This document shows, in pieces, positions 1 through 64,000 of a stretch of 64,000 nucleotides of DNA (positions within the stretch are counted from its first letter, which is position 1; each line of letters starts with the position of its first letter). The stretch is from a virus. Under the pieces are notes generated by a model. That model was not told the origin of the DNA. It saw only the letters and a list, made by a program, of their open reading frames with translations, and made no database searches. A program made the translations under genes and the position numbers. The stretch spans positions 44,688 through 108,687 of IMG/VR virus record IMGVR_UViG_3300032315_000979; one strand, 5' to 3'.

Positions 1-1
1 T

Positions 2-1015
2 GTGACTACAATTCCAGAAGAGGAGACCACAACTACAGAACCAGTTGATACTGCGCCTGAAGAAGTGACCGCAGAAGAGGTAGCGGTAATTCTAGAAGAA
101 ATTGCGAACGCCTCTGCTGAAGAAGTTATTGATGTGCTGTCTACATTAAGCATTGAGGAAGTGACAGCGGTAATTGAAAATATCTCAGTTGAGCAACTTA
201 CTGAGGTTCTTAATGATCTACCTGTGGAAGAGGTTATAAATCTGATTGAGTCAATTGACTCTGCAGAAGCGCTTGAAAATATTGTTGACGCAATCAGCGA
301 AGAAACAATTGATCCAGATACTGCAATTGCGGTTATTGAAAATGGAAACTTTGAAGAGCTACCAATTGAGCAAATTGCGGAAGTATTCGCTGCAATTGAA
401 CCAGATCAGTTTACCGAAGAACAGAAAACGGAATTAGCAGCAGCACTTACTGACGCTCCTGTTGAGATTAAGGAATCGTTTGAGGAAGAAGTTGACATCT
501 ATGGAGATGGGTTTGATGACTACATCCCAACAGGTTCATCTATTGATGTTGGAACTCGTAAGACAGTTCTCGCTGCAGCTGCAGCCATGACAGCGATAAC
601 TGCAGTTGGTGCAGCAACATCTGGTGGATCTACTGGTGGTTCAACTGGTGGATCTGGAGGCTCTGGCGGCTCTGGCGGTTCTGGTAGCACAGAAGGTCGT
701 TCCAGAAAAGAAGAAGAATCTGAAGGCGGGTTCTCTGGAGAAATTGCAGGTCCAGGAGAAGACGATGGTGAAGATTTTACAAAAAATAGTATATACAAGT
801 ATTATATAAGGGAGGGTAAAGAAATGAAAAAGTTTAATTTGTTTGGTTTTAGCAAAAAGGTGTGGGATATTACTGCTGGATTGGCATTTACCCTCGCAGG
901 AAGCCTTGTAGTTTATATTACACTTTCTGGTGTAACACAGAAAATTGCTGGAATTGCAACATTAACAGCTATTCTTGTGCATTATGTACATGAAATTCTA
1001 AAGAATGACGAATAA
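2..1015 (+). CDS. 5'-truncated acidic, repeat-rich membrane protein (Thr/Glu-rich stalk, Gly/Ser linker, two C-terminal TM helices)
   Basis: ORF runs off the window edge; very acidic helical repeats; hydrophobic C-terminus (ITAGLAFTLAGSLVVYITL, IAGIATLTAILVHYV). Confidence 0.75.
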   Translation: MTTIPEEETTTTEPVDTAPEEVTAEEVAVILEEIANASAEEVIDVLSTLSIEEVTAVIENISVEQLTEVLNDLPVEEVINLIESIDSAEALENIVDAISEETIDPDTAIAVIENGNFEELPIEQIAEVFAAIEPDQFTEEQKTELAAALTDAPVEIKESFEEEVDIYGDGFDDYIPTGSSIDVGTRKTVLAAAAAMTAITAVGAATSGGSTGGSTGGSGGSGGSGGSGSTEGRSRKEEESEGGFSGEIAGPGEDDGEDFTKNSIYKYYIREGKEMKKFNLFGFSKKVWDITAGLAFTLAGSLVVYITLSGVTQKIAGIATLTAILVHYVHEILKNDE

Positions 1016-1027
1016 ATAACTCTGAGA

Positions 1028-1033
1028 TATAAT
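1028..1033 (+). promoter_or_regulatory. putative -10 box upstream of lysis genes
   Basis: TATAAT in the intergenic gap, followed by AAGGAGG RBS and TTG start at 1068. Confidence 0.5.
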
Positions 1034-1067
1034 AGGTATTGACCCGTTGGGGTAAGGAGGTGGTCTT

Positions 1068-1265
1068 TTGTCTACTTTGTTGAATGAATCAAATAAGAAA
1101 ATGCTCTCGTCATGGGCGAGATCGTTTTTTGGAGCTGCTTTGGCTGTCTATATGACAGGCAATCATGACCCGAAAGCAATTGCTACAGCAGGTGTCGCTG
1201 CTATTGCACCAGTAATTATGCGTTGGTTGAATCCAAACGATTCGGCTTTCGGAAGAAAGAAGTAA
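1068..1265 (+). CDS. holin-like small membrane protein
   Basis: 65 aa, two hydrophobic segments, basic C-terminus, strong RBS, upstream of endolysin. Confidence 0.6.
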   Translation: MSTLLNESNKKMLSSWARSFFGAALAVYMTGNHDPKAIATAGVAAIAPVIMRWLNPNDSAFGRKK

Positions 1266-1277
1266 GGTTAATTTAAA

Positions 1278-1526
1278 ATGGCACAGATACAAAACATCCT
1301 CCTTAGAATTATTGCAACATTTGCTGCTTCTGGCTTGGGTGTTGTCGGTGCTGGCACGATTGCTGGTGTCCCGCTATGGAAAGCGATTTTCATGGCGGGC
1401 ATCGCAGGAGTAGCAACCGTTATTGAAGGATTGTCAAGAGCATTCCTGGATGATGGTAAACTTAGTCTAGACGAAATTGATCGTGTCTTTTCAAAAACTG
1501 AAAAGAGAAAAGAGGAGATTAAGTAA
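1278..1526 (+). CDS. holin-like membrane protein
   Basis: 82 aa, two TM segments, charged C-terminus, TAATG-coupled to the endolysin. Confidence 0.6.
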   Translation: MAQIQNILLRIIATFAASGLGVVGAGTIAGVPLWKAIFMAGIAGVATVIEGLSRAFLDDGKLSLDEIDRVFSKTEKRKEEIK

Positions 1527-2368
1527 TGGCTAAGAGAACAGAATGGGATTATATCGTTGAAGTAAAGATGCCTGTTGCGCTTAAAGGTGTTGAACCAGGT
1601 AAATTACATGCAAGTTTGCTCAGGGATATTCCAGGCGGTGGAAAGTTGTTTTACCTTGCGGCTGATGCATGGTTAGCAATGGTTGAGGCTGCAAAGGCTG
1701 ATGGTGTTGAGCTTAAGCCCACGAGCAGCGGCGATCTATATCGCAGTTATGAGAGCCAAAAGGCAGGATTTCTTACTCGCTACACTCTTGAGAATACAGG
1801 AACTGGATCAACAAAAACTTTTGAAGGTAAGACTTGGTACTTGAAGAAAGGTATGGCGATGCTTGCCACACCTGGTAAGTCACAGCACAACCTCGGCTTG
1901 GCAGTTGATATTGCCAATGCAAGTGATAAGAAAAGAATTAATTGGTTGATTGCTAATGTTGAAAAGTTTGGGTGGAGTTGGGAAGTAGTTCCTTCAGAGC
2001 CTTGGCATATCCGTTATGTTTGTGGTGACGCAGTACCTCAAGCAGTAAAAGATTATGTTGCTCGTAATCCAAAGCCAGGCAGTCCCTTTGGTTCAGTAGC
2101 AGAGCAAAAAGCTGCTGCTGAAGCAAAAGCAGCAATCCCTGCTCCAAACAAAATAGCTGCTGCATCTAAGCCAAACATTATAAAAGATAATAAAGGCTCT
2201 GCTGTAAAAGAAGCGCAAACTCTTCTTGTAAAACATGGTTTTGCTTGTAAGCCAGATGGTGATTTTGGACCTAAAACACAAGAGCTTGTAAAGCAATTTC
2301 AAAAATCAAAAGGTCTTTCAGTTACAGGTGATGTTGATCAAAACACTTGGGCTGCGTTGCTGGCATAA
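1526..2368 (+). CDS. endolysin: M15 (VanY-like) Zn peptidase plus C-terminal peptidoglycan-binding domain
   Basis: YRSYESQ, PGKSQHNLGLAVD (SxHxxGxAxD) and EPWH motifs; C-terminal DGDFGPKT..VKQFQ..GL.VTGDVDQNTW (PG_binding_1 pattern). Confidence 0.9.
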   Translation: MAKRTEWDYIVEVKMPVALKGVEPGKLHASLLRDIPGGGKLFYLAADAWLAMVEAAKADGVELKPTSSGDLYRSYESQKAGFLTRYTLENTGTGSTKTFEGKTWYLKKGMAMLATPGKSQHNLGLAVDIANASDKKRINWLIANVEKFGWSWEVVPSEPWHIRYVCGDAVPQAVKDYVARNPKPGSPFGSVAEQKAAAEAKAAIPAPNKIAAASKPNIIKDNKGSAVKEAQTLLVKHGFACKPDGDFGPKTQELVKQFQKSKGLSVTGDVDQNTWAALLA

Positions 2369-2400
2369 CCAATCTTTGATAATATCTTATAGGAGATATT

Positions 2401-2733
2401 ATGGCTGCAACTAGAAATATTACTATTTATCAAGGCGATACTTATGCTCATGAGCTACGCATTAGAAATAGTGCTAATGCTAATGTAACTATTACATCTA
2501 GAACTTACTCTGGTCAGATTAGAAAGAAAAGAAACTCTGACACGGCTGCAGCGACATTTACATCTGAAATCACAAACGGTGCTAATGGCATTGTTGTTAT
2601 GTCTTTGTCTGCTGCGGCTACAGCAAATATTGCTGCAGGGACATATGTTTATGATTTTCAAGAAACTAATGGCACCATTATCACCACACTGATTACTGGA
2701 ACAGTAACAGTAACTGGTGAGGTAAGTAGGTAA
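2401..2733 (+). CDS. virion structural / fibre-adaptor protein (BppU-N/LtfC-like)
   Basis: ITIYQGDT..., GTYVYDFQ pattern typical of these beta-sandwich adaptors; AGGAG RBS. Confidence 0.55.
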   Translation: MAATRNITIYQGDTYAHELRIRNSANANVTITSRTYSGQIRKKRNSDTAAATFTSEITNGANGIVVMSLSAAATANIAAGTYVYDFQETNGTIITTLITGTVTVTGEVSR

Positions 2734-3032
2734 TGGCTGGGGACATCACAACCGTTCAGGTAACTAGCGGTGACATAACATCCCTATCTGTATCTACAGA
2801 TGTCTCAAATATCACGGTTGCTTCTGAGATTACAGCAGTAACCGTACAAACGAATGATACAACAGTACTAACTCAATCCCCTGGAACTATAAATTTAGCA
2901 TCACTTTCCTTTGCTACATCAGATCCAGCCGATGTCGCTAGAACTGCAAGTGTTGGAGTAAGCAATTTAGCGGCTAGGGCAGATCATGTTCATAGTGCAG
3001 CAAATCTATTAATGGATGGAGGAAATTACTAA
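2733..3032 (+). CDS. small virion/fibre-associated protein
   Basis: Thr/Ser/Val-rich; ARADHVH motif common in fibre proteins; TAATG-coupled on both sides. Confidence 0.55.
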   Translation: MAGDITTVQVTSGDITSLSVSTDVSNITVASEITAVTVQTNDTTVLTQSPGTINLASLSFATSDPADVARTASVGVSNLAARADHVHSAANLLMDGGNY

Positions 3033-4222
3033 TGGCGAATACGCTGAGAATTAAAAGAAGGGCGACTGGCAGTGCTGGCGCACCTACAAGTTTGGAGAAT
3101 GCAGAATTAGCATTTAACGAAGTAGATAATATTCTTTACTACGGTAAGGGAACTGGTGGCGCAGGTGGATCTGCAACCACTGTTGAAGTAATTGGCGGTC
3201 TTGGTGCTTTTCTTGCTTTAACAACTGATCAAACAATTACTGGCAACAAGACATTTAATGGCACAACGATTGTCGCAACTCCAACTGCAAACGGTCACGC
3301 AGCTACTAAGCTTTATGTTGATAGTGCAGTTGCCAATGTCGCAACTTCGTTTACAGCGGCTGGCGATAGCGGCACAGTCACTATCTCTAGCGGAACTGAC
3401 ACTCTTACAATTGCTGGTGGAACTGGTTTAACATCGTCAGCAGCATCTGTTGATACGATTACACTTAATCTTGATAACACAGCAGTTACGGCAGCTAACT
3501 ACGGTGCGGCTGGATCTGTTGCAACATTCACTGTTGATGCACAAGGTCGTTTAACTGCTGCTGCAAACACAACTATTTCAATCACTGCTTCACAAGTTAG
3601 TGATAGAGCAACAAACCTTGTAACGGGTTTGACAGGAACTGCAAATGAAATTGCAGTATCAAACTCTGGTGTTGGTGCAGTAACACTTAGCCTTCCAGCT
3701 AATGTTACGATCAGTAATAACCTCACAGTTTCTGGGGATTTGATTGTTAATGGTAATACAACAACTCTTAACACAGCAACACTCGTTGTTGAGGATAAGA
3801 ACATTGTTCTTGCAAATGTTGAATCACCAACGGACACGACAGCTGATGGTGCTGGATTTACAATCAAAGGTGCAACAGATAAGACATTGAACTGGGTTGA
3901 TGCTACTGACGCTTGGACATCCTCTGAGCACTTCAATATTGTTTCTGGTAAGTCATTCTACATTGGGGGCTCGGCTGTACTTTCAAATACAACTTTGGCT
4001 TCAAGTGTCGTTACCTCAAGTCTTACATCTGTAGGTACAATTGGTACAGGTGTATGGCAAGGAACTGCTGTAGCAATTGCTTATGGCGGTACTGGCTCTG
4101 CAAATGCTTCTGATGCAAGAACTGCATTAGGTCTTGCAATCGGTTCAAATGTTCAAGCCTACAGCGCTCAGCTCACAGCACTTGCTGCGAACACTGCTAC
4201 AATTGATGGTGGTACTTTCTAA
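3032..4222 (+). CDS. tail/head fibre protein
   Basis: N-terminal IKRR...APTSL..AELAFNE; AATKLYVD, TVDAQGRLT, VEDKNIVL, GGTG..ARTALGL fibre motifs; ends DGGTF. Confidence 0.75.
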   Translation: MANTLRIKRRATGSAGAPTSLENAELAFNEVDNILYYGKGTGGAGGSATTVEVIGGLGAFLALTTDQTITGNKTFNGTTIVATPTANGHAATKLYVDSAVANVATSFTAAGDSGTVTISSGTDTLTIAGGTGLTSSAASVDTITLNLDNTAVTAANYGAAGSVATFTVDAQGRLTAAANTTISITASQVSDRATNLVTGLTGTANEIAVSNSGVGAVTLSLPANVTISNNLTVSGDLIVNGNTTTLNTATLVVEDKNIVLANVESPTDTTADGAGFTIKGATDKTLNWVDATDAWTSSEHFNIVSGKSFYIGGSAVLSNTTLASSVVTSSLTSVGTIGTGVWQGTAVAIAYGGTGSANASDARTALGLAIGSNVQAYSAQLTALAANTATIDGGTF

Positions 4223-4235
4223 TTAAGAGGCTTGA

Positions 4236-5375
4236 ATGGCTAATGTAATTAAGTTAAAAAATTCAGGAACAGCGAATAGCGCCCCTACTTCACTTGAGGT
4301 GGGGGAGCTTGCTATTAACTATGCTGATGGAAAAATTTATTATAAAAATTCAAGCAATGTAATTGTACAATTTTCCACTTCTAGCGGTTCTGGAATAACA
4401 GTATCTGAAACACCGCCTGCATCACCATCTGCTGGAAACTTGTGGTATGAATCTGATACTGGTAAAACATTTATTTATTACGATAGTTATTGGGTTGAAA
4501 CATCTGGCGCTGATGGCTCTCAAGGTGCTACTGGCTCTACAGGTCCAGAAGGTGGTACAACAACCTTAACAACAAAGGGCGATATTTTAGCAAGAGATGC
4601 TTCAGCATCTGTGCGTCTTCCCGTTGGAACTAATGGAAAGGTATTGACTGCAAATTCGTCTACTACGACTGGCTTAGAATGGGTAACACCAACAGTTTAT
4701 GCAACAGTTGCAAATCTAAGTACATTGTCAAACACTGTAACAGATATTTCAGGTAATGCAAGTACTCTTTCAAATACTGTTACAACTCTGTCTGCCAATG
4801 TCAGCACTCTTTCAAATACAGTCACTTTAAAAGCTAACATTGCATCCCCAGCATTTACTGGAGTACCAACAGCCCCAACTGCCGCTAACACAGTAAATAA
4901 TACACAAATCGCAACGACTGCTTATGTAAAAACCGTTATTGGGGATTTGATAAATTCAGCACCAGCAACACTAGACACTCTTGGTGAGATTGCAACATCG
5001 CTTGCAAATAACGAATCTCTGTCATCAACATTGACAACATCAATCGCTCTTAAAGCACCGCTTGCGGATCCTACCTTCACAGGAACTGTTTCGGGTATTA
5101 CAAAATCAATGGTTGGTCTTGGAAGTGTTGATAACACAACAGACCTTGGAAAACCAATCTCAAACGCTACACAAACAGCGCTTGATCTAAAAGCCCCTCT
5201 TGCAAATGCTACATTTACGGGGACAATTGTTCTCCCAGCAACAACATCAATTGCTAATGTTACATCAACAGAGATTGGATATTTAGATGGTGTTACATCT
5301 GATATTCAAACACAGTTAAACACAAAAGCATCAACAGGAAAAGCCATAGCAATGGCAATAGTATTCGGAGGATAA
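4236..5375 (+). CDS. fibre protein with coiled-coil segment
   Basis: N-terminus related to the previous gene (APTSLEVGELAINYADG); FTGVPTAPT, IATTAYV, LDTLGEIA, VGLGSVDNT motifs. Confidence 0.75.
   Translation: MANVIKLKNSGTANSAPTSLEVGELAINYADGKIYYKNSSNVIVQFSTSSGSGITVSETPPASPSAGNLWYESDTGKTFIYYDSYWVETSGADGSQGATGSTGPEGGTTTLTTKGDILARDASASVRLPVGTNGKVLTANSSTTTGLEWVTPTVYATVANLSTLSNTVTDISGNASTLSNTVTTLSANVSTLSNTVTLKANIASPAFTGVPTAPTAANTVNNTQIATTAYVKTVIGDLINSAPATLDTLGEIATSLANNESLSSTLTTSIALKAPLADPTFTGTVSGITKSMVGLGSVDNTTDLGKPISNATQTALDLKAPLANATFTGTIVLPATTSIANVTSTEIGYLDGVTSDIQTQLNTKASTGKAIAMAIVFGG
4712..4830 (+). repeat. three 42-bp (14-aa) tandem repeats, NxSTLSNTVT
   Basis: NLSTLSNTVTDISG / NASTLSNTVTTLSA / NVSTLSNTVTLK in the translation. 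Confidence 0.8.
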
Positions 5376-5378
5376 GAT

Positions 5379-5732
5379 ATGGCAGCGCCAAATATAGTCA
5401 ATGTAACAACGATTACAGGCAAGACAGCGGTTCTTGCTGTAACCACTACAGCAACAGCAATTGTTACGAATTCTGGTTCAAGCGGAAAAGTATTTAAAGT
5501 TAATGCTCTTTATGTCTCCAATATTGACGGAGCTGCTGCTGCTGATGTGAATGTGGATATATTCAGATCTTCTACTGCGTATCATATTGCTAAAACAGTT
5601 TCGGTACCAGCAGATGCAACGCTAGATGTCATTAGCAAATCTATTTATTTGGAGGAAGGTGACACGCTTCGTCTTACTGCTTCTGCTAACTCTGACCTTG
5701 AAGCCGTGTGTAGTTATGAGGAGATTAGTTAA
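5379..5732 (+). CDS. conserved fibre-associated structural protein
   Basis: 117 aa, beta-rich, IYLEEGD motif, GGAGG RBS, inside the fibre cluster. Confidence 0.6.
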   Translation: MAAPNIVNVTTITGKTAVLAVTTTATAIVTNSGSSGKVFKVNALYVSNIDGAAAADVNVDIFRSSTAYHIAKTVSVPADATLDVISKSIYLEEGDTLRLTASANSDLEAVCSYEEIS

Positions 5733-6709
5733 TGCCGCAGTTTCCTGGGCAAAGCATCGGTGCATCTGGTTTATGGAGTTTAAATGAAGTACGAGATGCT
5801 GTATCTGGTTTTAATTGGGTATCTCAAAAACCAAATGCTGTTGAGTATTTAGTAGTAGGCGGTGGAGGCGGTGGTGGTAATTATGTCGGTGGCGGTGGAG
5901 GCGGTGGTGGATTTGTTGAAGGAACAGTGTCTGTTGCTGCTGGAGTTACTTACACAATAACAGTCGGTAATGGTGGTGCTGGAGATGCTGCTGGAGCAAA
6001 CTCAAGCATTGTTGGCGGAAGTATAAATATCGTTGCTCTGGGCGGTGGTCCTGGCGGAAGATACGCAGATAACCCTGGAACTGCTGGTGGTAGCGGAGGT
6101 GGATGCGGTGGAGTGTCAAATACATCAACCCGCCCTGCTGGTGGTGGAGGATTACAGCCAACCTCAGCGTCTGGTGGTTATGGAAACGCTGGCGGTTCAT
6201 CAACTTTTGGTGGAAGAACTGGTACTCCAACATCTGGGCATGGTGGAGGCGGAGCAGGTGGTCCAGGAGGGAACGGAGATGGCGCTTTAACAACAAAAGG
6301 CGGAGATGGGAGGGCTTCATCTATAACAGGAGCAACACTGGTTTACGCAGGCGGAGGTGGAGGCGGTGGCTACTACAGTCCAGGTTCTGACGGAGGAAGA
6401 GGTGGTGGAGGAGGCGGTGGAGGTCATGGCGCAACTGGTGCTGGAGCTGGTGGCACAGGCGGATCTAGCAATGGTTCAGCAGGAAGCACCGTAGGTGAAG
6501 GACCAGGTGGTGCTGGTGCCGCAAACACTGGAGGCGGTGGTGGAGGAACTGGTCATAGCCAAGCATCTGGCGGAGGTGGTTCAGGAATTGTTGTAGTTCG
6601 CTACTCAGACTCTTTTACGGCTGCTACAACTACTGGCTCTCCAACAATAAACCTGTTAAATGGATATAGAATTTATGTATTCAATGCTACTGGGAGTATC
6701 ACTTTCTAA
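5732..6709 (+). CDS. glycine-rich fibre/adhesin protein
   Basis: VEYLVVGGGGGGG ... GGSGIVVVRY ... IYVFNATGSITF glycine-rich domain signature. Confidence 0.8.
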   Translation: MPQFPGQSIGASGLWSLNEVRDAVSGFNWVSQKPNAVEYLVVGGGGGGGNYVGGGGGGGGFVEGTVSVAAGVTYTITVGNGGAGDAAGANSSIVGGSINIVALGGGPGGRYADNPGTAGGSGGGCGGVSNTSTRPAGGGGLQPTSASGGYGNAGGSSTFGGRTGTPTSGHGGGGAGGPGGNGDGALTTKGGDGRASSITGATLVYAGGGGGGGYYSPGSDGGRGGGGGGGGHGATGAGAGGTGGSSNGSAGSTVGEGPGGAGAANTGGGGGGTGHSQASGGGGSGIVVVRYSDSFTAATTTGSPTINLLNGYRIYVFNATGSITF

Positions 6710-7539
6710 TGCCGCAATTTCCATCATCAAGAGGAGCTTCTGGTATTTGGTCGTTAAAAAAACATAGAAATTTTAAGATAGGGAATAACCTTCCTCCTGC
6801 ACTTGACGGTTCCACTGAAGCGTTGGCTGCACCAAGCGCTCTTTACTTGCGTAATGAACTTGAAATAAAAACAAGTGGTAATTATTGGATAAAGCCAGCA
6901 GGATATAGTGGAGCAGCAGTTCTTCTTTGGTGCGATATGACCAATCTTGGTGGAGGTTGGGTTCTTATTGGTAAAGGTCGTCAATCTTCTGATAACAGTG
7001 GTGGTTGGTTTGGAACAAATAACGAACTATCTCTTTCTGGACTGCAGCAAGCAAATGCTTTTTCCGCAGGCATAAGCAAAGTGAGTTCTTCATTTGTTAA
7101 TTATTTAATGAACGGAACATCTAGCGGATGGAAAAATTTTGACGGCGAAAACTATCTTGTAGCAAATAGAATTAGCAATGCCACCGATGGCTATTCTGGC
7201 ATTGGAGATAGCTTTTATCATAAGATAACTAATCAATCAGCATTTGCGTGGGTTGATCAATTTGGTTCCACCCCAACAGACGGTGGAACTAATGCAGGGA
7301 CAGGAGTTAATCGCCGTTATCCAAATATTTGGCTAGGCGGGACTCAAACATCTACAGATGTTTCTGGATTTCGTGATAATGATTTTGGTTCAGGAAATGG
7401 AACGGCAAGACTATTTACTTGGCACTGGAGTGGTCACGGTGTCCATCATGGTTGGTCTTCTGGCTCAACTGAAACTCGTGGTTTTCAAAATGGTTCTGAA
7501 GCCCACGCTATTCAATTTGTCCAATTATGGGCAAGATAA
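6709..7539 (+). CDS. putative receptor-binding protein with fibrinogen-like N-terminal motif
   Basis: SGNYWIKP...WCDMTNLGGGWVLI matches the fibrinogen-related GxYxI...CDMxxxGGGW signature. Confidence 0.7.
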   Translation: MPQFPSSRGASGIWSLKKHRNFKIGNNLPPALDGSTEALAAPSALYLRNELEIKTSGNYWIKPAGYSGAAVLLWCDMTNLGGGWVLIGKGRQSSDNSGGWFGTNNELSLSGLQQANAFSAGISKVSSSFVNYLMNGTSSGWKNFDGENYLVANRISNATDGYSGIGDSFYHKITNQSAFAWVDQFGSTPTDGGTNAGTGVNRRYPNIWLGGTQTSTDVSGFRDNDFGSGNGTARLFTWHWSGHGVHHGWSSGSTETRGFQNGSEAHAIQFVQLWAR

Positions 7540-7589
7540 GCATAAAAATTCGTAAAAAAGTTCTTTATAATCTATAATGGATACTAACT

Positions 7590-7751
7590 ATGGCTGCCAT
7601 TAATTTTCCCTCTGATCCTGATATTGATGATACGCATTCTGCCAATGGAAAAACTTGGATTTGGGATGGGGAAAAGTGGATTATGAATACGCAAAATGTT
7701 ACTAATAAAATTAATGATTTAGAAGTATCGTTAGCAATGCAGACTTTTTAA
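7590..7751 (+). CDS. 53-aa mini fibre-type protein, absent from the ORF track
   Basis: Read by hand: MAAINFPSDPDIDDTHSANGKTWIWDGEKWIMNTQNVTNKINDLEVSLAMQTF; TATAAT at 7573-7578. Confidence 0.7.
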   Translation: MAAINFPSDPDIDDTHSANGKTWIWDGEKWIMNTQNVTNKINDLEVSLAMQTF

Positions 7752-7771
7752 AGGCTGAAAAATAGTAATAC

Positions 7772-7780
7772 TGTTATAAT
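7772..7780 (+). promoter_or_regulatory. extended -10 promoter, leaderless transcript
   Basis: TGTTATAAT (TGnTATAAT), 6 nt, then ATG 7787; no RBS. Confidence 0.7.
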
Positions 7781-7786
7781 TGTATT

Positions 7787-8716
7787 ATGGATGATGTAAA
7801 GATTGAAACAAGCAAAACACTAACTTTAACGCTTCCAAGCGACCCTACATCTAATGTGGTGTCAGTTAGTTTGTATCATGAGTTTGGATCACTTGTTTCT
7901 GGTCCAACAAACGCAACAAGATCAAGTGCTGGAGTTTATACCATCACCTATGGTCAAGCAGCTTCTGGTATCTATATCTTAAATGCTGCGGGAAGATATC
8001 GTGCTGATTTTACATATACGATAAGTTCAACATCATACACACAGTCACAATACTTTAATGTCTATACGCCATACATTGATATTGACACCTTCTTTGAAGA
8101 CCATCCAGAGCTTGAAACCGATTGGTATGACAAGTTTGAAAAGATGGAAAAGAAGGTAAGGAATATTATCAATACTTATTGTGGTCAGTCCTTTGAATAC
8201 TATCCTAATAAATATCTTGAAGTCATGGGTTCTGGAAAGAATACACTTCATATCCCAAACCCAATCACTACGCTAAGAAAAGTCACATCCGACCCAGGAA
8301 CAAATGATGAAACGGTTCTGCACGACTACTCCGATGCAACTTTAAATCACATTGAGAAAATCAGAGAGCCTCACAGCTTCGGTAGCTCCTACTACCTGCA
8401 ATTTAGAAAATCTGTTCTGGATAGCGTGAATGTTCTTTTGCTTGTAAATAGATTTGATAAGCAAAGTATTTACAGAGTTGAAGGCGATTTTGGTTGGCAA
8501 TTTGTTCCGAACAATATTGAGCAGGCAGCGGATCTTTTGCTGGTTGACATGATGAATGATGATTCTGAATTCAGAAGGCATGGAATTCAAAGAGTTGAAA
8601 TGGATACAATTAGATATGAAATCAATACCACAAACTTCTTTGAGACAACGGGCAACATTGATGCAGATGTCCTTCTTATGGACTACACGCTGTTTGTAAT
8701 GGACTATGTGGTTTAA
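7787..8716 (+). CDS. head-to-tail adaptor
   Basis: IINTYCGQSF, GDFGW..VPNNIEQAA, TGNIDADVLL patterns; position before neck/tail genes. Confidence 0.65.
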   Translation: MDDVKIETSKTLTLTLPSDPTSNVVSVSLYHEFGSLVSGPTNATRSSAGVYTITYGQAASGIYILNAAGRYRADFTYTISSTSYTQSQYFNVYTPYIDIDTFFEDHPELETDWYDKFEKMEKKVRNIINTYCGQSFEYYPNKYLEVMGSGKNTLHIPNPITTLRKVTSDPGTNDETVLHDYSDATLNHIEKIREPHSFGSSYYLQFRKSVLDSVNVLLLVNRFDKQSIYRVEGDFGWQFVPNNIEQAADLLLVDMMNDDSEFRRHGIQRVEMDTIRYEINTTNFFETTGNIDADVLLMDYTLFVMDYVV

Positions 8717-9091
8717 ATGTCTAACGGTGTTTTTATAAACCTTCCGCACAAAATGGATGTCTACACTAAGACAACATCTGTTAATGCTGCTGGGCAACAA
8801 ACAACATCATACACAATGTCGGGAACAATTAAAGCCCTGTATCAGTCAATGTCTTCTGAAAGAAGAACATATCCGTATGTTGCAAATATTGACGAAGTTG
8901 AATTTTTTATTTCACACAAAGATGCTCAGTATGCAAACTATAGCAATAAAATTCAAAATGTAGTTGACCGCTACGGTAATTCAATAGTTGATTATCCAGT
9001 AGAGATTGTAAACATTGATAAAAGAACTGGTTATAACGGTAAGGTTAGAATGATTCTTTTAACTTGTAGGAAGATTACAGAAAATGCTTAG
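8717..9091 (+). CDS. head-tail stopper/closure protein
   Basis: 124 aa, beta-rich; synteny. Confidence 0.55.
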   Translation: MSNGVFINLPHKMDVYTKTTSVNAAGQQTTSYTMSGTIKALYQSMSSERRTYPYVANIDEVEFFISHKDAQYANYSNKIQNVVDRYGNSIVDYPVEIVNIDKRTGYNGKVRMILLTCRKITENA

Positions 9092-9614
9092 TATTCAGGT
9101 CAACAAGTCAGCTTTGATTCAAACAGAGATGGCGGCTATCTACTATTCAGTCCTACCAGTCCGAGTTCAGCATGCACAGGTGCAGGCAATGATGAGGTCA
9201 AAGCGTGACATGAAGATGGCAACAGCCGATCTAGGAAGGGCTGCAAAGTATTTACAATACGAAATCATTCCATTTGGTCCAACAGGCATGACTTTAAAAG
9301 TAAAACCATATCCAAAAGGGTCATTTAGAAAAGATGGTGGAAATATCCAGATCGGGTCTGCAATTCTTTTAACTGGTAAAAAAGGTGGTGGTGTAATCAG
9401 AGGAAAAGGAAATGGGATTATGAAAGTAAGATCAGCCTCTGTTGCACAAGGCTATTCGGAGTTCTATAGAGCTGTTAGAAAAGTAGCAATTCCTTCAAAA
9501 AGAAAAGAAATTAGAGAGATTGCAAAACAAGTTATTATTAAAAACCTTAAACAAGAATTTATTAGACAAGGTTTTACCGCAAGAGGTGCTGGCGGGGTGG
9601 ATGTGGTAAGGTAG
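9084..9614 (+). CDS. neck / tail-completion protein (basic)
   Basis: Position between stopper and terminator; basic composition. Confidence 0.45.
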   Translation: MLSIQVNKSALIQTEMAAIYYSVLPVRVQHAQVQAMMRSKRDMKMATADLGRAAKYLQYEIIPFGPTGMTLKVKPYPKGSFRKDGGNIQIGSAILLTGKKGGGVIRGKGNGIMKVRSASVAQGYSEFYRAVRKVAIPSKRKEIREIAKQVIIKNLKQEFIRQGFTARGAGGVDVVR

Positions 9615-9617
9615 TTT

Positions 9618-10028
9618 ATGCCAATTAGCGTCTATTCTATAAACACTTATCTTAAGGCAGATACTACTCTGGCTAATATTGCTGGAAAAGTTATGAACTT
9701 TTTTCCAGTAATTGGCTACAGCACAGAAACAGCTCCTTTTGTAATTTACTATTACAATCCACATATCCCATCTGTTGAGTCATACTGGAACAGGTATGAC
9801 GCAATTAGGTATTCTATTTATGATTCGGATGTTGACAGGTTATTTCAAATCTCAGAAAGATTAATCAAACTCCTTGGAGAAGGAGATCAGATTCAAGGAA
9901 ATGTTGCCAGTTCAAGCGTAAGAGTTCTTAGCTCACAACTGGTATCAAGTTCTTTGTCAGAGCCTATTGAGAAAGAAGGTTGGTACCAAATGGACCTTGA
10001 TTTCTCGCTGTTCTCAGTGAGCCTCTGA
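9618..10028 (+). CDS. tail terminator protein
   Basis: 136 aa, APFVIY motif, just upstream of major tail protein. Confidence 0.55.
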   Translation: MPISVYSINTYLKADTTLANIAGKVMNFFPVIGYSTETAPFVIYYYNPHIPSVESYWNRYDAIRYSIYDSDVDRLFQISERLIKLLGEGDQIQGNVASSSVRVLSSQLVSSSLSEPIEKEGWYQMDLDFSLFSVSL

Positions 10029-10036
10029 TATATTTG

Positions 10037-10045
10037 TGGTATCAT
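10037..10045 (+). promoter_or_regulatory. extended -10 promoter (near-leaderless)
   Basis: TGGTATCAT, 8 nt before ATG 10054. Confidence 0.55.
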
Positions 10046-10053
10046 AAAAGTAT

Positions 10054-10248
10054 ATGAAGTATAATGTAATTACATACATCGGCAAGACTCCAGGGTTTTC
10101 CGTGAAACTAGGTAAAGAGGTTTATGAGTTTGAGTGGCAAAAAGGCGTAGGAATAGGTCGCCGCTCAGATGAAATAAAATTAGATCACGCCGTGAAGATT
10201 TCTAAATGGCGAGATCGCAAGGGCAAGAAAATATTTGTCCTTGAATAA
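10054..10248 (+). CDS. small basic hypothetical protein
   Basis: 64-aa ORF filling the gap before the major tail gene, with its own promoter-like motif. Confidence 0.65.
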   Translation: MKYNVITYIGKTPGFSVKLGKEVYEFEWQKGVGIGRRSDEIKLDHAVKISKWRDRKGKKIFVLE

Positions 10249-10263
10249 CAGGAGGATAGTAAA

Positions 10264-10842
10264 ATGGCAGTAACAACTTCCAATATCGTAGTTGGTGAGG
10301 CTTCAGTAAAGACTGGTGCTTCTAACATTACGATGACGAATGCAGATTTTGATAGCTTGACAGATGTGGGCGCAACCCAAGGTGGTCTTGAAATTTCGTG
10401 GGAACCAGACATGGTTGACATTGAAATTGACCAGTACGGTGACGCAGCAAAGGTCATTCAGTCAAAGGTGAAAGTAATGGTTAAGACAACCCTTGCAGAA
10501 GGAACTCTTAATAACCTTGCAACAGCATGGAGCTATGACAATACAACTGGTGGAAATGACATCAAAGCAAACAATGATGGCGCAAACACCAAGACCTTGT
10601 TGTTCGGTTCGCAGAGCGTGTACCCATACGAGTACGCAATCCAAGTAACTGGATATGCCCCAGGTTCAACAGCAGCAGTGACAAAGACACGCAAGTTTAA
10701 CACTAAGCGAGCAGTGTCAATGACCACTTCAATGCTATCAATGAAGAGAGCAGAAGCTTCAGTTTTTGAAGTTTCGTTCCGTGTTCTTCCAGTAGTCGGT
10801 GACACTGGTTACGAATATGGCAAGATCATTGACCAAAGCTAA
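10264..10842 (+). CDS. major tail (tube) protein
   Basis: NIVVG, DVGATQGG, KTTLAEGTLNNL, EVSFRVLP, EYGKIID; AGGAGG RBS; upstream of chaperone and TMP. Confidence 0.85.
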   Translation: MAVTTSNIVVGEASVKTGASNITMTNADFDSLTDVGATQGGLEISWEPDMVDIEIDQYGDAAKVIQSKVKVMVKTTLAEGTLNNLATAWSYDNTTGGNDIKANNDGANTKTLLFGSQSVYPYEYAIQVTGYAPGSTAAVTKTRKFNTKRAVSMTTSMLSMKRAEASVFEVSFRVLPVVGDTGYEYGKIIDQS

Positions 10843-10865
10843 TTAAAACCAAAAGTTTGTACTAA

Positions 10866-10916
10866 GCGAAAACTCCTGAGAGTCGGTATGATATACTGAA
10901 ACTTGGGAGTTTTTGC
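10866..10916 (+). terminator. hairpin after the major tail gene with a -10 box in its loop
   Basis: GCGAAAACTCCTGAG ... CTTGGGAGTTTTTGC pair (with G-U); loop holds TGATATACT at 10889-10897. Confidence 0.55.
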
Positions 10917-10954
10917 ATTATTCCCACTATTATAAAACAAGGAGCACATAAAAA

Positions 10955-11263
10955 ATGGCAACAAATACTGATCTGTTTAAGGGTACTGAGATTACATTTT
11001 CTGATGGAAAGAAGAGAATCGTAAAGCCTTTGACAATTAAGCACCTTCGTGAATTCATGAAGGTTGCAAACGATATGAAGTCCAATGATGAAGCTGGAAT
11101 GACTGATGAGGACATTGATAAGATGATCGCAGCAGCCTCAATCGCACTGAGAAAGGCTGATCCAGAGTTGGCTGCAAATCGTGATTTGCTTGAAGACATT
11201 CTTGACCTTAGAACATTTGGTGAAGTAATGGCTGCAGCAATGGGTAACGACCCAAACCAATAA
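10955..11263 (+). CDS. tail assembly chaperone (G-like)
   Basis: IVKPLTIKHLREFMK; between tail tube and TMP; ends in a slippery site. Confidence 0.8.
   Translation: MATNTDLFKGTEITFSDGKKRIVKPLTIKHLREFMKVANDMKSNDEAGMTDEDIDKMIAAASIALRKADPELAANRDLLEDILDLRTFGEVMAAAMGNDPNQ
11251..11257 (+). other. -1 programmed ribosomal frameshift heptamer C CCA AAC
   Basis: X XXY YYZ in the correct register; the -1 frame is open and continuous with ORF 11290..11586. Confidence 0.85.
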
Positions 11264-11586
11264 ACGGGGATGGCGAGGGTGGTGAACCCTTGTCATGGAA
11301 TGAGATTCCCCTTCTCAAATATGAATCAGAAATATTTGTACAGGTCGGTGCATGGAAAAATCTAGAGGAGTTAGAGGAATCTCTAATCCTTCATGAGATG
11401 TTTCTATTGTACCGAGCTTGTACCAATGAATTCAGTAAGAATATCAAAGCACTCGCCTTGGCTCAAGGCGCTGATGTTGACTTTGAAGATGACTGGTACT
11501 CGCCAGAAGATAGAGTACCAGATGAGCCAATGAGACCATTTGAAGTAATGAACTTCGGCATTCCATTGGGATATCAAGCAGATTAA
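11251..11586 (+). CDS. tail assembly chaperone frameshift extension (GT-like)
   Basis: -1 frame reads PINGDGEGGEPLSWNEIPLLKY...; the annotated TTG start at 11290 is weak. Confidence 0.8.
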   Translation, partial: PKPINGDGEGGEPLSWNEIPLLKYESEIFVQVGAWKNLEELEESLILHEMFLLYRACTNEFSKNIKALALAQGADVDFEDDWYSPEDRVPDEPMRPFEVMNFGIPLGYQAD

Positions 11587-11634
11587 TGATTGCTGATTAT
11601 CTAAAAAAATGGGATAATATTTGTTGGTACAAAC

Positions 11635-14600
11635 ATGTCTGATGTTGATCTAATAATTAATGTACATACTAATGGCGTTAAGGATATTACTAACCTTAGT
11701 GCTGCCACTAGAGCCTTAGCCCTCAATCTAAGGGGTATTACAGTACCAATGAGCAAGCTTGATGCTCACAGCCGAGCTGTGAACAAAGCTCTTGGAATGA
11801 CAAACAGAAGCATGAATGATCATGCAAAGACTGCCAAGCAGATGATTGCAAATCAGAAGGCTCTGAGTGCAGAAACTAAGCGTGTTCAATCAAACATCAA
11901 GTCATACGCTATGGCTATTCAATCAGCTGGTGGTACAACCACAGCGTTTGGTAGAGAGCTGATCCAAAGCAGGAATGAATTAAAGCAATTTAGTTCAACC
12001 CTAAGAGGCTTGCGAATTAGAGCATTTGGCTCAGACCTTGGTTCAATATCACTAAAACTACAACGAATTGGTAAAGACGCACAGTTTGTTGGTAGAAGCT
12101 TGATGATTAACCTCACAGCTCCAATCCTTCTATTTGCAAGAATGGGCTTCCAGAGCTTGTTGAAGGTTGATGAGCAATTTGTAAGATTGACAAAGGTTCT
12201 TGAAGGCGTTGCTATGACAACCGATCAAGCAAACTCAAAGCTTAAAGATTATCTTGGTCCAGACAAGGAGAAGAGAGTCAAGCAAATGACCGACTCCTTT
12301 AGAGAACTAAATACCGCTTTGACCGAGCAAAGCGCAAGATTCGGTGTCGCAAAAGATTTAGTAGTTAGTCTGGCTGTTGATTTTGCAGAACTTGGTGTTA
12401 CTGCAAATGAAAATATTGTAGCACTTACTGAATTAGCATTAGCTGCAGAAAAATTGGGAGGAATGGATGCATCTGGTGCGCAAGATCTATCCTCAGCCTT
12501 GTTCTTTAATGCAACGAGAGCATACGAGGTTGCTGGTGCATTTGATGATGTAACAACAGCTGCTGAGCGTGAATCTAAAGCTATAGCGTCAGCAACAGTT
12601 CAGCTCAACATGTTCAACACAATTGAAAATGTCACCGCACTTTCATTGAAAGACCTTGCTGATTCACTACCTGAACTTGGAGGTATGGCGCTAAGTTTCG
12701 GACTATCAATGACAGAAGCAGCCGCTCTGCTTGCACCAATGAAGGCTGCTGGTTTTGATATTGGCGCATCTGCAAACTCAATTAAAGTATCTTTGCAAAG
12801 AGCAATTGTTCCAACTAAGCAAAATGTTGAACTACTAGCAAAACTTTCTAAGCAATATGGTGTTACTGGCAAATCTGGTAACGCATTTAGCGAATCAACA
12901 AAGACTGGTCTAACAGGACTTCAAGCTATTGTTGATATTTTTGGAAAAGTTGTTGAAGGTGGAAAAAACACTGAAGCTGGACTGAAACTGATGTCTGAAA
13001 TATTTGAAAAGCGTCAGGGTCCAAGAATGTATGTTGCTATTGAACAATTGAATCAGTTTGATGCTGCTTTGAAAAATGTTAATGCTAATCAATCACCAGA
13101 AAGATTGATGGCAGGTGTTGCTGAAGCATCCATTAGAGCCTTTAATAAACTTAACGGCACAGCACTCCCAGAAACAATAAGTCAGTTTAGTGATATTGGT
13201 GTTATCGCAAGAATTGCTACTGCTGAAGTTGGAGCATTAGTTGATGGGTTTAAAGGCAAAGGTGCAGGCGGTGGTATTACAGCAGCAGAAAAGAAAGGTG
13301 CTATGGAGGCACGAGATGCTGTAGCCAAGCTGATTAAAGAGAAGAAATTAAATGAAGATATTGACTTAATCAGCCAAGTTAAAACACAGGCTGGTCGTGC
13401 TCTGCTTGTTGAGCTTGCAGGTGCATCTGGCGCTGCGGATGTAGCAAACATGGAATTAGAGCAGTCATTGAAATCTCTTTCGGTTGCTACTCAGAGAATA
13501 AAGATTGCATTTAAAAACTTTGCTGCAGATGTGCTTAGAAATGTAGCTCCATCACTAAAGAAGTTGTCTGATACGATCAACAGTCTTTATCTAAAATGGC
13601 AAGCACTAAGTGACACAACAAGAGAAAGAATATCCAAATTAATTCTTGGCTTCCTCGGTTTCTTAGCAGTAATGGCACCAGTAATTCTTGCATTAGGAAC
13701 AATGCAATCATCTATCGGTGTGCTTGGAAGAACCGCTACATTCTTCTTACCGAAGCTAAAGAATTTTGAAGGTGGTCTTGTAGGAATTGCTGGTGGAGCA
13801 AAGAAAGCAACCACGGCAATGACAGATATGTATAACAGTTTCCTTGGCAAGAAACAACCACTTTCTATGCTTCCAAGTTTTGCACCTGCTGGCGGTACAG
13901 CATCATCAATGATTGGTATGCCAACAAGAGTTGGTCGCAACATCACACTCCCTGGCAATATTGCTCCAACCCCAACACCACTAACTGGACTTACAGGCGC
14001 TGCTAGAACAAGTGCCATCAATGCAAACAGAGCAGCGAGGCTTTCTCATGCAGCAACAGGAAGACTGGGTGTAGATCAGTATCTTAGAAATGAAGCAAGT
14101 ATGCTTTCTGCTAATAATATGCGACTTAATGCTCGTGGTCGTGTAATTGGTCCAAGGGGTGGTTTTGTTGGTGGTAACATTCTTGGAAAAATTTCTGAAG
14201 CATCAGTATTAAGAGAAGCCGCTCTTGCGGATTCTGGAATCTCTAGAACAATGTCTGGAGGCGCAAGGCTTGCTACAAAGAGAGGCTTTGTAGATGTTAC
14301 TGAAGACAGAGCATTAAGAATTGCTCGTGGTGGTATTGGTGGTGCAATAGCAAGAAGAACAGCGGCGCTTCCTGGTTTGGCTGATTCATTTACTTCAGCT
14401 ACTGGCGTAACAGGAAGAGGTTTTGCAAGAGGAATGCTACCTACCCGTGGAGGGATCGCAACTGGTGCAGGAAATGTTAGAGGTTTAGCGTCAGCTGCAT
14501 TTAACGCTGGTCCAGTTGCTGCTTACACAAAGTCGGTGCAAGGTGCTAAAGCTGCAGTTCAAGCAATGAAGATTGAACAGATGGCTTTGGGTGGTAGCGC

Positions 14601-17600
14601 TGGAAAAATTAGAACAATGTCAACTGCAATGACTGGTTTTATGAAAGCTACAAAGCTTGGAACGGTTGCTCTTAAGTTAATGAAGATTGCTTTGATATCA
14701 ACTGGTATTGGCGCAATCATGCTGGGCATCGGTGTTGCTGTTTATATCATTGTTAAAAACTTTAGTGCTTTTAAAGATAAAGCATCTAATGCAATACTAA
14801 GAGTCAAGAACGCATGGGCAATATTTAAAGAATCTATTGGGATGCTAATTCAGCCTTTTGTAGATTTGTTTTCAATAATCGGTGGTGGTTCTAAGAAAGG
14901 TGGAGATGCTGTTGGCGGTCTTGCAAGCGCATTTGATTTAGTTGGGAAAGTACTACAGAAAGTAGCTTCTTGGTTTAAGATGCTGGTTGAAAACTTTATT
15001 CAGCCATATCTGTACATGATTATTGATATTGTAATGTTTGTTGTTTCAATATTCCAAGGCAACTGGGGTAAAGCTTTTGATTACCTTGTTGCCGCTACCT
15101 CTGGTGCAGTAAAGATTGTTATTAAGTTAATTGCCGCTTTGCTAAAAGGAATGGTGTGGATCACCGCTGGTGGAATTAAGTTGATAATCGGATACTTTAC
15201 ACTAATTCCAAAAGCTGTTGCTAAAGTGTTTAGTTTCCTTGAAAGAATTCCAGGTGTTGGTGGAATATTTGGATGGATTGGTGACAGTATCAATTTCGTT
15301 ATTGACGGTCTTTATGGATTGGTTGATGCGGGTAAAAATGCTGCTAGTGGTGCCATTGATGCAGTAGCTAACGCAGCAACTGGATTGCTAGATAAGGGCG
15401 TATCTAAGGGTATCAGCTCAGCCGAGGGTAAAATCAGTAATGATACAAAGATTAAAGACGCAGCAGAAGAAACTGGTGAAGAAGCTGGCGAAATCATGGG
15501 TAACTCCTTTGGTGATGGCTTTGAAGAGTCTGACGCTACTGGAAAAATTGCAAAAGCCATTGAAGAGGGCATTGTTGATGCCATTCAGAAACTTCAAGAT
15601 TATGTTGCTGGAGAGATGGCAGATGCATTAACTAAGTTTGTAGATGCATCCGTTAAGGCTCTTGAAAAGCAAAAAACATCTGCTCTAAAAGTATTTGATG
15701 TCCAAATCAAAACACTTGGTAAGCTTGAAAAAGCAGAAGAATCGCTTACCAAGAAGAAAGAATACGAAAATAATAGAAGAAAGATTATTGACAACCAAGC
15801 TCTTAGTAATGAGCAGTTCCGTAGAAACTATGCATTGGCTGTTTATGAAGGTCGTGTTGATGACGCAAGAATGCTACAGCTTCAGCAGAGCGCTGATGAA
15901 AAAGGATTTAGTAGTGACCTTTTAACAATTGAGCAAGAAAGGTCAAAGGATCTCGCAAAAGAAAACCTTGATGCTCTCAAGGAAGCTATTAACGAAGCAA
16001 AAGATGCAGCTTCATTATTCTTTGAAGAATCAATTGCTAAGTTCCAAGAGTCTGCTGCTCTAATTACAAAGGTTGCACCAGTTACTGTTGAACAATATAC
16101 GGCGCAACTACAAGAACTTCAAACATTAACAGAAACAAACGCTACCAATATGAATACAACATTTGGTGCGATGTTTGAAATTTTTGCAACCACAATTGCA
16201 GACAAGATGCCAAACAAGGTTATTGGACCATTTGCAACAAATCTTGACGAACTTGTATTAGTAGCAAAAGAAAAATTTGGTCTTGGATCTGATAAGAGTG
16301 AAAACACTGTAATTGGTATTACTATCGGAATGCTCGCTGGAATGGGAGTACAGTTTGGTGAAGGAAAGCAATTAGTAATTGATTCGTTCGGTGTAATAAC
16401 ATCTGGTCTCGCTCAAAACTTTACGGATATGAAGACCAAGTTCTTGGATGAGGTTAAGAGCGATTTCATTACAAACTTTAAGAAGGCACTGGATGAAGCA
16501 GAGCCAACAAAGGTTTTCAATCAAGCAATCATTGATGGAAACCTAAGCATCCTTAGAAGCTTCCAGAACATGGTGGATCTAAACCCAGCACTGATGGAGA
16601 AGTTAAGAAAGAGTCTTGATCCAGCAATTAATAAATACCTTGAACTAAAAGCAGCCGCAGATGCAGCAAAAGATGCAGCAGGAGCTGCAGCAGACGCAGC
16701 AGCAGGCGGTGGGGGCGGTGGTGGTGGAGGTGGAGGCACTGGTTCCCAACCAGGACCAGGAACACCTGCAGGTGGAAGAGCAGATGCATTTGCAAGAAAT
16801 AATGAACTCAGAGCTGCCAGAAATCTAAGAGCACTTACATATCAAGAATTTATTGGAAATTACAAGGGCTTCAAGAAGGGTGGAATAATTCCATCAAGAA
16901 CGCAAAATCAAAATCAAGGGTATCCAGAGGGCTTCATCCCAGCTCCAACACAAGAAGGTGTACCAACGCTTCTTCATGGTGGAGAATACATTCTTAATGC
17001 GAAGGCGGTTTCAAGAATCGGTGTAGGTGCTTTGAATAAGATGAATAATAACCTTATTCCAAAATTCCTTAAGGGTGGTCAGGTTCCAGGTGGAAAGAAA
17101 GGTACAGCTTCAAACACAAGAGGAACGGCAGATCGTCTTGAACAGAAAGTTACCAATAAAACATCTGCTTCGCCAAGTTCATTAAAAGCTCCAATAGACT
17201 TGTCAAAAATTCAAGGCGTTACTTTAAAACCGACTACACCTGTTAGTCCAAAAATTCCAGGAATTGCAACACCTGGTCACACCTATAGCTCCTCAGAGAT
17301 AAAAAAACTTACAATGCGACCAAACACTTATTTGGTTCCAGCCCCATCTTTCACATCCCCTGGAACTAAACAAGCGCCTAAAGAGTTCTTCCAAGTTGCA
17401 ACAAGACAAGAAGCGCTTTCTTATGCACAAATAAAAATGCAAAATGATGCTAAGGCAGCACAAAGAGCAGAGCAAGAAAAGTGGACAACATGGGAAAGAT
17501 TTATTGGTCAAAACACAGTTAATGGGGTCTCAACAATAGGTGGTCCATATAAACAATCGGGTATTGCAAGTGCAATTGAAAAATTCCCACTCGCAGGACT

Positions 17601-20600
17601 TCTTGTAAAAGATCTTGCTGTTGAATCAGCTAAGTCATTTGGAAGAACATTTTCTGGAAGCAATGCTCGTCAGTATTTAAACTTCGGCTCGGAAGGTCCA
17701 GGAATAACAGGTCGTTTGTTGATGGGCGCAGAGGATATTCTTAATATCATCAGCGCAGCTCAAATAACAAAGCCGTTTACAGAGCCTCTCAGAATGCCTC
17801 TTACTGCGGTTTTGAAGAAAAGAGGACTTGCTGAGGCATCAAGTGTTTGGCAAGAAGCAACTGGAACTAGTTTTATAAGTCAACTTGAAACAATGGCTGG
17901 TGGTAATACATTTAAGGGTCTTCAAACTCAGGGTCGCATATTAACACAACTTGAAGCTAGAACATGGGATGAAGGTCTTTTCACGCTAGATAAGTTTATT
18001 AAAGAACAAGCTCGTATAAAATTGATGCAAGGCGCTGCAATTGATACAACCCTTGCTTCAACCGCTGCTTCAACCGCTGGGGTAAGAGGTGTTGGTTCAA
18101 ATATACTTAGCAGTAATCCAAGAATGCTGTCATTGAATGCTGGTAAGCAAATTAAGATTTCTATGGGTGCTAGAGGTGTAGATCTTTCTAACATGATTGA
18201 ATCTGGAGTCATAGATTCCACCCTTGCTAGTGGAAGTGGTTACATTAGTAATCAAAAATTCTTGTCTGAGCTTGGAATAATTAATCCAGAATACAGTAGT
18301 TATAACTCTACCAGAAGTAGGATGCAAACACCTGATGGTGTACTAAAAGGAAATATTAACTATGGATATGCAAGATTAGCTGATGATTTTGCAACAGCAG
18401 CTAATTATAGAGAGTTCCACATGAATATTGGTGAGGCTGGGGCGCTTTATATGAATGAAACTGGTGCTTGGAGAAGAAATATACAAGGTGAGCTTGACAA
18501 GATTCTTGGTGGTGCAATTATTAATTTGAAACCAAGTGCTGCTATGACATACACTCAGGGCGACAGTTATAACATGTTCTTAAGAAGTTTACTTACTAGC
18601 AATAATCCAGCACAAAATCTACCACAATACCTTGGTGATATTCCTTTAGTTGCTGAATATGGTGATAAATTAATTGCTGATGCTGCTGGTAACTATACTG
18701 AAGTTCAATTCCCATCAATCCCATTTGATGGTTCAGCAATTGAATCCATAATTCTAAGCAGAGAAAATTTAATGCAATATTATTCACCACCTGGCACAGT
18801 AAATCAAAGTGGTTGGGGTAGTCAATATTTATCAATTGCTGGACCACAAGAGCAATTAGTAATGCAAAGAGAGCTTGCAAAGCAATTAGCAGCTCGTGGT
18901 ATTGATGTTAAAACTGGTTTAGATGATTTAATATTCAATGAGAACTATACTAATGCAACTAGAACAGTTAAATTTGATCCAGTTCCTCTCCATCAAATTC
19001 CGCAAGATGAATTTGACAAGATGCTACTCAGTATTACACAGAAGTTAAGAGCAGATCAAGGCTTGCCATCAATACCACAAGATGTTATCACATCTGACAC
19101 ATTTAATATTAAATCAATACAAGACGGAATCAAGGGGTTCATTGCTAACTATAGAACAGCAAACTCATTACTATCAATGCCAACAGAGAGTGTTAGCGCT
19201 GCATTGAATACATCTATTTTTGAAAGTGCTGGTGGAAGACTTGCAGGAGGCTTAAATCGTGTTAGAGGAGCTTTTTTTGGACCTAGATCTGGCAGTTCAG
19301 TTAGTCGTTTAGAAAGTTTAGATATCACACCAGATGCTGCTTTCAAAGATTCTCGTGGACTTTATAATGCTGGAAATATTGGTGCGTATATACAAAAAAT
19401 GTATAGTTATGGATTTAGTTCAACAACTAGGTCATCAATATTGGAGGACTTAGTTGGAAGTGCAGACATGTCCCTTAATGTTGCTAGAGGCTATACATCA
19501 CCTGCATACTATGCATCACGACCATTCTTTCCAGAAACAGGTAATGTTCCAGGAGTAGGTATGGCTCGGTCTTTTATTGGTGATCCTAATGGAATATCTA
19601 CTGGAATTGGTTTGACTAATCTTCAGGTTGCAGCAAGAGAATACATTTTAAAAAATATTGATCTTGCTGCATCAGAAAACGCTAATCTACTAAGTGATTT
19701 ATTGTCAATTATTCAGGGCGATATGTCTGGAAGTGCTTTAGATAGTGGTTCAATTCAAGATTTTGCTTATGGAATTAGAAATAACAGCAATATTAATACA
19801 TCTACTTTTAATAACATGACACCATCTTTGTGGATTCAAACTAGACATGCTATGAGTGATATTTCACTAGGTCAATTAGGTTGGAATACACCAGAGAATT
19901 TATCATTATTTGATGATGTTTATCAAAAATATTTTGAATCATACATAAATACTGCAAATACATTAAGTGCCATTGGGTTTTCAGAATATGGAGATGAATT
20001 CCCACTACAAGGAATATCTTTCACAGATTTCTCTAGAAATTTTAAAGTTTCATTAGGCAAAGTTGCCGAGATGGATCCTAATGACATGATTGTTCAATTA
20101 CTACAGGCTGGAGATACGGCAGGAGCTGCATTTGAACTTAAAGCTCGTGTATTTCGTAATATAGCTAGTGAATTTGATATTCCTGGCAATGAAATAACAT
20201 CATATGATATATTGGGCGGTTATTCAGATACTGGTCGTCTTAACCTTAGAAGGACAATTAGTCCTGCTCATGAAAAGAGTTGGTTCTTTAAACTAAAAGA
20301 TAATGCATCTATCTTAGATGAAGTTGGGAATCAAATACCTAACGGTTACTCTCTATCGGCACTAGTAAATTCTAGAATTGGTAATATGCCTACATCTATC
20401 TTCAGCAGAGATGCTGCTTCAGTGGTAGGAAGACGAAATAATGGTACATACACTGGAGTATTTAATGAGTTTATGTCAAATTCTATGGCAGCAAGCGGTG
20501 CTGCTCCTAATTCTTCAAATTTTTATGATGAGATTAACGAAATAAGAGATAGGTTGGGAACTTTTCATCCCCTTAATGTATCTAGAGATGTAATGCCACT

Positions 20601-22665
20601 ATCTTCTGGCATAGAGCAATACCTTACTGGTTCAACTCGCCGCCCTATTGACACAGGTGCTGGATGGAAACTACAACCTTCATCATGGTCATGGGATGAT
20701 GAAATAAAATTAACACAATTGATGGAGAATGCTTCTGGAAGCGGCTTCGGAATGTCTGCTAAGTTTGGTAGAGGTATTCCTATACCAAATGAATTCTCAG
20801 ATTTGGTAAAAGAAATGTGGATTGCTCATTCCACAGCTGGTTCGCCGCAAATAGATAATCAAGCAATTAGAAATGTTTGGGAAAATTTCTTATCAACTAA
20901 AGATCAATTATTTACTTCTGGAAACAGTTACGATCCAATTGGATTTAATTCATACATGAAAGATAAGCAAAGTGGTTTGTACCGAAAAGGAATATATCAA
21001 TCTGGAAGTCCATTTGATTTAGGCGATCTTGCAAATCTTGGATATCAAAACCCATTAGTTTTTGATAATGCAAATTGGATTGATTCAAGGTCAAGTACTC
21101 CAATAATTATGCCAAGGGTTGGTAGTCAAACAAAATTATATGGTGCTTTATATCAACTAGCAGGTCGTATTATTCCAGAGATACAGATGCAAGCTGCAAA
21201 AACTATGTCACTAGATGCATTGAGTAATAGTTCAATTGCAAATTTAACACCGCAAGCTTTACTTGAAAGTCAAGATTTTGCAAGATATTTAGGTGCAAAA
21301 ATTCCTTCATCAACTGTTTATGAATCAAATCCAGATATTGCAAATATTTTGGCAAATATGACCAATCTAAAAGGGTATAAGACAGGGAATCTCTTCTCTC
21401 TTGAAACACCACTGCATCCAGACGAGTATAACTGGTGGATAAAGTTATTTAAAAATGCAGAAAACAAAAATCTTAATTATGATCTGTTTCTTCCAGATGA
21501 CCCTAGCTTGTCATTAGATTATGGTGGTCTACCATTTGGTCAAGTTGGTCCAGGTGGTCCTTCTACCATGAATCCACAGAGTGTTTTAAAATCTAAAACT
21601 GTCCCTTATATGCAGAGGGGGCAAAATGCTGCTGACTGGTTAAAGTCACTCACCCCAGACATAAAAAATGATCGTATTGCATCTGTACGAGTTAGAAAAA
21701 CATTTTTTGACAAGTTAATTAAATGGTATGAAGCACCTGACGGTGTAAATCCTAACGATACTGGTTACTATTCTGATTATTTTGAAAAATTAACATCAGG
21801 AGGGGGTGCGGCTAAGGTAGAATTTACTGACCTTGTTGATTTGGCAAAGCAATCTAATTCATCATTTCCAACACCTGAATTAAGCTATGCTGGTAGATTT
21901 CCAAGCTCCACTTCTTATTTACAAAATTTGATAGCAGCTAGGAATTTACAATATGCTAGATTTATAAATACCGATACAGTACTTCAGTTTTCAGACAATG
22001 TTTCTGAATTTGCACAAGAAATTGCTGCGCAGTTTGCTACAATAGCCCCTCTTGCCCCAGGAGGCAGTAATTCTTTTAATCCAATAGATGATATATCAGC
22101 TTCTGCTGAACAAAGAACAGCGCTTGAGGCTGCAGAATGGATTACTAGAGGAGGATTCATGTCTCCTTCAGCAATTCTAGAAGAATTTGTCATGGCTCAA
22201 ATGAAAGGTTCAACTCTGGCTTCAGCAATGCAAAGTACAACATCAGATAAATCTTTGTTAGGTGTTAATAAATTTATTAAGAAATACGGAAAAATGAAAA
22301 TTAAAGGCTTTAAGACTGGTGGTTATGTTCCTGGAGCTCCATCAACTGCAATCCCTGCAATCTTGCATGGTGGTGAATATGTAATCAACGCAGATGCTGT
22401 AAGAAACATGGGTGTAAGAACAATGCAAAGCATCAATCAGTCAAAGTTTAAAGCACCTTCTGGAGCTCCATCATACGCAGGCGGTGGACAGACAACCAAT
22501 GTGTCCACAGTCAATATCAATGTAGACACCTTTATTGGGGAAGAAGAATGGTTTAAAGGAATGATGAAGGATTACAATGTTAATGTACTCCCAAGACAAC
22601 AAAAAGCAGCTGGTTTAGAATCAAGAACATTTACAAGTTATAATGGAATACAGGGTGGTTTCTAA
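11635..22665 (+). CDS. tape measure protein, 3676 aa, with a large C-proximal cargo insertion
   Basis: Follows the chaperone pair; helical Ala-rich N-terminal region, hydrophobic segments, coiled coil; two HGGEY modules. Confidence 0.9.
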   Translation: MSDVDLIINVHTNGVKDITNLSAATRALALNLRGITVPMSKLDAHSRAVNKALGMTNRSMNDHAKTAKQMIANQKALSAETKRVQSNIKSYAMAIQSAGGTTTAFGRELIQSRNELKQFSSTLRGLRIRAFGSDLGSISLKLQRIGKDAQFVGRSLMINLTAPILLFARMGFQSLLKVDEQFVRLTKVLEGVAMTTDQANSKLKDYLGPDKEKRVKQMTDSFRELNTALTEQSARFGVAKDLVVSLAVDFAELGVTANENIVALTELALAAEKLGGMDASGAQDLSSALFFNATRAYEVAGAFDDVTTAAERESKAIASATVQLNMFNTIENVTALSLKDLADSLPELGGMALSFGLSMTEAAALLAPMKAAGFDIGASANSIKVSLQRAIVPTKQNVELLAKLSKQYGVTGKSGNAFSESTKTGLTGLQAIVDIFGKVVEGGKNTEAGLKLMSEIFEKRQGPRMYVAIEQLNQFDAALKNVNANQSPERLMAGVAEASIRAFNKLNGTALPETISQFSDIGVIARIATAEVGALVDGFKGKGAGGGITAAEKKGAMEARDAVAKLIKEKKLNEDIDLISQVKTQAGRALLVELAGASGAADVANMELEQSLKSLSVATQRIKIAFKNFAADVLRNVAPSLKKLSDTINSLYLKWQALSDTTRERISKLILGFLGFLAVMAPVILALGTMQSSIGVLGRTATFFLPKLKNFEGGLVGIAGGAKKATTAMTDMYNSFLGKKQPLSMLPSFAPAGGTASSMIGMPTRVGRNITLPGNIAPTPTPLTGLTGAARTSAINANRAARLSHAATGRLGVDQYLRNEASMLSANNMRLNARGRVIGPRGGFVGGNILGKISEASVLREAALADSGISRTMSGGARLATKRGFVDVTEDRALRIARGGIGGAIARRTAALPGLADSFTSATGVTGRGFARGMLPTRGGIATGAGNVRGLASAAFNAGPVAAYTKSVQGAKAAVQAMKIEQMALGGSAGKIRTMSTAMTGFMKATKLGTVALKLMKIALISTGIGAIMLGIGVAVYIIVKNFSAFKDKASNAILRVKNAWAIFKESIGMLIQPFVDLFSIIGGGSKKGGDAVGGLASAFDLVGKVLQKVASWFKMLVENFIQPYLYMIIDIVMFVVSIFQGNWGKAFDYLVAATSGAVKIVIKLIAALLKGMVWITAGGIKLIIGYFTLIPKAVAKVFSFLERIPGVGGIFGWIGDSINFVIDGLYGLVDAGKNAASGAIDAVANAATGLLDKGVSKGISSAEGKISNDTKIKDAAEETGEEAGEIMGNSFGDGFEESDATGKIAKAIEEGIVDAIQKLQDYVAGEMADALTKFVDASVKALEKQKTSALKVFDVQIKTLGKLEKAEESLTKKKEYENNRRKIIDNQALSNEQFRRNYALAVYEGRVDDARMLQLQQSADEKGFSSDLLTIEQERSKDLAKENLDALKEAINEAKDAASLFFEESIAKFQESAALITKVAPVTVEQYTAQLQELQTLTETNATNMNTTFGAMFEIFATTIADKMPNKVIGPFATNLDELVLVAKEKFGLGSDKSENTVIGITIGMLAGMGVQFGEGKQLVIDSFGVITSGLAQNFTDMKTKFLDEVKSDFITNFKKALDEAEPTKVFNQAIIDGNLSILRSFQNMVDLNPALMEKLRKSLDPAINKYLELKAAADAAKDAAGAAADAAAGGGGGGGGGGGTGSQPGPGTPAGGRADAFARNNELRAARNLRALTYQEFIGNYKGFKKGGIIPSRTQNQNQGYPEGFIPAPTQEGVPTLLHGGEYILNAKAVSRIGVGALNKMNNNLIPKFLKGGQVPGGKKGTASNTRGTADRLEQKVTNKTSASPSSLKAPIDLSKIQGVTLKPTTPVSPKIPGIATPGHTYSSSEIKKLTMRPNTYLVPAPSFTSPGTKQAPKEFFQVATRQEALSYAQIKMQNDAKAAQRAEQEKWTTWERFIGQNTVNGVSTIGGPYKQSGIASAIEKFPLAGLLVKDLAVESAKSFGRTFSGSNARQYLNFGSEGPGITGRLLMGAEDILNIISAAQITKPFTEPLRMPLTAVLKKRGLAEASSVWQEATGTSFISQLETMAGGNTFKGLQTQGRILTQLEARTWDEGLFTLDKFIKEQARIKLMQGAAIDTTLASTAASTAGVRGVGSNILSSNPRMLSLNAGKQIKISMGARGVDLSNMIESGVIDSTLASGSGYISNQKFLSELGIINPEYSSYNSTRSRMQTPDGVLKGNINYGYARLADDFATAANYREFHMNIGEAGALYMNETGAWRRNIQGELDKILGGAIINLKPSAAMTYTQGDSYNMFLRSLLTSNNPAQNLPQYLGDIPLVAEYGDKLIADAAGNYTEVQFPSIPFDGSAIESIILSRENLMQYYSPPGTVNQSGWGSQYLSIAGPQEQLVMQRELAKQLAARGIDVKTGLDDLIFNENYTNATRTVKFDPVPLHQIPQDEFDKMLLSITQKLRADQGLPSIPQDVITSDTFNIKSIQDGIKGFIANYRTANSLLSMPTESVSAALNTSIFESAGGRLAGGLNRVRGAFFGPRSGSSVSRLESLDITPDAAFKDSRGLYNAGNIGAYIQKMYSYGFSSTTRSSILEDLVGSADMSLNVARGYTSPAYYASRPFFPETGNVPGVGMARSFIGDPNGISTGIGLTNLQVAAREYILKNIDLAASENANLLSDLLSIIQGDMSGSALDSGSIQDFAYGIRNNSNINTSTFNNMTPSLWIQTRHAMSDISLGQLGWNTPENLSLFDDVYQKYFESYINTANTLSAIGFSEYGDEFPLQGISFTDFSRNFKVSLGKVAEMDPNDMIVQLLQAGDTAGAAFELKARVFRNIASEFDIPGNEITSYDILGGYSDTGRLNLRRTISPAHEKSWFFKLKDNASILDEVGNQIPNGYSLSALVNSRIGNMPTSIFSRDAASVVGRRNNGTYTGVFNEFMSNSMAASGAAPNSSNFYDEINEIRDRLGTFHPLNVSRDVMPLSSGIEQYLTGSTRRPIDTGAGWKLQPSSWSWDDEIKLTQLMENASGSGFGMSAKFGRGIPIPNEFSDLVKEMWIAHSTAGSPQIDNQAIRNVWENFLSTKDQLFTSGNSYDPIGFNSYMKDKQSGLYRKGIYQSGSPFDLGDLANLGYQNPLVFDNANWIDSRSSTPIIMPRVGSQTKLYGALYQLAGRIIPEIQMQAAKTMSLDALSNSSIANLTPQALLESQDFARYLGAKIPSSTVYESNPDIANILANMTNLKGYKTGNLFSLETPLHPDEYNWWIKLFKNAENKNLNYDLFLPDDPSLSLDYGGLPFGQVGPGGPSTMNPQSVLKSKTVPYMQRGQNAADWLKSLTPDIKNDRIASVRVRKTFFDKLIKWYEAPDGVNPNDTGYYSDYFEKLTSGGGAAKVEFTDLVDLAKQSNSSFPTPELSYAGRFPSSTSYLQNLIAARNLQYARFINTDTVLQFSDNVSEFAQEIAAQFATIAPLAPGGSNSFNPIDDISASAEQRTALEAAEWITRGGFMSPSAILEEFVMAQMKGSTLASAMQSTTSDKSLLGVNKFIKKYGKMKIKGFKTGGYVPGAPSTAIPAILHGGEYVINADAVRNMGVRTMQSINQSKFKAPSGAPSYAGGGQTTNVSTVNINVDTFIGEEEWFKGMMKDYNVNVLPRQQKAAGLESRTFTSYNGIQGGF

Positions 22666-23088
22666 ATGGTAGCTACAATACAAAATCAACAATCTGGTAT
22701 CACACATTTGGTAGTTATTAATGGGGAAGAAATTACCGAGCATGGTCGCCTATTCTCAAGCTCAATGGCAACATCTGCGTCAAATGTTGAATTATTGAAC
22801 GGGAATAAAAAGAGGTTTATTAAGAACGCTAAGAATGTATACACCCTTTCTTTTCAATATCTCCCAGACCATCCAGAAAGAACAATTGATGGTCGTAAGG
22901 CAAGAAACTATCTGCTATCAGTTGCCAAAACATCTTCATCTGCAAGTTTATCAATCACCTTAGATCCAGCAGAGCCATCTTATAATACTGTTGTCTATGT
23001 TGATTCATACAGCGAAACACTAGTGAGAAGAGATATTCCCAACCAATGTGCCTACTACAATGTTGAGATTTCTCTTAAAGAGAAATAG
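22666..23088 (+). CDS. distal tail (Dit-like) protein
   Basis: 140 aa directly after TMP; ends YNVEISLKE. Confidence 0.6.
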   Translation: MVATIQNQQSGITHLVVINGEEITEHGRLFSSSMATSASNVELLNGNKKRFIKNAKNVYTLSFQYLPDHPERTIDGRKARNYLLSVAKTSSSASLSITLDPAEPSYNTVVYVDSYSETLVRRDIPNQCAYYNVEISLKEK

Positions 23089-23091
23089 AAG

Positions 23092-24156
23092 ATGTCAGAT
23101 AGTTTTTATTCATTTAGTGAACCACTTAATCGTGGTATAGATTTCTACCAAGCGGATGCTGCGGATGTCACTGTTGATATCAACAGCAGTGTAACACTAA
23201 CAGTATCTTCTTATCAAATTAGACTTGCAAGCATTGCAATTGCTTCAAATTCTGAACTTATATCAAATTCATATAAGATTGCATACGCAGCAGCAAATCT
23301 TGCTGTTGATGGCGCAACTGTTGTTATTGCAACAGAAAGACAAGATGGTGATGTTGTAATTTCAGCAGAAGTTCTTGTTGAAACAAATATTACAAAGATT
23401 GCTTATGCAAGCGCTTCACTCTTCGCTGACTCTAATTCCGTAGCAAGCGGAACAAAGATTTCAATCTCATCTTGCGTCTTAAGCTCCGACTCATCGGTAA
23501 CTGTATCTGTAGGAAAGATTGCCTACAGTGTTTCTCAGATAGACATTCTCTCATCAATGCTTTCAAGCGGAACACGAATTGCTTTTGCTCGTGCAAATCT
23601 ATCGGGTCAGGTAAATCTCACTACCGCTGGCAAGATATTCTTAGCAACAATAAGAATTAATATACTTAACAATCTGGATGTTCGTGCAGAGGCAATTAGG
23701 TTTGGAGCTAACATAACTGCGGATAGCTCACTAATTAGAGCTCTGCTAATACTTGATGGAAAACCACTGACTAATCAAACAAGAACATTTGACTACTCTG
23801 TAACGCCATTATTTGTTGAAAATATAAATTGGGCTGGTGATTCGTCTAGATACTATAAGAATAATGCAGCAAATTCTTCTGGCAAGAGAACATTTAATAT
23901 TAAATGGAGCTTTATTCCAAACTATAGCAACAAGACAGTGGATTATAGAGAGTCAAGAAATTACCTTAAGACAGTAGCTATGGACCCAGATGTTCATACA
24001 TTAACAATTATTAATCAAGACGAGAACGGAGTTACTCCATATACAGAAGAGAATGTTACGGTCTTTGTATCTACTTTCTCTGAAAATCTAATAAGAAGAG
24101 ATCTTGTAGATGATGTATACTATTTTGATTGCTCTATGACGCTAGAGGAGGTGTAG
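23092..24156 (+). CDS. minor tail protein: 20-aa repeats plus Dit-like C-terminal domain
   Basis: KIAYA-type 20-aa periodicity; C-terminus aligns by eye with the previous gene. Confidence 0.65.
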   Translation: MSDSFYSFSEPLNRGIDFYQADAADVTVDINSSVTLTVSSYQIRLASIAIASNSELISNSYKIAYAAANLAVDGATVVIATERQDGDVVISAEVLVETNITKIAYASASLFADSNSVASGTKISISSCVLSSDSSVTVSVGKIAYSVSQIDILSSMLSSGTRIAFARANLSGQVNLTTAGKIFLATIRINILNNLDVRAEAIRFGANITADSSLIRALLILDGKPLTNQTRTFDYSVTPLFVENINWAGDSSRYYKNNAANSSGKRTFNIKWSFIPNYSNKTVDYRESRNYLKTVAMDPDVHTLTIINQDENGVTPYTEENVTVFVSTFSENLIRRDLVDDVYYFDCSMTLEEV

Positions 24157-27100
24157 ATGCTAACATCTGGAATGTATGGAAAAGAGCTGTCTAGCTCTTT
24201 TAACACAGCAATAACATCTCCTGCTCAAAGAATTAAGCCAAAAATTATTATCAAATGGTTGGATAGTAGACATGTTGACAATTTGGTTATTACAACCAAT
24301 GACGCTCCAGCAAGTAATGCCTATCCAGGCAGAGGTTTTTTCTTTCCTGCAAAAGAGGCTATGAACGGGATAAAGAGACAATCCTTTACTTGGGCTGTTG
24401 CTGGTGCAAAAGATATTGATGGTAATGTCATTAGAGCAGATGGTTCATGGTATGCAATGCCATCACTCACATCTTCAGATATTTCAAATACACAGCTCGG
24501 AAGTAATCTTGAATTTGGGTGGTGGTCAAATAGTGTAAGTACAGCAAATGTTCACGCTACATATGATGGGTATCAGTTTGCTACAAATCCTTATGTTGAA
24601 GCTACTTTTACAACAAGAAAAGTTAATAAGGTAAGAATTGTAACATCAGAGTTCTATGGTCAGATTTCAACATACCTACTACAGGTGTTTGACGGTTCGC
24701 TAAATACATTACTAAGCGAAGTTGGAACAATCCCAGCGGGCTCATATTATCAAGACCATATACTATCAACAGCACTCTCGTCACAAAATGTTTCTAGAAT
24801 TAGAGTAACCGTTTACACAACGGTAAATCCACAAGATTATGCTCGCATACAAGAAATTGTTCCTATTTATGAAACAGATATTAGTGATTATGTAATCTCA
24901 TACTCAGTAAATAGAGCAAGAGATGTTCACTCAACAAGCTTACCAGTGGGCGGCTCTGAAATAGCATCAGTTGATCTCAATCTTGATAATACAACCAAAG
25001 TGTTTAACATATTCAGCAATAGCTCAACATATGGTCAATACATGGTTAAAGACCTTGAGGTTGAAATATACACGGGCTGGAGAATTAAGAAACCACCATC
25101 TGACAATATTGATGCATCTTATTTAACTACAACTTTGCAATCTAACATATCCAATGCAGATATGTCCTTCACTGTTTTGGACAGATCAGTGCTTCCTGCT
25201 GGTGGTGCTGGAGATAGCTTTATTGTAGTTTTGGATAAAGATACTCAATCAGAAGAAACGATTCTCTGTGCATCGGTTAATTCATCTAATGTTGTTACCA
25301 TTCTGGAGAGAGGGTATGGCAACACGATTGAAAAATCACACACAGCTGGCTGTGAAGTTCGGTTTGATATTTATGAATATGTAAAAAATGGAACATTCTA
25401 TGTTGATGAATGGTCATCTGGAACAGACATGTCTGTTAGTGCAAACCTTCAAGACTGGGGTAAGTTCTTATCAGAAAGAACAATCAACTACGGCTTCTTT
25501 ATGCAAAATGCTTATGTTGGAGATGCTATTGAGAATCTTTTAATGAGAGCAAACTTCCCAAGTGCAGATATTGTTAAACTAAATAATTATCGTAGGGGTG
25601 CAAAGAGCAGGGGTGCTGTTGCATCATTTTCTTTCAATGAGGAGTCTATTGACAGAAGTGGTAATAATATTGTGTCATCAACAGGTCTTCGTGCTCGTTT
25701 TTGGGCAATGCCAACTAACAAGAGAGACAGTAGCGTAAAAGATATTGTTGCGGATGCAATTGATAAGGAATTGAGCCCGCTAGATAAAGCGCTCGGAGAA
25801 AAGGCATTCTCATCACCGTCATACACCGCATTGTCAAAAAGCATATCTTCATCTTCAGCATACGCAGTTGATTTATCAAACTTTTCATTCACTGCGCTAG
25901 ACTCAGCAGTTTATTCTGAATATTACAATGGTGTATTTGATGGATATTATATATCCCCAGCTTCTGGGCTAGAGCAATTAGTAGTAACAATCTCTTATGG
26001 TGGGGTAAGAATTTATCTTGATGACATCTTGGTTCTTAATAGATTCAATCTAGCAACTGTATCAACAAGGTATGCATCACAGATGATTAACTTTAAAGCT
26101 GGTGTTCCTAGAAAGCTAAGAATTGAATTTTACCATTCCTACAATGACGCTGGGGCTGCGTCATTTGATATATCACTCTATAGAGCACCAGATGGAGGTA
26201 GTGATGTATTAATTAGTGCAAGCCAGTGCTGCACTATCGTTGCTATGGATTCAATAGGTAGCAAAGATGCCTCGTCAAACATTGCTAATGAGGATGCTTT
26301 CAATCATCGCAATAACGGAGTCTATGTCAATTCCCCAGTTCTTAACCAACCATCTGGGCTCACATCTGATCCAGGTGATAAATCTGTTTTACTTCAAAGC
26401 AATTCGTATGTGAGGATTCCATATTGTGCATCAAGTAATTTAACATCTGAATCACAGGATCCTTGGTCAATTGAATTTTTTGGAAAGTTTCATAATGGCT
26501 CTTTCTCTAGTGATGGGGAATATATCAGTAACTGGGGTAATGCAAACCCAACAACTGGTTTTGAATTTTTTAACAACTCGTCATCAAATGGGTTCAAGAT
26601 TAAATGTGTTCTTGCAAATAGTGCAGTCGTAACAGAAACTGTTTCATCAAACACTGCTTTATCAAATTCAGCTTTTTCTCATATTGCGGTAACATATGAT
26701 GGTCTTTATTTGAAGTATTTTGTAAACGGTGATTTAAAGGATACTGAGATTATTGAAGGGACTCCAATTTCTTGGGCATCTAGCGATATTACCATCGGAG
26801 GTAGAGGAGCATCTTTTACATCTGGCGCAGAAGTTTCACCAGCAACTATAAGAAGTCTGTATATTGATGAGTTTGCTATGTATAGAAAATGTCTTACTGA
26901 TGAGCAAGTTGAGGATAGATATGTTGAATCATCAATTCAACCTTTAACAGAGTTTGCTTTTCTATACGGTAATGAGAACTCTATTAGAGAGATAGCAAAT
27001 GATATTTCCTTTGCGGATATGGGTCGTTTCTATATCAATGAATATGATAAAGCAAAGTATGAACACTTCTATAGGTTCTTTGAACCATCAATTGATCAGC

Positions 27101-28065
27101 ATGCAAGTGTTCAGACTTCACTTAGTGATTCTACAAACATAACAAAAGCAGACTATGTTGTTTCACTCCAGTGTAACAAAGTTGTAATTCCTATCTCGTC
27201 TGTTCAAACAATTTCTGGGTCATTACAAAAGCTTTGGTCTCCACCAGATAATGCTTCATTAACAATTACTGAATTAACTGCCAATGTTACATCTTCAGAT
27301 ACATCAATGTATGTACTATCAACAGTGACAACGCAATTTCCACAGACTGGTTATTTAAAGATTAATAATGAAATTATTAAATACCTATCAAAGACAGCAA
27401 CATCTTTTAACAACCTTGAAAGAGGACAGTTCCAAACGGTTGCTGCAAATCATACCACTGGTAATAGAGTAAGAGAAACTAGATATTATGATGTAAAGTT
27501 TGACAAGTCTCCAGCGTACAATGTTAGATCACCATACATTGATGCAATATTGTTTGAATATCCAAGTTTGATAAACATAGATAGATTCCTATCGTATGCC
27601 TACGGAGCGGAATTAATTGTTTCTGCAGCAAGCGGTAATGACATTCATTCGGTAGCCTTCCTTCAGGGAACAAACCCAATAACACAATATCCGTATGCTA
27701 CAAGTATTGTTGGTACAGCTGTCGTTATGTCAGAACAGAATGCTCAGGTAAAAGAACAATCAGCATCAACAAGTGAAAGTATTAGAAAATACGGGGTTAA
27801 AGATTTAACTCTCCAAAGTCCACTCATCACAGACTCAGTGCATGCTCAAAAACTGGCTGATTTTATCATATCAAAAACACAACTTCCAGTACCTGTTATT
27901 AATATTGATATTGCAGCAATGCCCAAGATTCAATTAGGTGATAGAATTAGAATAACAACACTAAGCGCATTGGATATCACCAATAGTGATTTCTGGGTAA
28001 TATCTCACAACCTAACAGTTGGAGATAATGTTACCCAAAGTTTAGTGTTGAGGAAGGTGTCCTAA
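24157..28065 (+). CDS. large tail-tip/hub protein with PA14-like and LamG-like inserts
   Basis: GGVRIYLDDILV...LRIEFY (PA14-like); WSIEFF...SHIAVTYDG..LKYFVNG...IDEFAMY (LamG-like); C-terminal IQLGDRIRI. Confidence 0.75.
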   Translation: MLTSGMYGKELSSSFNTAITSPAQRIKPKIIIKWLDSRHVDNLVITTNDAPASNAYPGRGFFFPAKEAMNGIKRQSFTWAVAGAKDIDGNVIRADGSWYAMPSLTSSDISNTQLGSNLEFGWWSNSVSTANVHATYDGYQFATNPYVEATFTTRKVNKVRIVTSEFYGQISTYLLQVFDGSLNTLLSEVGTIPAGSYYQDHILSTALSSQNVSRIRVTVYTTVNPQDYARIQEIVPIYETDISDYVISYSVNRARDVHSTSLPVGGSEIASVDLNLDNTTKVFNIFSNSSTYGQYMVKDLEVEIYTGWRIKKPPSDNIDASYLTTTLQSNISNADMSFTVLDRSVLPAGGAGDSFIVVLDKDTQSEETILCASVNSSNVVTILERGYGNTIEKSHTAGCEVRFDIYEYVKNGTFYVDEWSSGTDMSVSANLQDWGKFLSERTINYGFFMQNAYVGDAIENLLMRANFPSADIVKLNNYRRGAKSRGAVASFSFNEESIDRSGNNIVSSTGLRARFWAMPTNKRDSSVKDIVADAIDKELSPLDKALGEKAFSSPSYTALSKSISSSSAYAVDLSNFSFTALDSAVYSEYYNGVFDGYYISPASGLEQLVVTISYGGVRIYLDDILVLNRFNLATVSTRYASQMINFKAGVPRKLRIEFYHSYNDAGAASFDISLYRAPDGGSDVLISASQCCTIVAMDSIGSKDASSNIANEDAFNHRNNGVYVNSPVLNQPSGLTSDPGDKSVLLQSNSYVRIPYCASSNLTSESQDPWSIEFFGKFHNGSFSSDGEYISNWGNANPTTGFEFFNNSSSNGFKIKCVLANSAVVTETVSSNTALSNSAFSHIAVTYDGLYLKYFVNGDLKDTEIIEGTPISWASSDITIGGRGASFTSGAEVSPATIRSLYIDEFAMYRKCLTDEQVEDRYVESSIQPLTEFAFLYGNENSIREIANDISFADMGRFYINEYDKAKYEHFYRFFEPSIDQHASVQTSLSDSTNITKADYVVSLQCNKVVIPISSVQTISGSLQKLWSPPDNASLTITELTANVTSSDTSMYVLSTVTTQFPQTGYLKINNEIIKYLSKTATSFNNLERGQFQTVAANHTTGNRVRETRYYDVKFDKSPAYNVRSPYIDAILFEYPSLINIDRFLSYAYGAELIVSAASGNDIHSVAFLQGTNPITQYPYATSIVGTAVVMSEQNAQVKEQSASTSESIRKYGVKDLTLQSPLITDSVHAQKLADFIISKTQLPVPVINIDIAAMPKIQLGDRIRITTLSALDITNSDFWVISHNLTVGDNVTQSLVLRKVS

Positions 28066-29639
28066 TGCCTAGTGAGAATACAATATACTTCTACCCTGGT
28101 CGTGGTGGGCACTCTCATGATGGGAATAATTCAAGCTTTATTGACACTTCGGTATATTCCTTATTTGATTTTTCTTGGGGCGAAGTCGGTGATCCAGACA
28201 GACGGGCTTCTCAGAGAATAAACTATAACGCATTTAGAGACTTCGTTATAACTACTGTCAATGGATCAATACTAGAGCCATCTGGACTTGTTCTTCAGCC
28301 AGGAATGGTGAACGGATCTGCTCATATTATCTCAAGGTCAATTGAAGCTAATACTATTGCTGCAAATACATTAACTGCAAATGAGATTTCTGCAAATACA
28401 ATTACATCAAATGAACTGGCTGCAAACTTTGTTCTTGTTAATACAATAATTGCAAGTAGTGATTTTAATGGAGCATTTAATCCAACTACATTTGCACTAA
28501 GTAACACTGGGACAGATGGCTGGGCTATTACAAGTGCTGGTGATGCTGTATTTACTAATGGTCTTTTTAGAGGAAATCTTTTTGTTGGTGCTAACGATTA
28601 TTGGTATTCAAATGGAGATTTTGCTCTCGGTGGGAACACTGGTATTTATAGAAATGCGGGCGGGGGAATTACTCTTGGTGCTAATGTAACAATACTTGGT
28701 GGAGTGATAGCATCGTCTGTTGCAACTCCAGGTATTGATATTGATTCTGCTGGAAATCTAACTGCTAATACATTTGCTCTTTATGGAAATGGCGCAATTG
28801 TCACATCAAGTGGTAATTTTGCGGTTGATATATATGGGAATCTTTATGCTGAGAGTGCAACTCTGCGTGGAGAAATATCAAGCGATACATTTGTTACTCA
28901 TAATAGATTCGGTGTAGATGTAAACTATACAAGACCAACGGTTCTTATTGATAATGCAAATAATGAATTCTCTCTTAATTCCGCAGGAGGTGGTATAAGA
29001 CTAGAAGCTGATCAATGGCTTGCTTATAGAAGCGGAGATAGTTTTTATAGAATGAATTTTAATTTTGATACAGCAAATTACTCCTTGCTTGGTCAATTCT
29101 ATGTTGATGGTGGCATTACCGCTGCTGGAGAATTACAGGGCGATTATGTAAACATTACTGGAGATGGTGTATATTACAATGCAAGTAATCTAGCTTTTGC
29201 GCAAACGCAAGGTGTATTTCCAATTTCTTTTGCCTATAGGATTTCTGGTGGAAGATACTATCTTATAGCTAATAATGATACCAACACACTAGGAACAATA
29301 ACCTGGACACCTTCTGATAGAAGAATTAAAGAAAATATATCACCAGTATCTAGCGACATTTTAAATAAATTTTATTCAATTAATGTATATGAATTTAATT
29401 GGAATGATAAAGCCCCCTCATTTTTAGACAGAAATCTTGTTAATGTCGGTGTTATAGCCGATGAATTGGTAACTATTGTTCCAGATGCCGTAGATGATTT
29501 TGGTTCAGACGGGGATGAACCTAATAGATGGGCAACTGTTGAATATGAAAAAATAGTTCCTTATGCAATTGCAGCAATCCAGGATTTAAATAGCAAAATA
29601 CAGGCGTTAGAAGCAAGAATTGCTGAGTTGGAAGGGTAA
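28065..29639 (+). CDS. tail fibre/spike with C-terminal intramolecular chaperone (peptidase S74-like)
   Basis: SDRRIKENI...GVIADEL...YEKIVPYAIAAIQDL..KIQALE; ANTI pentapeptide repeats. Confidence 0.8.
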   Translation: MPSENTIYFYPGRGGHSHDGNNSSFIDTSVYSLFDFSWGEVGDPDRRASQRINYNAFRDFVITTVNGSILEPSGLVLQPGMVNGSAHIISRSIEANTIAANTLTANEISANTITSNELAANFVLVNTIIASSDFNGAFNPTTFALSNTGTDGWAITSAGDAVFTNGLFRGNLFVGANDYWYSNGDFALGGNTGIYRNAGGGITLGANVTILGGVIASSVATPGIDIDSAGNLTANTFALYGNGAIVTSSGNFAVDIYGNLYAESATLRGEISSDTFVTHNRFGVDVNYTRPTVLIDNANNEFSLNSAGGGIRLEADQWLAYRSGDSFYRMNFNFDTANYSLLGQFYVDGGITAAGELQGDYVNITGDGVYYNASNLAFAQTQGVFPISFAYRISGGRYYLIANNDTNTLGTITWTPSDRRIKENISPVSSDILNKFYSINVYEFNWNDKAPSFLDRNLVNVGVIADELVTIVPDAVDDFGSDGDEPNRWATVEYEKIVPYAIAAIQDLNSKIQALEARIAELEG

Positions 29640-29645
29640 ATAAGG

Positions 29646-29651
29646 TATAAT
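29646..29651 (+). promoter_or_regulatory. -10 promoter, leaderless transcript
   Basis: TATAAT, 6 nt, then ATG 29658. Confidence 0.65.
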
Positions 29652-29657
29652 AGATAA

Positions 29658-30326
29658 ATGGCTTACGAGAACTATTCACAAGTTTCATGGACTGATGGAA
29701 CCCCGATTACTGGAGACAGACTCCAGCAGGTGTCTACAAACATCCAGCAGGTCAAAGAGGCTACTGATGACAGCCCGCAGGGTATTAAGAAGATTAAAAC
29801 CATTACTAGCAATAGTAACTCTTTTAATAACTTCTCAACATCAAATTTAATTGTTTCATTGGAAAATGAATCTGGAACTGGCGGTCCAGACAATAGAGTT
29901 ACTATCTCAGCTAGTCGTTACTACAGAGTAACCATCTCATTCCCTGGTTTTGTTGTTGACGAAAAAGGAGCTGAGGATGCTAAGTATATTCTAAAGATTG
30001 CAAACGGAACTTTTGGAAGTGCAAATACAACTTTGTATAAAGCAATATTTACTCCACCAGTGTTTCTTTTTAGCAATGTTACAGCAGGTGCTAACTCTGC
30101 TACTGTTGCATTTAAGAATGCAGCATATGATACATTCTTTGGCGCTGGAACACATTCTGTTATTTTATCTAGCAATATTTCTGGGGCTAATTCTCAAACA
30201 TATTTTGCAACTGTTGAAAGAGAGCAGGGTGCTTCAGCAACCAACTCTCCAGCCTTCTATGTACCAGCAGCATCTGCAAGCCATGTGTTGCAATTGTATG
30301 TTGAAGACATTGGTGGGATTGCATAA
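29658..30326 (+). CDS. minor tail/fibre-associated protein
   Basis: N-terminal WTDGTPITGDRLQ motif; C-terminal LYVEDIG. Confidence 0.6.
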   Translation: MAYENYSQVSWTDGTPITGDRLQQVSTNIQQVKEATDDSPQGIKKIKTITSNSNSFNNFSTSNLIVSLENESGTGGPDNRVTISASRYYRVTISFPGFVVDEKGAEDAKYILKIANGTFGSANTTLYKAIFTPPVFLFSNVTAGANSATVAFKNAAYDTFFGAGTHSVILSSNISGANSQTYFATVEREQGASATNSPAFYVPAASASHVLQLYVEDIGGIA

Positions 30327-30761
30327 TTGAGAGAAGTTAAGCTTGCTTCTAAGAGAGAAGATATTGATTGGACAATCAAGTTTGCCTCTGGAGAAGATAG
30401 CCCTAACTTTAGCGGTGGTAAGTATATTGATGATAAAGGTTATGTTAGAGTTTTAAAACCAGATCATCCTAAAAATATTCGTGGATATACATATGAGCAT
30501 CGTCTTGTCATGGAGAAGTATCTAAACAGATACCTGCAGCCGTGGGAAACTGTTCATCATATTAATGAGGTTAAAGTAGATAATAGACTATCCAACTTGT
30601 TCCTCTGCACACCAGAAGAACATAGTGCGCTTCATAAGGAAGGAAACAAGATGTCTACTGAGCATAAAAAGAAGATGAGAGATAATGCTCATGCAACAAA
30701 ACCTCATACTAAAAAGAAAAACGCTACTAAATCAATTCAAATAAAAAAAAGACTCCCGTAG
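30327..30761 (+). CDS. HNH endonuclease (free-standing homing type)
   Basis: YEHRLVME...VHHINEVKVDNRLSNL. Confidence 0.85.
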   Translation: MREVKLASKREDIDWTIKFASGEDSPNFSGGKYIDDKGYVRVLKPDHPKNIRGYTYEHRLVMEKYLNRYLQPWETVHHINEVKVDNRLSNLFLCTPEEHSALHKEGNKMSTEHKKKMRDNAHATKPHTKKKNATKSIQIKKRLP

Positions 30762-30781
30762 CAACTTTCTGAATATCCTTA

Positions 30782-30790
30782 TGATATGAT
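30782..30790 (+). promoter_or_regulatory. extended -10 promoter at the start of the replication block
   Basis: TGATATGAT, then AAAGGAG RBS and ATG 30814. Confidence 0.55.
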
Positions 30791-30813
30791 TGACGAGAAC
30801 CAAAGGAGTCCTT

Positions 30814-31980
30814 ATGAAAGTTTGTGCAACAGAAGGTTGCGATATCCAATTTGAACCAAAAACAGCTAATGCTAAATATGGTGATAAATCGTGCAGAAAG
30901 ACCATTGATGTTAATGGTCTTTGCAAGTATAGACGGGAGAATGGGTTGTTTGAAACACTTCCTGATCCTGAGACTGGACAAGTTCCAGTTACAGAAAGTG
31001 AGTTAAGACTTTCTTATAATAAGCTCTTGTCAGAGTACAACAAGGTCAAGACAAAGAGTGATGATTTAGCGGGTGCTCTATATAGAGCTGTTAAAGAAGA
31101 TGTTGAGTCCGTTAAGTATGTGCCAGTGCCAAAGCCAAAGTTTGATAGAACAACAAAGGATGAGGAAGTTGCAGTAGCAATCATTGCTGACTGGCAGCTT
31201 GCCAAAATTACTCCAGACTACAACTCGCAGGTGTGTGAAGAAAGAATCTATAAGTTTGCTGAAAAGATTGTTCATCTCACTGAGATTCAAAGAAAAGATC
31301 ACCCTGTGAAAGAAATTAGAATTTGGGCTCTTGGTGACATCATTGAGGGAGAGCTAATTTTTCCAGGTCAGTCATTCTTGATTGATGGTGGTTTGTATAG
31401 ACAGATCACTGTTGATGGTCCAAGAATTATGAAAAACTTTATTAACATTCTTCTTGAGAACTTTGAGAAAGTAACATTCGTTGGCGTGATTGGTAATCAT
31501 GGTTCAATTGGTGGTCGGGCAAGAAGAGATCATGATCCTGAAACAAATGGTGACAGGATGCTTTATCGCATTACACAATTGATGTTTGAAAAGGAGAAGA
31601 GAATTGAGTTCAAGATTCCTGATGGTCGTGGTGAGCGACATTGGTATGCCGTTGACAAGATTGGTAATTACAAGAGTTTGCTATGTCATGGCGATCAGTT
31701 TGGCAGTCTATCTACTTTCTACTCTTTTCAGAAAAAAGCCTACGGATGGAAAATAGGTGCGGTTGAAGAAGCGTTTGATGATATCTATCTAGGACACTTC
31801 CATACTCCAACAAAGATGACATTCAATACTGTTCAGGTAAGAATTTCAGGAAGTCCTGAGTCTACAAATACATATGCTGCAGAAAGCCTTGCAGCTGTTG
31901 GTAGACCTTCACAGGCGCTGATGTTCGTACACCCAGGAAAGGGTATTGTAACAGCAGAATATAATTGCTGGCTGGACTAA
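30814..31980 (+). CDS. calcineurin-like metallophosphoesterase/nuclease with N-terminal Cys-rich finger
   Basis: ADWQ, LGDIIEG, GNHG, HGD and GHFH motifs; start moved to the RBS-supported ATG 30814. Confidence 0.85.
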   Translation: MKVCATEGCDIQFEPKTANAKYGDKSCRKTIDVNGLCKYRRENGLFETLPDPETGQVPVTESELRLSYNKLLSEYNKVKTKSDDLAGALYRAVKEDVESVKYVPVPKPKFDRTTKDEEVAVAIIADWQLAKITPDYNSQVCEERIYKFAEKIVHLTEIQRKDHPVKEIRIWALGDIIEGELIFPGQSFLIDGGLYRQITVDGPRIMKNFINILLENFEKVTFVGVIGNHGSIGGRARRDHDPETNGDRMLYRITQLMFEKEKRIEFKIPDGRGERHWYAVDKIGNYKSLLCHGDQFGSLSTFYSFQKKAYGWKIGAVEEAFDDIYLGHFHTPTKMTFNTVQVRISGSPESTNTYAAESLAAVGRPSQALMFVHPGKGIVTAEYNCWLD

Positions 31981-31981
31981 T

Positions 31982-32200
31982 ATGACAAAAGCAACTGGCA
32001 TCTATTGCAGAAATTGCACTGGAAGAATGTTTACTGGTCAGCAATACTATGCATTTCAAAAAAACTATATTGACCTTACATGTATTCGGTGCTCTGTATC
32101 TGTTGATGTTGAGGTCAAGAAGTTGAATAAGATTTTATCGTACCTTGGATTTAAGACAGTAGAGGCGAGACATGATCTCAAAGAAGCCAATAACAAATAA
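31982..32200 (+). CDS. Zn-ribbon protein
   Basis: CRNC...CIRC. Confidence 0.7.
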   Translation: MTKATGIYCRNCTGRMFTGQQYYAFQKNYIDLTCIRCSVSVDVEVKKLNKILSYLGFKTVEARHDLKEANNK

Positions 32201-32606
32201 ATTTTACAAGTACGCTGGTAATATTGTAAAGATTAAAAAAATTTCCAAAGGGAAAAATAAGATTTACATTGAACAGCTTGATAGTAAAAATATTATTGAT
32301 ATTCCATACGAGCAGTCTGAAATTTTAATTACTAGACTGTATACTGTTGGAGAAGTTGCTAAGATTGTTGAGCGTAGACCCGACACTCTTAGGAAATATG
32401 AAAGAAAAAACTTAATTCCATCAGCAAGTAAATTTGGAGATGAATACAGTGGATATTCAAGCTGGAGATACTATGATGAAAGCGAAGTATATGAAATGAT
32501 TGAATTTTTCAATCAAAGAACACAAGGTCGCCCCATTGTGCAATCAGGCAGTGGGGTTGGTAATGCAATAAAATTATTGGAACAAAAAGTTAAACTTCAT
32601 AAGTGA
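32172..32606 (+). CDS. MerR-type HTH DNA-binding protein
   Basis: YTVGEVAKIVERRPDTLRKYERKNLIP...WRYY. Confidence 0.8.
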   Translation: MISKKPITNKFYKYAGNIVKIKKISKGKNKIYIEQLDSKNIIDIPYEQSEILITRLYTVGEVAKIVERRPDTLRKYERKNLIPSASKFGDEYSGYSSWRYYDESEVYEMIEFFNQRTQGRPIVQSGSGVGNAIKLLEQKVKLHK

Positions 32607-32613
32607 GGAATAT

Positions 32614-32826
32614 ATGACAACATCAAAAGAAAAGACAACAGAAATTTGGGCTTCATTAGGAATTACCAAGAATCTTGGTAACTATGAGTCACTTAGGCTA
32701 GATGCTGGCGCAAGAGTTCAGGCATCTGATGCAGATGACCCTGAGGCATGGGCAAAAGTTTGGGCATCAATTGATTCTCAGATTGAAGCTAAGTTGCAAG
32801 AGCTAGACAATGAAAGTCCAAAGTGA
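32614..32826 (+). CDS. conserved phage hypothetical protein
   Basis: TKNLGNYESLRLD motif familiar from phage replication blocks; RBS present. Confidence 0.7.
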   Translation: MTTSKEKTTEIWASLGITKNLGNYESLRLDAGARVQASDADDPEAWAKVWASIDSQIEAKLQELDNESPK

Positions 32827-33109
32827 TTGGATAGAGCAAGCTGTATGTGCAAAAGATAAACGATCAATTGCTTGGCTATCCTATGACATTAAAGACATAG
32901 AATACGCCAAGCAAGGTTGTTCTTTATGCAAAGTCAGAAAAGAATGCTTTGTAAATGCATGGCAGAATAATCCGTATGTCGGTGTAAATGCTGGTATATC
33001 AGAGTATGATTTCCTAATTCTTACATGGAAGGAGGCGAATAAGCCTAATGGAAGCAACTGGTCAAGAACTAATAAACTTCTTCAAGGAATCTTGCAAAAA
33101 ATCAAATAA
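32810..33109 (+). CDS. whiB: divergent WhiB-family Fe-S transcription factor
   Basis: W..QAVC...AKQGCSLCKVRKEC...GVNAG (variant of GVWGG). Confidence 0.7.
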   Translation: MKVQSDWIEQAVCAKDKRSIAWLSYDIKDIEYAKQGCSLCKVRKECFVNAWQNNPYVGVNAGISEYDFLILTWKEANKPNGSNWSRTNKLLQGILQKIK

Positions 33110-33353
33110 GCTATTCATTCCAGATTCTCCAAGACAAGAATCTGTTGCGGATGCAATTGCTGATTTTTATAAAAGACAGGAGTTGTTTGATGCGATACAA
33201 TTGTTCGTCAAGTCAAATAGCGGACCTTTTTTGATATTTGATTTTGCTGTTGAGTCAAGATCATATGTTGATCGGGTTAAATTTGAGAACAAGTCAACTG
33301 ATAAGTTTAAAAACATCGTAGAAGAAACAAGGAAGAGAATGGTCTCTGAATGA
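33048..33353 (+). CDS. hypothetical protein upstream of the helicase (possible loader/partner)
   Basis: 101 aa, ATGA-coupled to the helicase; GGAGG RBS. Confidence 0.6.
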   Translation: MEATGQELINFFKESCKKSNKLFIPDSPRQESVADAIADFYKRQELFDAIQLFVKSNSGPFLIFDFAVESRSYVDRVKFENKSTDKFKNIVEETRKRMVSE

Positions 33354-34567
33354 ATTACGAAACAAGATTGCTCAACTCAATTGTTGAAAGCAATGGGTAT
33401 GTAGAAGCTGTTAACCAAGGTGTAGAAAATGTCTTTGTAGAGAATAGAGATATTTGGAACTTCATTGTTTCTCACTATGACGAGCATAAGAAAGTTCCAT
33501 CAAAGGATACGATTAAGCATCACTACGCTGATTTTGATTTTGTACTCACTCCAGAGCCTCTTAAATACTATGTTGATGAAGCAAGGCGGGAATCGCTTTC
33601 GTATCAGACTAGATCAATTGTTTCTAAAGCTCATGCAATTCTTGGGGATCTTGGTCCAAAGGAATCACTTTCATACTTGATGGAGGAGACTTCAAGGCTT
33701 TACAAGTTCTCCAGTAGCCTTAAAGATACTGACTTGGCTGGTGAGTGGAGAGATAGAGCGCAGAGTCTAAAGGAAAGGTCGTTGCGAGATAACAACGAGC
33801 TTCAAGGAGTACCTAGCGGTATCAATGTTATTGATAAGACATTCGGCGGTTGGCAACCAGGAGACTTCGTTGTTTTGCTTGGTTGGACTGGTGTTGGTAA
33901 ATCATTCATTGCACGATTGTTTGCGGTAAATGCATGGAGAGCTGGCTACAGACCTCTCATTATTTCTCTTGAAATGAACAAGATGCAAGAGGGTCAGCGA
34001 CTTGATACTTTACTTAACAATGGAGAGGGTAACTTTACTAATACAGACCTTGTAAGGGCAAACCCTGCCGTTGTAGATAAGTATGAGAAGTGGGCAGAGG
34101 AAATGTTTGAGGGTAAGCATGCAATCCATCTTGTAACATCAGAAGGTCTTGAGACAGCAGATCAGAACATGGTGCAGGCAAAGATTGATCAATACCATCC
34201 CGATCTAGTTATTCTTGATTACCACGGTCTGTTTGATGACTCCAGTGGTGCTAAAACAGAAACTGAAAAGGCTAAGAACCTTTCTAAAGCTTTTAAGCGA
34301 ATGGCGGTCAAGAACAATGTTCCGATCATAGATGTTGCTGCAGTAACCATGTCAGAGGGTCACTCAGAGCGACCACCAGAGCTTGAGGAAGTCGCATGGA
34401 GTAAGCAGTTAGCTTATGATGCCGACCTCGTTCTTGCAATTCACAGAGAACCATCGTCAGATGTGTTTCAAGTTGTTTCACGAAAGGTTAGAAGAGCACA
34501 TCACTTTGGCTTCTACCTTAGATGGAATCTAGAGACTGGTAAGTGGGCAGAAGAATGGGACATCTAA
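33350..34567 (+). CDS. dnaB: DnaB-like replicative helicase
   Basis: Walker A GWTGVGKS, ISLEM, VILDY, YDADLVL. Confidence 0.9.
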   Translation: MNYETRLLNSIVESNGYVEAVNQGVENVFVENRDIWNFIVSHYDEHKKVPSKDTIKHHYADFDFVLTPEPLKYYVDEARRESLSYQTRSIVSKAHAILGDLGPKESLSYLMEETSRLYKFSSSLKDTDLAGEWRDRAQSLKERSLRDNNELQGVPSGINVIDKTFGGWQPGDFVVLLGWTGVGKSFIARLFAVNAWRAGYRPLIISLEMNKMQEGQRLDTLLNNGEGNFTNTDLVRANPAVVDKYEKWAEEMFEGKHAIHLVTSEGLETADQNMVQAKIDQYHPDLVILDYHGLFDDSSGAKTETEKAKNLSKAFKRMAVKNNVPIIDVAAVTMSEGHSERPPELEEVAWSKQLAYDADLVLAIHREPSSDVFQVVSRKVRRAHHFGFYLRWNLETGKWAEEWDI

Positions 34568-34755
34568 TGCAGGAGGGAATGTTGGTTGGAACAGCTAAGG
34601 ATATAGAAACAATTGCTAAACTCAGACCCTGGATGGAAGACGAAGCGAGGGAAAAATATGGTTACAAGGGCAAGTCAAGACTTGTTACGGAATATCATGA
34701 GAAATCCGAAATATTCTCATTCGCAATCATTTTTGACGATGAATCTAGAGATTGA
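34567..34755 (+). CDS. small hypothetical protein
   Basis: TAATG-coupled to the helicase stop; 62 aa from ATG 34567. Confidence 0.6.
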   Translation: MQEGMLVGTAKDIETIAKLRPWMEDEAREKYGYKGKSRLVTEYHEKSEIFSFAIIFDDESRD

Positions 34756-35638
34756 AGTAAAGGAACTTTTCAGTAAGTATGGAATTCAAATCCATGCTGA
34801 GTCTGGTAATGAAGTTACTATCTATTGCCCGTTCCATAAGAACAGGAACACGCCATCTTTCTATCTGAATAAAAAAACTGGGCTATGGCAGTGTTTCAAT
34901 CCATCTTGTGGAGAAAAGGGTAATTTTAAGAAGCTGTATCGTCAGATAACTGGTAAGTCATATGGTCGGCAAACTGTATTAGACCCAACCGCTTTGAAGA
35001 ACGAGTTAGATCGTGCGCTCAGACCACCAGTTGCAGAGCAAGAGCTTAGTCTTGATAATGTAATCATTGACTACGAAGATGGTAGCAAAACATCAAAACT
35101 GACTCCGTTTATTGAAAGGGGTCTGTCATTAGATACTCTTGAGCATTTTGAGATTGGGTTTTCTGAAAACAAGAATCGTATTGTAGTGCCAGTCCGTAAC
35201 CCTCAATATAAGCTAGTTGGGTTGATTGGTCGTGCAATAGAGTCAGAGCAGGAACCCCGATATCTGTATAACACTGGCTTTAAGAGAGCCCTTGTTCTGT
35301 TCAATATTCAGAATGCGAAGCATCACCCTGATGTTATAATAGTAGAAGGGAGTGTTGATGCGATGAAAGTCCACGAAGCTGGATTTCCAAATGTCGTAGC
35401 AACACTCGGAGCGCAGGTGTCCGCACAGCAAGTATCTATGTTAAAGAAATACTTTGACAAAATTATTATCTTTTCTGATAACGATGAAGCTGGTAATGCG
35501 ATGCGAGATGCTATAATTAATTCTTGCTGTGGTAAAGAACTGTACACAGCGAGCATTTCTGATGGGTTGAAAGATCCAGGGGAAATGTCAGTAAAACAAA
35601 TACAAGACAGTATCAATAACAAACAAATAATCATATAG
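34739..35638 (+). CDS. dnaG: DNA primase (CHC2 Zn finger plus TOPRIM)
   Basis: CPFH..TPSF..WQCF..C; IIVEGSVD; SDNDEAG; KDPGE. Likely start ATG 34739. Confidence 0.9.
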   Translation: MNLEIEVKELFSKYGIQIHAESGNEVTIYCPFHKNRNTPSFYLNKKTGLWQCFNPSCGEKGNFKKLYRQITGKSYGRQTVLDPTALKNELDRALRPPVAEQELSLDNVIIDYEDGSKTSKLTPFIERGLSLDTLEHFEIGFSENKNRIVVPVRNPQYKLVGLIGRAIESEQEPRYLYNTGFKRALVLFNIQNAKHHPDVIIVEGSVDAMKVHEAGFPNVVATLGAQVSAQQVSMLKKYFDKIIIFSDNDEAGNAMRDAIINSCCGKELYTASISDGLKDPGEMSVKQIQDSINNKQIII

Positions 35639-35646
35639 GAGACATT

Positions 35647-36294
35647 ATGTCATTTACATCACTTAAAACACTAAAAGACCTTGAGAAAGCCGTTGTGCCA
35701 ACTCAAGGCACAGCAAAGGGAGTAAAGAAATACTTTACTCTTCAATCAGGCGATTCGTTCAAGATTCGCTTTAGACAGGAACTCACAGAAGACGCTAAGT
35801 TTTTTGATGAGGAAATCGGAACTGGTATTTCAGTCCCAGTAGTTACATCACCAATCAACTGGAAGTGGAGAGTTGCATCTACCGCTTCGTTTGAGAAGTT
35901 TAACTATCGCTGTTGGGCTACTGAGCAGTCAGTATCTGATAAGGCTTGGAGACCTAAGCCGCACCTGTTGATTAACATCGCAGTTGAAGTTGAGCCAGGA
36001 GTTTGGGAACCACGAATTCTTGACACTACATTCAACCAGCGCCATGTTGGTCTTACTTTGATTGAGTATGCTAAGGAGTTTGGAACAATTACAGACCGTG
36101 AGTACAAGTATTCACGAACTGGATCTTCAGCTTCTGATACTAACTATAGCCTTATCCCTTTGAATGTTTCTGAAGCAACAAAGGTAATCAAGGATTTGCC
36201 AATGCATGATTTGGAAAGTGTTTACATGACTCTTCCATATGAAAAGCAACAGATTTTCTTGACAACTGGTGAGCTAAATAAAGATAGTTGGTGA
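35647..36294 (+). CDS. single-stranded DNA-binding protein (gp32-like)
   Basis: FTLQSGDSFKIRFRQEL...YSRTGSSASDTNYSLIPL; follows primase; followed by strong hairpin. Confidence 0.65.
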   Translation: MSFTSLKTLKDLEKAVVPTQGTAKGVKKYFTLQSGDSFKIRFRQELTEDAKFFDEEIGTGISVPVVTSPINWKWRVASTASFEKFNYRCWATEQSVSDKAWRPKPHLLINIAVEVEPGVWEPRILDTTFNQRHVGLTLIEYAKEFGTITDREYKYSRTGSSASDTNYSLIPLNVSEATKVIKDLPMHDLESVYMTLPYEKQQIFLTTGELNKDSW

Positions 36295-36306
36295 TTGTTA
36301 TTCATT

Positions 36307-36331
36307 GGGGAGGGGGAAACCCCTCCCCTTT
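36307..36331 (+). terminator. GC-rich hairpin / intrinsic terminator
   Basis: GGGGAGGGG-GAAA-CCCCTCCCC then TTT; perfect 9-bp stem with GNRA loop. Confidence 0.8.
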
Positions 36332-36345
36332 AACAAAGGATTTTT

Positions 36346-36870
36346 GTGAAGCGTAAGTCAATTGTTCTTGACCTTGATGGCGTAATTGCCGATATTGATA
36401 CTGCAATATCTAATTACCTTCATTACAATTTTGGTGTAAATGAAGACTACAGTAGCTGGTTAATTTCTGATACAAAAGATAAAGAAGCGTTAAAGCTATT
36501 TTCTGATGAATTGTTTTGGAAGAATCTTATTCCGTTTGAGGATGCTTGGTATCAAATTAATAAATGGTTTTCGGATGATATTGATGTCCACATTGTAACA
36601 GCAAGAAGAAGAGAGGCTTCTGTGAGAATGACAGAGCCCTGGCTTGATGCATGGAGAATTAATACTCTCAGACCTAAGTTTGCGAAAATAAATAAAAAAT
36701 ATGAAATTGTTTCTGAGATTCAACCAATTTTTATGGTTGAAGATAATCCTCATGAAGTTATTTCTTTAAGAAATCACGGTATAAACTGCTATCTCCGAAA
36801 AGCATGGTACAATAAACCTTTCTGGAATGATTTACCTTGTATTGAAAACCTTTACGAATTGGAGATTTAA
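36346..36870 (+). CDS. HAD-family 5'(3')-deoxyribonucleotidase-like protein
   Basis: LDLDGVIAD, IVTAR, MVEDN, WYN. Confidence 0.8.
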   Translation: MKRKSIVLDLDGVIADIDTAISNYLHYNFGVNEDYSSWLISDTKDKEALKLFSDELFWKNLIPFEDAWYQINKWFSDDIDVHIVTARRREASVRMTEPWLDAWRINTLRPKFAKINKKYEIVSEIQPIFMVEDNPHEVISLRNHGINCYLRKAWYNKPFWNDLPCIENLYELEI

Positions 36871-39800
36871 GTGACAGAGTTTGTCCACTTGCATTGTCAT
36901 AGCGAGCACTCGCTACTAGACGGAATGTCAACACCTGAAGAGATCGCACAAATGTCAAGCTCTAACGGTCAGTTTGCTGCAGCAATTACAGATCACGGAA
37001 CAATGGCTGGAGTTCTTAGATTTCAAGATGCGTGTCAGAAACATGCTGTGCGACCAGTTTTTGGTGTTGAGGCATACTTTGTACCTTCAGTAAAAAATGA
37101 CGGTGATGGTAAGCATGAGAGATTTCACTTAATTCTTCTTGCAAAAAATAATATTGGTCTTAATAAGTTATTTAAAATGTCACAAATTGGTTGGCAAGAT
37201 AACTTCTACTACAAGCCAAGAATTGATTTTGATCTCCTAGAGGATATGGTTGATGATGACATTATTGCACTCTCTGGTTGCAGAGGAAGCTCTATCTCAA
37301 AAGCAATTGAGGCTGGGGATTATGGGCGGGCAGAACAATTGTCCGAAAGATTTGTTAAGATTTTTAAAGACGATTTTTACTTTGAACTACAGGCTTGGAA
37401 TCCCAAAGAGATTAATGATGGATTGCTTGATTTAGCATCATCGTTTGGGAAGAAGGCGGTAGCAACTGCTGACTGCCATTTCCCAACACATGCAGACAAA
37501 GGTGTAGAAGAAGTTCTCCTTCTTGTATCCCAGTACCCAAGTATTGGTGCTCAAACAATTAATGCTGCAAAAGAAAATCTTGCAACACTACATACTTGTG
37601 GTCCAGATTTGATTGACAGAGTTAATCACCTGTACCCTGATAGGTATTTGCGGTTTGATGATATCAATCCATATATTGCTGACGCTACAACTGTGCTTTC
37701 TTGGTTTAAAGAAGCTGGGTATGATAGGCAGGATATTCTAGAAAATACAATTGAGGTTGCAAGTAAGTGTAGTGCTGAGATTGTAAAGAGAAGAAATCTT
37801 CTTCCAAAGTACATGAAGTCACTTAACTCAGACGAGTATCTATCCGAACTTACAAACTTTAGATTGAAAGAACTCAATCTTGGTGATGAGTACAAGACAA
37901 GGCTTGATGAAGAGCTTGGGATTATCAAACAACTTGGATTCTCTGATTACTTCCTAATTGTATGGGATTTGATTTCCTGGGCTGATGCGAATGGTATTGG
38001 TCGTGGTACTGGTCGTGGTTCTGTTGGTGGTAGCGTAATGGCATTCCTTCTCAACATTACAAAAGTAGATCCAATCAAATACAATCTATTGTTTGCACGA
38101 TTCATTAACCCTGATCGTAACGACTATCCTGACATTGACTTGGACTTTGAAGATAAGCGTAGAAATGAAGTTAAATCTTATTTAAGAGAAAGATGGGGGC
38201 GTGACAATGTTGCTGCAATCACTACTTATGGTACTTTTAAGCCTAAGTCGGCTATTAAAGATGTTGCTAGAGTTCTTCAAGTTTCATATGAAGAGACTAA
38301 TAACATCACTCCTTTTTTTGAGACAATTGAGGAGCTTATGGAATCGTCTAAAGGTAAGATATTTTGTAATAAGTATCCAGATGTTCCAAAAGTTGCTAAA
38401 AGACTAGAGGGAAGAATTAGAAACGCTGGTGTTCATGCTGCTGGCATGGTTGTTTCATCTATTCCACTAAGTGAAGTCTGTCCGATTGAAACAAGAAAAG
38501 AAACAGACGGTGGAGAGCGTGTAATGGTTACGGCATTTGATATGACGGATGCAGAAGCTGTTGGGCTTATTAAGATTGACATCTTAGGTCTAAAGACCGT
38601 ATCTGTAATTAAAGACTGTCTAGCGAAGATTAAAGAGCGCACAGGGCTTGATGTAGAGGCTCAATCATTGTCACTTGACGACCAAGCGGTATTTACTAAC
38701 TTCAATAACGGTAATACCGTAGGCGTATTCCAAACGGATGCTGCAGCATATAGGAACCTAATTGAGCGAATGGGAATTGATGACTTCAAGGATCTTGTTG
38801 TATCAAATGCGCTGGTTAGACCAGGAGCTTTGCTTTCGCAGGGTCAGAAGTATATTGATTGCAAGAAAGGTTTTACCGAGCCCTACTATCCTGATAAATC
38901 AGTAAAGGATATTCTTGAAGAAACATATGGTACTGTAATTTTCCAAGAGCAATTAATGCAAATGTCGGTAAAGATATCTGGTTTTACATGGTCTGATGCT
39001 GACAAGCTAAGAAAGATTATCGGAAAGAAAAGAGATGTTGCAGAATTCAAGCAGTATAAAGATAAGTTTATCAATAATGCAATCATTCCAAAAACAGAGG
39101 CAAAGCAAATGTGGTCTGAGTTTGAAATGTCTGCTCTATATATGTTCAATAAATCACATGCTGTAGCATATTCAATGCTTTCATATCAAACAATGTGGTT
39201 GAAAGTTAACTATCCACTTGAGTTCATATGGTCTCTTCTATACAACGAAGATTCGTCTGAAAAAATTACCGCTTACTTGATGGAAGCTCAGAGACTAAAG
39301 ATTAATATTCTTCCACCAGATGTTAACTATTCGGAAGAATACTTTACAACATATGACAAAGATGGAGTAGAGGGAATCAGATTTGGTCTGTCAAATGTTG
39401 CTGGTTGTGGTGCATCGGCTATTAAAGAAATTACATCTAAGAGACCATTCAACTGCTTAGATGAATTCAACAACAAATGCTCTAAATCCGCTGTTAAAGC
39501 TCCGCTTAGAGAAAACTTAGAAAAGGTGGGTGCCTATGCGTCACTTAATCATGTATCTCAATATCAGCACGAAAGATACTATCTCCCAGTCCTGGGCTTC
39601 TCCATCCAGTCGGGTGAAGAAAAGAATGAGATGGATGAATTCGTTGGTAATCTTGCTGATTTCCATGAAATCAATTCTTCATTAACTCTTATTAAAGCAA
39701 TTGTTAGATCAACAAAGAAAACACCTCAGTATCTGAGAATTGAATTTGAAGATCACTCAGGTTCAGCTACCGTGTTTGCGGATAGAAATACTGAGATGGC

Positions 39801-40269
39801 AAATAGAGATTATGTATACGCTTTGATTGGAGATAGAACACTTCATTCTTTCTGTGATGCTTATAATTTCATCGGCTCAGACTTGCATAAGTTTATTACT
39901 CTTAGACAAAAGGGTGATAATCATGAATACAACTGGCTGTATGATACTGGTCTTGGTCATGTTGATGAAGAAAAGACTCTTATGTATGTTATGCACTCAA
40001 GAGTCTTTACAACATCAAAAGATAAGACAATGGCTAACATGTATTGCTGGGATGGAAAGCAGATATTTAAGGTTGTTATTTTCCCTAGACCATATACCAA
40101 GCTCAAGGGTATTATCAAGCAGGGACAATGGTATGCAGCAAGGCTTTCAAAGATTGAGGAAAAGCAAACTCTAACTCGTATGGACTCATACAAGGTGGAA
40201 TCTGACTCTGCTATTATTAGCATTGAAAATTATATTGAAAGAAAAAATCTGGTCAAAGCTATTGTCTAA
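36871..40269 (+). CDS. dnaE: DNA polymerase III alpha subunit with PHP domain
   Basis: HLHCHSEHSLLDG, ITDHG, GRGSVGGS, PDIDLDF, HAAG, KIDILGL, FNKSHAVAY. Confidence 0.95.
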   Translation: MTEFVHLHCHSEHSLLDGMSTPEEIAQMSSSNGQFAAAITDHGTMAGVLRFQDACQKHAVRPVFGVEAYFVPSVKNDGDGKHERFHLILLAKNNIGLNKLFKMSQIGWQDNFYYKPRIDFDLLEDMVDDDIIALSGCRGSSISKAIEAGDYGRAEQLSERFVKIFKDDFYFELQAWNPKEINDGLLDLASSFGKKAVATADCHFPTHADKGVEEVLLLVSQYPSIGAQTINAAKENLATLHTCGPDLIDRVNHLYPDRYLRFDDINPYIADATTVLSWFKEAGYDRQDILENTIEVASKCSAEIVKRRNLLPKYMKSLNSDEYLSELTNFRLKELNLGDEYKTRLDEELGIIKQLGFSDYFLIVWDLISWADANGIGRGTGRGSVGGSVMAFLLNITKVDPIKYNLLFARFINPDRNDYPDIDLDFEDKRRNEVKSYLRERWGRDNVAAITTYGTFKPKSAIKDVARVLQVSYEETNNITPFFETIEELMESSKGKIFCNKYPDVPKVAKRLEGRIRNAGVHAAGMVVSSIPLSEVCPIETRKETDGGERVMVTAFDMTDAEAVGLIKIDILGLKTVSVIKDCLAKIKERTGLDVEAQSLSLDDQAVFTNFNNGNTVGVFQTDAAAYRNLIERMGIDDFKDLVVSNALVRPGALLSQGQKYIDCKKGFTEPYYPDKSVKDILEETYGTVIFQEQLMQMSVKISGFTWSDADKLRKIIGKKRDVAEFKQYKDKFINNAIIPKTEAKQMWSEFEMSALYMFNKSHAVAYSMLSYQTMWLKVNYPLEFIWSLLYNEDSSEKITAYLMEAQRLKINILPPDVNYSEEYFTTYDKDGVEGIRFGLSNVAGCGASAIKEITSKRPFNCLDEFNNKCSKSAVKAPLRENLEKVGAYASLNHVSQYQHERYYLPVLGFSIQSGEEKNEMDEFVGNLADFHEINSSLTLIKAIVRSTKKTPQYLRIEFEDHSGSATVFADRNTEMANRDYVYALIGDRTLHSFCDAYNFIGSDLHKFITLRQKGDNHEYNWLYDTGLGHVDEEKTLMYVMHSRVFTTSKDKTMANMYCWDGKQIFKVVIFPRPYTKLKGIIKQGQWYAARLSKIEEKQTLTRMDSYKVESDSAIISIENYIERKNLVKAIV

Positions 40270-40991
40270 TGAAGTTAACTATATACATTCCTACATATAA
40301 AAGAGAATCTCTTGATGCTTGCTTAAATAGTATTGCATCACAGCACAATGACCATGTTGAAATTATTGTCTCTGATAACGACCAGGATGGCTCTGCGGGA
40401 AACATAGTTTATAAATATAAAGATTATGTATCTGAGTATTCAATTAGAAAACAAAATATTGGCTGTGATGGAAATTGTTTACATGGAATCACAGCTGGTG
40501 ATGGAGAATATGTATGGGTCGTTGGGGATGATGACATTATCCTACCAGGGGCTATAGATACTATTTTATCAATGCTTGATGGAACAGACCGCATAATGCA
40601 ATTTTCACCGTATTCTGGTGAAGTAACACCTGGGTTTTCTGGTACAATGTCTGGGTTGATAACTACACTTAATGATAAATCATTTTTAATTGCTGCGACA
40701 TTGGCAAGTATGAATGTGTGGAGAAGGGATGCTATGGACTTTAGAACAGGAGTAAAGCACTTGGATTCTAGAAATGTTTTGGCTTGGGCTGGTCTCAACT
40801 GCAAGACAGTTAGTATTCCAAGTACTCCAACAGTTTTGGTTAATGATACTAATCATTTTGAATTTAGGGATTTTGATCGGGTTATGTTTGAATACTCAGA
40901 TGCACTAGCTGATGCTAATAGTGTTGAGAGATTTACTTTTTATAATGCAAATAAATGGAATTTCGTTAGCGCTTCATTGGAGAAAAAATGA
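40269..40991 (+). CDS. glycosyltransferase family 2 (GT-A)
   Basis: LTIYIPTYKR, EIIVSDN, NIGCDGN, YVWVVGDDD. Confidence 0.85.
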   Translation: MKLTIYIPTYKRESLDACLNSIASQHNDHVEIIVSDNDQDGSAGNIVYKYKDYVSEYSIRKQNIGCDGNCLHGITAGDGEYVWVVGDDDIILPGAIDTILSMLDGTDRIMQFSPYSGEVTPGFSGTMSGLITTLNDKSFLIAATLASMNVWRRDAMDFRTGVKHLDSRNVLAWAGLNCKTVSIPSTPTVLVNDTNHFEFRDFDRVMFEYSDALADANSVERFTFYNANKWNFVSASLEKK

Positions 40992-41422
40992 TTGTATATA
41001 CAGGTGGAACATTTGATCTATTTCATTCGGGTCATAGTAGATTACTAGAGAGATGTAAGAAAATAGCTGGCGTTGATGGTCAAGTAGTGGTGTCAGTTAA
41101 CCCAAGCGAGTTCTGCTCTCAATATAAAGAACCACCAATTTGTGATTTGTTTGAAAGAATGGAAGTTGTGTCTTCTTGTAAATGGGTGGATAAAGTTATC
41201 ATCAACACAGGTGGGGCTGACTCAAAACCTGCTATCCTAGAGGCAAAAGCAGATGTCATTGTTGTCGGCTCAGATTGGGAAACCAAAGACTATTTTAAAC
41301 AAATGGACTTTACCCAAGAATGGCTTGACGAGCATAATATTAAAGTTGTCTTTGTTCCTTACAGTGAACATATATCAACAACAATTATTAAATCAAGAAT
41401 TCTAGACAGAATGTTTCAATAA
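40988..41422 (+). CDS. TagD-like cytidylyltransferase
   Basis: YTGGTFDLFHSGH (HxGH), VVGSDW, ISTTIIK. Confidence 0.9.
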   Translation: MIVYTGGTFDLFHSGHSRLLERCKKIAGVDGQVVVSVNPSEFCSQYKEPPICDLFERMEVVSSCKWVDKVIINTGGADSKPAILEAKADVIVVGSDWETKDYFKQMDFTQEWLDEHNIKVVFVPYSEHISTTIIKSRILDRMFQ

Positions 41423-41431
41423 AGGAGAAAT

Positions 41432-42346
41432 ATGTTAATTGTAGATAAGCGTAAAGGGCACACAATGCCCATTCATGATGTTATTCCAACTCCCAGCATC
41501 GGTTTGAATCGGGCTTTAGGTGGCGGACTTAATACTGGTGCGACTCACTTGTTTTGGGGTACTCCATCGGTGGGTAAAACGACTATGTGTTTTCGGATTA
41601 TTGCCGAAGCCCAAAAGCTTGGGTATCGCCCCGTTATCATTGACTCGGAGTCATCTTATAATGATGAGTATGCTGCCAAGTGCGGGATTAACATTGAAGA
41701 TGTTGTAATCATTCAATCAACGATTGTAGAAGACATCATGAAGAATCTGATCGGATATCTGACGGATGATAAGGAGAAGCATATCTTCTTGTTTGACTCG
41801 CTGTCTAACATCATCAAGGAAGAGTTCTATGATAAGCCTGAAGGTGGTAAAGCAATGGGCTTGCAATCACGCTCGCAGGGCTACCTGTTGCAGAAGCTGG
41901 TGAACTATCTCCATAAGGAGCGCAACATCATGTTGTTCGTTGCTCACCAAACAGTTGACTTGAGCGGAATGTTTGCTATCACGAAAGCCAAGATGGGCAA
42001 CACGGTTCACCATAACATGCACAACATCGTCAAGTTGTTCTTGTCAATGTCAAAGGGTGAAATGGAGCGTGAGGAGAATAACATGATCACCTCGCAACGA
42101 GCGACTTGGACTGTTGAAAAGACAAAGCAAATTCCTACCATCGGGGCAACGGGATATTATTATGTTCTGCCACAAGAGGGAAGAATTGACCAAGAGCGTG
42201 AGATTATTGATATTGCCATTGAGATGGATATTATTCAACGCAAGGGTGCCTGGTATAACTATGAAGAAAGCAAATGGAATGGTATGGGCTCAATTGAATT
42301 GACTGCCAAACAGTCAAAGGATATCCTCAAGCTCATTAATGCGTGA
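41432..42346 (+). CDS. recA: RecA/UvsX-like recombinase
   Basis: LNRALGGG, Walker A GTPSVGKT, IDSE, FDSLS, IIQRKGAWY. Confidence 0.85.
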   Translation: MLIVDKRKGHTMPIHDVIPTPSIGLNRALGGGLNTGATHLFWGTPSVGKTTMCFRIIAEAQKLGYRPVIIDSESSYNDEYAAKCGINIEDVVIIQSTIVEDIMKNLIGYLTDDKEKHIFLFDSLSNIIKEEFYDKPEGGKAMGLQSRSQGYLLQKLVNYLHKERNIMLFVAHQTVDLSGMFAITKAKMGNTVHHNMHNIVKLFLSMSKGEMEREENNMITSQRATWTVEKTKQIPTIGATGYYYVLPQEGRIDQEREIIDIAIEMDIIQRKGAWYNYEESKWNGMGSIELTAKQSKDILKLINA

Positions 42347-43599
42347 TATTTTCAATCCATACTGATCAGCATATTAAAGATGCAAAAAGTATATTTGGCT
42401 ACGCCTATGGATATAACAACATTGTAAAGCACTTTAATCAGTTCACCTACTATGGGAAGCAAATGCAGGTTGTTGATAACGATCCGTCTGCACAGGTTCA
42501 GATGTTTTATATGGAACCAGAATGGCATCACCATATAACTGGTCAGGATTTTCGTCAGCCTGGATTTAAAAAACATCATGACCATCAGTACAAGATTAAT
42601 GGTACATACCTAGAAGCAACCAAAGCTTGGGAATGGTGGATTCCCACCATGAAAACATTTGATGAGATCTGGGTGGGCAATCAATTCTCTGCAGATGCAG
42701 TTGCTAACTCTGGTGTTGATACCCCTACATACATCTTTGAATTAGGCGTTGATGATATGTGGACACCTTTTAAAAGAGGAAATCGGGGAAAGATTAGATT
42801 CCTTCATGTTGACTCCGATAGTGCTCGCAAGAGAGCAGATCTTGTTGAAGCAGCCTTTCTTAAATTATTCAAGGGTAATGATGATGTTGAACTTACATTA
42901 AAGTATCACGGCGATGGAAGTCCAGATGGTTACAGCGTCATGAGTCTGTTTAATCAATCTGCTGAGAGTAATGTTAAGAAGATATTTAAAACTATTACGC
43001 AAGAAGAGATGGTTCAGCTATATCACGATCATGACATCTTGGTGTACCCAACAGAGGGTGAAGGGTTCGGGCTAATCCCTCTCCAGGCATTAGCAACAGG
43101 TATGCCTACCATTTCAACAAGTAGATGGTGTTCGTATGAAAAATATCTTGGTGACAATATTATTGAATCAACGCTTGGTAAAACACAACACTCTGGTTAT
43201 CATACTGGCGATGTTATTCTTCCAGACTTTGACTCAACCGTTGAGTTGATGAAGAATGCGGTTGATAATTTTGATGCTCAGTGTGATTACTATTATAAGC
43301 AAGCTCCTAAGGTCATTAAAGAATACAACTGGCAGTCTCAGTGTGACAAGATGCTTAAGTCTTTAATTAAGCGTGTTGGGATAAGTATGTTTGAACCAAT
43401 TGAGGGCGTAGTCAGGGATAAGTACATATATCTTCAAAGCGGGGCTGGATATAGCACAGGCAATGATGTAAAATTCTCAAGAGAGAAGCCGATACAAAAG
43501 GTTTCCGATGATGAGTATAATTCTTTAATTAGAAATCCTAATTTTAGAAAACCAACCGATCAAGAGATTACAAAATATTTAGGAGGCTATAATGGATAG
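42343..43599 (+). CDS. GT4 (GT-B) glycosyltransferase with extra C-terminal domain
   Basis: RFLHV..RKRAD, YPTEGEGFGLIPLQALATGMPTI. Confidence 0.85.
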   Translation: MIFSIHTDQHIKDAKSIFGYAYGYNNIVKHFNQFTYYGKQMQVVDNDPSAQVQMFYMEPEWHHHITGQDFRQPGFKKHHDHQYKINGTYLEATKAWEWWIPTMKTFDEIWVGNQFSADAVANSGVDTPTYIFELGVDDMWTPFKRGNRGKIRFLHVDSDSARKRADLVEAAFLKLFKGNDDVELTLKYHGDGSPDGYSVMSLFNQSAESNVKKIFKTITQEEMVQLYHDHDILVYPTEGEGFGLIPLQALATGMPTISTSRWCSYEKYLGDNIIESTLGKTQHSGYHTGDVILPDFDSTVELMKNAVDNFDAQCDYYYKQAPKVIKEYNWQSQCDKMLKSLIKRVGISMFEPIEGVVRDKYIYLQSGAGYSTGNDVKFSREKPIQKVSDDEYNSLIRNPNFRKPTDQEITKYLGGYNG

Positions 43600-43933
43600 T
43601 ATGGAGTTTAATAATTATCAGTTTCGTGCGGCAAAGACCGCCATTTACCCTAAAGAGGGCTTACAGGGGCTCCTATACACCTCTCTGGGGCTCGTATCAG
43701 AGGCTGGTGAGGTCGCTGGGAAGGTTAAAAAGGTGCTCCGTGACGATCAGAGCATCATTTCTCCAGACCGTCATGAGCAGCTCGTAGATGAACTTGGTGA
43801 TGTGTTGTGGTATTGCGCAATGGTTGCAGATGAATTAGGAATCACTCTTGGCTATGTTGCTATGAGAAATATAGATAAGCTAGAGGATCGGATGAATCGT
43901 GGTAAAATCCAGGGTTCAGGAGATAACCGATAA
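43592..43933 (+). CDS. MazG-like nucleotide pyrophosphohydrolase
   Basis: GLVSEAGEV..KVKK, DELGDVLWY, GSGDNR. Confidence 0.9.
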   Translation: MDSMEFNNYQFRAAKTAIYPKEGLQGLLYTSLGLVSEAGEVAGKVKKVLRDDQSIISPDRHEQLVDELGDVLWYCAMVADELGITLGYVAMRNIDKLEDRMNRGKIQGSGDNR

Positions 43934-43975
43934 TTATTGCACGATTACAGTAGTTATGAGATCCTATAACTACCT

Positions 43976-44152
43976 ATGGTTGTATCAAAAAAGAAATTAA
44001 TCAAAGATGTCTCTAGATTAGAAAAAAAGCTTAGAGAAACTGAAAGCAAACTGCTTGCTATTCGTGTACAATACATCTTGATGAGAGCAGATCGTAATCG
44101 TCTGAAAGAAGAATTAGGTGAAGAGAACAGAGAAGGAAGAGATCAAGCGTGA
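43976..44152 (+). CDS. 58-aa coiled-coil protein, absent from the ORF track
   Basis: Read by hand: MVVSKKKLIKDVSRLEKKLRETESKLLAIRVQYILMRADRNRLKEELGEENREGRDQA. Confidence 0.55.
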   Translation: MVVSKKKLIKDVSRLEKKLRETESKLLAIRVQYILMRADRNRLKEELGEENREGRDQA

Positions 44153-44420
44153 CAACGCCAAGGCTGTCAAGAATTCGGGTCGGGGGCTTAGGAAAGGGGA
44201 TGCTTCTCTTCATAAGTTTTTGGTTGATTATAAGCATAATGAAAAAACTTTTACGCTAACCATCAAAGCTTGGACTAAGATGAGAAAAGATGCATGGAAT
44301 GCAAACTATAAATATCCATGCATTTCTGTTGTTTTCGGAGAGAACTCTGAGTCAAAGGTCGCTATAATTGACTGGGAAGTATTCCAGGATTTAATTAAAG
44401 GAAGCGAATATGAAGCTTAA
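44118..44420 (+). CDS. PD-(D/E)xK Holliday-junction-resolvase-like nuclease
   Basis: KNSGRG..KGDA...VDYK. Confidence 0.7.
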   Translation: MKRTEKEEIKRDNAKAVKNSGRGLRKGDASLHKFLVDYKHNEKTFTLTIKAWTKMRKDAWNANYKYPCISVVFGENSESKVAIIDWEVFQDLIKGSEYEA

Positions 44421-44586
44421 ATTTTGTTGCGATAAACTATCTGGTCACAAGAGTCTTGGTATAAACCTTGATCATGATGAATTCGCTATTGGTGTAAATC
44501 TTATATTTTGGTTTGTTGGGATTGCAAAAGTTTATCCACCATATCAAGCTTTAGTTAAAACAGAGGATCTAAGAAAGGATATTTAA
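44410..44586 (+). CDS. 58-aa hypothetical protein, absent from the ORF track
   Basis: Read by hand: MKLKFCCDKLSGHKSLGINLDHDEFAIGVNLIFWFVGIAKVYPP...; TAATG-coupled to the next gene. Confidence 0.6.
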   Translation: MKLKFCCDKLSGHKSLGINLDHDEFAIGVNLIFWFVGIAKVYPPYQALVKTEDLRKDI

Positions 44587-44903
44587 TGCCAGATATTATT
44601 GTTGACCCTGAAGTTCTTGCAGCGCAGATGGGTGATAAGTCAGAAGAGTTTATTAAATGCTTGGGTATTGTCCAAGACATTATTGAGAATCCACAAGATT
44701 ATATTGGTATGCAAGCTATTAAGTATGCAAACATCTTGGCTGGGTATAGAACGCTTATGATTGTGAAATCACAAGCCTTTAAAAGAAGATCTACTATTAT
44801 GAGCGAACAAGATAAGTTTGTTAATGATATTTGGAAAACAATGTACGAAGCACTAACTGAAAACATCAATGCCTTAAAACTGGCAGCAAAAGGAGTAAAT
44901 TAA
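44586..44903 (+). CDS. helical hypothetical protein
   Basis: 105 aa; conserved-looking position before the Cas4-like nuclease. Confidence 0.65.
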   Translation: MPDIIVDPEVLAAQMGDKSEEFIKCLGIVQDIIENPQDYIGMQAIKYANILAGYRTLMIVKSQAFKRRSTIMSEQDKFVNDIWKTMYEALTENINALKLAAKGVN

Positions 44904-45653
44904 ATGAAGGCACTAAAGCAATTAAGAACACCGAAAGCGGTAGCTCCCGAAGGTGGTGAGGTTGTGATGAAGGATTTAGTTGAGGCTATCAATGATCATC
45001 TTGCTCTTAGAAATACAACAAACTTTAAGAAAGTCAATGGTTTCCACCCTAGTTATACTAATCAGTGCGCTAGGTACTGGTATTACATGTTTGAAGGGGC
45101 AAATGTAACACCTTCATTTAGCTCTCAGACATATCGTATTTTTGATAATGGACATGCTGTTCACGAAAGGCTTTATAGTTATCTCAGGGATATGGGTATT
45201 CTAGTTGCTGAAGAAATTAAGGTAACTCATACAGATCCACCAATTGAAGGTACTGCGGATGGTATAATTAACTGGTATGGTGAAAAACTAATTGAGCTGA
45301 AATCAATCAGTCAAGAAGGTTTTCATTATAGACAATTACATAATAAACCAAAAGATGAACATTACCGACAAGCCCAGATTTACATGGAATGCCTGAACCT
45401 AGATTCTGGCTTTGTAATTTACGAAAACAAAAACAATCAAGAGATTCTCCCTATCTTTATTGAGAGGGATCAACCTTTTATTGACAAACTATTTAAAAAG
45501 TATAGGAAGTTCTATGGCTCATATTTGAGTCAAGAAATTCCTGTCCAGCCTTACAAGAGGACATCGGCTAACTGTAACTCTTGTGATTTGGCTGCTCTCT
45601 GCTGGGCAGAAGGAGTACAGGATTATGAAGGAAAAGGGGAAGAGCCCTTCTAG
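44904..45653 (+). CDS. Cas4-like PD-(D/E)xK exonuclease
   Basis: CARYW, GHAVHER, GTADG, IELKS, QAQIY, CNSC. Confidence 0.85.
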   Translation: MKALKQLRTPKAVAPEGGEVVMKDLVEAINDHLALRNTTNFKKVNGFHPSYTNQCARYWYYMFEGANVTPSFSSQTYRIFDNGHAVHERLYSYLRDMGILVAEEIKVTHTDPPIEGTADGIINWYGEKLIELKSISQEGFHYRQLHNKPKDEHYRQAQIYMECLNLDSGFVIYENKNNQEILPIFIERDQPFIDKLFKKYRKFYGSYLSQEIPVQPYKRTSANCNSCDLAALCWAEGVQDYEGKGEEPF

Positions 45654-45676
45654 ATTTAATTTATGTGAACGGGTAG

Positions 45677-45988
45677 ATGGCTAGTGACGAGCATAGGATT
45701 TGTGCATACGAAGAGTGCGGAAAAGAATTCTGTGCAAAAGTTTACAATGCCATCTACTGTTCCGCAGAATGTAGAAAGATTGTAACAAATAGAAATTTAT
45801 TGGCAAGCTATTATGAAAAAAAAGCTAATAAAAATAAAAAAAGAACTTGTAAGACAAAAAATTGTAAAACTATTTTATCAAGGTATAATAAAGAAACTAT
45901 TTGTGAGTCTTGCAAAAGAGAGCGCTATGTAAAAAGACTTGTCTCTTGGGGCTGGTCAGAAGACAATGTTAGGCGTGGTATGGAATGA
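45677..45988 (+). CDS. multi-Cys Zn-finger protein
   Basis: CAYEEC..YCSAEC..CKTKNC..CESC. Confidence 0.7.
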   Translation: MASDEHRICAYEECGKEFCAKVYNAIYCSAECRKIVTNRNLLASYYEKKANKNKKRTCKTKNCKTILSRYNKETICESCKRERYVKRLVSWGWSEDNVRRGME

Positions 45989-46581
45989 GTGTGAGATCAC
46001 TTGTTTCATCAATTAAATCTGAGCGAATTGTTGCTATAGACCCATCCTCGCATTCTCTTGCTTGGGTTATTTATGATGTAACCCTAGACAAGATTGATCT
46101 CGTAGCGAATGGTAAAATTGATTATAGAAAAGATAAAGATGTTTCACTTAAATTCAAAGCTATTGATACTGGCTTGAATGAGATAATTAAGGAGTACAGA
46201 CCTAAGAATGCGATTATTGAACAATCTATTTATGTACAAAATTTTGAAACGAGCAGGATTATCTCGTATGTTATTGGCTACAGTTGGGGAGTACTCAGCG
46301 CTGGAGGCTGCCTGGTCTCGGATGTCAACCCGTTGATGTGGAAGTCTGGTATCGGATATAAAAATCTTTCAAAGAAAGATACTGAAGCATTTAAAAATGA
46401 TGGTGAGAAGGGTTCTCTCCAGATTAAGCAAAAGAACGAAAGAAAGAAAAGAGTTCGGAATATCGTAAGTAAATATTTTGATAAGGGCGACATCGGTATT
46501 GACGATGATGATATTATAGATGCTGCAGGGATTGGTTTATGGTTTGCTTTAAAGAAGATACAGGGGTCTGTTAATGGCTAA
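45985..46581 (+). CDS. ruvC: RuvC-like resolvase
   Basis: VAIDPS, IIEQ, W K, DDIIDAAGIG. Confidence 0.8.
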   Translation: MSVRSLVSSIKSERIVAIDPSSHSLAWVIYDVTLDKIDLVANGKIDYRKDKDVSLKFKAIDTGLNEIIKEYRPKNAIIEQSIYVQNFETSRIISYVIGYSWGVLSAGGCLVSDVNPLMWKSGIGYKNLSKKDTEAFKNDGEKGSLQIKQKNERKKRVRNIVSKYFDKGDIGIDDDDIIDAAGIGLWFALKKIQGSVNG

Positions 46582-46870
46582 TGAACCCTATAAAGATAAA
46601 TCTTTTCTTTATGAAATGTATGTTCAGAGAAGAATGAACCTTACCGATATCTGTAAGCATTTAAAAGAAAGTTATAACATTGAGGTTACTCCTCAGGCTA
46701 TTTATAACTGGGTAAAGAAATACGATTTGCTTAAATTTAGAGGAAAAGGAAGAAGTCTCACAACAGCTGGTCCTAAAAGAGAGAAGTCGGCGGCTCAAGT
46801 TGATGCTGAGAAGCGTAAAAGAGAATTGCGTAAGAGAAGTGAATTGCAAAGAAAAAGGATGGGAAGATGA
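46574..46870 (+). CDS. HTH DNA-binding protein
   Basis: LYEMYV..MNLTDIC..VTPQAIYNWVKK; basic tail. Confidence 0.7.
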   Translation: MANEPYKDKSFLYEMYVQRRMNLTDICKHLKESYNIEVTPQAIYNWVKKYDLLKFRGKGRSLTTAGPKREKSAAQVDAEKRKRELRKRSELQRKRMGR

Positions 46871-47631
46871 GAAGAAGTGTAACAACAAAAGATATTTATA
46901 CATTTGCAAAGCTTGATATGGTGTATAACCAAGTAAGAGTTATTGAAGCAAAACAAAATGAAACAAAATACAAGTGCCTCGGCTCTGGTGAGTGTTGCCA
47001 TATCGGACTTGTTATTCATATGACAGAGTGTGCAAATATTGCTTTTAAATTAAGACAGCAATACTATCTTTACTGGGAAGATAAGGGTAAGACTTTTGCT
47101 GATGAGTGGATTGATGGCGTAGTTGAAGATTTGAAGAAAGCAATGTATGATGAAACCTGGCAGCCTGGTGGTGAGTCAAAAAAATTCTGCGCCTTCTACA
47201 AAGGTGGATGTACCATCTATGGGTACAGACCAATGGTATGCAGAACATTTGGCACCATCTCAACAGTAGATAATTACTGCCCAAGAATTAGAAATGCTAA
47301 CGGTTCAATTGATTATTTCACTGGTGATACTGTAAAAAAAGTAATTATGCAGTTCCAGGATTTACTCAAAGAGTATACAAATGGAAAAGATCTAGGCTAC
47401 AACATGACTGTTTATATGCCATTAGGTGTACTTAGCTTCATGCTTGAGCCAGAAGAATTGATTGAACTGGAAAAGACAACTGATTCCAAATTCTGGAAAG
47501 GTGTTGAAGGCTGGTTTAATTACAGAGTTCAGTTTACAAAAGAACATGGGTATGACTATGACACTCTCAAGAAAGAAGCTGACGCTGTTAAGGTAGAGCT
47601 AAGATTCCCACAACACGATCCAGTTGAATAA
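46867..47631 (+). CDS. YkgJ-like Cys-cluster (Fe-S/Zn) protein
   Basis: C..SGECC, CAFY..GCTIYGYRPMVCRTF. Confidence 0.75.
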   Translation: MRRSVTTKDIYTFAKLDMVYNQVRVIEAKQNETKYKCLGSGECCHIGLVIHMTECANIAFKLRQQYYLYWEDKGKTFADEWIDGVVEDLKKAMYDETWQPGGESKKFCAFYKGGCTIYGYRPMVCRTFGTISTVDNYCPRIRNANGSIDYFTGDTVKKVIMQFQDLLKEYTNGKDLGYNMTVYMPLGVLSFMLEPEELIELEKTTDSKFWKGVEGWFNYRVQFTKEHGYDYDTLKKEADAVKVELRFPQHDPVE

Positions 47632-48695
47632 TGATTGTATGGTCAGATAATCAAGCTGCATCGGTAAGTGTTGGTTATGGCTATGTTCCAGATAACTTGT
47701 ACGGTCAAATCTCAAAGAGCGATTTACCAATAAGAAAGAATAATTCTACTGCTCCGTCAGAAATTCAGACCTTACTTGATGGTTTCTCATTTGGTTATAT
47801 GACAACCAGAGAGTCTTATGATGAAATCGTTATCAATCACTCCATGCCAGAATTTTTTATAGAATCAAGCATATACTCAATTGGGCTTACATACTGGGAA
47901 ACAAATAAGCTACCCGATTCATGGGTTGTTGATTGCAATAGGATGGATGAGGTTTGGACTACATCTCGTTTTATGCGTGATGTATTTATAAATTCTGGAG
48001 TTACCGTTCCAGTGTATGCTTTTAACCTCGGTGTTAATCCAGACATATTCTTTCCAGTAAAGCGACATCCGCATACTCCATTTACATTCTTAAGCATTGG
48101 CTCTCCCTCAACCAGAAAGAACTCCCAGACAGCTGTAGACGCTTTTATAAAGGTGTTTGGCGGTAAGGAAGGGTATCGCTTGATATATAAATCAAACGGT
48201 CCTCCAGATGCCAGGAGTATCAGCAATGGTATGAAGGATCGGTTATCTCATCCGCAAATAGAAGTAATTGACTGGGAAGTTAGCACTGAAGATCTAGGTC
48301 GCATTTATGATTGCGCTGACTGCCTATTGTACCCAACCAGTGGTGAAGGGTGGGGTTTGATTCCATTTCAATCTATAGCAAAAGGTATTCCAACCATTTG
48401 CACTAACGCAACAGCGTGTGAAGAGTTTGCGGATATGTCTATTCCTCTTGATTATGAGTGGAGTAATGAAAAGATGAGTGGTATATACGAAGGCGCTGGA
48501 TTATGGGCAAAGCCAAATTTTGATGATTTATGTGATAAAATGTTATATGTTGTAAACAACTATGAAGAAGTGTCTAATAAGACATTTGTTTCTGCCCAGT
48601 ATATTCATGAGAATATGACTTGGGAAAAAGTTTCAAAGGACTATGTAGATAGATTATGGCAGATATTGAAGTATTCAAAGGAGAAACTCTCCTAG
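47631..48695 (+). CDS. GT4 (GT-B) glycosyltransferase
   Basis: TYWET, DEVWTTS, RKN, YPTSGEGWGLIPFQSIAKGIPTI. Confidence 0.85.
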   Translation: MIVWSDNQAASVSVGYGYVPDNLYGQISKSDLPIRKNNSTAPSEIQTLLDGFSFGYMTTRESYDEIVINHSMPEFFIESSIYSIGLTYWETNKLPDSWVVDCNRMDEVWTTSRFMRDVFINSGVTVPVYAFNLGVNPDIFFPVKRHPHTPFTFLSIGSPSTRKNSQTAVDAFIKVFGGKEGYRLIYKSNGPPDARSISNGMKDRLSHPQIEVIDWEVSTEDLGRIYDCADCLLYPTSGEGWGLIPFQSIAKGIPTICTNATACEEFADMSIPLDYEWSNEKMSGIYEGAGLWAKPNFDDLCDKMLYVVNNYEEVSNKTFVSAQYIHENMTWEKVSKDYVDRLWQILKYSKEKLS

Positions 48696-49204
48696 ACGAG
48701 TTAAAGAAAGTTGAAGAAGTTGGTTTGCTCTATGTAAAGGGCTATACTTATTCTGAAATAGCAACCCTTCTTTCATTGCCTATTGATAAAACAAAGAATC
48801 ATGTAAAAGAATACAAGAAGATTCTTAATCGCCAGGCTGAGGATGATCCATACTTTCTTGAGAAGTTGCAATTTAACACAATTAAAGCGCTGCAAGAGTT
48901 TGATCAATTAAGCAAAGAAGCTTGGGAAACAGTTAATATTGCAACCGATCATGGAATGATTCCTGCAAGAATTCAAGCAATTAAGCTTGCGGGTGAATTA
49001 GCTACTAAAAAAGCACAACTGCATAAACTATTAACTGGCAATACGACTGACAACCAGTACATTGCAAGAATGCAGAAGGCAGAGAATGTGAATCAAATTC
49101 TATCCAAAGTGCTGCGTGATGTCATTGGTCTACATCCAGAAATTGCAAATGAGGTTCGTAAGGAATTAGAAATCGCATTTGAAATTATGAATGCGGATGC
49201 ATAG
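48656..49204 (+). CDS. probable terminase small subunit
   Basis: N-terminal HTH (GYTYSEIATLLSL), helical, just upstream of TerL. Confidence 0.6.
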   Translation: MADIEVFKGETLLDELKKVEEVGLLYVKGYTYSEIATLLSLPIDKTKNHVKEYKKILNRQAEDDPYFLEKLQFNTIKALQEFDQLSKEAWETVNIATDHGMIPARIQAIKLAGELATKKAQLHKLLTGNTTDNQYIARMQKAENVNQILSKVLRDVIGLHPEIANEVRKELEIAFEIMNADA

Positions 49205-49313
49205 TGATGACCGACACCCCTACCATAAAGGTTTATACAATGAGACCCCTTTTGACCCCTCATAAAGGTTTTAAAAACTCAGATCAATCAATATCTCAAG
49301 GTGGTGATCAATC

Positions 49314-51044
49314 ATGAGCGAATTCATGGGGATGAATCTTGAGCTAAAAGACTTTGATCGTCTTTTGCGCCAAGATGATCTTATAGAAACTCCTGTTGAT
49401 ATTCAAACATTTGTACAAGATAAAGAATATTTAGGTTTACCTCCGCTTTCTGATATTCAATTGGAAATCGTAAGACATTCTACACAAATTTTTAAAGAGC
49501 GTACATTGATTGCGATTTATGGAGAAGAAGAAGGAAAGAGATGGTATAAAGAATATACAGATAATGAAGTTATTTGTATGCTCGGTAAAGGTTCTGGTAA
49601 AGACCATTGCGCAAGAATATCAATGGCTTATACAGTATATCTAATTCATTGCCTTAGAGATCCGTTAATTTATTACGGTAAGGCTCATGGCGTTTATATT
49701 GACTTGCTAAACCTAGCTGTTAATGCTCAGCAAGCACAAAGAGTATTCTTTGAACCATTTAAAAACTTATTGTTAAGATCTCCTTATTTTAATAGAGTTG
49801 GATTTGAACCAAGAGTATCAGAAATATTTTTCTTTTCACGCCCTGTTAGATGTTTTTCTGGTCACTCTGAATCTGAAGGTTGGGAAGGTTATGAAGTAAT
49901 GACAATCATTTTGGATGAAATTGCAGCTTTTAAAACTGATGCGGAATTGCGTGGAGAAACAAGATCAAAAGGATCTGCGTCTGCAATTTATAATATGTCT
50001 AAGCTTTCTATTATGTCTCGTTTCCCAGAAATAGGTAAAGTAATTCTTTTGTCTTTCCCTCGTTATAAAGGTGACTTTATTCAACAGAGATATATTAATT
50101 CTAGAGAAAAGAAAGAACCAAAAACTTGGTCAATTAAAGCTGCAACATGGGAGGTTAATCCTACGATTAAGCGTGAGCAATTAGAATCGGAATATGTTAG
50201 AAATCCTATTGAAGCTAGAAGTCGTTTTGAATGTGAACCTCCAAACATGGAAGATGCTTACTTTAGAGATCCAGATCTGGTAAGGAAAGCGTTTATGTAT
50301 GGTGAAGACCCAATTGATGAGAATGGTAATTTTAAAAATTGGTTTAATAATACTGATGGTCAAGTTAGATTTATTCATATTGACTTGGCATTAAAGCGAG
50401 ATAGAGCTGCGCTTAGTATGGTGCATTGTACTGGATTAAAAGAAGTTAAAACATTAAATGGTGTTGAACAATTGCCAATAGTTAATGTTGATCTTGTTTA
50501 TTCATGGGAAGCTTCTGTTAACAAAGAAATTAACTTTGCTTCAATTAGACAAATGATTGTTGATTTGTGTAGGAAATTTGATGTAGCAAAAGTTACATTT
50601 GACCGTTGGCAATCAATTGAAATGATTCAAAGCTTGAGAGCTCAAGGTATCAATGCTGATTTCCATTCCGTAAAGAAAACGGATTATGATACTTTAATGA
50701 CTGCCATTTACGATACGAGATTGCGTGGTTATTGGAATGAGCTATTAGTTGAGGAAGAACTATTAAAGCTTAAATTATTTGGAAATAATAAAATTGATCA
50801 CCCAAACTCTGGATCAAAAGACTTAGCTGATGCTGTTACTGGTGCAACATTTGTTTGTATTGAAAATATGGCAATTGATGCGGAAGTGGAAATAGAAATC
50901 CTCGCTCCAGATAAGTATTATGAAGATAATGAGGATATGCCTGAATTTGGGACTGTAAGAGTGTATAATGATAATCTTGGGCAATTCGTTCCAGGATATG
51001 GTGAAACAAAGGTGGATGCAGAACAATGGTTGGAAAATCTCTAG
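49314..51044 (+). CDS. terL: terminase large subunit
   Basis: GKGSGKD, IILDEIAAF, HIDLA..RD, TFDRWQS, IDHP..GSKDLADA. Confidence 0.9.
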   Translation: MSEFMGMNLELKDFDRLLRQDDLIETPVDIQTFVQDKEYLGLPPLSDIQLEIVRHSTQIFKERTLIAIYGEEEGKRWYKEYTDNEVICMLGKGSGKDHCARISMAYTVYLIHCLRDPLIYYGKAHGVYIDLLNLAVNAQQAQRVFFEPFKNLLLRSPYFNRVGFEPRVSEIFFFSRPVRCFSGHSESEGWEGYEVMTIILDEIAAFKTDAELRGETRSKGSASAIYNMSKLSIMSRFPEIGKVILLSFPRYKGDFIQQRYINSREKKEPKTWSIKAATWEVNPTIKREQLESEYVRNPIEARSRFECEPPNMEDAYFRDPDLVRKAFMYGEDPIDENGNFKNWFNNTDGQVRFIHIDLALKRDRAALSMVHCTGLKEVKTLNGVEQLPIVNVDLVYSWEASVNKEINFASIRQMIVDLCRKFDVAKVTFDRWQSIEMIQSLRAQGINADFHSVKKTDYDTLMTAIYDTRLRGYWNELLVEEELLKLKLFGNNKIDHPNSGSKDLADAVTGATFVCIENMAIDAEVEIEILAPDKYYEDNEDMPEFGTVRVYNDNLGQFVPGYGETKVDAEQWLENL

Positions 51045-51214
51045 AAAATCTAAAGGTTACTCATGAAGAAGTTATTAACACTATGGCAATGCAAATGGCT
51101 GCCATAAACATGGAGCTTACTGTCGTAAAACTTGAAAATCAAAAGTTAAAAGAATTTTTGAGTGATTATCTTAACTCCTCACCTGTTAATGACAAAGATT
51201 TAAATAAGAAATAA
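51026..51214 (+). CDS. small coiled-coil protein
   Basis: 62 aa heptad pattern; overlaps the terL end. Confidence 0.55.
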   Translation: MVGKSLENLKVTHEEVINTMAMQMAAINMELTVVKLENQKLKEFLSDYLNSSPVNDKDLNKK

Positions 51215-51339
51215 AAAAAATTATATATTTCTACCCTGAGAACAGGTTTTTGTATCATGTAGCTGATATCGTTACAAACGAAACAAGGGCGGGTAAATCG
51301 CCAGTCCTTACACTACAAATCATAAATAGGAGAAATAAT

Positions 51340-51702
51340 ATGTCAACATTCATGGTAAACAAAGTAGATAAGCTTCCTGAAATTTCACGAGCAGGTCGTA
51401 AGTCTGAAGAATTGAATATGATTATTGATGCGCTTAAGCAGTCGGTAAACAACAATGCAGTATTTAATATTGTTGGTATTAAGCCTGGCAATGCTTACAA
51501 TTCAATGCAACAGAGAATTCGTGCTCAGGCTAAGAAGTTGGGTTACAAAATTGTTATCCGCTTTGATTCGGTTAATGAAACACTATTCTTTCAAGCAACT
51601 GGTGTGACAACTGAAAAGATCACTGGTATTAGTGCAGATAAACTTTCTGCAAATACAAGTGAAGTTACTGGCGTGAAGTCAAAGACAAAAGTATCTAAAT
51701 AA
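51340..51702 (+). CDS. small basic, probably DNA-binding protein
   Basis: AGGAG RBS before ATG 51340; LPEISRAGRKS; followed by a strong terminator. Confidence 0.65.
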   Translation: MSTFMVNKVDKLPEISRAGRKSEELNMIIDALKQSVNNNAVFNIVGIKPGNAYNSMQQRIRAQAKKLGYKIVIRFDSVNETLFFQATGVTTEKITGISADKLSANTSEVTGVKSKTKVSK

Positions 51703-51723
51703 ACATTTAAAAAAATGTTGCAT

Positions 51724-51759
51724 AAAGTCCCCCGCATAAACTGCGGGGGACTTTTTTTT
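51724..51759 (+). terminator. intrinsic terminator
   Basis: AAAGTCCCCCGCA-TAAAC-TGCGGGGGACTTT followed by a T run. Confidence 0.9.
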
Positions 51760-51760
51760 A

Positions 51761-51769
51761 TGTCATAAT
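51761..51769 (+). promoter_or_regulatory. extended -10 promoter, leaderless transcript
   Basis: TGTCATAAT, 6 nt, then ATG 51776. Confidence 0.6.
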
Positions 51770-51775
51770 TGATGC

Positions 51776-52603
51776 ATGACATTAGAAATTGAACAACAGA
51801 ATATTGAAATTGATAGAGAAGATATTGATTCGTGGTGTCCAATGTTTGGGCTTCCATGTTATGATAGGTCATTGACTGAACCTTTCTTTATGTCTTTCAT
51901 GAAGACCGTAATGTACCTAAAAGAAATCAATTGCAAATTTGCAGTGAGTACGATTACTGATTCACTTATCAATAGAGCTAGAAATAACCTTGTTGCTAAG
52001 TTTATGGCTAATCCACAGTTTACTCATTTGATTTTTCTTGATGTTGATCTTGCGTTTAGACCTGAAGATATCGTAAAGCTTCTTTGGCATGATAAAGAAA
52101 TCATTACTGGATCTTATCCGATTAAGGATATCAACTGGGATAAAGTTGTAGAACATGTTGACAAAGGTGTTCCTGCAAAAGAATTGGCAAAGAAATCAAC
52201 AAGGTTTGTGGTAAATCCTGTTCGTGCTGGAAATAATACAATTGAAACAGATAATGGTGCAATTGCTGTTCATGATGCTGGTACTGGTTTTATGTGCATT
52301 AAGAGATCGGTTATTGAAAAGCTTATTGAGGCATACCCTGAATTAAAGTTTAATGATGATACAGGTTCAATGAATGATGAAGAAAAGAACTGGACATATG
52401 CTTTCTTTAATTCTTATGTAGATGATGATGGTAGATTTGTATCTGAAGATTATGGATTCTGTAGGTATTGGCAAAAGCTTGAAGGTAAAGTTTGGGTTGA
52501 TCCAGCAATTGAGATTCAGCATTTAGGTAGGTTTAACTATGAAGGAAATATGATGGATTACCTAATCTCTATTTCCCAAAAACCAGCTGAAATTCAGGAA
52601 TAA
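51776..52603 (+). CDS. GT-A fold glycosyltransferase-like protein
   Basis: SLINRARNNL, THLIFLDVD (DxD), AGTGFMCIKR, SEDYGFC, VWVDP..HLG. Confidence 0.8.
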   Translation: MTLEIEQQNIEIDREDIDSWCPMFGLPCYDRSLTEPFFMSFMKTVMYLKEINCKFAVSTITDSLINRARNNLVAKFMANPQFTHLIFLDVDLAFRPEDIVKLLWHDKEIITGSYPIKDINWDKVVEHVDKGVPAKELAKKSTRFVVNPVRAGNNTIETDNGAIAVHDAGTGFMCIKRSVIEKLIEAYPELKFNDDTGSMNDEEKNWTYAFFNSYVDDDGRFVSEDYGFCRYWQKLEGKVWVDPAIEIQHLGRFNYEGNMMDYLISISQKPAEIQE

Positions 52604-52645
52604 CATAAAGACCATAACTGGTTAAAAAACATATACTAAAAATTG

Positions 52646-52707
52646 ATAAAATATTGGCTAAAAGATGCTTGGTGATTCATTAGGTAATCTTTTAGTCAAT
52701 TTTTTAT
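52646..52707 (+). terminator. long G-U-rich RNA hairpin
   Basis: ATAAAATATTGGCTAAAAGAT pairs with ATCTTTTAGTCAATTTTTTAT; inner GCTTGGTG/CATTAGGT stem. Confidence 0.55.
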
Positions 52708-52724
52708 TTCACGATAGACGCTTA

Positions 52725-52792
52725 GTAATATTACACTTGTAACATTACACCTGTAATATTACAGCCTCACCCTGCGATCTAAAATTTTAGAT
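52725..52792. repeat. three 14-bp-period palindromic repeats plus a 16-bp palindrome
   Basis: GTAATATTACAC / GTAACATTACAC / GTAATATTACAG, then ATCTAAAATTTTAGAT. Confidence 0.85.
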
Positions 52793-53023
52793 AAAAAATT
52801 AGATCATTCGTGATAGCTTTTCTCGCCTATTCTCTGATCAATAAAAAAATCTCATTTTTCTTTTTTCTCAGGTTTTTTCTTACCAATTCTGCCGATAGCA
52901 TTATTATCCAATGCGTGAGACATATCCAAAAACAATTTATATATATATTCATATTTCTAAATATGAGTATATCTTTGCGCATTTGTACCAGATAAAAAAT
53001 CAGATAAAGAATAGGATTTTGTT

Positions 53024-53437
53024 ATGAGTAATTCTACTTTTGGTTCATTAGTTGGACATATCGTTCAAGATAAAAATAAATGTTACGGTAAGGTAACGGA
53101 AATTCGTGAAGTTACTATTGACAATAGTAATGTATTTATTGCGTTATTAGATACGGGTAAGGCTATAAAATTGTCTATTCTCGCTAAAATGTTTGCGCAA
53201 AGTAATTTGTATTTGCGTAGGCGTGGTGATGAGTTTATTGTTTATGCTTTTACTAAAGATGCGCATGTATCTAAAGCAAAATTTGGTCCTCAGCGTAAGC
53301 GTATTGTTTCGCCTTGTGTTACGGGTAATATAAACAATACAGCAACTATTGGTGATGAGACAATAAATATCACTTCACATATTAGTTCTGGTAATCCAGT
53401 TTATTATAATAAACAAACAATGGGAGAAAGCAAATGA
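53024..53437 (+). CDS. hypothetical protein (first early-type gene)
   Basis: 137 aa, AGGA RBS. Confidence 0.65.
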   Translation: MSNSTFGSLVGHIVQDKNKCYGKVTEIREVTIDNSNVFIALLDTGKAIKLSILAKMFAQSNLYLRRRGDEFIVYAFTKDAHVSKAKFGPQRKRIVSPCVTGNINNTATIGDETINITSHISSGNPVYYNKQTMGESK

Positions 53438-53649
53438 CAATGGAAGAAATTTACGATAATGTAATTACTAGCCTAAACGAATTGTATAGGCAAAAGTATA
53501 AAGGTTTGATAACCTTTACTGAATTTGCTAATCAACAACAAATAGTATTACTTGAGTTTAGTAATAACATCAAGCATAGTGTTCATCAAAAGATTGATGA
53601 AGATATTCAAGAATCTTATTTATTAAAAATAGAAAGTGAGTTACAATAA
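53434..53649 (+). CDS. hypothetical protein
   Basis: GGAG RBS, coupled stops/starts. Confidence 0.6.
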   Translation: MTMEEIYDNVITSLNELYRQKYKGLITFTEFANQQQIVLLEFSNNIKHSVHQKIDEDIQESYLLKIESELQ

Positions 53650-54029
53650 TGGAATTTGAAATTGTAGATGCTTCAGTAATTGAATTGCCTAAGACATTGA
53701 CTAACTTTGAGATTTCAGGTGAACTTGAGTTTGAAGTTATTGATGCAGATGAGGTTATCGTTACTGAACGCAAAAAGAAAATAGAAGCGTTTTTCCCTTA
53801 TGGTTCATATTCAAAAGAAAGAACATATAGGACTTACTGGGAAGATAATGATCAAGATTTTCTTATGTCATTAGTTAGCGTTAAGGTTCAACGAATGAAT
53901 AGGAAAAAGCAAGAAGTTATTCTTGACGATATTCGTGAGTTTAGACTTTTGAAGAAAGTTGCTCGTGAACAATTGGTTGAGAGTTTTACTAATGTTGGTT
54001 ATAACTTTAGTGTTTACGGAGAGGAATAA
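53649..54029 (+). CDS. hypothetical protein with duplicated EFE(I/V)(V/I)DA motif
   Basis: MEFEIVDAS ... LEFEVIDAD. Confidence 0.6.
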   Translation: MEFEIVDASVIELPKTLTNFEISGELEFEVIDADEVIVTERKKKIEAFFPYGSYSKERTYRTYWEDNDQDFLMSLVSVKVQRMNRKKQEVILDDIREFRLLKKVAREQLVESFTNVGYNFSVYGEE

Positions 54030-54212
54030 ATGGAATATAAAGATCAACTATTAGATGAGCTTGAAAAATTATCAAGCCTTTTAGATATACCTTTTGCTCG
54101 CAGAAGGGATTATCGTTGGATTATGCGTAATGTTGCAATAAACAATACGGATGATAAAAAGATAAAAAAAGTAATTAGCATTTGTCAACTACTAATGAAA
54201 GATGAAATCTAA
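54030..54212 (+). CDS. hypothetical protein
   Basis: GAGG RBS; LDIPFARRRDYRW. Confidence 0.6.
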   Translation: MEYKDQLLDELEKLSSLLDIPFARRRDYRWIMRNVAINNTDDKKIKKVISICQLLMKDEI

Positions 54213-54477
54213 TATGCCTTATAAAGATACAGATGGTATTTATAAATACTATTGCGCAAAAGGAACAAATGCAATTTCATTTTTGCGTAATACTGAAGAT
54301 GAAGTTCATAGGAAAGCATATGAAATTGCAAATGATGAATTTCTTAAACTTGAGAATCGGATTAGTGATTATGAAAAACTAATCAAGCAATATCGTAACG
54401 ATATAAATGATCTTCATAAGATTATTCAAAATCTAAACAAAGAAATCCGAGAAATGAAAGAAGGAATAAATGGCTAA
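54202..54477 (+). CDS. coiled-coil hypothetical protein
   Basis: C-terminal heptads. Confidence 0.6.
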   Translation: MKSNMPYKDTDGIYKYYCAKGTNAISFLRNTEDEVHRKAYEIANDEFLKLENRISDYEKLIKQYRNDINDLHKIIQNLNKEIREMKEGING

Positions 54478-54691
54478 TTGCATATATTGTTTGTCGGAAT
54501 ATATTGATGAGCGATATGAAGCAGGTTATGAATACTGCTTAGATGATAAATGCCAAAAGATTGGGCTTGATGTTTCAGAACGGGAATTTAGAAAGATTTA
54601 TACTCCTGCTTTGCTTCACAAATCTAATTACTTTTGGGTAAAAAAAACAGAATTAAAAACACTAAATGTAAGAGCCGACCTATTAGGATAG
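54470..54691 (+). CDS. Zn-finger protein (DksA/TraR-finger-like)
   Basis: CIYC...ERYEAGYEYCL..C. Confidence 0.6.
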   Translation: MANCIYCLSEYIDERYEAGYEYCLDDKCQKIGLDVSEREFRKIYTPALLHKSNYFWVKKTELKTLNVRADLLG

Positions 54692-54705
54692 AAAGAGGAA
54701 TTGAA

Positions 54706-54897
54706 ATGTTTTGGTTTGAAGAAAACGAAAAAAGAAATAATCACCCTGCAATGAAAAATGCAAATAAACTTACTCGTGAAAATCATGAGAAAGTTGCAAT
54801 TTACGATTGGGCATTGGATCTGGATTTGAATCCAGATTGGAAAACATGGCAGAATGAAATAAATGATTACTTCGGTAATTCAGGATGGAATAGGTAA
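54706..54897 (+). CDS. hypothetical protein
   Basis: GAGG RBS before ATG 54706 (MFWFEEN...). Confidence 0.55.
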   Translation: MFWFEENEKRNNHPAMKNANKLTRENHEKVAIYDWALDLDLNPDWKTWQNEINDYFGNSGWNR

Positions 54898-55274
54898 TGG
54901 ATACAATTATCTTAACAAAACACGATTGGGTTGAATGTGACGGTTGTGGTGAAAAAATACCTCCCGTATTCTGGAATAGAACATTTAACAAAGAAACAAA
55001 AACATATTCAAATGATGAGACTATGGAATTTACTTTTGAAGGTAGAGAGCCTGACCTTATTGTAGAACAAATAAGTCAAGGTTTGACTTTTGAATTGTGT
55101 GGTGGTTATGGTGAGTTTTTTGATTGCATGTCAGAAGATGATGTAATTAAAATAACTGCTTGTCATGAATGTATGATAAAAATGTTCAATTTATTTCATA
55201 GTAAAACTAAGCATTTGCGTGGTCTTCATCCTTCGGATAAGACTGGCGATATGTGTTGTGAATGGGGTTGGTAA
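54897..55274 (+). CDS. Cys-rich hypothetical protein
   Basis: CDGC, GGYGEFFD, CHEC, CCEWGW. Confidence 0.65.
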   Translation: MDTIILTKHDWVECDGCGEKIPPVFWNRTFNKETKTYSNDETMEFTFEGREPDLIVEQISQGLTFELCGGYGEFFDCMSEDDVIKITACHECMIKMFNLFHSKTKHLRGLHPSDKTGDMCCEWGW

Positions 55275-55405
55275 TGGATTTTCAATGTCAAGAATGTTTT
55301 GAATATTTTGAAGAAGGTGTTATGCCTTGCCCTATTTGTGGAAGTGAAGTTGTGATTCCAGTTGATTTTATTAGTTCTCAAACTGATTGGGATGATGGTT
55401 ACTAA
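55274..55405 (+). CDS. 43-aa Zn-ribbon microprotein, absent from the ORF track
   Basis: MDFQCQECFEYFEEGVMPCPICGSEVVIPVDFISSQTDWDDGY; TAATG-coupled. Confidence 0.65.
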   Translation: MDFQCQECFEYFEEGVMPCPICGSEVVIPVDFISSQTDWDDGY

Positions 55406-55474
55406 ATGGATCACATTTTGCTTTTAGCAATGCTTTTATTGATATTCACAATTTTAATTAAGGATAAATTATGA
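55406..55474 (+). CDS. 22-aa hydrophobic microprotein, absent from the ORF track
   Basis: MDHILLLAMLLLIFTILIKDKL; abuts the upstream stop, ATGA-coupled downstream. Confidence 0.4.
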   Translation: MDHILLLAMLLLIFTILIKDKL

Positions 55475-55593
55475 GCAAATATGAATGGGTAAAGAGAGAT
55501 CAAGAAATAAGCTATTTATATACCAAAGAAAAAGGTTGGGTTGAAATAGTAAAAGAAGAATACTGGACATTATTAGAAATAGGAGAGGAATAA
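55471..55593 (+). CDS. 40-aa microprotein, absent from the ORF track
   Basis: MSKYEWVKRDQEISYLYTKEKGWVEIVKEEYWTLLEIGEE; AAGGA RBS. Confidence 0.55.
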   Translation: MSKYEWVKRDQEISYLYTKEKGWVEIVKEEYWTLLEIGEE

Positions 55594-55594
55594 C

Positions 55595-55915
55595 ATGTTA
55601 GATTATTTAAATTTAGGACCAACACCTACAAATGAAGATTGTGCTCAAGTTGGTAGTCCTGATTTTGAAAAAAGAGCAAATAGGCAATTGGATGCATATA
55701 AAGCTCAACTTGAGCGTATGTTTCCAGGATTAGAAACACATAAGAGTATGGAATTTAAAAAGATGTGGTTTCCACATGATTTTGGTTCATATGGTGAAAT
55801 TGTAATTGTTTATGATGCTGATAACGAATTGGAAGCAGCAACAGCAATTGAAATTGAATGGAATACCCCAACTTTTTGGGATGATGAAGCAATGAAAGAA
55901 TTATTCGGTGTATAA
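55595..55915 (+). CDS. conserved phage early hypothetical protein
   Basis: LGPTP.NEDCAQVG, PHDFGSYGEIV; GAGG RBS. Confidence 0.7.
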   Translation: MLDYLNLGPTPTNEDCAQVGSPDFEKRANRQLDAYKAQLERMFPGLETHKSMEFKKMWFPHDFGSYGEIVIVYDADNELEAATAIEIEWNTPTFWDDEAMKELFGV

Positions 55916-55934
55916 AAACAATCAGGAGAAGATA

Positions 55935-56090
55935 ATGAATAAATGTAAAGTATGCAATACAACAGAAAATATTATTTATAGTGGAGTTGACGCTTTTATG
56001 TTGGGTCAAGAAACTACAGAAAATATTTGTTATCCATGTGCAAATGAACAATATACAAATCAAACAAGCAATAAAGAGCTAGTAAAATGA
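55935..56090 (+). CDS. small Zn-finger protein
   Basis: CKVC...CYPC; AGGAG RBS before ATG 55935. Confidence 0.6.
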   Translation: MNKCKVCNTTENIIYSGVDAFMLGQETTENICYPCANEQYTNQTSNKELVK

Positions 56091-56557
56091 AAAAAGTAAA
56101 TGACGATACACTAAAGATTCTATCAGAATATATCCATGATGCAGTTGATATTGATTTTGATATGGGTCAAGCAATAGCATATGGTGTTATGGTAAATAAC
56201 AATTTGACTGTGCAAATAGAACAAATTGCATCTGATGGTGATATTTACGATATGCTTTATGATAATCCAGCACTTGTTGCTCAGGTAAAAAATTATGATT
56301 TTATTACTATTGCGACAACTGGTTGGGCTGCACCTATTACTGATGATACAGATACTGATAATGAAATAGCTCCATCTAAGCATCCAAAAAGGCGTAGAGT
56401 TCGTCTTTTAGTTTCGGCTAATACCCATCTTCAATTTGCAAGTTCTATTTCATTTAGTGATGATTTAGAGAATCCAGTTTATGATTACGGTGACGCTAGA
56501 GGTCAGCTTGCAGAAGCAGTTAAGGAATTGATGATTGCAGGAATTGAGGTTCAATGA
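56087..56557 (+). CDS. hypothetical protein
   Basis: TTGWAAP..PSKHPKRRRVRL. Confidence 0.7.
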   Translation: MKKVNDDTLKILSEYIHDAVDIDFDMGQAIAYGVMVNNNLTVQIEQIASDGDIYDMLYDNPALVAQVKNYDFITIATTGWAAPITDDTDTDNEIAPSKHPKRRRVRLLVSANTHLQFASSISFSDDLENPVYDYGDARGQLAEAVKELMIAGIEVQ

Positions 56558-57246
56558 GTGATTTTGTTTCAGATATTGAAAAGTATGCAAAAATGGCAAC
56601 TGAAAAACCCCAGGATTTTGGATACTGGGGTAATTCAGATATGTTTGATACTTGGGGTTTTACTAATATTGATCAGAATAGAGATTCTGATCCATTAGAA
56701 AAAGCAAACTTCAAATATATTACTGAAGAGTTGATGGGTCTTTTCCCTGAAGATTATAGAATTGAAACTTATAATCATTGGGCTGTAGGTTCAGTTGACA
56801 GATTAGTTTGTCGTGTTTATGAAGATGATACAGATAAAAAAGTTATTGCATCTTCATTCTTTTTAGCAATGGAATGGTTAGACAAACTAAATGACTATCC
56901 AGTTGCTGATGAAGAAACATATAACAAAATGATTGATGATGACAATATTGACAGTATTGTTTTTTGGAATTACCTTAATCCTGGCTATGTAGATATTGAT
57001 AATAGTCCAGATTGGGCTTCTGAAGTTTATCATGAATTAGACATAAATATGGGTGTTGATGTCAGATATTCAGGCTTTAAAGATAATGATATCTTAATGG
57101 CAATCTACCAGCTTCAGATTTGGAGTCCAGAATTGTTTATGGAATGGTATGCATTTTGTGACCAAAATGGATTAGAACGACCTCCATTTACGGCTAATGA
57201 AATATCTAAGTATGACAAATCACAACCAGTATTGGAGTTTGAATGA
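56554..57246 (+). CDS. acidic conserved phage hypothetical protein
   Basis: RDSD.LEKANF, NHWAVG, LNDYPVADEE. Confidence 0.7.
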   Translation: MSDFVSDIEKYAKMATEKPQDFGYWGNSDMFDTWGFTNIDQNRDSDPLEKANFKYITEELMGLFPEDYRIETYNHWAVGSVDRLVCRVYEDDTDKKVIASSFFLAMEWLDKLNDYPVADEETYNKMIDDDNIDSIVFWNYLNPGYVDIDNSPDWASEVYHELDINMGVDVRYSGFKDNDILMAIYQLQIWSPELFMEWYAFCDQNGLERPPFTANEISKYDKSQPVLEFE

Positions 57247-57494
57247 TAGTAACAGCAACAAATCTAAATTCATCAATGCTTGAAAAATTAACTTACGAAC
57301 GAGATAATGATTCAATGTACGGTGAATTATCAGTTCTGTTTAAAACAGGTACTACATATTATTATGAACAAATATATGCTGATGATTTTAATAAATTAAT
57401 AAATACTCCAGGTTCAACTCCTGGAAAACAATTCAAAGCAATTATTGAGCAAAAATATACACATTATGACAAAGCAAACAAAGGAGAGTACTAA
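57243..57494 (+). CDS. KTSC domain protein
   Basis: SSML..L.Y...L.V.FKTG..Y.Y......F..L....S.GK.F. Confidence 0.8.
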   Translation: MIVTATNLNSSMLEKLTYERDNDSMYGELSVLFKTGTTYYYEQIYADDFNKLINTPGSTPGKQFKAIIEQKYTHYDKANKGEY

Positions 57495-58102
57495 TGCCAA
57501 ATCATTGCAATAATAAATTAGGTATTACTGGGTCAACTGAAGATATTAAAATCTTTATTAAAACCGTTGAAAACAACGGTTCAGATAAAGAAGATAATCC
57601 ATATGAATTATTTGCAAATCTATTGCCAATGCCAAAAGAATTAGAAGGAACGACATCATCATTTGGAAAAGAAAACAATATAGATTTAGTTGATAAGTAT
57701 GGTCATGATAATTGGTATGATTGGTGCAATGCTAATTGGGGAACTAAATGGGGTGATTATAGTTTGACAACAAGTGGTATTAGTCATAAGAAAAAATATG
57801 CGTATTCAACACTTGAAAATGGTGAAACAGATTATGAGAACCCAGTTGTGACATTATCTGGAGAATCAAGTATTCATTTTGAATATGATACTGCTTGGGG
57901 TCCAGGTTGTGATGAATTAGCAAACGGAATTGTAAATAGGTTTCCTAAACTGAGTGGTTTTATTTCATATGAAGAACCAGGAATGGGATTTGCTGGGCAA
58001 TTGATATTTGCTGAAGGTGAAATTAAACAACATGATCAATGGGAATTTCATCAAACTTATGATGATGTAGAAGACATTGACTTTGAATTATACGGAGAAT
58101 AA
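57494..58102 (+). CDS. YubB/DUF1281-like ferredoxin-fold protein
   Basis: MPNHCNN, WYDWC.ANWGTKW, FEYDTAWGP, YEEPGMGFAG. Confidence 0.8.
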   Translation: MPNHCNNKLGITGSTEDIKIFIKTVENNGSDKEDNPYELFANLLPMPKELEGTTSSFGKENNIDLVDKYGHDNWYDWCNANWGTKWGDYSLTTSGISHKKKYAYSTLENGETDYENPVVTLSGESSIHFEYDTAWGPGCDELANGIVNRFPKLSGFISYEEPGMGFAGQLIFAEGEIKQHDQWEFHQTYDDVEDIDFELYGE

Positions 58103-58104
58103 TA

Positions 58105-58593
58105 ATGGGACTAGACAATATACCTAAGGAATATCCATGTATTGATGTTGCAATTAAAGATCATGATGGTCGTATTGATTGCAATGAAACACAAGCTTGT
58201 GGTAAATGTACATGGAAGAATGAATATGAATCTAATCCAATGGTTAAATATTCAGTTCCAACAACAGGAATTATGGGAACTGATTGTTGGTATAGAGGTA
58301 AATATGGAAATGGACTATTATCTATGCTTGACGGTGTAGATGATATGTGGCATGAATCTTCACTTGGCATTTCATTTTATGGAAATGGTTTTGCTAATGG
58401 TGATGAAGGTATTAGCTCAGATGAGTGTTTTCATATGGCTAATATAATGAAAGATAACACAGAGAAGTTTGCATTTAATGCTAAGCAATTACATCCAGAT
58501 AATTATGAGGAATTCATTAAGGATTGGATGTACGCAACTTGGTGGTTAGAATTTGCAGGTGAATTTTGTGAAGGTTCAGCAATTTGGTATTAA
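58105..58593 (+). CDS. hypothetical protein
   Basis: MGLD start, CWYRGKYG; GGAG RBS. Confidence 0.7.
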   Translation: MGLDNIPKEYPCIDVAIKDHDGRIDCNETQACGKCTWKNEYESNPMVKYSVPTTGIMGTDCWYRGKYGNGLLSMLDGVDDMWHESSLGISFYGNGFANGDEGISSDECFHMANIMKDNTEKFAFNAKQLHPDNYEEFIKDWMYATWWLEFAGEFCEGSAIWY

Positions 58594-58610
58594 CTAACAA
58601 AGGAGATTAA

Positions 58611-58997
58611 ATGTTTAATATGGATGACTTTGAAAAAATGGGTGATACCAATAATGAAGTGCCAGATGGGATAATTGATGCGTCTGATTATTATAACGAT
58701 ATGGAAATCGTTACTAATATATTGGCTGGAATTGATTATGATGATATGACTTCAAGAATGCATGGAATGATGAATCTTATGAATTCAACATATGATGATG
58801 ATGGAGACATGAATTCAGAACGAGTGACTGGTGTGGTTATTGCTTTATCATTTCATTTTGTAAATATGATGAATAATCTAGAAAAAGAAAGTCGTGACGA
58901 GTATTTTGAATATGCTAAGAATGAAGTTCTTGAACAGATTAAAGATGATGTAGCAACATTGCCTTATTGGGACTTAGAGGAAACAGATGACGAATGA
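58611..58997 (+). CDS. highly acidic hypothetical protein
   Basis: Asp/Glu/Met-rich; AAGGAG RBS. Confidence 0.7.
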   Translation: MFNMDDFEKMGDTNNEVPDGIIDASDYYNDMEIVTNILAGIDYDDMTSRMHGMMNLMNSTYDDDGDMNSERVTGVVIALSFHFVNMMNNLEKESRDEYFEYAKNEVLEQIKDDVATLPYWDLEETDDE

Positions 58998-59274
58998 GCA
59001 TTGGAGTGAGAAAGCAAATTGTAGAACAATTAAAGGAATTGATTTCTTTGCCGAAGATATTAATGCAATACAAAGGGCTAAGAAAGTTTGTGAAAGATGT
59101 GCTGTTGCAGCAGAATGTTTGAATCAATCAATTAAAGCTGATGAAATATATGGCATTTGGGGTGGGCTTTCGCAAAGAGAAAGACGAAAGTATCATCGGT
59201 TATTTGAAAATAAAATGGAGATTAGTCAAGCGAAAGAGATTGTGGTAAAACATGGCAACAAAGTACTTAGATAG
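58987..59274 (+). CDS. whiB: WhiB-family Fe-S transcription factor
   Basis: W.EKANC..DFF..AKKVCERCAVAAEC..YGIWGGLSQRERR. Confidence 0.92.
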   Translation: MTNEHWSEKANCRTIKGIDFFAEDINAIQRAKKVCERCAVAAECLNQSIKADEIYGIWGGLSQRERRKYHRLFENKMEISQAKEIVVKHGNKVLR

Positions 59275-59434
59275 TGAAAAGCAATTTAAAGTAAGAGTTG
59301 TTAAAGATATTTATTTAGATTTACTAAGCATGAATGAGGCAGAACAAATTGCTGATTTGATTGCATCTAGAGAATCTCAAATGACAACACTTGGTAATTT
59401 AACTTCTGTTTATACAGAGGTTAGCGAACTTTAA
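59252..59434 (+). CDS. hypothetical protein
   Basis: 60-aa ORF overlapping the whiB end. Confidence 0.55.
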   Translation: MATKYLDSEKQFKVRVVKDIYLDLLSMNEAEQIADLIASRESQMTTLGNLTSVYTEVSEL

Positions 59435-59440
59435 TAGATT

Positions 59441-59476
59441 TGGGGTTAGGTTAGGCTGATCACTAGCCTAACCCCA
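59441..59476 (+). terminator. stable hairpin with two possible pairing registers
   Basis: TGGGGTTAGGTTAG-GCTGATCA-CTAGCCTAACCCCA; no U tract. Confidence 0.6.
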
Positions 59477-59498
59477 TTAAGAAAGATTGGAGAAAGTT

Positions 59499-59882
59499 AT
59501 GAGTAATTATCCACCTGGGGTTACTGGCAATGAATATGAAATTGCTGGGGGAAATGAATTTGAAGAATGGTTTGAATGTGATGCGACAGCAACTTATGTT
59601 CACATTACAAAACATGAAATGCACGATCTTGCAGATAGTGCATTGGCTTTATTTAATGAATTTAAAAGAAGCGGGAATATCACTGAGTATTGGGTTCAGC
59701 AACGCCTAAAGCCATTGCTTATGGAGTTGAACTCATATGCTACTTCAGTTGAAGTATATGAAAGCGATTGCAATTTTAGTGGTGTTGTTCTAAAAGAAGA
59801 GTACCAAGGATATGTTTCGGTTAATTGTCCAAAATGCGACAAAGATTATGAATACAAACTGTCTAAGTATGATGGTGAGTAG
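59499..59882 (+). CDS. hypothetical protein with C-terminal CxxC
   Basis: MSNYPPGVTGNEYEIAG; GGAG RBS before ATG 59499. Confidence 0.65.
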   Translation: MSNYPPGVTGNEYEIAGGNEFEEWFECDATATYVHITKHEMHDLADSALALFNEFKRSGNITEYWVQQRLKPLLMELNSYATSVEVYESDCNFSGVVLKEEYQGYVSVNCPKCDKDYEYKLSKYDGE

Positions 59883-59977
59883 CGCATACTCAAATTCGCT
59901 AATAGATTGGTTAAAAGAAAACTGGTGTTTCATTATATAAACGATTATCTGATGTTTTACATCGGGGAGGTAAGAAT

Positions 59978-60481
59978 ATGAGTATAGATGAAGAAATTAG
60001 TTTTAAAGGTATTAGGAATTCAAATTTCAATTGTGATTTTATTCCTGATGCTTTTATAACACAGTATGGATATTGCGGTGTAAATGTAAAAAATCATACA
60101 ATGCGTTTTCATCCATCAATTGATGAAGAATTTGCAGAGCATATTTATGAATGGCTTGAGCCTTCATTTTGGAATAAAGTGCAGGATATTGGTCATGCTT
60201 TTGGGTTTGATTATGTTCAGCCATCTGGTAGAAGTAATGGTTGGGCTTGTCCTGGGAACTTCTATAAAGAAAGTATTAATGGAAGCTATTTTCATATGAT
60301 TAAGCCTCCAGTATTGAATGGTCAAACAGATATGCCTTTGCGGGATATTATCTTAATTGAAAGATTTAACTCATTCTCGTTTTATGTTAAGCAATTGCAT
60401 AAAATGGTTTTAGTTGAAATGCAAAAAATAACAACAAACGAACAGTTACAAGAATTAGTTAAGGAGATTAGAGACCTATGA
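59978..60481 (+). CDS. hypothetical protein
   Basis: GRSNGW motif; GGAGG RBS. Confidence 0.7.
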   Translation: MSIDEEISFKGIRNSNFNCDFIPDAFITQYGYCGVNVKNHTMRFHPSIDEEFAEHIYEWLEPSFWNKVQDIGHAFGFDYVQPSGRSNGWACPGNFYKESINGSYFHMIKPPVLNGQTDMPLRDIILIERFNSFSFYVKQLHKMVLVEMQKITTNEQLQELVKEIRDL

Positions 60482-60873
60482 GTAAAGAATTAACATGTGA
60501 AGAGCGCATTGAAGATAGTATGGATAGAATGGAAGAACATCTTAGCCTTGTATTCAGGGTATTGGATGAAGATACATTTGATGAAGACGATGAAGATGAT
60601 CAGAAGCAATTGAAAGAAATTGAAGATGACGGTATTGATCAAGAAACAATTTATGAAATTGCTGCTGGTTCAAGTATTCATAGAGTTTTAACAATTGTAT
60701 TGAGTGGTGGTGGTCCATCTACACATATAGAAGCGCATTTAGATGAAGATGGAAATATTGAAAAAGCTACATATCACTATCTTGATTGGTTTGATGGTGC
60801 AAGAAGAAAAATCAATGAGAATTCAGCACTCTATAGGTTTGTTGAATGGGAAGCAGAAAGGTACATGCAATGA
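60478..60873 (+). CDS. acidic hypothetical protein
   Basis: LSGGGPS..YHYLDWFDGA; acidic patch. Confidence 0.7.
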   Translation: MSKELTCEERIEDSMDRMEEHLSLVFRVLDEDTFDEDDEDDQKQLKEIEDDGIDQETIYEIAAGSSIHRVLTIVLSGGGPSTHIEAHLDEDGNIEKATYHYLDWFDGARRKINENSALYRFVEWEAERYMQ

Positions 60874-61529
60874 CTCAAGAATTTCTTGAAAGAACAGATA
60901 CAGCAGGAAATATTATATACACATCAAAAACAGGAGAAAAAATAAACATGGAACCAGTAGAAACAAAGAATAAGGATGTCGTTGCAACAATGACATTCCC
61001 AGCAGAACAGTTAATTGAAATGTTTAAAGACTATACAATGACTGAAGATCAGGTTGAGCAACTCATTCAAAACTATGATTTTGAAGATGTAATTGAATCA
61101 GGTCTGAGCAATCATGATTGGAATGATGAAGTTGAAAATGTCCTTAATTCTATTGATGTAGAAGATTATTTGGATATGGATACAATTGCAACCAATGTAA
61201 TTGAAAGCCTTGATTATAACGATATTGCTCGTGAAGTCAAAGATCATTTAGATCCAGTTGATGCTATGTCATTAGCTGAGGAATTGCTTACATCTTTTGA
61301 ATACTCATCACCTTGTCATGTTGGTAGCTTATTTATTAAGTCAGTAGAATCAATTATTGAAGGCTATATGAAGAAGCAAACAAATATTATTCCTGAAGTA
61401 GCAATTGCTGAGAATAATGATATCATTCTTCGTTCATTTAGTATTCTAGAAATTAAAGAGGTTCTAGATAGCCTTCAGTATACTGAATACAATAAGAATC
61501 GTGTCCTTGCAAGATTAATGGAAAAATAG
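60870..61529 (+). CDS. highly acidic helical-repeat protein
   Basis: Repeated D(F/W/Y/M)xDxxxxV/I units; ATG 60870 (coupled) or ATG 60948 (AGGAG RBS). Confidence 0.7.
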   Translation: MTQEFLERTDTAGNIIYTSKTGEKINMEPVETKNKDVVATMTFPAEQLIEMFKDYTMTEDQVEQLIQNYDFEDVIESGLSNHDWNDEVENVLNSIDVEDYLDMDTIATNVIESLDYNDIAREVKDHLDPVDAMSLAEELLTSFEYSSPCHVGSLFIKSVESIIEGYMKKQTNIIPEVAIAENNDIILRSFSILEIKEVLDSLQYTEYNKNRVLARLMEK

Positions 61530-61534
61530 AAAGG

Positions 61535-63172
61535 TTGAAAATGTCAAAGTACATTAAAATTTCTAATCAATCGGAGAATGTTAGTCGGATAGCCCTAGAA
61601 AAACTAGGGCTATCTACTAAAAGAAACGATCCAGATACGATTGGTCAATTCGGTTCAGGTATTAAATATGCTCCGATTGCAGCTTTGCGTATGGGATTGG
61701 ATTGGATTTTTACTGGTCAAGACGAAAAGGGTCAGTATATCCTTAAATATAAAGTAGAGAAAGAAGATGGTATTGACTGTATCGTTTATGATTACGGTGA
61801 TTACAAGAAATCATCTTCGTTTACGGTTGATGCTGGTGTATTGAGTTGGGAAGATGAATTCCAGGTTTATAGAGAAGCAATTGCAAATGCTATGGATGAA
61901 GCTAAGACTTCAGGAACGACATGGAGTCGTGAAATAGTTGATGCAAAAGATGTTAAATCTAATCTGAATGAATTTTCTGTTTATATCACTGCGTCACCAA
62001 ATATGATGGAAATCTATAACGATCACGATAAGTATTTCCTTGAAAATCGTACACCGTTATTTGAAAATAAATCAGGTCATCACAAGGTTGCGTTTTATAA
62101 GCCTATTAACAAAAATGTTCATGTTTATCATAAGCAAGTAATGGTTTATGAAAATGAAGATTATACATCAATGTTTGATTACGAGATTCAGAATCTAAAA
62201 TTGAATGAGATGCGAACAGTAGCAGATGAATGGTCAATGAATTATAGAATTGCCCAGGCTGTATGTGAGTGTAATGATATTTCAATTATCAAGCAATTTA
62301 TTAAGTCAGCAAATACTGATAAGAATTACTTTGAATTTGAATTTAGTGGTTCAATGCATGATGTAGATCGTAGTTGGAAAGAGGCTTGGGTTGATCTTTA
62401 TGATGAAGATTGCATTATGGTTACACCTGAAGAATCTCTAAATCAAGCGTATGTTTCTTTTATTAAAGAAAAGGGTCTTGATTTCAAGACGATTGGCTCT
62501 AGCTTTTTCTTTTGGATTTTGAAAAAAGCTGGTGTTCAAACAGTTGAAGATATTGCGAGTGAAGCAATCAACTATGAAATTGATAGTGATATTCATAATT
62601 ATCCAAAGTTGATCAAAGCAATTGAAATTGCAGCAAGATTTGAACCAGGCTTATTGCAATTAGAAAAACCAATTGCTTGCTTTGTTCCTAAACAAAAAGA
62701 TCACTATTTGGGTGTGGTTATCAATCCAAATACAAAAGACAAACAGATTCTGATTGACAAAAATCATGCGCTTAACGGTGAGCTAAATGAATTGGTAGCG
62801 ACTGTTATTCATGAATATGATCATTATGAAACTGGCTATTCAGATGGTGATTTGATTGGCAGAAAGTTTAGGGATTTGGCTGATCGCAGAATTGGAAAAA
62901 TGATGTGCGAATTTTATCGCCCTGATTTGATTCAAGTTGGAAAAGATGGTATATATATCCCATTGGAAAGTATTTCTGAATTGGGTGGGATTCAATATAA
63001 CACTGAGTGGTCAAAAGCATTAGAATGCTATATTATGTCAATCGGTAAAAGAGCTTATAAAATCCATTCACATGGATTAGATACTGGAATTGGTTGCGCA
63101 ATTGCAATTGATAACGGCACACGCTTCTTTATTGAAATTACTGAACCATTTACTATTAGTATTATTCACTAA
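61535..63172 (+). CDS. GHKL-type ATPase (permuted motif order) with HExxH domain
   Basis: GLSTKR..TIGQFGSGIK; YREAIANAMDE; TVIHEYDH. Confidence 0.75.
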   Translation: MKMSKYIKISNQSENVSRIALEKLGLSTKRNDPDTIGQFGSGIKYAPIAALRMGLDWIFTGQDEKGQYILKYKVEKEDGIDCIVYDYGDYKKSSSFTVDAGVLSWEDEFQVYREAIANAMDEAKTSGTTWSREIVDAKDVKSNLNEFSVYITASPNMMEIYNDHDKYFLENRTPLFENKSGHHKVAFYKPINKNVHVYHKQVMVYENEDYTSMFDYEIQNLKLNEMRTVADEWSMNYRIAQAVCECNDISIIKQFIKSANTDKNYFEFEFSGSMHDVDRSWKEAWVDLYDEDCIMVTPEESLNQAYVSFIKEKGLDFKTIGSSFFFWILKKAGVQTVEDIASEAINYEIDSDIHNYPKLIKAIEIAARFEPGLLQLEKPIACFVPKQKDHYLGVVINPNTKDKQILIDKNHALNGELNELVATVIHEYDHYETGYSDGDLIGRKFRDLADRRIGKMMCEFYRPDLIQVGKDGIYIPLESISELGGIQYNTEWSKALECYIMSIGKRAYKIHSHGLDTGIGCAIAIDNGTRFFIEITEPFTISIIH

Positions 63173-63180
63173 GGAGAATT

Positions 63181-63519
63181 ATGCCAAAGTACGGAAATTA
63201 TTTTGTTGTTGAGTTTAGGTTTCCAATCCAAGTTGATACAGTAAATACAATTCAAGAAGCTTTGAGTATTGCTGGACAAATATGTGAGAATCAACATGGG
63301 TTTAAACCTGATAATTGGTATGCAAGAATATTTGAATATCAAACTGGAACTGATGAAGTAGGACATGTTAAAGAATATTTTTACAATCCTCATTCAGCAA
63401 CACATCGTGAAATAACCAAGAATATACAATATTTCAATGAGATGGTTCATAAAGGTTTATCTCCAGATCTTAAAAAGAATAATAAGAAAATTATTAAAAC
63501 ACTTCTGGAAGAGAACTAA
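63181..63519 (+). CDS. hypothetical protein
   Basis: 112 aa, AAGGAG RBS. Confidence 0.65.
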   Translation: MPKYGNYFVVEFRFPIQVDTVNTIQEALSIAGQICENQHGFKPDNWYARIFEYQTGTDEVGHVKEYFYNPHSATHREITKNIQYFNEMVHKGLSPDLKKNNKKIIKTLLEEN

Positions 63520-63520
63520 C

Positions 63521-63949
63521 ATGGCAAATAGGAAAGTAATTTGTGCTGGATGTGGTCAAATATATCAAGCAGAAAAAACTCATTTTTATCGCAACAAAAG
63601 ATGTTGTGGTTTAGATGATTGTATTACGGTTATTGACACAAAAATAAAGCACAGAAATTATTTGAAACAGCGTAGGAAATTTGCTAATGGAACACATCGG
63701 AGAGGAGTTCGTTTTGACCTTAAGAGTATTGTTCTTGAAAGAGATGAGAATTCTTGCAAGACTTGTTCTGCAAAATCAGATTATCTAACTGTTCATCACA
63801 TAGTTCCAGTTTCAGATGGCGGTGGAGATGAGCTAACTAATCTGATTACTTTATGTGCTAATTGTCATGTAAAAGTTCACCAAGAAGGATCAGAAAATTT
63901 TGTCAAATTGTTTACAGATTACACTAAAGGAGTTTTGATCAATGTCTAA
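63521..63949 (+). CDS. HNH endonuclease
   Basis: VLERD..CKTC..VHHIVPVSDGG.DELTNLITLCANCH; start at ATG 63521. Confidence 0.88.
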   Translation: MANRKVICAGCGQIYQAEKTHFYRNKRCCGLDDCITVIDTKIKHRNYLKQRRKFANGTHRRGVRFDLKSIVLERDENSCKTCSAKSDYLTVHHIVPVSDGGGDELTNLITLCANCHVKVHQEGSENFVKLFTDYTKGVLINV

Positions 63950-64000
63950 AACAAAATATTGGCTTTGGATTGTTTGGATATGTATTGTACTTGGGATAAC

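Follow-up and report, generated by a model that had tools for sequence, protein, structure and literature searches.

The tape measure protein (TMP) of the phage examined here contains a long insert in a conserved slot. This slot was shown to be a recombination hot spot, which is empty in some phages and is filled with at least eight unrelated insert families in others, and inserts were also shown to be exchanged between phages with nearly identical TMP cores and hub genes. Because the slot is either empty or filled with unrelated inserts, the tail is probably loaded with exchangeable protein. In the explanation that we consider rather probable, the insert is an optional accessory load that is delivered by the virion and that most likely acts at the host envelope or in the earliest step of infection. 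The protein would then consist of a 1,745-aa ruler and channel core, the normal C-terminal end-module of the family followed by an FxxGGxVPG joint, a 1.7-kaa insert in the conserved slot, and a second, paralogous end-module with a 74-aa C-terminal tail. TMPs are molecular rulers of the textbook, and to our knowledge the domains embedded in them have so far been small motifs or one-off fusions only.

The window (the whole stretch of 64,000 nucleotides that was analysed) belongs to the 108.7-kb genome of an uncultured siphovirus, which has direct terminal repeats. An actinobacterium is its probable host, because the genome has two WhiB genes and the best TMP matches among cultured phages are in Rhodococcus, Gordonia, and Corynebacterium phages. 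The TMP gene (11635..22665, + strand) is a single stop-free ORF of 3,676 aa (P0001), which agrees with the ~5.2 kb of stop-free, in-frame sequence that the initial annotation had described between two modules. Judged from its sequence, P0001 is a TMP: it matches phrog_5448 (E = 3.6e-27, aa 15-1082) and the further PHROG TMP families phrog_10030, phrog_1293, phrog_4704, and phrog_28, and its C-terminal module matches positions 949-1020 of the 1,051-position phrog_3336 profile. The match to PF10145 (E = 2.5e-7, 31.2 bits) is slightly below the cut-off of 33.2 bits. The PHROGs search returned TMP families only, and the NCBIfam search of P0001 returned nothing. The gene also has the operon position of a TMP, behind the tube and chaperone-like genes and ahead of those for the distal tail, hub, and fibres. 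On its 5′ side are two small ORFs and a tail-tube-like gene (phrog_2175 / phrog_885); its 3′ neighbours encode proteins of 140, 354, 1,302 (minor tail / fibre), and 524 aa (fibre). Neither a megablast search with the TMP gene nor a tblastn search with the insert gave a match in 50,697 phage records.

The core (aa 1-1745; 11635..16869, +) was delimited by composition and a hydrophobicity scan as the Ala/Gly-rich ruler part. It contains an 11-residue polyGly run (aa 1691-1701; 16705-16737, +) and all of the hydrophobic membrane-type segments with Kyte-Doolittle scores of ≥ 1.6 (aa 665-698, 1011-1047, and 1121-1192); none was found in the insert. The core is followed by copy 1 of the end-module (aa 1746-1810; 16870..17064, +; FKKGG...LHGGEYILNAKAV...), which is invariant in the 10 aligned TMPs and whose motif, FKKGGIIPS...PTLLHGGEYILNAKAVSRIGVGALNKMNN, spans aa 1746-1805 from nt 16870. 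The left joint (aa 1811-1840; 17065..17154, +; FLKGGQVPGGKKGTASNTRG.ADRLE), with the extra motif FLKGGQVPG at aa 1811 (nt 17065), is common to the insert families A, B, D, and E; it resembles the beginning of a second module. On the other side of the insert, the right joint and copy 2 (aa 3541-3602; 22255..22440, +; ...KIKGFKTGGYVPG...PAILHGGEYVINADAV...) form the right breakpoint of every insert family, and the motif of copy 2, FKTGGYVPG...PAILHGGEYVINADAVRNMGVRTMQSINQ, spans aa 3559-3602 (nt 22309-22440). The protein ends with a conserved C-terminal tail (aa 3603-3676; 22441..22662, +; ...VDTFIGEEEWFKGMMKDYN...), which is 88-97% identical among close relatives; in the most distant relatives the identity drops to 43-54%. 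The coordinates that had been given for the two modules and for FLKGGQVPG were thereby confirmed.

The two module copies are paralogous in appearance, with 35% identity over 57 aa (E = 1e-11, pairwise BLASTP), and they are the only copies in the 108.7-kb genome. At the DNA level, no repeat was found between them beyond a 14-nt GGxVPG-coding stretch, nor any long repeat for recent recombination; the module duplication is therefore old. Both copies are retained in 9/9 full-length relatives, and the FxxGGxVPG joint is kept on both sides of every insert family. The earlier statement that this module usually sits near TMP C-termini was borne out, since copy 2 is located ~100 aa (96-157 aa) from the C-terminus in the related loci and the end-module of Nitrincola phage 1M3-16 is located 93 aa from it.

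When the slot was compared among ~80 related viral contigs, several features were found. One is that the distance of copy 1 from the N-terminus is always ~1,790-1,890 aa, with copy 2 following at a spacing of 702-1,884 aa in the related loci; the stretch between the modules is either absent, as in L044, where the modules are in tandem, or 650-1,830 aa long. Another is that closely similar cores carry different slot contents. The core of L038 is 95% identical to that of L044 over 1,931 aa, and L038 has a ~700-aa insert precisely between the modules. Likewise, L021 is 95% identical to P0001 over aa 191-1865 and 84% identical over aa 3555-3676, with nothing matching in between, and its hub protein and 354-aa tail protein are 98% and 93% identical to those of this phage. 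Across the TMP family, the core identity is 50-96% irrespective of the insert behind the core, and mapping the insert families on the core tree gave 13 label changes for 9 labels, with sister tips having different inserts. The families, at least eight in number, are mutually unrelated by BLAST and profile comparison, and the part common to them in hhalign is limited to the first 30-120 residues and a few shuffled domains. The last feature is the difference between the two breakpoints: the left one varies between ~aa 1818 and 2158, and the right one is constant, at ~aa 3540-3559. Conserved flanks around a middle of variable length and largely without homology had been anticipated in the initial annotation, and this was found, together with the empty slot of L044. 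Its related proposal, that the modules bracket a payload-like region, is supported; the variability, however, starts at ~aa 1818-2158 and not at the module.

Within the insert of P0001, windowed identities separate several parts. The proximal part (aa 1841-2148; 17155..18078, +) is a Pro/Thr-rich linker followed by a conserved block, and it keeps ~64-94% identity even in the lineage of P0006-P0010. Sub-cassette I (aa ~2149-2600; 18079..19434, +) is recognised by identity shifts among the relatives: at aa ~2200-2500 the identity is ~90-96% to P0003, 85-90% to P0005, and 18-31% to P0006-P0010, and P0004 is devoid of aa 2177-2451. A GNVPG motif, which is similar to the joints, occurs slightly beyond it, at aa 2636. 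Sub-cassette II (aa ~2601-3540; 19435..22254, +) is 82-98% identical to P0002, though the core of P0002 is only 34-82% identical to that of P0001; the values are 39-61% for P0003 and P0005 and 14-32% for P0006-P0010. These sequence comparisons show that the insert is itself a mosaic of at least two sub-cassettes.

Mosaic hyperdivergence of this kind, with 14-32% identity beside flanks of more than 90%, is typical of receptor-binding proteins, and the insert could on that ground be imagined as a host-recognition device, a central fibre or receptor-binding element that protrudes from the tip of the tail. We regard this as very unlikely. The tail tip has its own hub and fibre genes behind the TMP gene, and these are 98% identical while the insert is swapped. 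In addition, the insert is followed by the conserved C-terminal tail, whose expected seat is the hub lumen (PMC13033339), and this would place the insert topologically inside the tube. This tail is presumed to be the hub-docking end by analogy with mycobacteriophage Douge. The final 42 residues of the Douge TMP make up a trimeric plug inside the hub (PMC13033339), a model for the seat of the corresponding tail in P0001. The Douge TMP has 1,699 aa in a tail tube of 269.6 nm (PMC13033339), a length similar to that of the P0001 core (1,745 aa); it has neither the insert nor the duplicated module, and a PDB-sequence profile search found no sequence match between the two proteins.

In the accessory-load explanation, in which the C-terminal tail is docked in the hub of the tail tip and the N-terminus is at the head end, the insert would ride within the distal tail. 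At infection, the insert may accordingly leave the tail before any other bulk part of the TMP, and it would act at the host envelope or in the very first infection step, as the cell-wall hydrolase motifs of actinophage TMPs do. Both the delivery and the site of action are suggested by analogy with other phage TMPs. Such motifs, motif 3 of TM4 gp17 and the Rpf-like motif 1 of Barnyard, are embedded in mycobacteriophage TMPs (PMC1796659). The slot inserts resemble them as in-frame, dispensable, non-ruler-type domains in actinophage TMPs, and the resemblance to the Barnyard-type motif extends to the Rpf-like PF06737 with which the L040 and L042 inserts begin (27.5 and 22.2 bits, respectively, against a cut-off of 27); the transglycosylase at these insert starts was detected with PF06737 or phrog_29757. 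They differ in that the TM4 and Barnyard motifs are ~100 aa long and scattered along the protein without a defined slot, whereas the slot family has inserts of 650-1,830 aa between paralogous end-modules, an empty allele, and wholesale swaps. The P0001 insert, moreover, is without a hydrolase signature: no cell-wall hydrolase domain (Rpf-like PF06737, SLT, NlpC/P60, M23) was found in P0001 with overlapping pieces at E up to 10.

The insert might instead be a plain ruler extension, that is, fast-evolving filler that lengthens the TMP and the tail, with the slot polymorphism reflecting selection on tail length. Deletion of the 114-aa embedded hydrolase motif of TM4 shortened the tail by ~20 nm (PMC1796659), and the single-module TMPs of distant relatives reach 3,986 and 4,648 aa and are ruler-like in composition; on these two points, the earlier claim that the insert is not part of the ruler was left unsupported. 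Evolutionary rates are also compatible with filler. The dN/dS values are 0.42-0.73 for the inserts, 0.11-0.30 for the cores, and 0-0.2 for module 2 and the tail, and dS in the insert is often far above that in the core, which shows that purifying selection is weaker in the insert than in the core, but real. Such relaxed values would be equally expected for a mere spacer. The composition of the insert speaks against filler, since, in contrast to the ruler expansions of L086 and L087, it has little Ala and few charged residues but many aromatics, Asn, and Ser. A compositional shift from core to insert had been noted before, and it was recovered: in most of the core, Ala is 0.11-0.19 and aromatics are 0.02-0.08, and after ~aa 2250, Ala falls to 0.05-0.10 and aromatics rise to 0.09-0.13. 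Trp (31%), Pro (17%), and Phe (14%) are over-represented among the invariant residues of the insert, other inserts contain a transglycosylase domain, and full sequence replacement between 95%-identical cores would be unneeded for filler.

Structure prediction bears on the same question. AlphaFold2 confidently predicted a compact domain at aa 2659-2889 (19609..20301, +), mostly helical with beta-hairpins, whose pLDDT is mostly 72-92 with dips to 55-62; in this model, the insert is shown to hold at least one foldable domain. The model of aa 2600-3540 has 46% helix with a longest helix of 28 residues and one domain that reaches a pLDDT of 80-92, and the middle region is, as had been supposed, not an extended helix as far as it is predictable. 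The mean pLDDT is 35 for aa 1811-2650, where the model is unusable, and 51.5 for aa 2600-3676. This mostly low confidence means that large parts of the insert could be disordered or ruler-like, as filler would be. On balance, we judge the ruler extension quite improbable.

The insert could also be a cassette for a cytoplasmic effector, a takeover or anti-defence protein that would be excised at the FxxGG joints and injected before the DNA; we consider this unlikely. Its polymorphism and cassette exchange are like those of conflict systems, the conserved joints flank every insert family, and gp96 of Thermus phage P23-45 is a TMP-fused enzyme that is able to act in the cell (PMC10770324). However, searches of the P0001 insert and of 6/7 other insert families revealed no domain of an enzyme, toxin, or protease, and the only domains recognised in this TMP family act on the cell wall. 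The effector function that had been proposed for the P0001 insert is accordingly unsupported. Pfam searches at E up to 10 with the whole protein and six overlapping insert pieces gave noise only (HasA, Med12, GHL13), and searches of the insert against PDB sequences, both with the single sequence and as a profile search with A1, gave nothing. The 2659-2889 domain had no significant fold match in Foldseek or VIA-align, and the ESM Atlas gave no usable match for the 1,409-aa insert or the 241-aa domain. A candidate DUF3626 / SopF-like ADP-ribosyltransferase (PF12294) at aa ~2170-2430 found no support in sequence searches, as no Pfam match was obtained at E up to 10 with aa 2150-2460, aa 2266-2502, or the 40%-identical protein P0013; SopF was absent from the PDB-sequence profile search at E up to 10, and the fold model of aa 1811-2650 is of low confidence.

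The genomic surroundings likewise speak against an effector cassette. The genes on the 3′ side are tail-tip genes, and the adjoining 140-aa gene occurs as two alleles whose distribution does not follow the insert family, by which it was ruled out as an immunity-like partner. Among 1.84 billion representative proteins, the relatives of sub-cassette II numbered five, all TMP-sized or fragments; no stand-alone relative of the insert was found there, and the search for shorter relatives gave one 249-aa fragment on a 913-bp contig. No relative of the insert outside this TMP lineage was found in Pfam, PHROGs, NCBIfam, PDB, Foldseek, VIA-align, or the ESM Atlas.

Other virion proteins share some traits of the slot family. 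In P23-45 gp96, a TMP of 5,002 aa, the N-terminal part is a virion RNA polymerase, which works after injection (PMC10770324). Like P0001 it is a giant TMP, and it brings a folded, functional, non-ruler protein into the host; its fusion is N-terminal, of one conserved kind, and of known activity, while the putative load of P0001 is internal, near the C-terminus, and polymorphic, and the two proteins have no sequence similarity. Polymorphic toxins, MuF toxins, and polyvalent proteins are presumed to be co-delivered with DNA (PMC5576092, PMC5512222, PMC3482391). They combine a conserved virion-targeting part with a recombining variable part, and the slot family likewise pairs a conserved part for delivery with a variable region that recombines behind it. 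Unlike the toxin systems, P0001 has no detected toxin domain or co-varying immunity-like gene, and unlike the polyvalent proteins (Iyer et al. 2017), it has no multiple effector enzymes and no processing metallopeptidase in Pfam or NCBIfam searches. Its carrier is a TMP, a type absent from the polyvalent-protein survey.

A broader idea, which is possible although we hold it to be doubtful, is that the cargo slot of freshwater actinophage TMPs, which would have arisen by duplication of the hub-proximal end-module, is a general recombining delivery platform for proteins of 70-200 kDa. These would be loaded in the distal tail lumen, expelled before the DNA, and perhaps freed at the FxxGGxVPG joints. 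If so, the inserts would be a source of new activities for breaching the envelope or taking over the host, and a portion of a TMP could be packed in the tube and yet not serve as a ruler. At least eight large protein families without known relatives would act at the first moment of infection, provided that the inserts are functional loads. The phages also provide a natural near-isogenic series, in which the same core and hub are combined with a slot that is empty or holds ~700 aa or ~1,800 aa of unrelated sequence; it bears on whether non-helical TMP sequence counts toward tail length and on the maximum protein size that a siphovirus tail carries and expels. The slot is a possible design template for loading proteins into phage tails.

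Finally, two further observations were made. The TMP of Corynebacterium phage P1201 (gp45, 2,127 aa) shares the FxxGG...E-Y-V-I-N-A-K-A-V module, in an internal position (aa ~1282-1340; 46% identity, E = 6e-4), behind which come another [FY]xxGG joint and, at aa 1637-1699, an SLT transglycosylase domain; this adds to the link with the envelope. Unlike in P0001, its C-terminus carries neither a further module copy nor a conserved tail. The other concerns the AT-richness that had been reported for 19.3-22.3 kb. The GC content there is indeed low (0.33-0.38), but this is not specific to the insert, because it equals that of the flanking genes and the genome average; the Ala/Gly-rich core (0.39-0.46) is the GC-enriched part, and the insert is therefore not foreign-looking in GC.

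The tape measure protein (TMP) of this phage is encoded on the plus strand by a stop-free ORF of 3,676 aa (11635–22665), flanked by tail-tube/chaperone-like genes on one side and by hub/fibre genes on the other. Its N-terminal 1,100 aa matched the PHROG TMP families in a profile search (phrog_5448, E = 3.6e-27), PF10145 scored slightly below the cut-off in the Pfam search, and the hydrophobic membrane-type segments all lie within aa 665–1192. The window covers the final 64 kb of a viral record that is 108,687 bp long and has direct terminal repeats. Two WhiB-family genes (PF02467), at 59002–59190 (70.1 bits) and 32828–33007 (34.7 bits), point to an actinobacterial host, which is likely. Among cultured phages, the TMP matched only those of Rhodococcus, Gordonia and Corynebacterium phages and of one Nitrincola phage; no cultured relative was found by megablast of the TMP gene and tblastn of its insert against 50,697 phage records.

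The initial annotation had described a motif block (FxxGG...LHGGEY) occurring twice in the ORF, and the translated coordinates bear this out: module copy 1 occupies aa 1746–1805 (from nt 16870) and module copy 2 occupies aa 3559–3602 (nt 22309–22440), with a third, short motif, FLKGGQVPG, at aa 1811 (nt 17065), all on the plus strand. The two copies are 35% identical across 57 aligned residues (E = 1e-11), are the only ones in the phage genome, and have no DNA repeat beyond 14 nt in common; therefore, the duplication is old, and both paralogues have been retained. The composition scan of the TMP reproduced the reported shift from the core (aa 1–1745) to the insert, that is, the stretch between the modules. 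The AT-richness ascribed to the distal insert is correct in that its GC content is lower, but this content equals that of the neighbouring genes, the GC-enriched part being the Ala/Gly-rich core. Eleven consecutive glycines (aa 1691–1701; 16705–16737) lie in an Ala/Gly/Pro-rich linker directly before copy 1. In the C-terminal 260 aa of three long single-module TMPs (L046, L064 and L074), 3–4 tandem Y-x-x-GG-M-x-K-G units precede the module; the [FY]xxGG joint is thus a repeat element in its own right in this TMP superfamily.

Both modules are kept in all nine full-length relatives (P0002–P0010; 3,259–3,755 aa). Using the C-terminal 136 aa as a query against IMG/VR, 105 relatives were recovered, and 80 loci were kept. 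In these loci, copy 1 lies at a distance of ~1,790–1,890 aa from the N-terminus, copy 2 lies ~100 aa short of the C-terminus, and 702–1,884 aa separate the two. In L044, the two modules stand in tandem and the slot is empty; L038, whose core is 95% identical to that of L044 over 1,931 aa, carries a ~700-aa insert exactly at this empty site. Every insert family has the same left joint, ...NNNLIPKF[LA]KGG.VPGGK[KR]G.ASNTRGSADRLE, and the same right joint, [FY]K.GGYVPG.PS...PA[IL]LHGGEYV; the left breakpoints spread over aa ~1818–2158, and the right breakpoint is constant at aa ~3540–3559. Thus, as anticipated for relatives' TMPs, conserved flanks enclose a slot that is empty or holds a largely non-homologous middle of variable length. 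Embedded domains are already known in the TMPs of TM4, T5-type phages and P23-45. As far as could be found, no earlier work describes a defined slot between duplicated modules that can be empty or take many large, unrelated inserts, and a survey of polyvalent proteins does not mention TMPs.

The inserts are exchanged both wholesale and in part. By BLAST, the between-module stretches fall into eight families; profile–profile comparison revealed in common only the first 30–120 residues (the left joint) and a few shuffled domains (235 aa between families E and H; 283 and 175 aa between G and H), and for family A, to which the insert of the window belongs, nothing beyond ~60 residues. L021 is 95% identical to the window's TMP (P0001) over aa 191–1865 and 84% over aa 3555–3676, and its hub protein and 354-aa tail protein are 98% and 93% identical to those of the window; its middle is an unrelated insert of ~1,710 aa. 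In a tree built from the 600 residues preceding module 1, the insert families are interleaved (13 changes for 9 labels), and different inserts occur in sister tips (L007/L026, L008/L013, and L021 beside P0001/P0006). Windowed identity to P0001 is strongly uneven along the nine full-length relatives. P0006–P0010 show 64–100% (mostly 80–100%) up to aa ~2100, 14–32% over aa ~2200–3500, and 92–97% over the final 76 residues. The core of P0002 is diverged (34–82%), but from aa 2600 onward this protein is 82–98% identical; P0003 and P0005 show the opposite pattern, and P0004 is without aa 2177–2451. At the border of the two independently exchanged sub-cassettes (aa ~2149–2600 and ~2601–3540), FFPETGNVPGVG (aa 2631–2640; 19525–19554) resembles the FxxGGxVPG joint, with GN.PG.G kept in both divergent lineages.

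The inserts are under coding constraint: for relatives with DNA sequence, dN/dS is 0.42–0.73 in inserts, 0.11–0.30 in cores, and ≤0.2 in module 2 and the tail. The insert dS is often far above the core dS (0.83 vs 0.05 for L005/L007), which indicates separate histories, not just faster change. Across lineages 14–32% identical, 31% of Trp, 17% of Pro and 14% of Phe positions are invariant, versus ~2% for Lys, Asp and Ile, as is typical of folded cores. The insert has no matches in Pfam, NCBIfam, PHROG or PDB. Against all 1.84 billion representative proteins, aa 2360–3558 gave only five matches, all TMP-sized or fragments, and aa 1841–2640 gave one match among shorter proteins, a fragment; the insert is thus restricted to this TMP lineage. 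P0013, a 224-aa public protein (a separate gene or a fragment) ending in an Ala/Glu-rich tail, is 40% identical to aa ~2270–2470 (18430–19140). A candidate DUF3626/ADP-ribosyltransferase domain at aa ~2170–2430 received no support from Pfam and PDB-sequence profile searches. With shallow alignments, AlphaFold2 gave an unusable model for aa 1811–2650 (pLDDT 35), and for aa 2600–3676 a compact domain at aa 2659–2889 (pLDDT mostly 80–92) plus several further stretches of middling confidence. Predicted aa 2600–3540 are 46% helix (longest, 28 residues) and 6% strand, without a meaningful fold match.

Three features argue for a non-ruler insert: its composition and fold signals are unlike those of a ruler, the position of module 1 is constant across relatives, and the empty and filled forms have near-identical cores. 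Nevertheless, the insert may count toward tail length: because the chain ends are anchored at opposite tube ends, it must take up lumen, and the embedded hydrolase motif of TM4 is counted in tail length (PMC1796659). Furthermore, the distant relatives L086 (G001:C1:74500-89800) and L087 (G002:C1:46000-59200) have single-module TMPs of 4,648 and 3,986 aa, with Ala/charged-rich, ruler-like expansions within the core, which makes very long tails plausible in the group. At 0.15 nm per residue, these TMPs would correspond to tails of 600–700 nm; L086 also contains ~1,000 aa (aa 3401–4400) with a very high content of aromatic and hydrophobic residues.

The hub of mycobacteriophage Douge encloses a trimer formed by the last 42 residues of the phage's 1,699-aa TMP, which fills a 270-nm tube (PMC13033339). 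By analogy, the conserved C-terminal tail of the window's TMP would dock in the hub, and the insert would sit in the distal lumen and exit first upon hub opening. Read in this way, the insert would be an optional accessory load carried by the virion, which probably acts at the envelope or in the opening step of infection. A cytoplasmic effector cleaved at the joints is also possible, as TMP-fused enzymes can act within the cell, the precedent being P23-45 gp96 (PMC10770324); nothing here directly supports such a role. As for accessory loads, an Rpf-like transglycosylase domain is found at the start of two other insert families. In the TMP of a cultured corynephage, P1201 gp45 (L083; 2152–8535), the same end-module is internal (aa ~1282–1340) and is followed by YATGG, a 'GRPYVLGGD' stretch and an accessory SLT domain (aa 1637–1699); this protein could be a laboratory model for a module followed by accessory domains.

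Directly 3′ of the TMP gene, a 140-aa gene (22666–23088) occurs as two unrelated alleles among close relatives. L007 and L010 have the window's allele at 80% identity; it is replaced in, among others, L005, L026 and L021. Which allele is present does not follow the insert family. The product of the 140-aa gene is ~25–29% similar to the C-terminal portion of the 354-aa protein encoded by the following gene.

Follow-up and report, generated by a model that had tools for sequence, protein, structure and literature searches.

A predicted ADP-ribosyltransferase-fold domain carried as a removable cassette in the tail tape measure protein of a long-tailed phage

The window considered here is a stretch of 64,000 nucleotides, positions 44,688 to 108,687 of the IMG/VR record IMGVR_UViG_3300032315_000979, a phage record of 108,687 bp with direct terminal repeats. 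A single uninterrupted reading frame of 3676 amino acids occupies window positions 11635-22665 on the plus strand, in a region with a G+C content of about 38-42%. Its N-terminal ~1080 residues match tape-measure PHROG families (phrog_5448, the best at E 3.6e-27, along with 10030, 1293, 4704 and 28), and residues 251-439 match PF10145 at E 2.5e-7, with a score of 31.2 bits that lies slightly below the 33.2-bit cut-off. The C-terminus of the protein (residues 3556-3629, the last ~75) matches phrog_3336, a family of tape-measure C-termini. Tail genes lie on both sides, with a major-tail-like Ig protein upstream and minor tail and fibre genes downstream. By family homology and by its position in the tail block, the protein is the tail tape measure protein of a long-tailed phage. 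Directly 3' of its gene, where distal tail proteins would be expected, are two ORFs of 140 aa and 354 aa (window 22666-24156), neither of which has a PHROG family at E<=0.001. The features of the tape measure gene are as follows:

11635..22665, plus strand: tape measure protein, 3676 aa, a single ORF with PHROG and PF10145 matches, full-length relatives of 3437-3755 aa, and host to the domain described here
16864..17043, plus strand: tape-measure terminal motif, copy 1 (KGFKKGG...LLHGGEYILNA...), residues ~1744-1803, read by eye and from short cross-matches to the C-termini of relatives
18145..19065, plus strand: predicted ADP-ribosyltransferase (ART)-fold domain, residues 2171-2477 (~300 residues), from family matches and the predicted fold
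18163..19020, plus strand: cassette absent from the relative P0006, ~residues 2177-2462, from the gap between BLAST segments and a P0006 junction that runs from ...IKLS directly into ITQKLRADQ...
22303..22434, plus strand: tape-measure terminal motif, copy 2 (KGFKTGG...ILHGGEYVINA...), residues ~3557-3600, read by eye and covered by phrog_3336 at 3556-3629

The ART-like domain sits within an extension of ~1750 aa that is flanked by the two copies of the terminal motif (KGFK[KT]GG...LHGGEY[IV][LI]NA...), the first of which marks the start of the extension. The duplication gives the impression of a complete tape measure protein to which another tail-end segment has been added; self-BLAST returned nothing for it at E<=1e-3, and the repeat is seen by eye and through relatives only. 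A sharp mosaic boundary lies immediately after the domain. Identity to L001, a close relative, is 87-94% through residue 2477 of the tape measure protein and 50-56% thereafter (dS about 1; window 19066-22100, residues ~2478-3490).

A word-indexed search with residues 2050-2550 as the query found ten giant tape measure proteins, and their comparison shows how the domain comes and goes. In BLAST segments, P0003-P0005 are collinear with the window protein from end to end. P0006 is 77% identical elsewhere; its BLAST segments break off at residue 2177 and continue at 2451, and its junction shows residues ~2177-2462 to be missing, with nothing else removed. Four further relatives (P0008-P0011) match at 89-96% identity across residues 1-2148 and resume at the equivalent of residue 2499. 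The family HMM did not detect the domain in P0006 or in P0008-P0011. The domain is a discrete, removable cassette within the tape measure protein and, because close relatives do without it, it is not needed for building the tail. Deletion through recombination of the ARG[VI]D strings that lie at either end of the domain was considered and found no support, since the P0006 junction lies elsewhere (IKLS to ITQK) and the cassette has no significant DNA repeat on its flanks.

The sequence-only reading had recognized a DUF3626-type, ART-like pattern at window 18145-18910 (plus strand, residues 2171-2425). The motifs it quoted (IKISM, NMIESG, SGSG, INYGY, GGAIINLKP, MTYTQGDS, NYTEVQ, AIESIIL and LAARGIDV) are all present, in frame and in the order given. 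Its start coordinate is exact, because the matches of relatives begin at residue 2171, and its end falls ~50 residues short, because the domain extends as far as residue ~2477 (window 19065). The Salmonella effector SopF carries the DUF3626 domain (PMC6682159); it is an ADP-ribosyltransferase whose triad is 'I-Y-E', and its Y224 and Y240 contact the nicotinamide (Y224 stacks) and its E325 the N-ribose. When set against 15 full-length DUF3626 proteins, six SopF-like proteins and SopF, the proposed pattern proved close to that of real DUF3626 proteins. Their motifs KYGAL[ND], FGSsYFxLKP, TTFCYPDS, Y[IV]EA[QH]IHG and DIExVVLD have counterparts in the window domain, in the same order, as NYGYARL, GGAIINLKP, MTYTQGDS, YTEVQFPS and AIESIIL, and in both groups the I-E lies 15-16 residues past the Tyr.

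Statistical tests of this likeness gave little. Pfam searches with the domain and four relatives found no family at E<=10, PF12294 (DUF3626) and DarT included, and PF12294 (27-bit gathering score) had no match at E<=10 in the whole phage genome; as a control, the same model was found in 24 of 301 Enterobacterales genomes and in SopF itself. Our own HMMs of DUF3626 and DarT gave no signal against the domain family above shuffled controls. With hhalign, nine family sequences aligned to the SopF-like proteins at P=0.072 and 24 sequences aligned to DUF3626 plus SopF at P=0.018, with global mode inferior to local mode. This weak alignment keeps the motifs in register across 200-244 columns and places Y75 on SopF Y224 and E188 on SopF E325 (model numbering, to which 2168 is added for the residue number in the protein). 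Against DarT, hhalign returned P=0.25-0.42, and the similarity is one of fold only. The sequence evidence for DUF3626 membership is thus suggestive and falls short of establishing it.

The predicted structure speaks for the ART part of the earlier proposal. AlphaFold2 without templates gave a model with pLDDT 77.7 and pTM 0.81 from 10 sequences and with pLDDT 83.5 and pTM 0.85 from 25 sequences, with equal secondary structure in both runs. The model has the split beta-sheet NAD-binding fold of the ART superfamily, which takes in diphtheria-, cholera-, DarT- and Tpt1-type enzymes. Compared with 48,161 chains, the two runs agreed in topology and put an identical set of six chains at the top, every one of them from a single ART branch:

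7yk3_C: DarT, Z 7.8
7omv: DarT, Z 7.6-7.7
7dn9_A: SopF, Z 7.2-7.4
7yw4_A: Tpt1, Z 7.1
8baq_A: DarT, Z 6.6-6.8
7omu: DarT, Z 6.6-6.8

OspC3 and CopC rank directly below these. A viral structure library returned matches down to E 1.4e-5 among long multidomain phage proteins, including a 'minor capsid protein' and a DUF3626-labelled phage protein. In the ESM Atlas recognition was low, with the best score (0.88) going to unnamed clusters. Profile and structure comparisons with Pfam and the PDB, proposed along with the original reading, therefore divide: by structure DarT, SopF and Tpt1 come out on top, as the ART reading expected, and by sequence neither Pfam nor the PDB (with a 700-aa segment and a profile as queries) yielded an ART. 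The fold part of that reading is borne out by the model and membership in DUF3626 is not, with null results from Pfam and HMMER and hhalign at P=0.018-0.07. The domain is predicted to be an ART-fold family of its own, outside Pfam coverage, with DarT and SopF as its nearest structural neighbours.

Shallow alignments and middling structural scores could in principle have produced an ART resemblance as an artefact, with the domain having some other fold or function such as that of a GDS hydrolase. We consider this very improbable. The two runs agree in topology and in their top six chains, which were drawn from 48,161 and all fall in one ART branch; the ART family had been predicted from motifs alone, before any structure was available; and the viral-library matches reach E 1.4e-5 and include the DUF3626-labelled phage protein. 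The GDS motif was specifically considered as that of an SGNH/GDSL esterase and this was rejected, as neither SGNH nor other hydrolases appear in any of the structural lists.

HMMER, run exhaustively over 1.84 billion representatives, returned just six proteins at E<=1e-3, with the match spanning residues 2171 to ~2477, and a profile search contributed 14 further stand-alone proteins of 432-558 aa. Among metagenome contigs the sole relative of the domain query was L001, with a domain match of 95% identity. The viral and genome contig collections yielded no relative of the domain query, tblastn against the phage GenBank collection gave no match, and the PHROGs offered only a marginal, function-less family (phrog_36702, E 0.0092).

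Three settings can be distinguished. The first consists of tape measure proteins (at least eight, 2514-5070 aa long); for one member of their cluster the source gives the name 'TP901 family phage tail tape measure protein'. The domain also occurs in 15 small phage proteins (P0016, P0027-P0040), where it lies C-terminal to a constant N-terminal module of ~125-165 aa that reads MADKPITRLASEMA...PEGALANAMV. Lastly, proteins of 188-224 aa (P0014, P0018-P0023) carry only the C-terminal two-thirds of the domain, from family-HMM position 93; their cluster covers 20 contigs of up to 183 kb, and they may represent a split gene or a shortened form. On a 32-kb viral contig (L128, IMGVR_UViG_3300021962_000393), adjacent paralogues at positions 8001-9954 share this N-terminal module and continue into two other C-terminal domains that are unrelated; their neighbours are a 2434-aa ORF without a PHROG match, RusA, an exonuclease and RecT. 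Judged from these sequences, a constant module with varying C-terminal domains looks like a swappable, polymorphic-effector architecture.

The motifs exceed what chance would give, and conservation within the family is concentrated at a small set of positions. In the 25-sequence alignment, which extends down to 23-28% identity, conservation of at least 90% is found at G34, Y55, R59, Y75-G76, R79, D83, G141-D142-S143, Y186, E188, Q190 and G260. The domain has a dN/dS of 0.28 relative to the 94%-identical L001; it is real, discrete and under constraint, and it has kept ART-type residues. Those of greatest interest are:

18172..18174, plus strand: Arg2180 (model R12) in GARG, at the end of strand 1 in the predicted secondary structure; the hhalign register places it at the His of DUF3626 INFHPD
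18313..18315, plus strand: Arg2227 (model R59), near-invariant in the alignment, 16 residues N-terminal to the Tyr of NYG
18361..18366, plus strand: Tyr2243-Gly2244 (model Y75-G76) of NYGY, on strand 74-80, near-invariant and in hhalign register with SopF Y224
18406..18408, plus strand: Tyr2258 (model Y90), 15 residues past Y75, conserved and F in one member
18559..18567, plus strand: Gly-Asp-Ser 2309-2311 (model 141-143) in MTYTQGDS, near-invariant and in register with DUF3626 TTFCYPDS
18694..18708, plus strand: YTEVQ 2354-2358 (model Y186-Q190), where strand 187-191 begins, with Y, E and Q near-invariant; the best hhalign segment (P=0.018)

Glu2356 (E188) aligns with the catalytic Glu325 of SopF in YIEAH (hhalign, P=0.018-0.07). 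In the predicted secondary structure it stands at the beginning of strand 187-191, with Y75 within strand 74-80, and both belong to the positions conserved at 90% or more. By spacing alone, 15 residues after Y75 compared with 16 after Y224, Tyr2258 is a candidate counterpart of SopF Y240. In DarT, R51 precedes Y71 and E160 follows (PMC9967889), and Arg2227 is, from its position, a possible counterpart of that R51. As this Tyr/Tyr/Glu/Arg layout is SopF- and DarT-like, an NAD+ pocket is predicted that has a Tyr/Tyr/Glu core and an auxiliary Arg. The strand-1 position is less uniform: R12 is conserved solely in the tape-measure-borne group and is replaced by Q, T, N or K in stand-alone relatives.

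Taken together, we regard it as reasonably probable that residues 2171-2477 form an accessory enzyme domain of the ART superfamily, from the branch that holds DarT, SopF (DUF3626) and Tpt1, with a sequence family of its own and a role as an early host-modifying effector. From the fold, the residues and the carrier we infer that the domain uses NAD, is catalytic, reaches the cytoplasm and has this biological role. Most likely, NAD+ would be bound with Tyr2243, and perhaps also Tyr2258, against the nicotinamide, and Glu2356 of YTEVQ would serve as the catalytic glutamate. The ADP-ribose would then be moved onto a host macromolecule; the fold ties the DNA-modifying DarT to the protein-modifying SopF and so leaves protein and nucleic-acid targets both possible. 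Tape measure proteins leave the tail at the onset of infection. Since its carrier is expelled in this way and the domain is part of the carrier's variable C-terminal extension, the domain would enter the cell with or before the DNA, and would refold after entry to act as an early host-takeover or anti-defence effector.

The same residues bear on the view that the domain is a pseudoenzyme, in which the ART fold performs a structural or binding role (a tip plug, an assembly spacer, or a receptor or membrane contact) with no NAD chemistry. The extensions of tape measure proteins are frequently non-enzymatic, the similarity to active ARTs is not significant by sequence, the His/Arg position of strand 1 varies within the family and the counterpart of SopF Y240 is uncertain. 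Set against this, the Tyr, Glu, GDS and Arg do not vary even at 23-28% identity, nor between two unrelated protein contexts, which fits an active site better than a spacer, and the domain-free relatives show that tail assembly proceeds without it. We therefore hold a purely structural role to be unlikely.

An active enzyme on an ART scaffold need not be a transferase of the SopF or Alt type. It could be an RNA 2'-phosphotransferase like Tpt1/KptA, an OspC3-like ADP-riboxanase, or an NAD+ glycohydrolase acting to deplete or reshape the NAD pool of the host. Tpt1 stands level with DarT and SopF in Z (7.1), with OspC3/CopC in the next rows, and phage KptA homologues and NAD-centred conflicts are documented. 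The Tpt1 match, however, covers only 104 residues as opposed to 164-180 for DarT and SopF, and the motif register is that of SopF and not the H-H-h triad of Tpt1 (PMC9967889). A cursory look at the phage genome noticed no RNA-repair partner genes. These other chemistries appear quite improbable in comparison with the host-modifying transferase described above.

Several known systems resemble the window domain in part. SopF, the prototype of DUF3626 (PF12294; PDB 7DN8/7DN9), shares the predicted fold, while the window domain has no PF12294 match and only a nominal hhalign alignment (P=0.018), differs at the strand-1 residue, and includes an additional helical insert (model residues ~97-123). 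SopF is moreover a type III secretion effector that acts on the eukaryotic V-ATPase and needs the host ARF GTPase, which has no meaning in a bacterial host. DarT (PF14487), the DNA ADP-ribosyltransferase toxin of DarTG, is alike in fold with the sequence signal absent, and is one half of a toxin-antitoxin pair, whereas the window domain is part of a virion protein. A DarTG-type toxin-antitoxin system was rejected on two grounds: the domain lies within a structural protein, and neither Macro (PF01661) nor NADAR (PF08719) was found at E<=1 in the 108.7-kb phage genome (the controls were positive, the Macro one in 10 of 14 known genomes), so there is no DarTG-like pair.

Closer in concept are T4 Alt, the MuF-ART fusions and the ARTs of polyvalent proteins, in which the virion carries an ART and releases it into the host cell at infection, and by analogy the window domain would be delivered in a comparable way. 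The cassette-like presence and absence of the domain between close phages is likewise a trait of phage-borne virion ARTs. The head-packaged kind is amply documented, with T4 Alt, MuF-VIP2 fusions and polyvalent proteins as examples. Packaging relies on MuF, portal or capsid-targeting sequences; most of these ARTs belong to the R-S-E (Alt/VIP2) type, and they are enriched among myoviruses. The window domain, in contrast, is predicted to be an ART of the DarT/SopF branch and is built into the tape measure protein of a phage with a long tail. The broad surveys consulted make no mention of tape measure proteins, and a literature search on tape measure proteins together with ADP-ribosyltransferases turned up no description of a fusion of the two. 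The tape measure proteins of T5 (pb2) and mycobacteriophage TM4 have embedded muralytic domains, and thus also hold an extra catalytic domain that is exposed on expulsion. Those domains cut peptidoglycan outside the cytoplasm, whereas an NAD-dependent transferase would need to work inside the cell. To our knowledge, virion-delivered ADP-ribosyltransferases occur as head-packaged proteins only, and the domains carried by tape measure proteins are cell-wall-cutting ones only. On the strength of the predicted fold, we rate as new both the ART sequence family and the tape measure protein as a virion carrier of an ART.

Should the prediction be correct, the internal protein of the tail could also ferry cytoplasmic effectors, and how a globular enzyme is stored in, or passed through, a tail tube becomes a question. 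The natural relatives with and without the domain (P0002 and P0006) offer a ready comparison, and Glu2356 and Tyr2243 would serve as mutational handles on an ART family that lies outside Pfam and would link the DarT and SopF/DUF3626 branches. A bolder extension, possible though on balance doubtful, is that this is the first tail-delivered effector that is not muralytic: a new tape-measure ART that would be threaded through the tail, refold in the cytoplasm and ADP-ribosylate host DNA (DarT-like) or protein before phage genes are expressed. The domain would then be one of several interchangeable 'warheads' behind the constant N-terminal module, in a polymorphic-effector system with tape measure proteins and small virion proteins as its carriers.

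Elsewhere in the window (36871-40269), the phage encodes a DnaE-like DNA polymerase III alpha of 1132 aa with ~38% identity to the closest GenBank phages, which are Streptomyces phages, a divergence in keeping with a lineage that is thinly represented among cultured collections.
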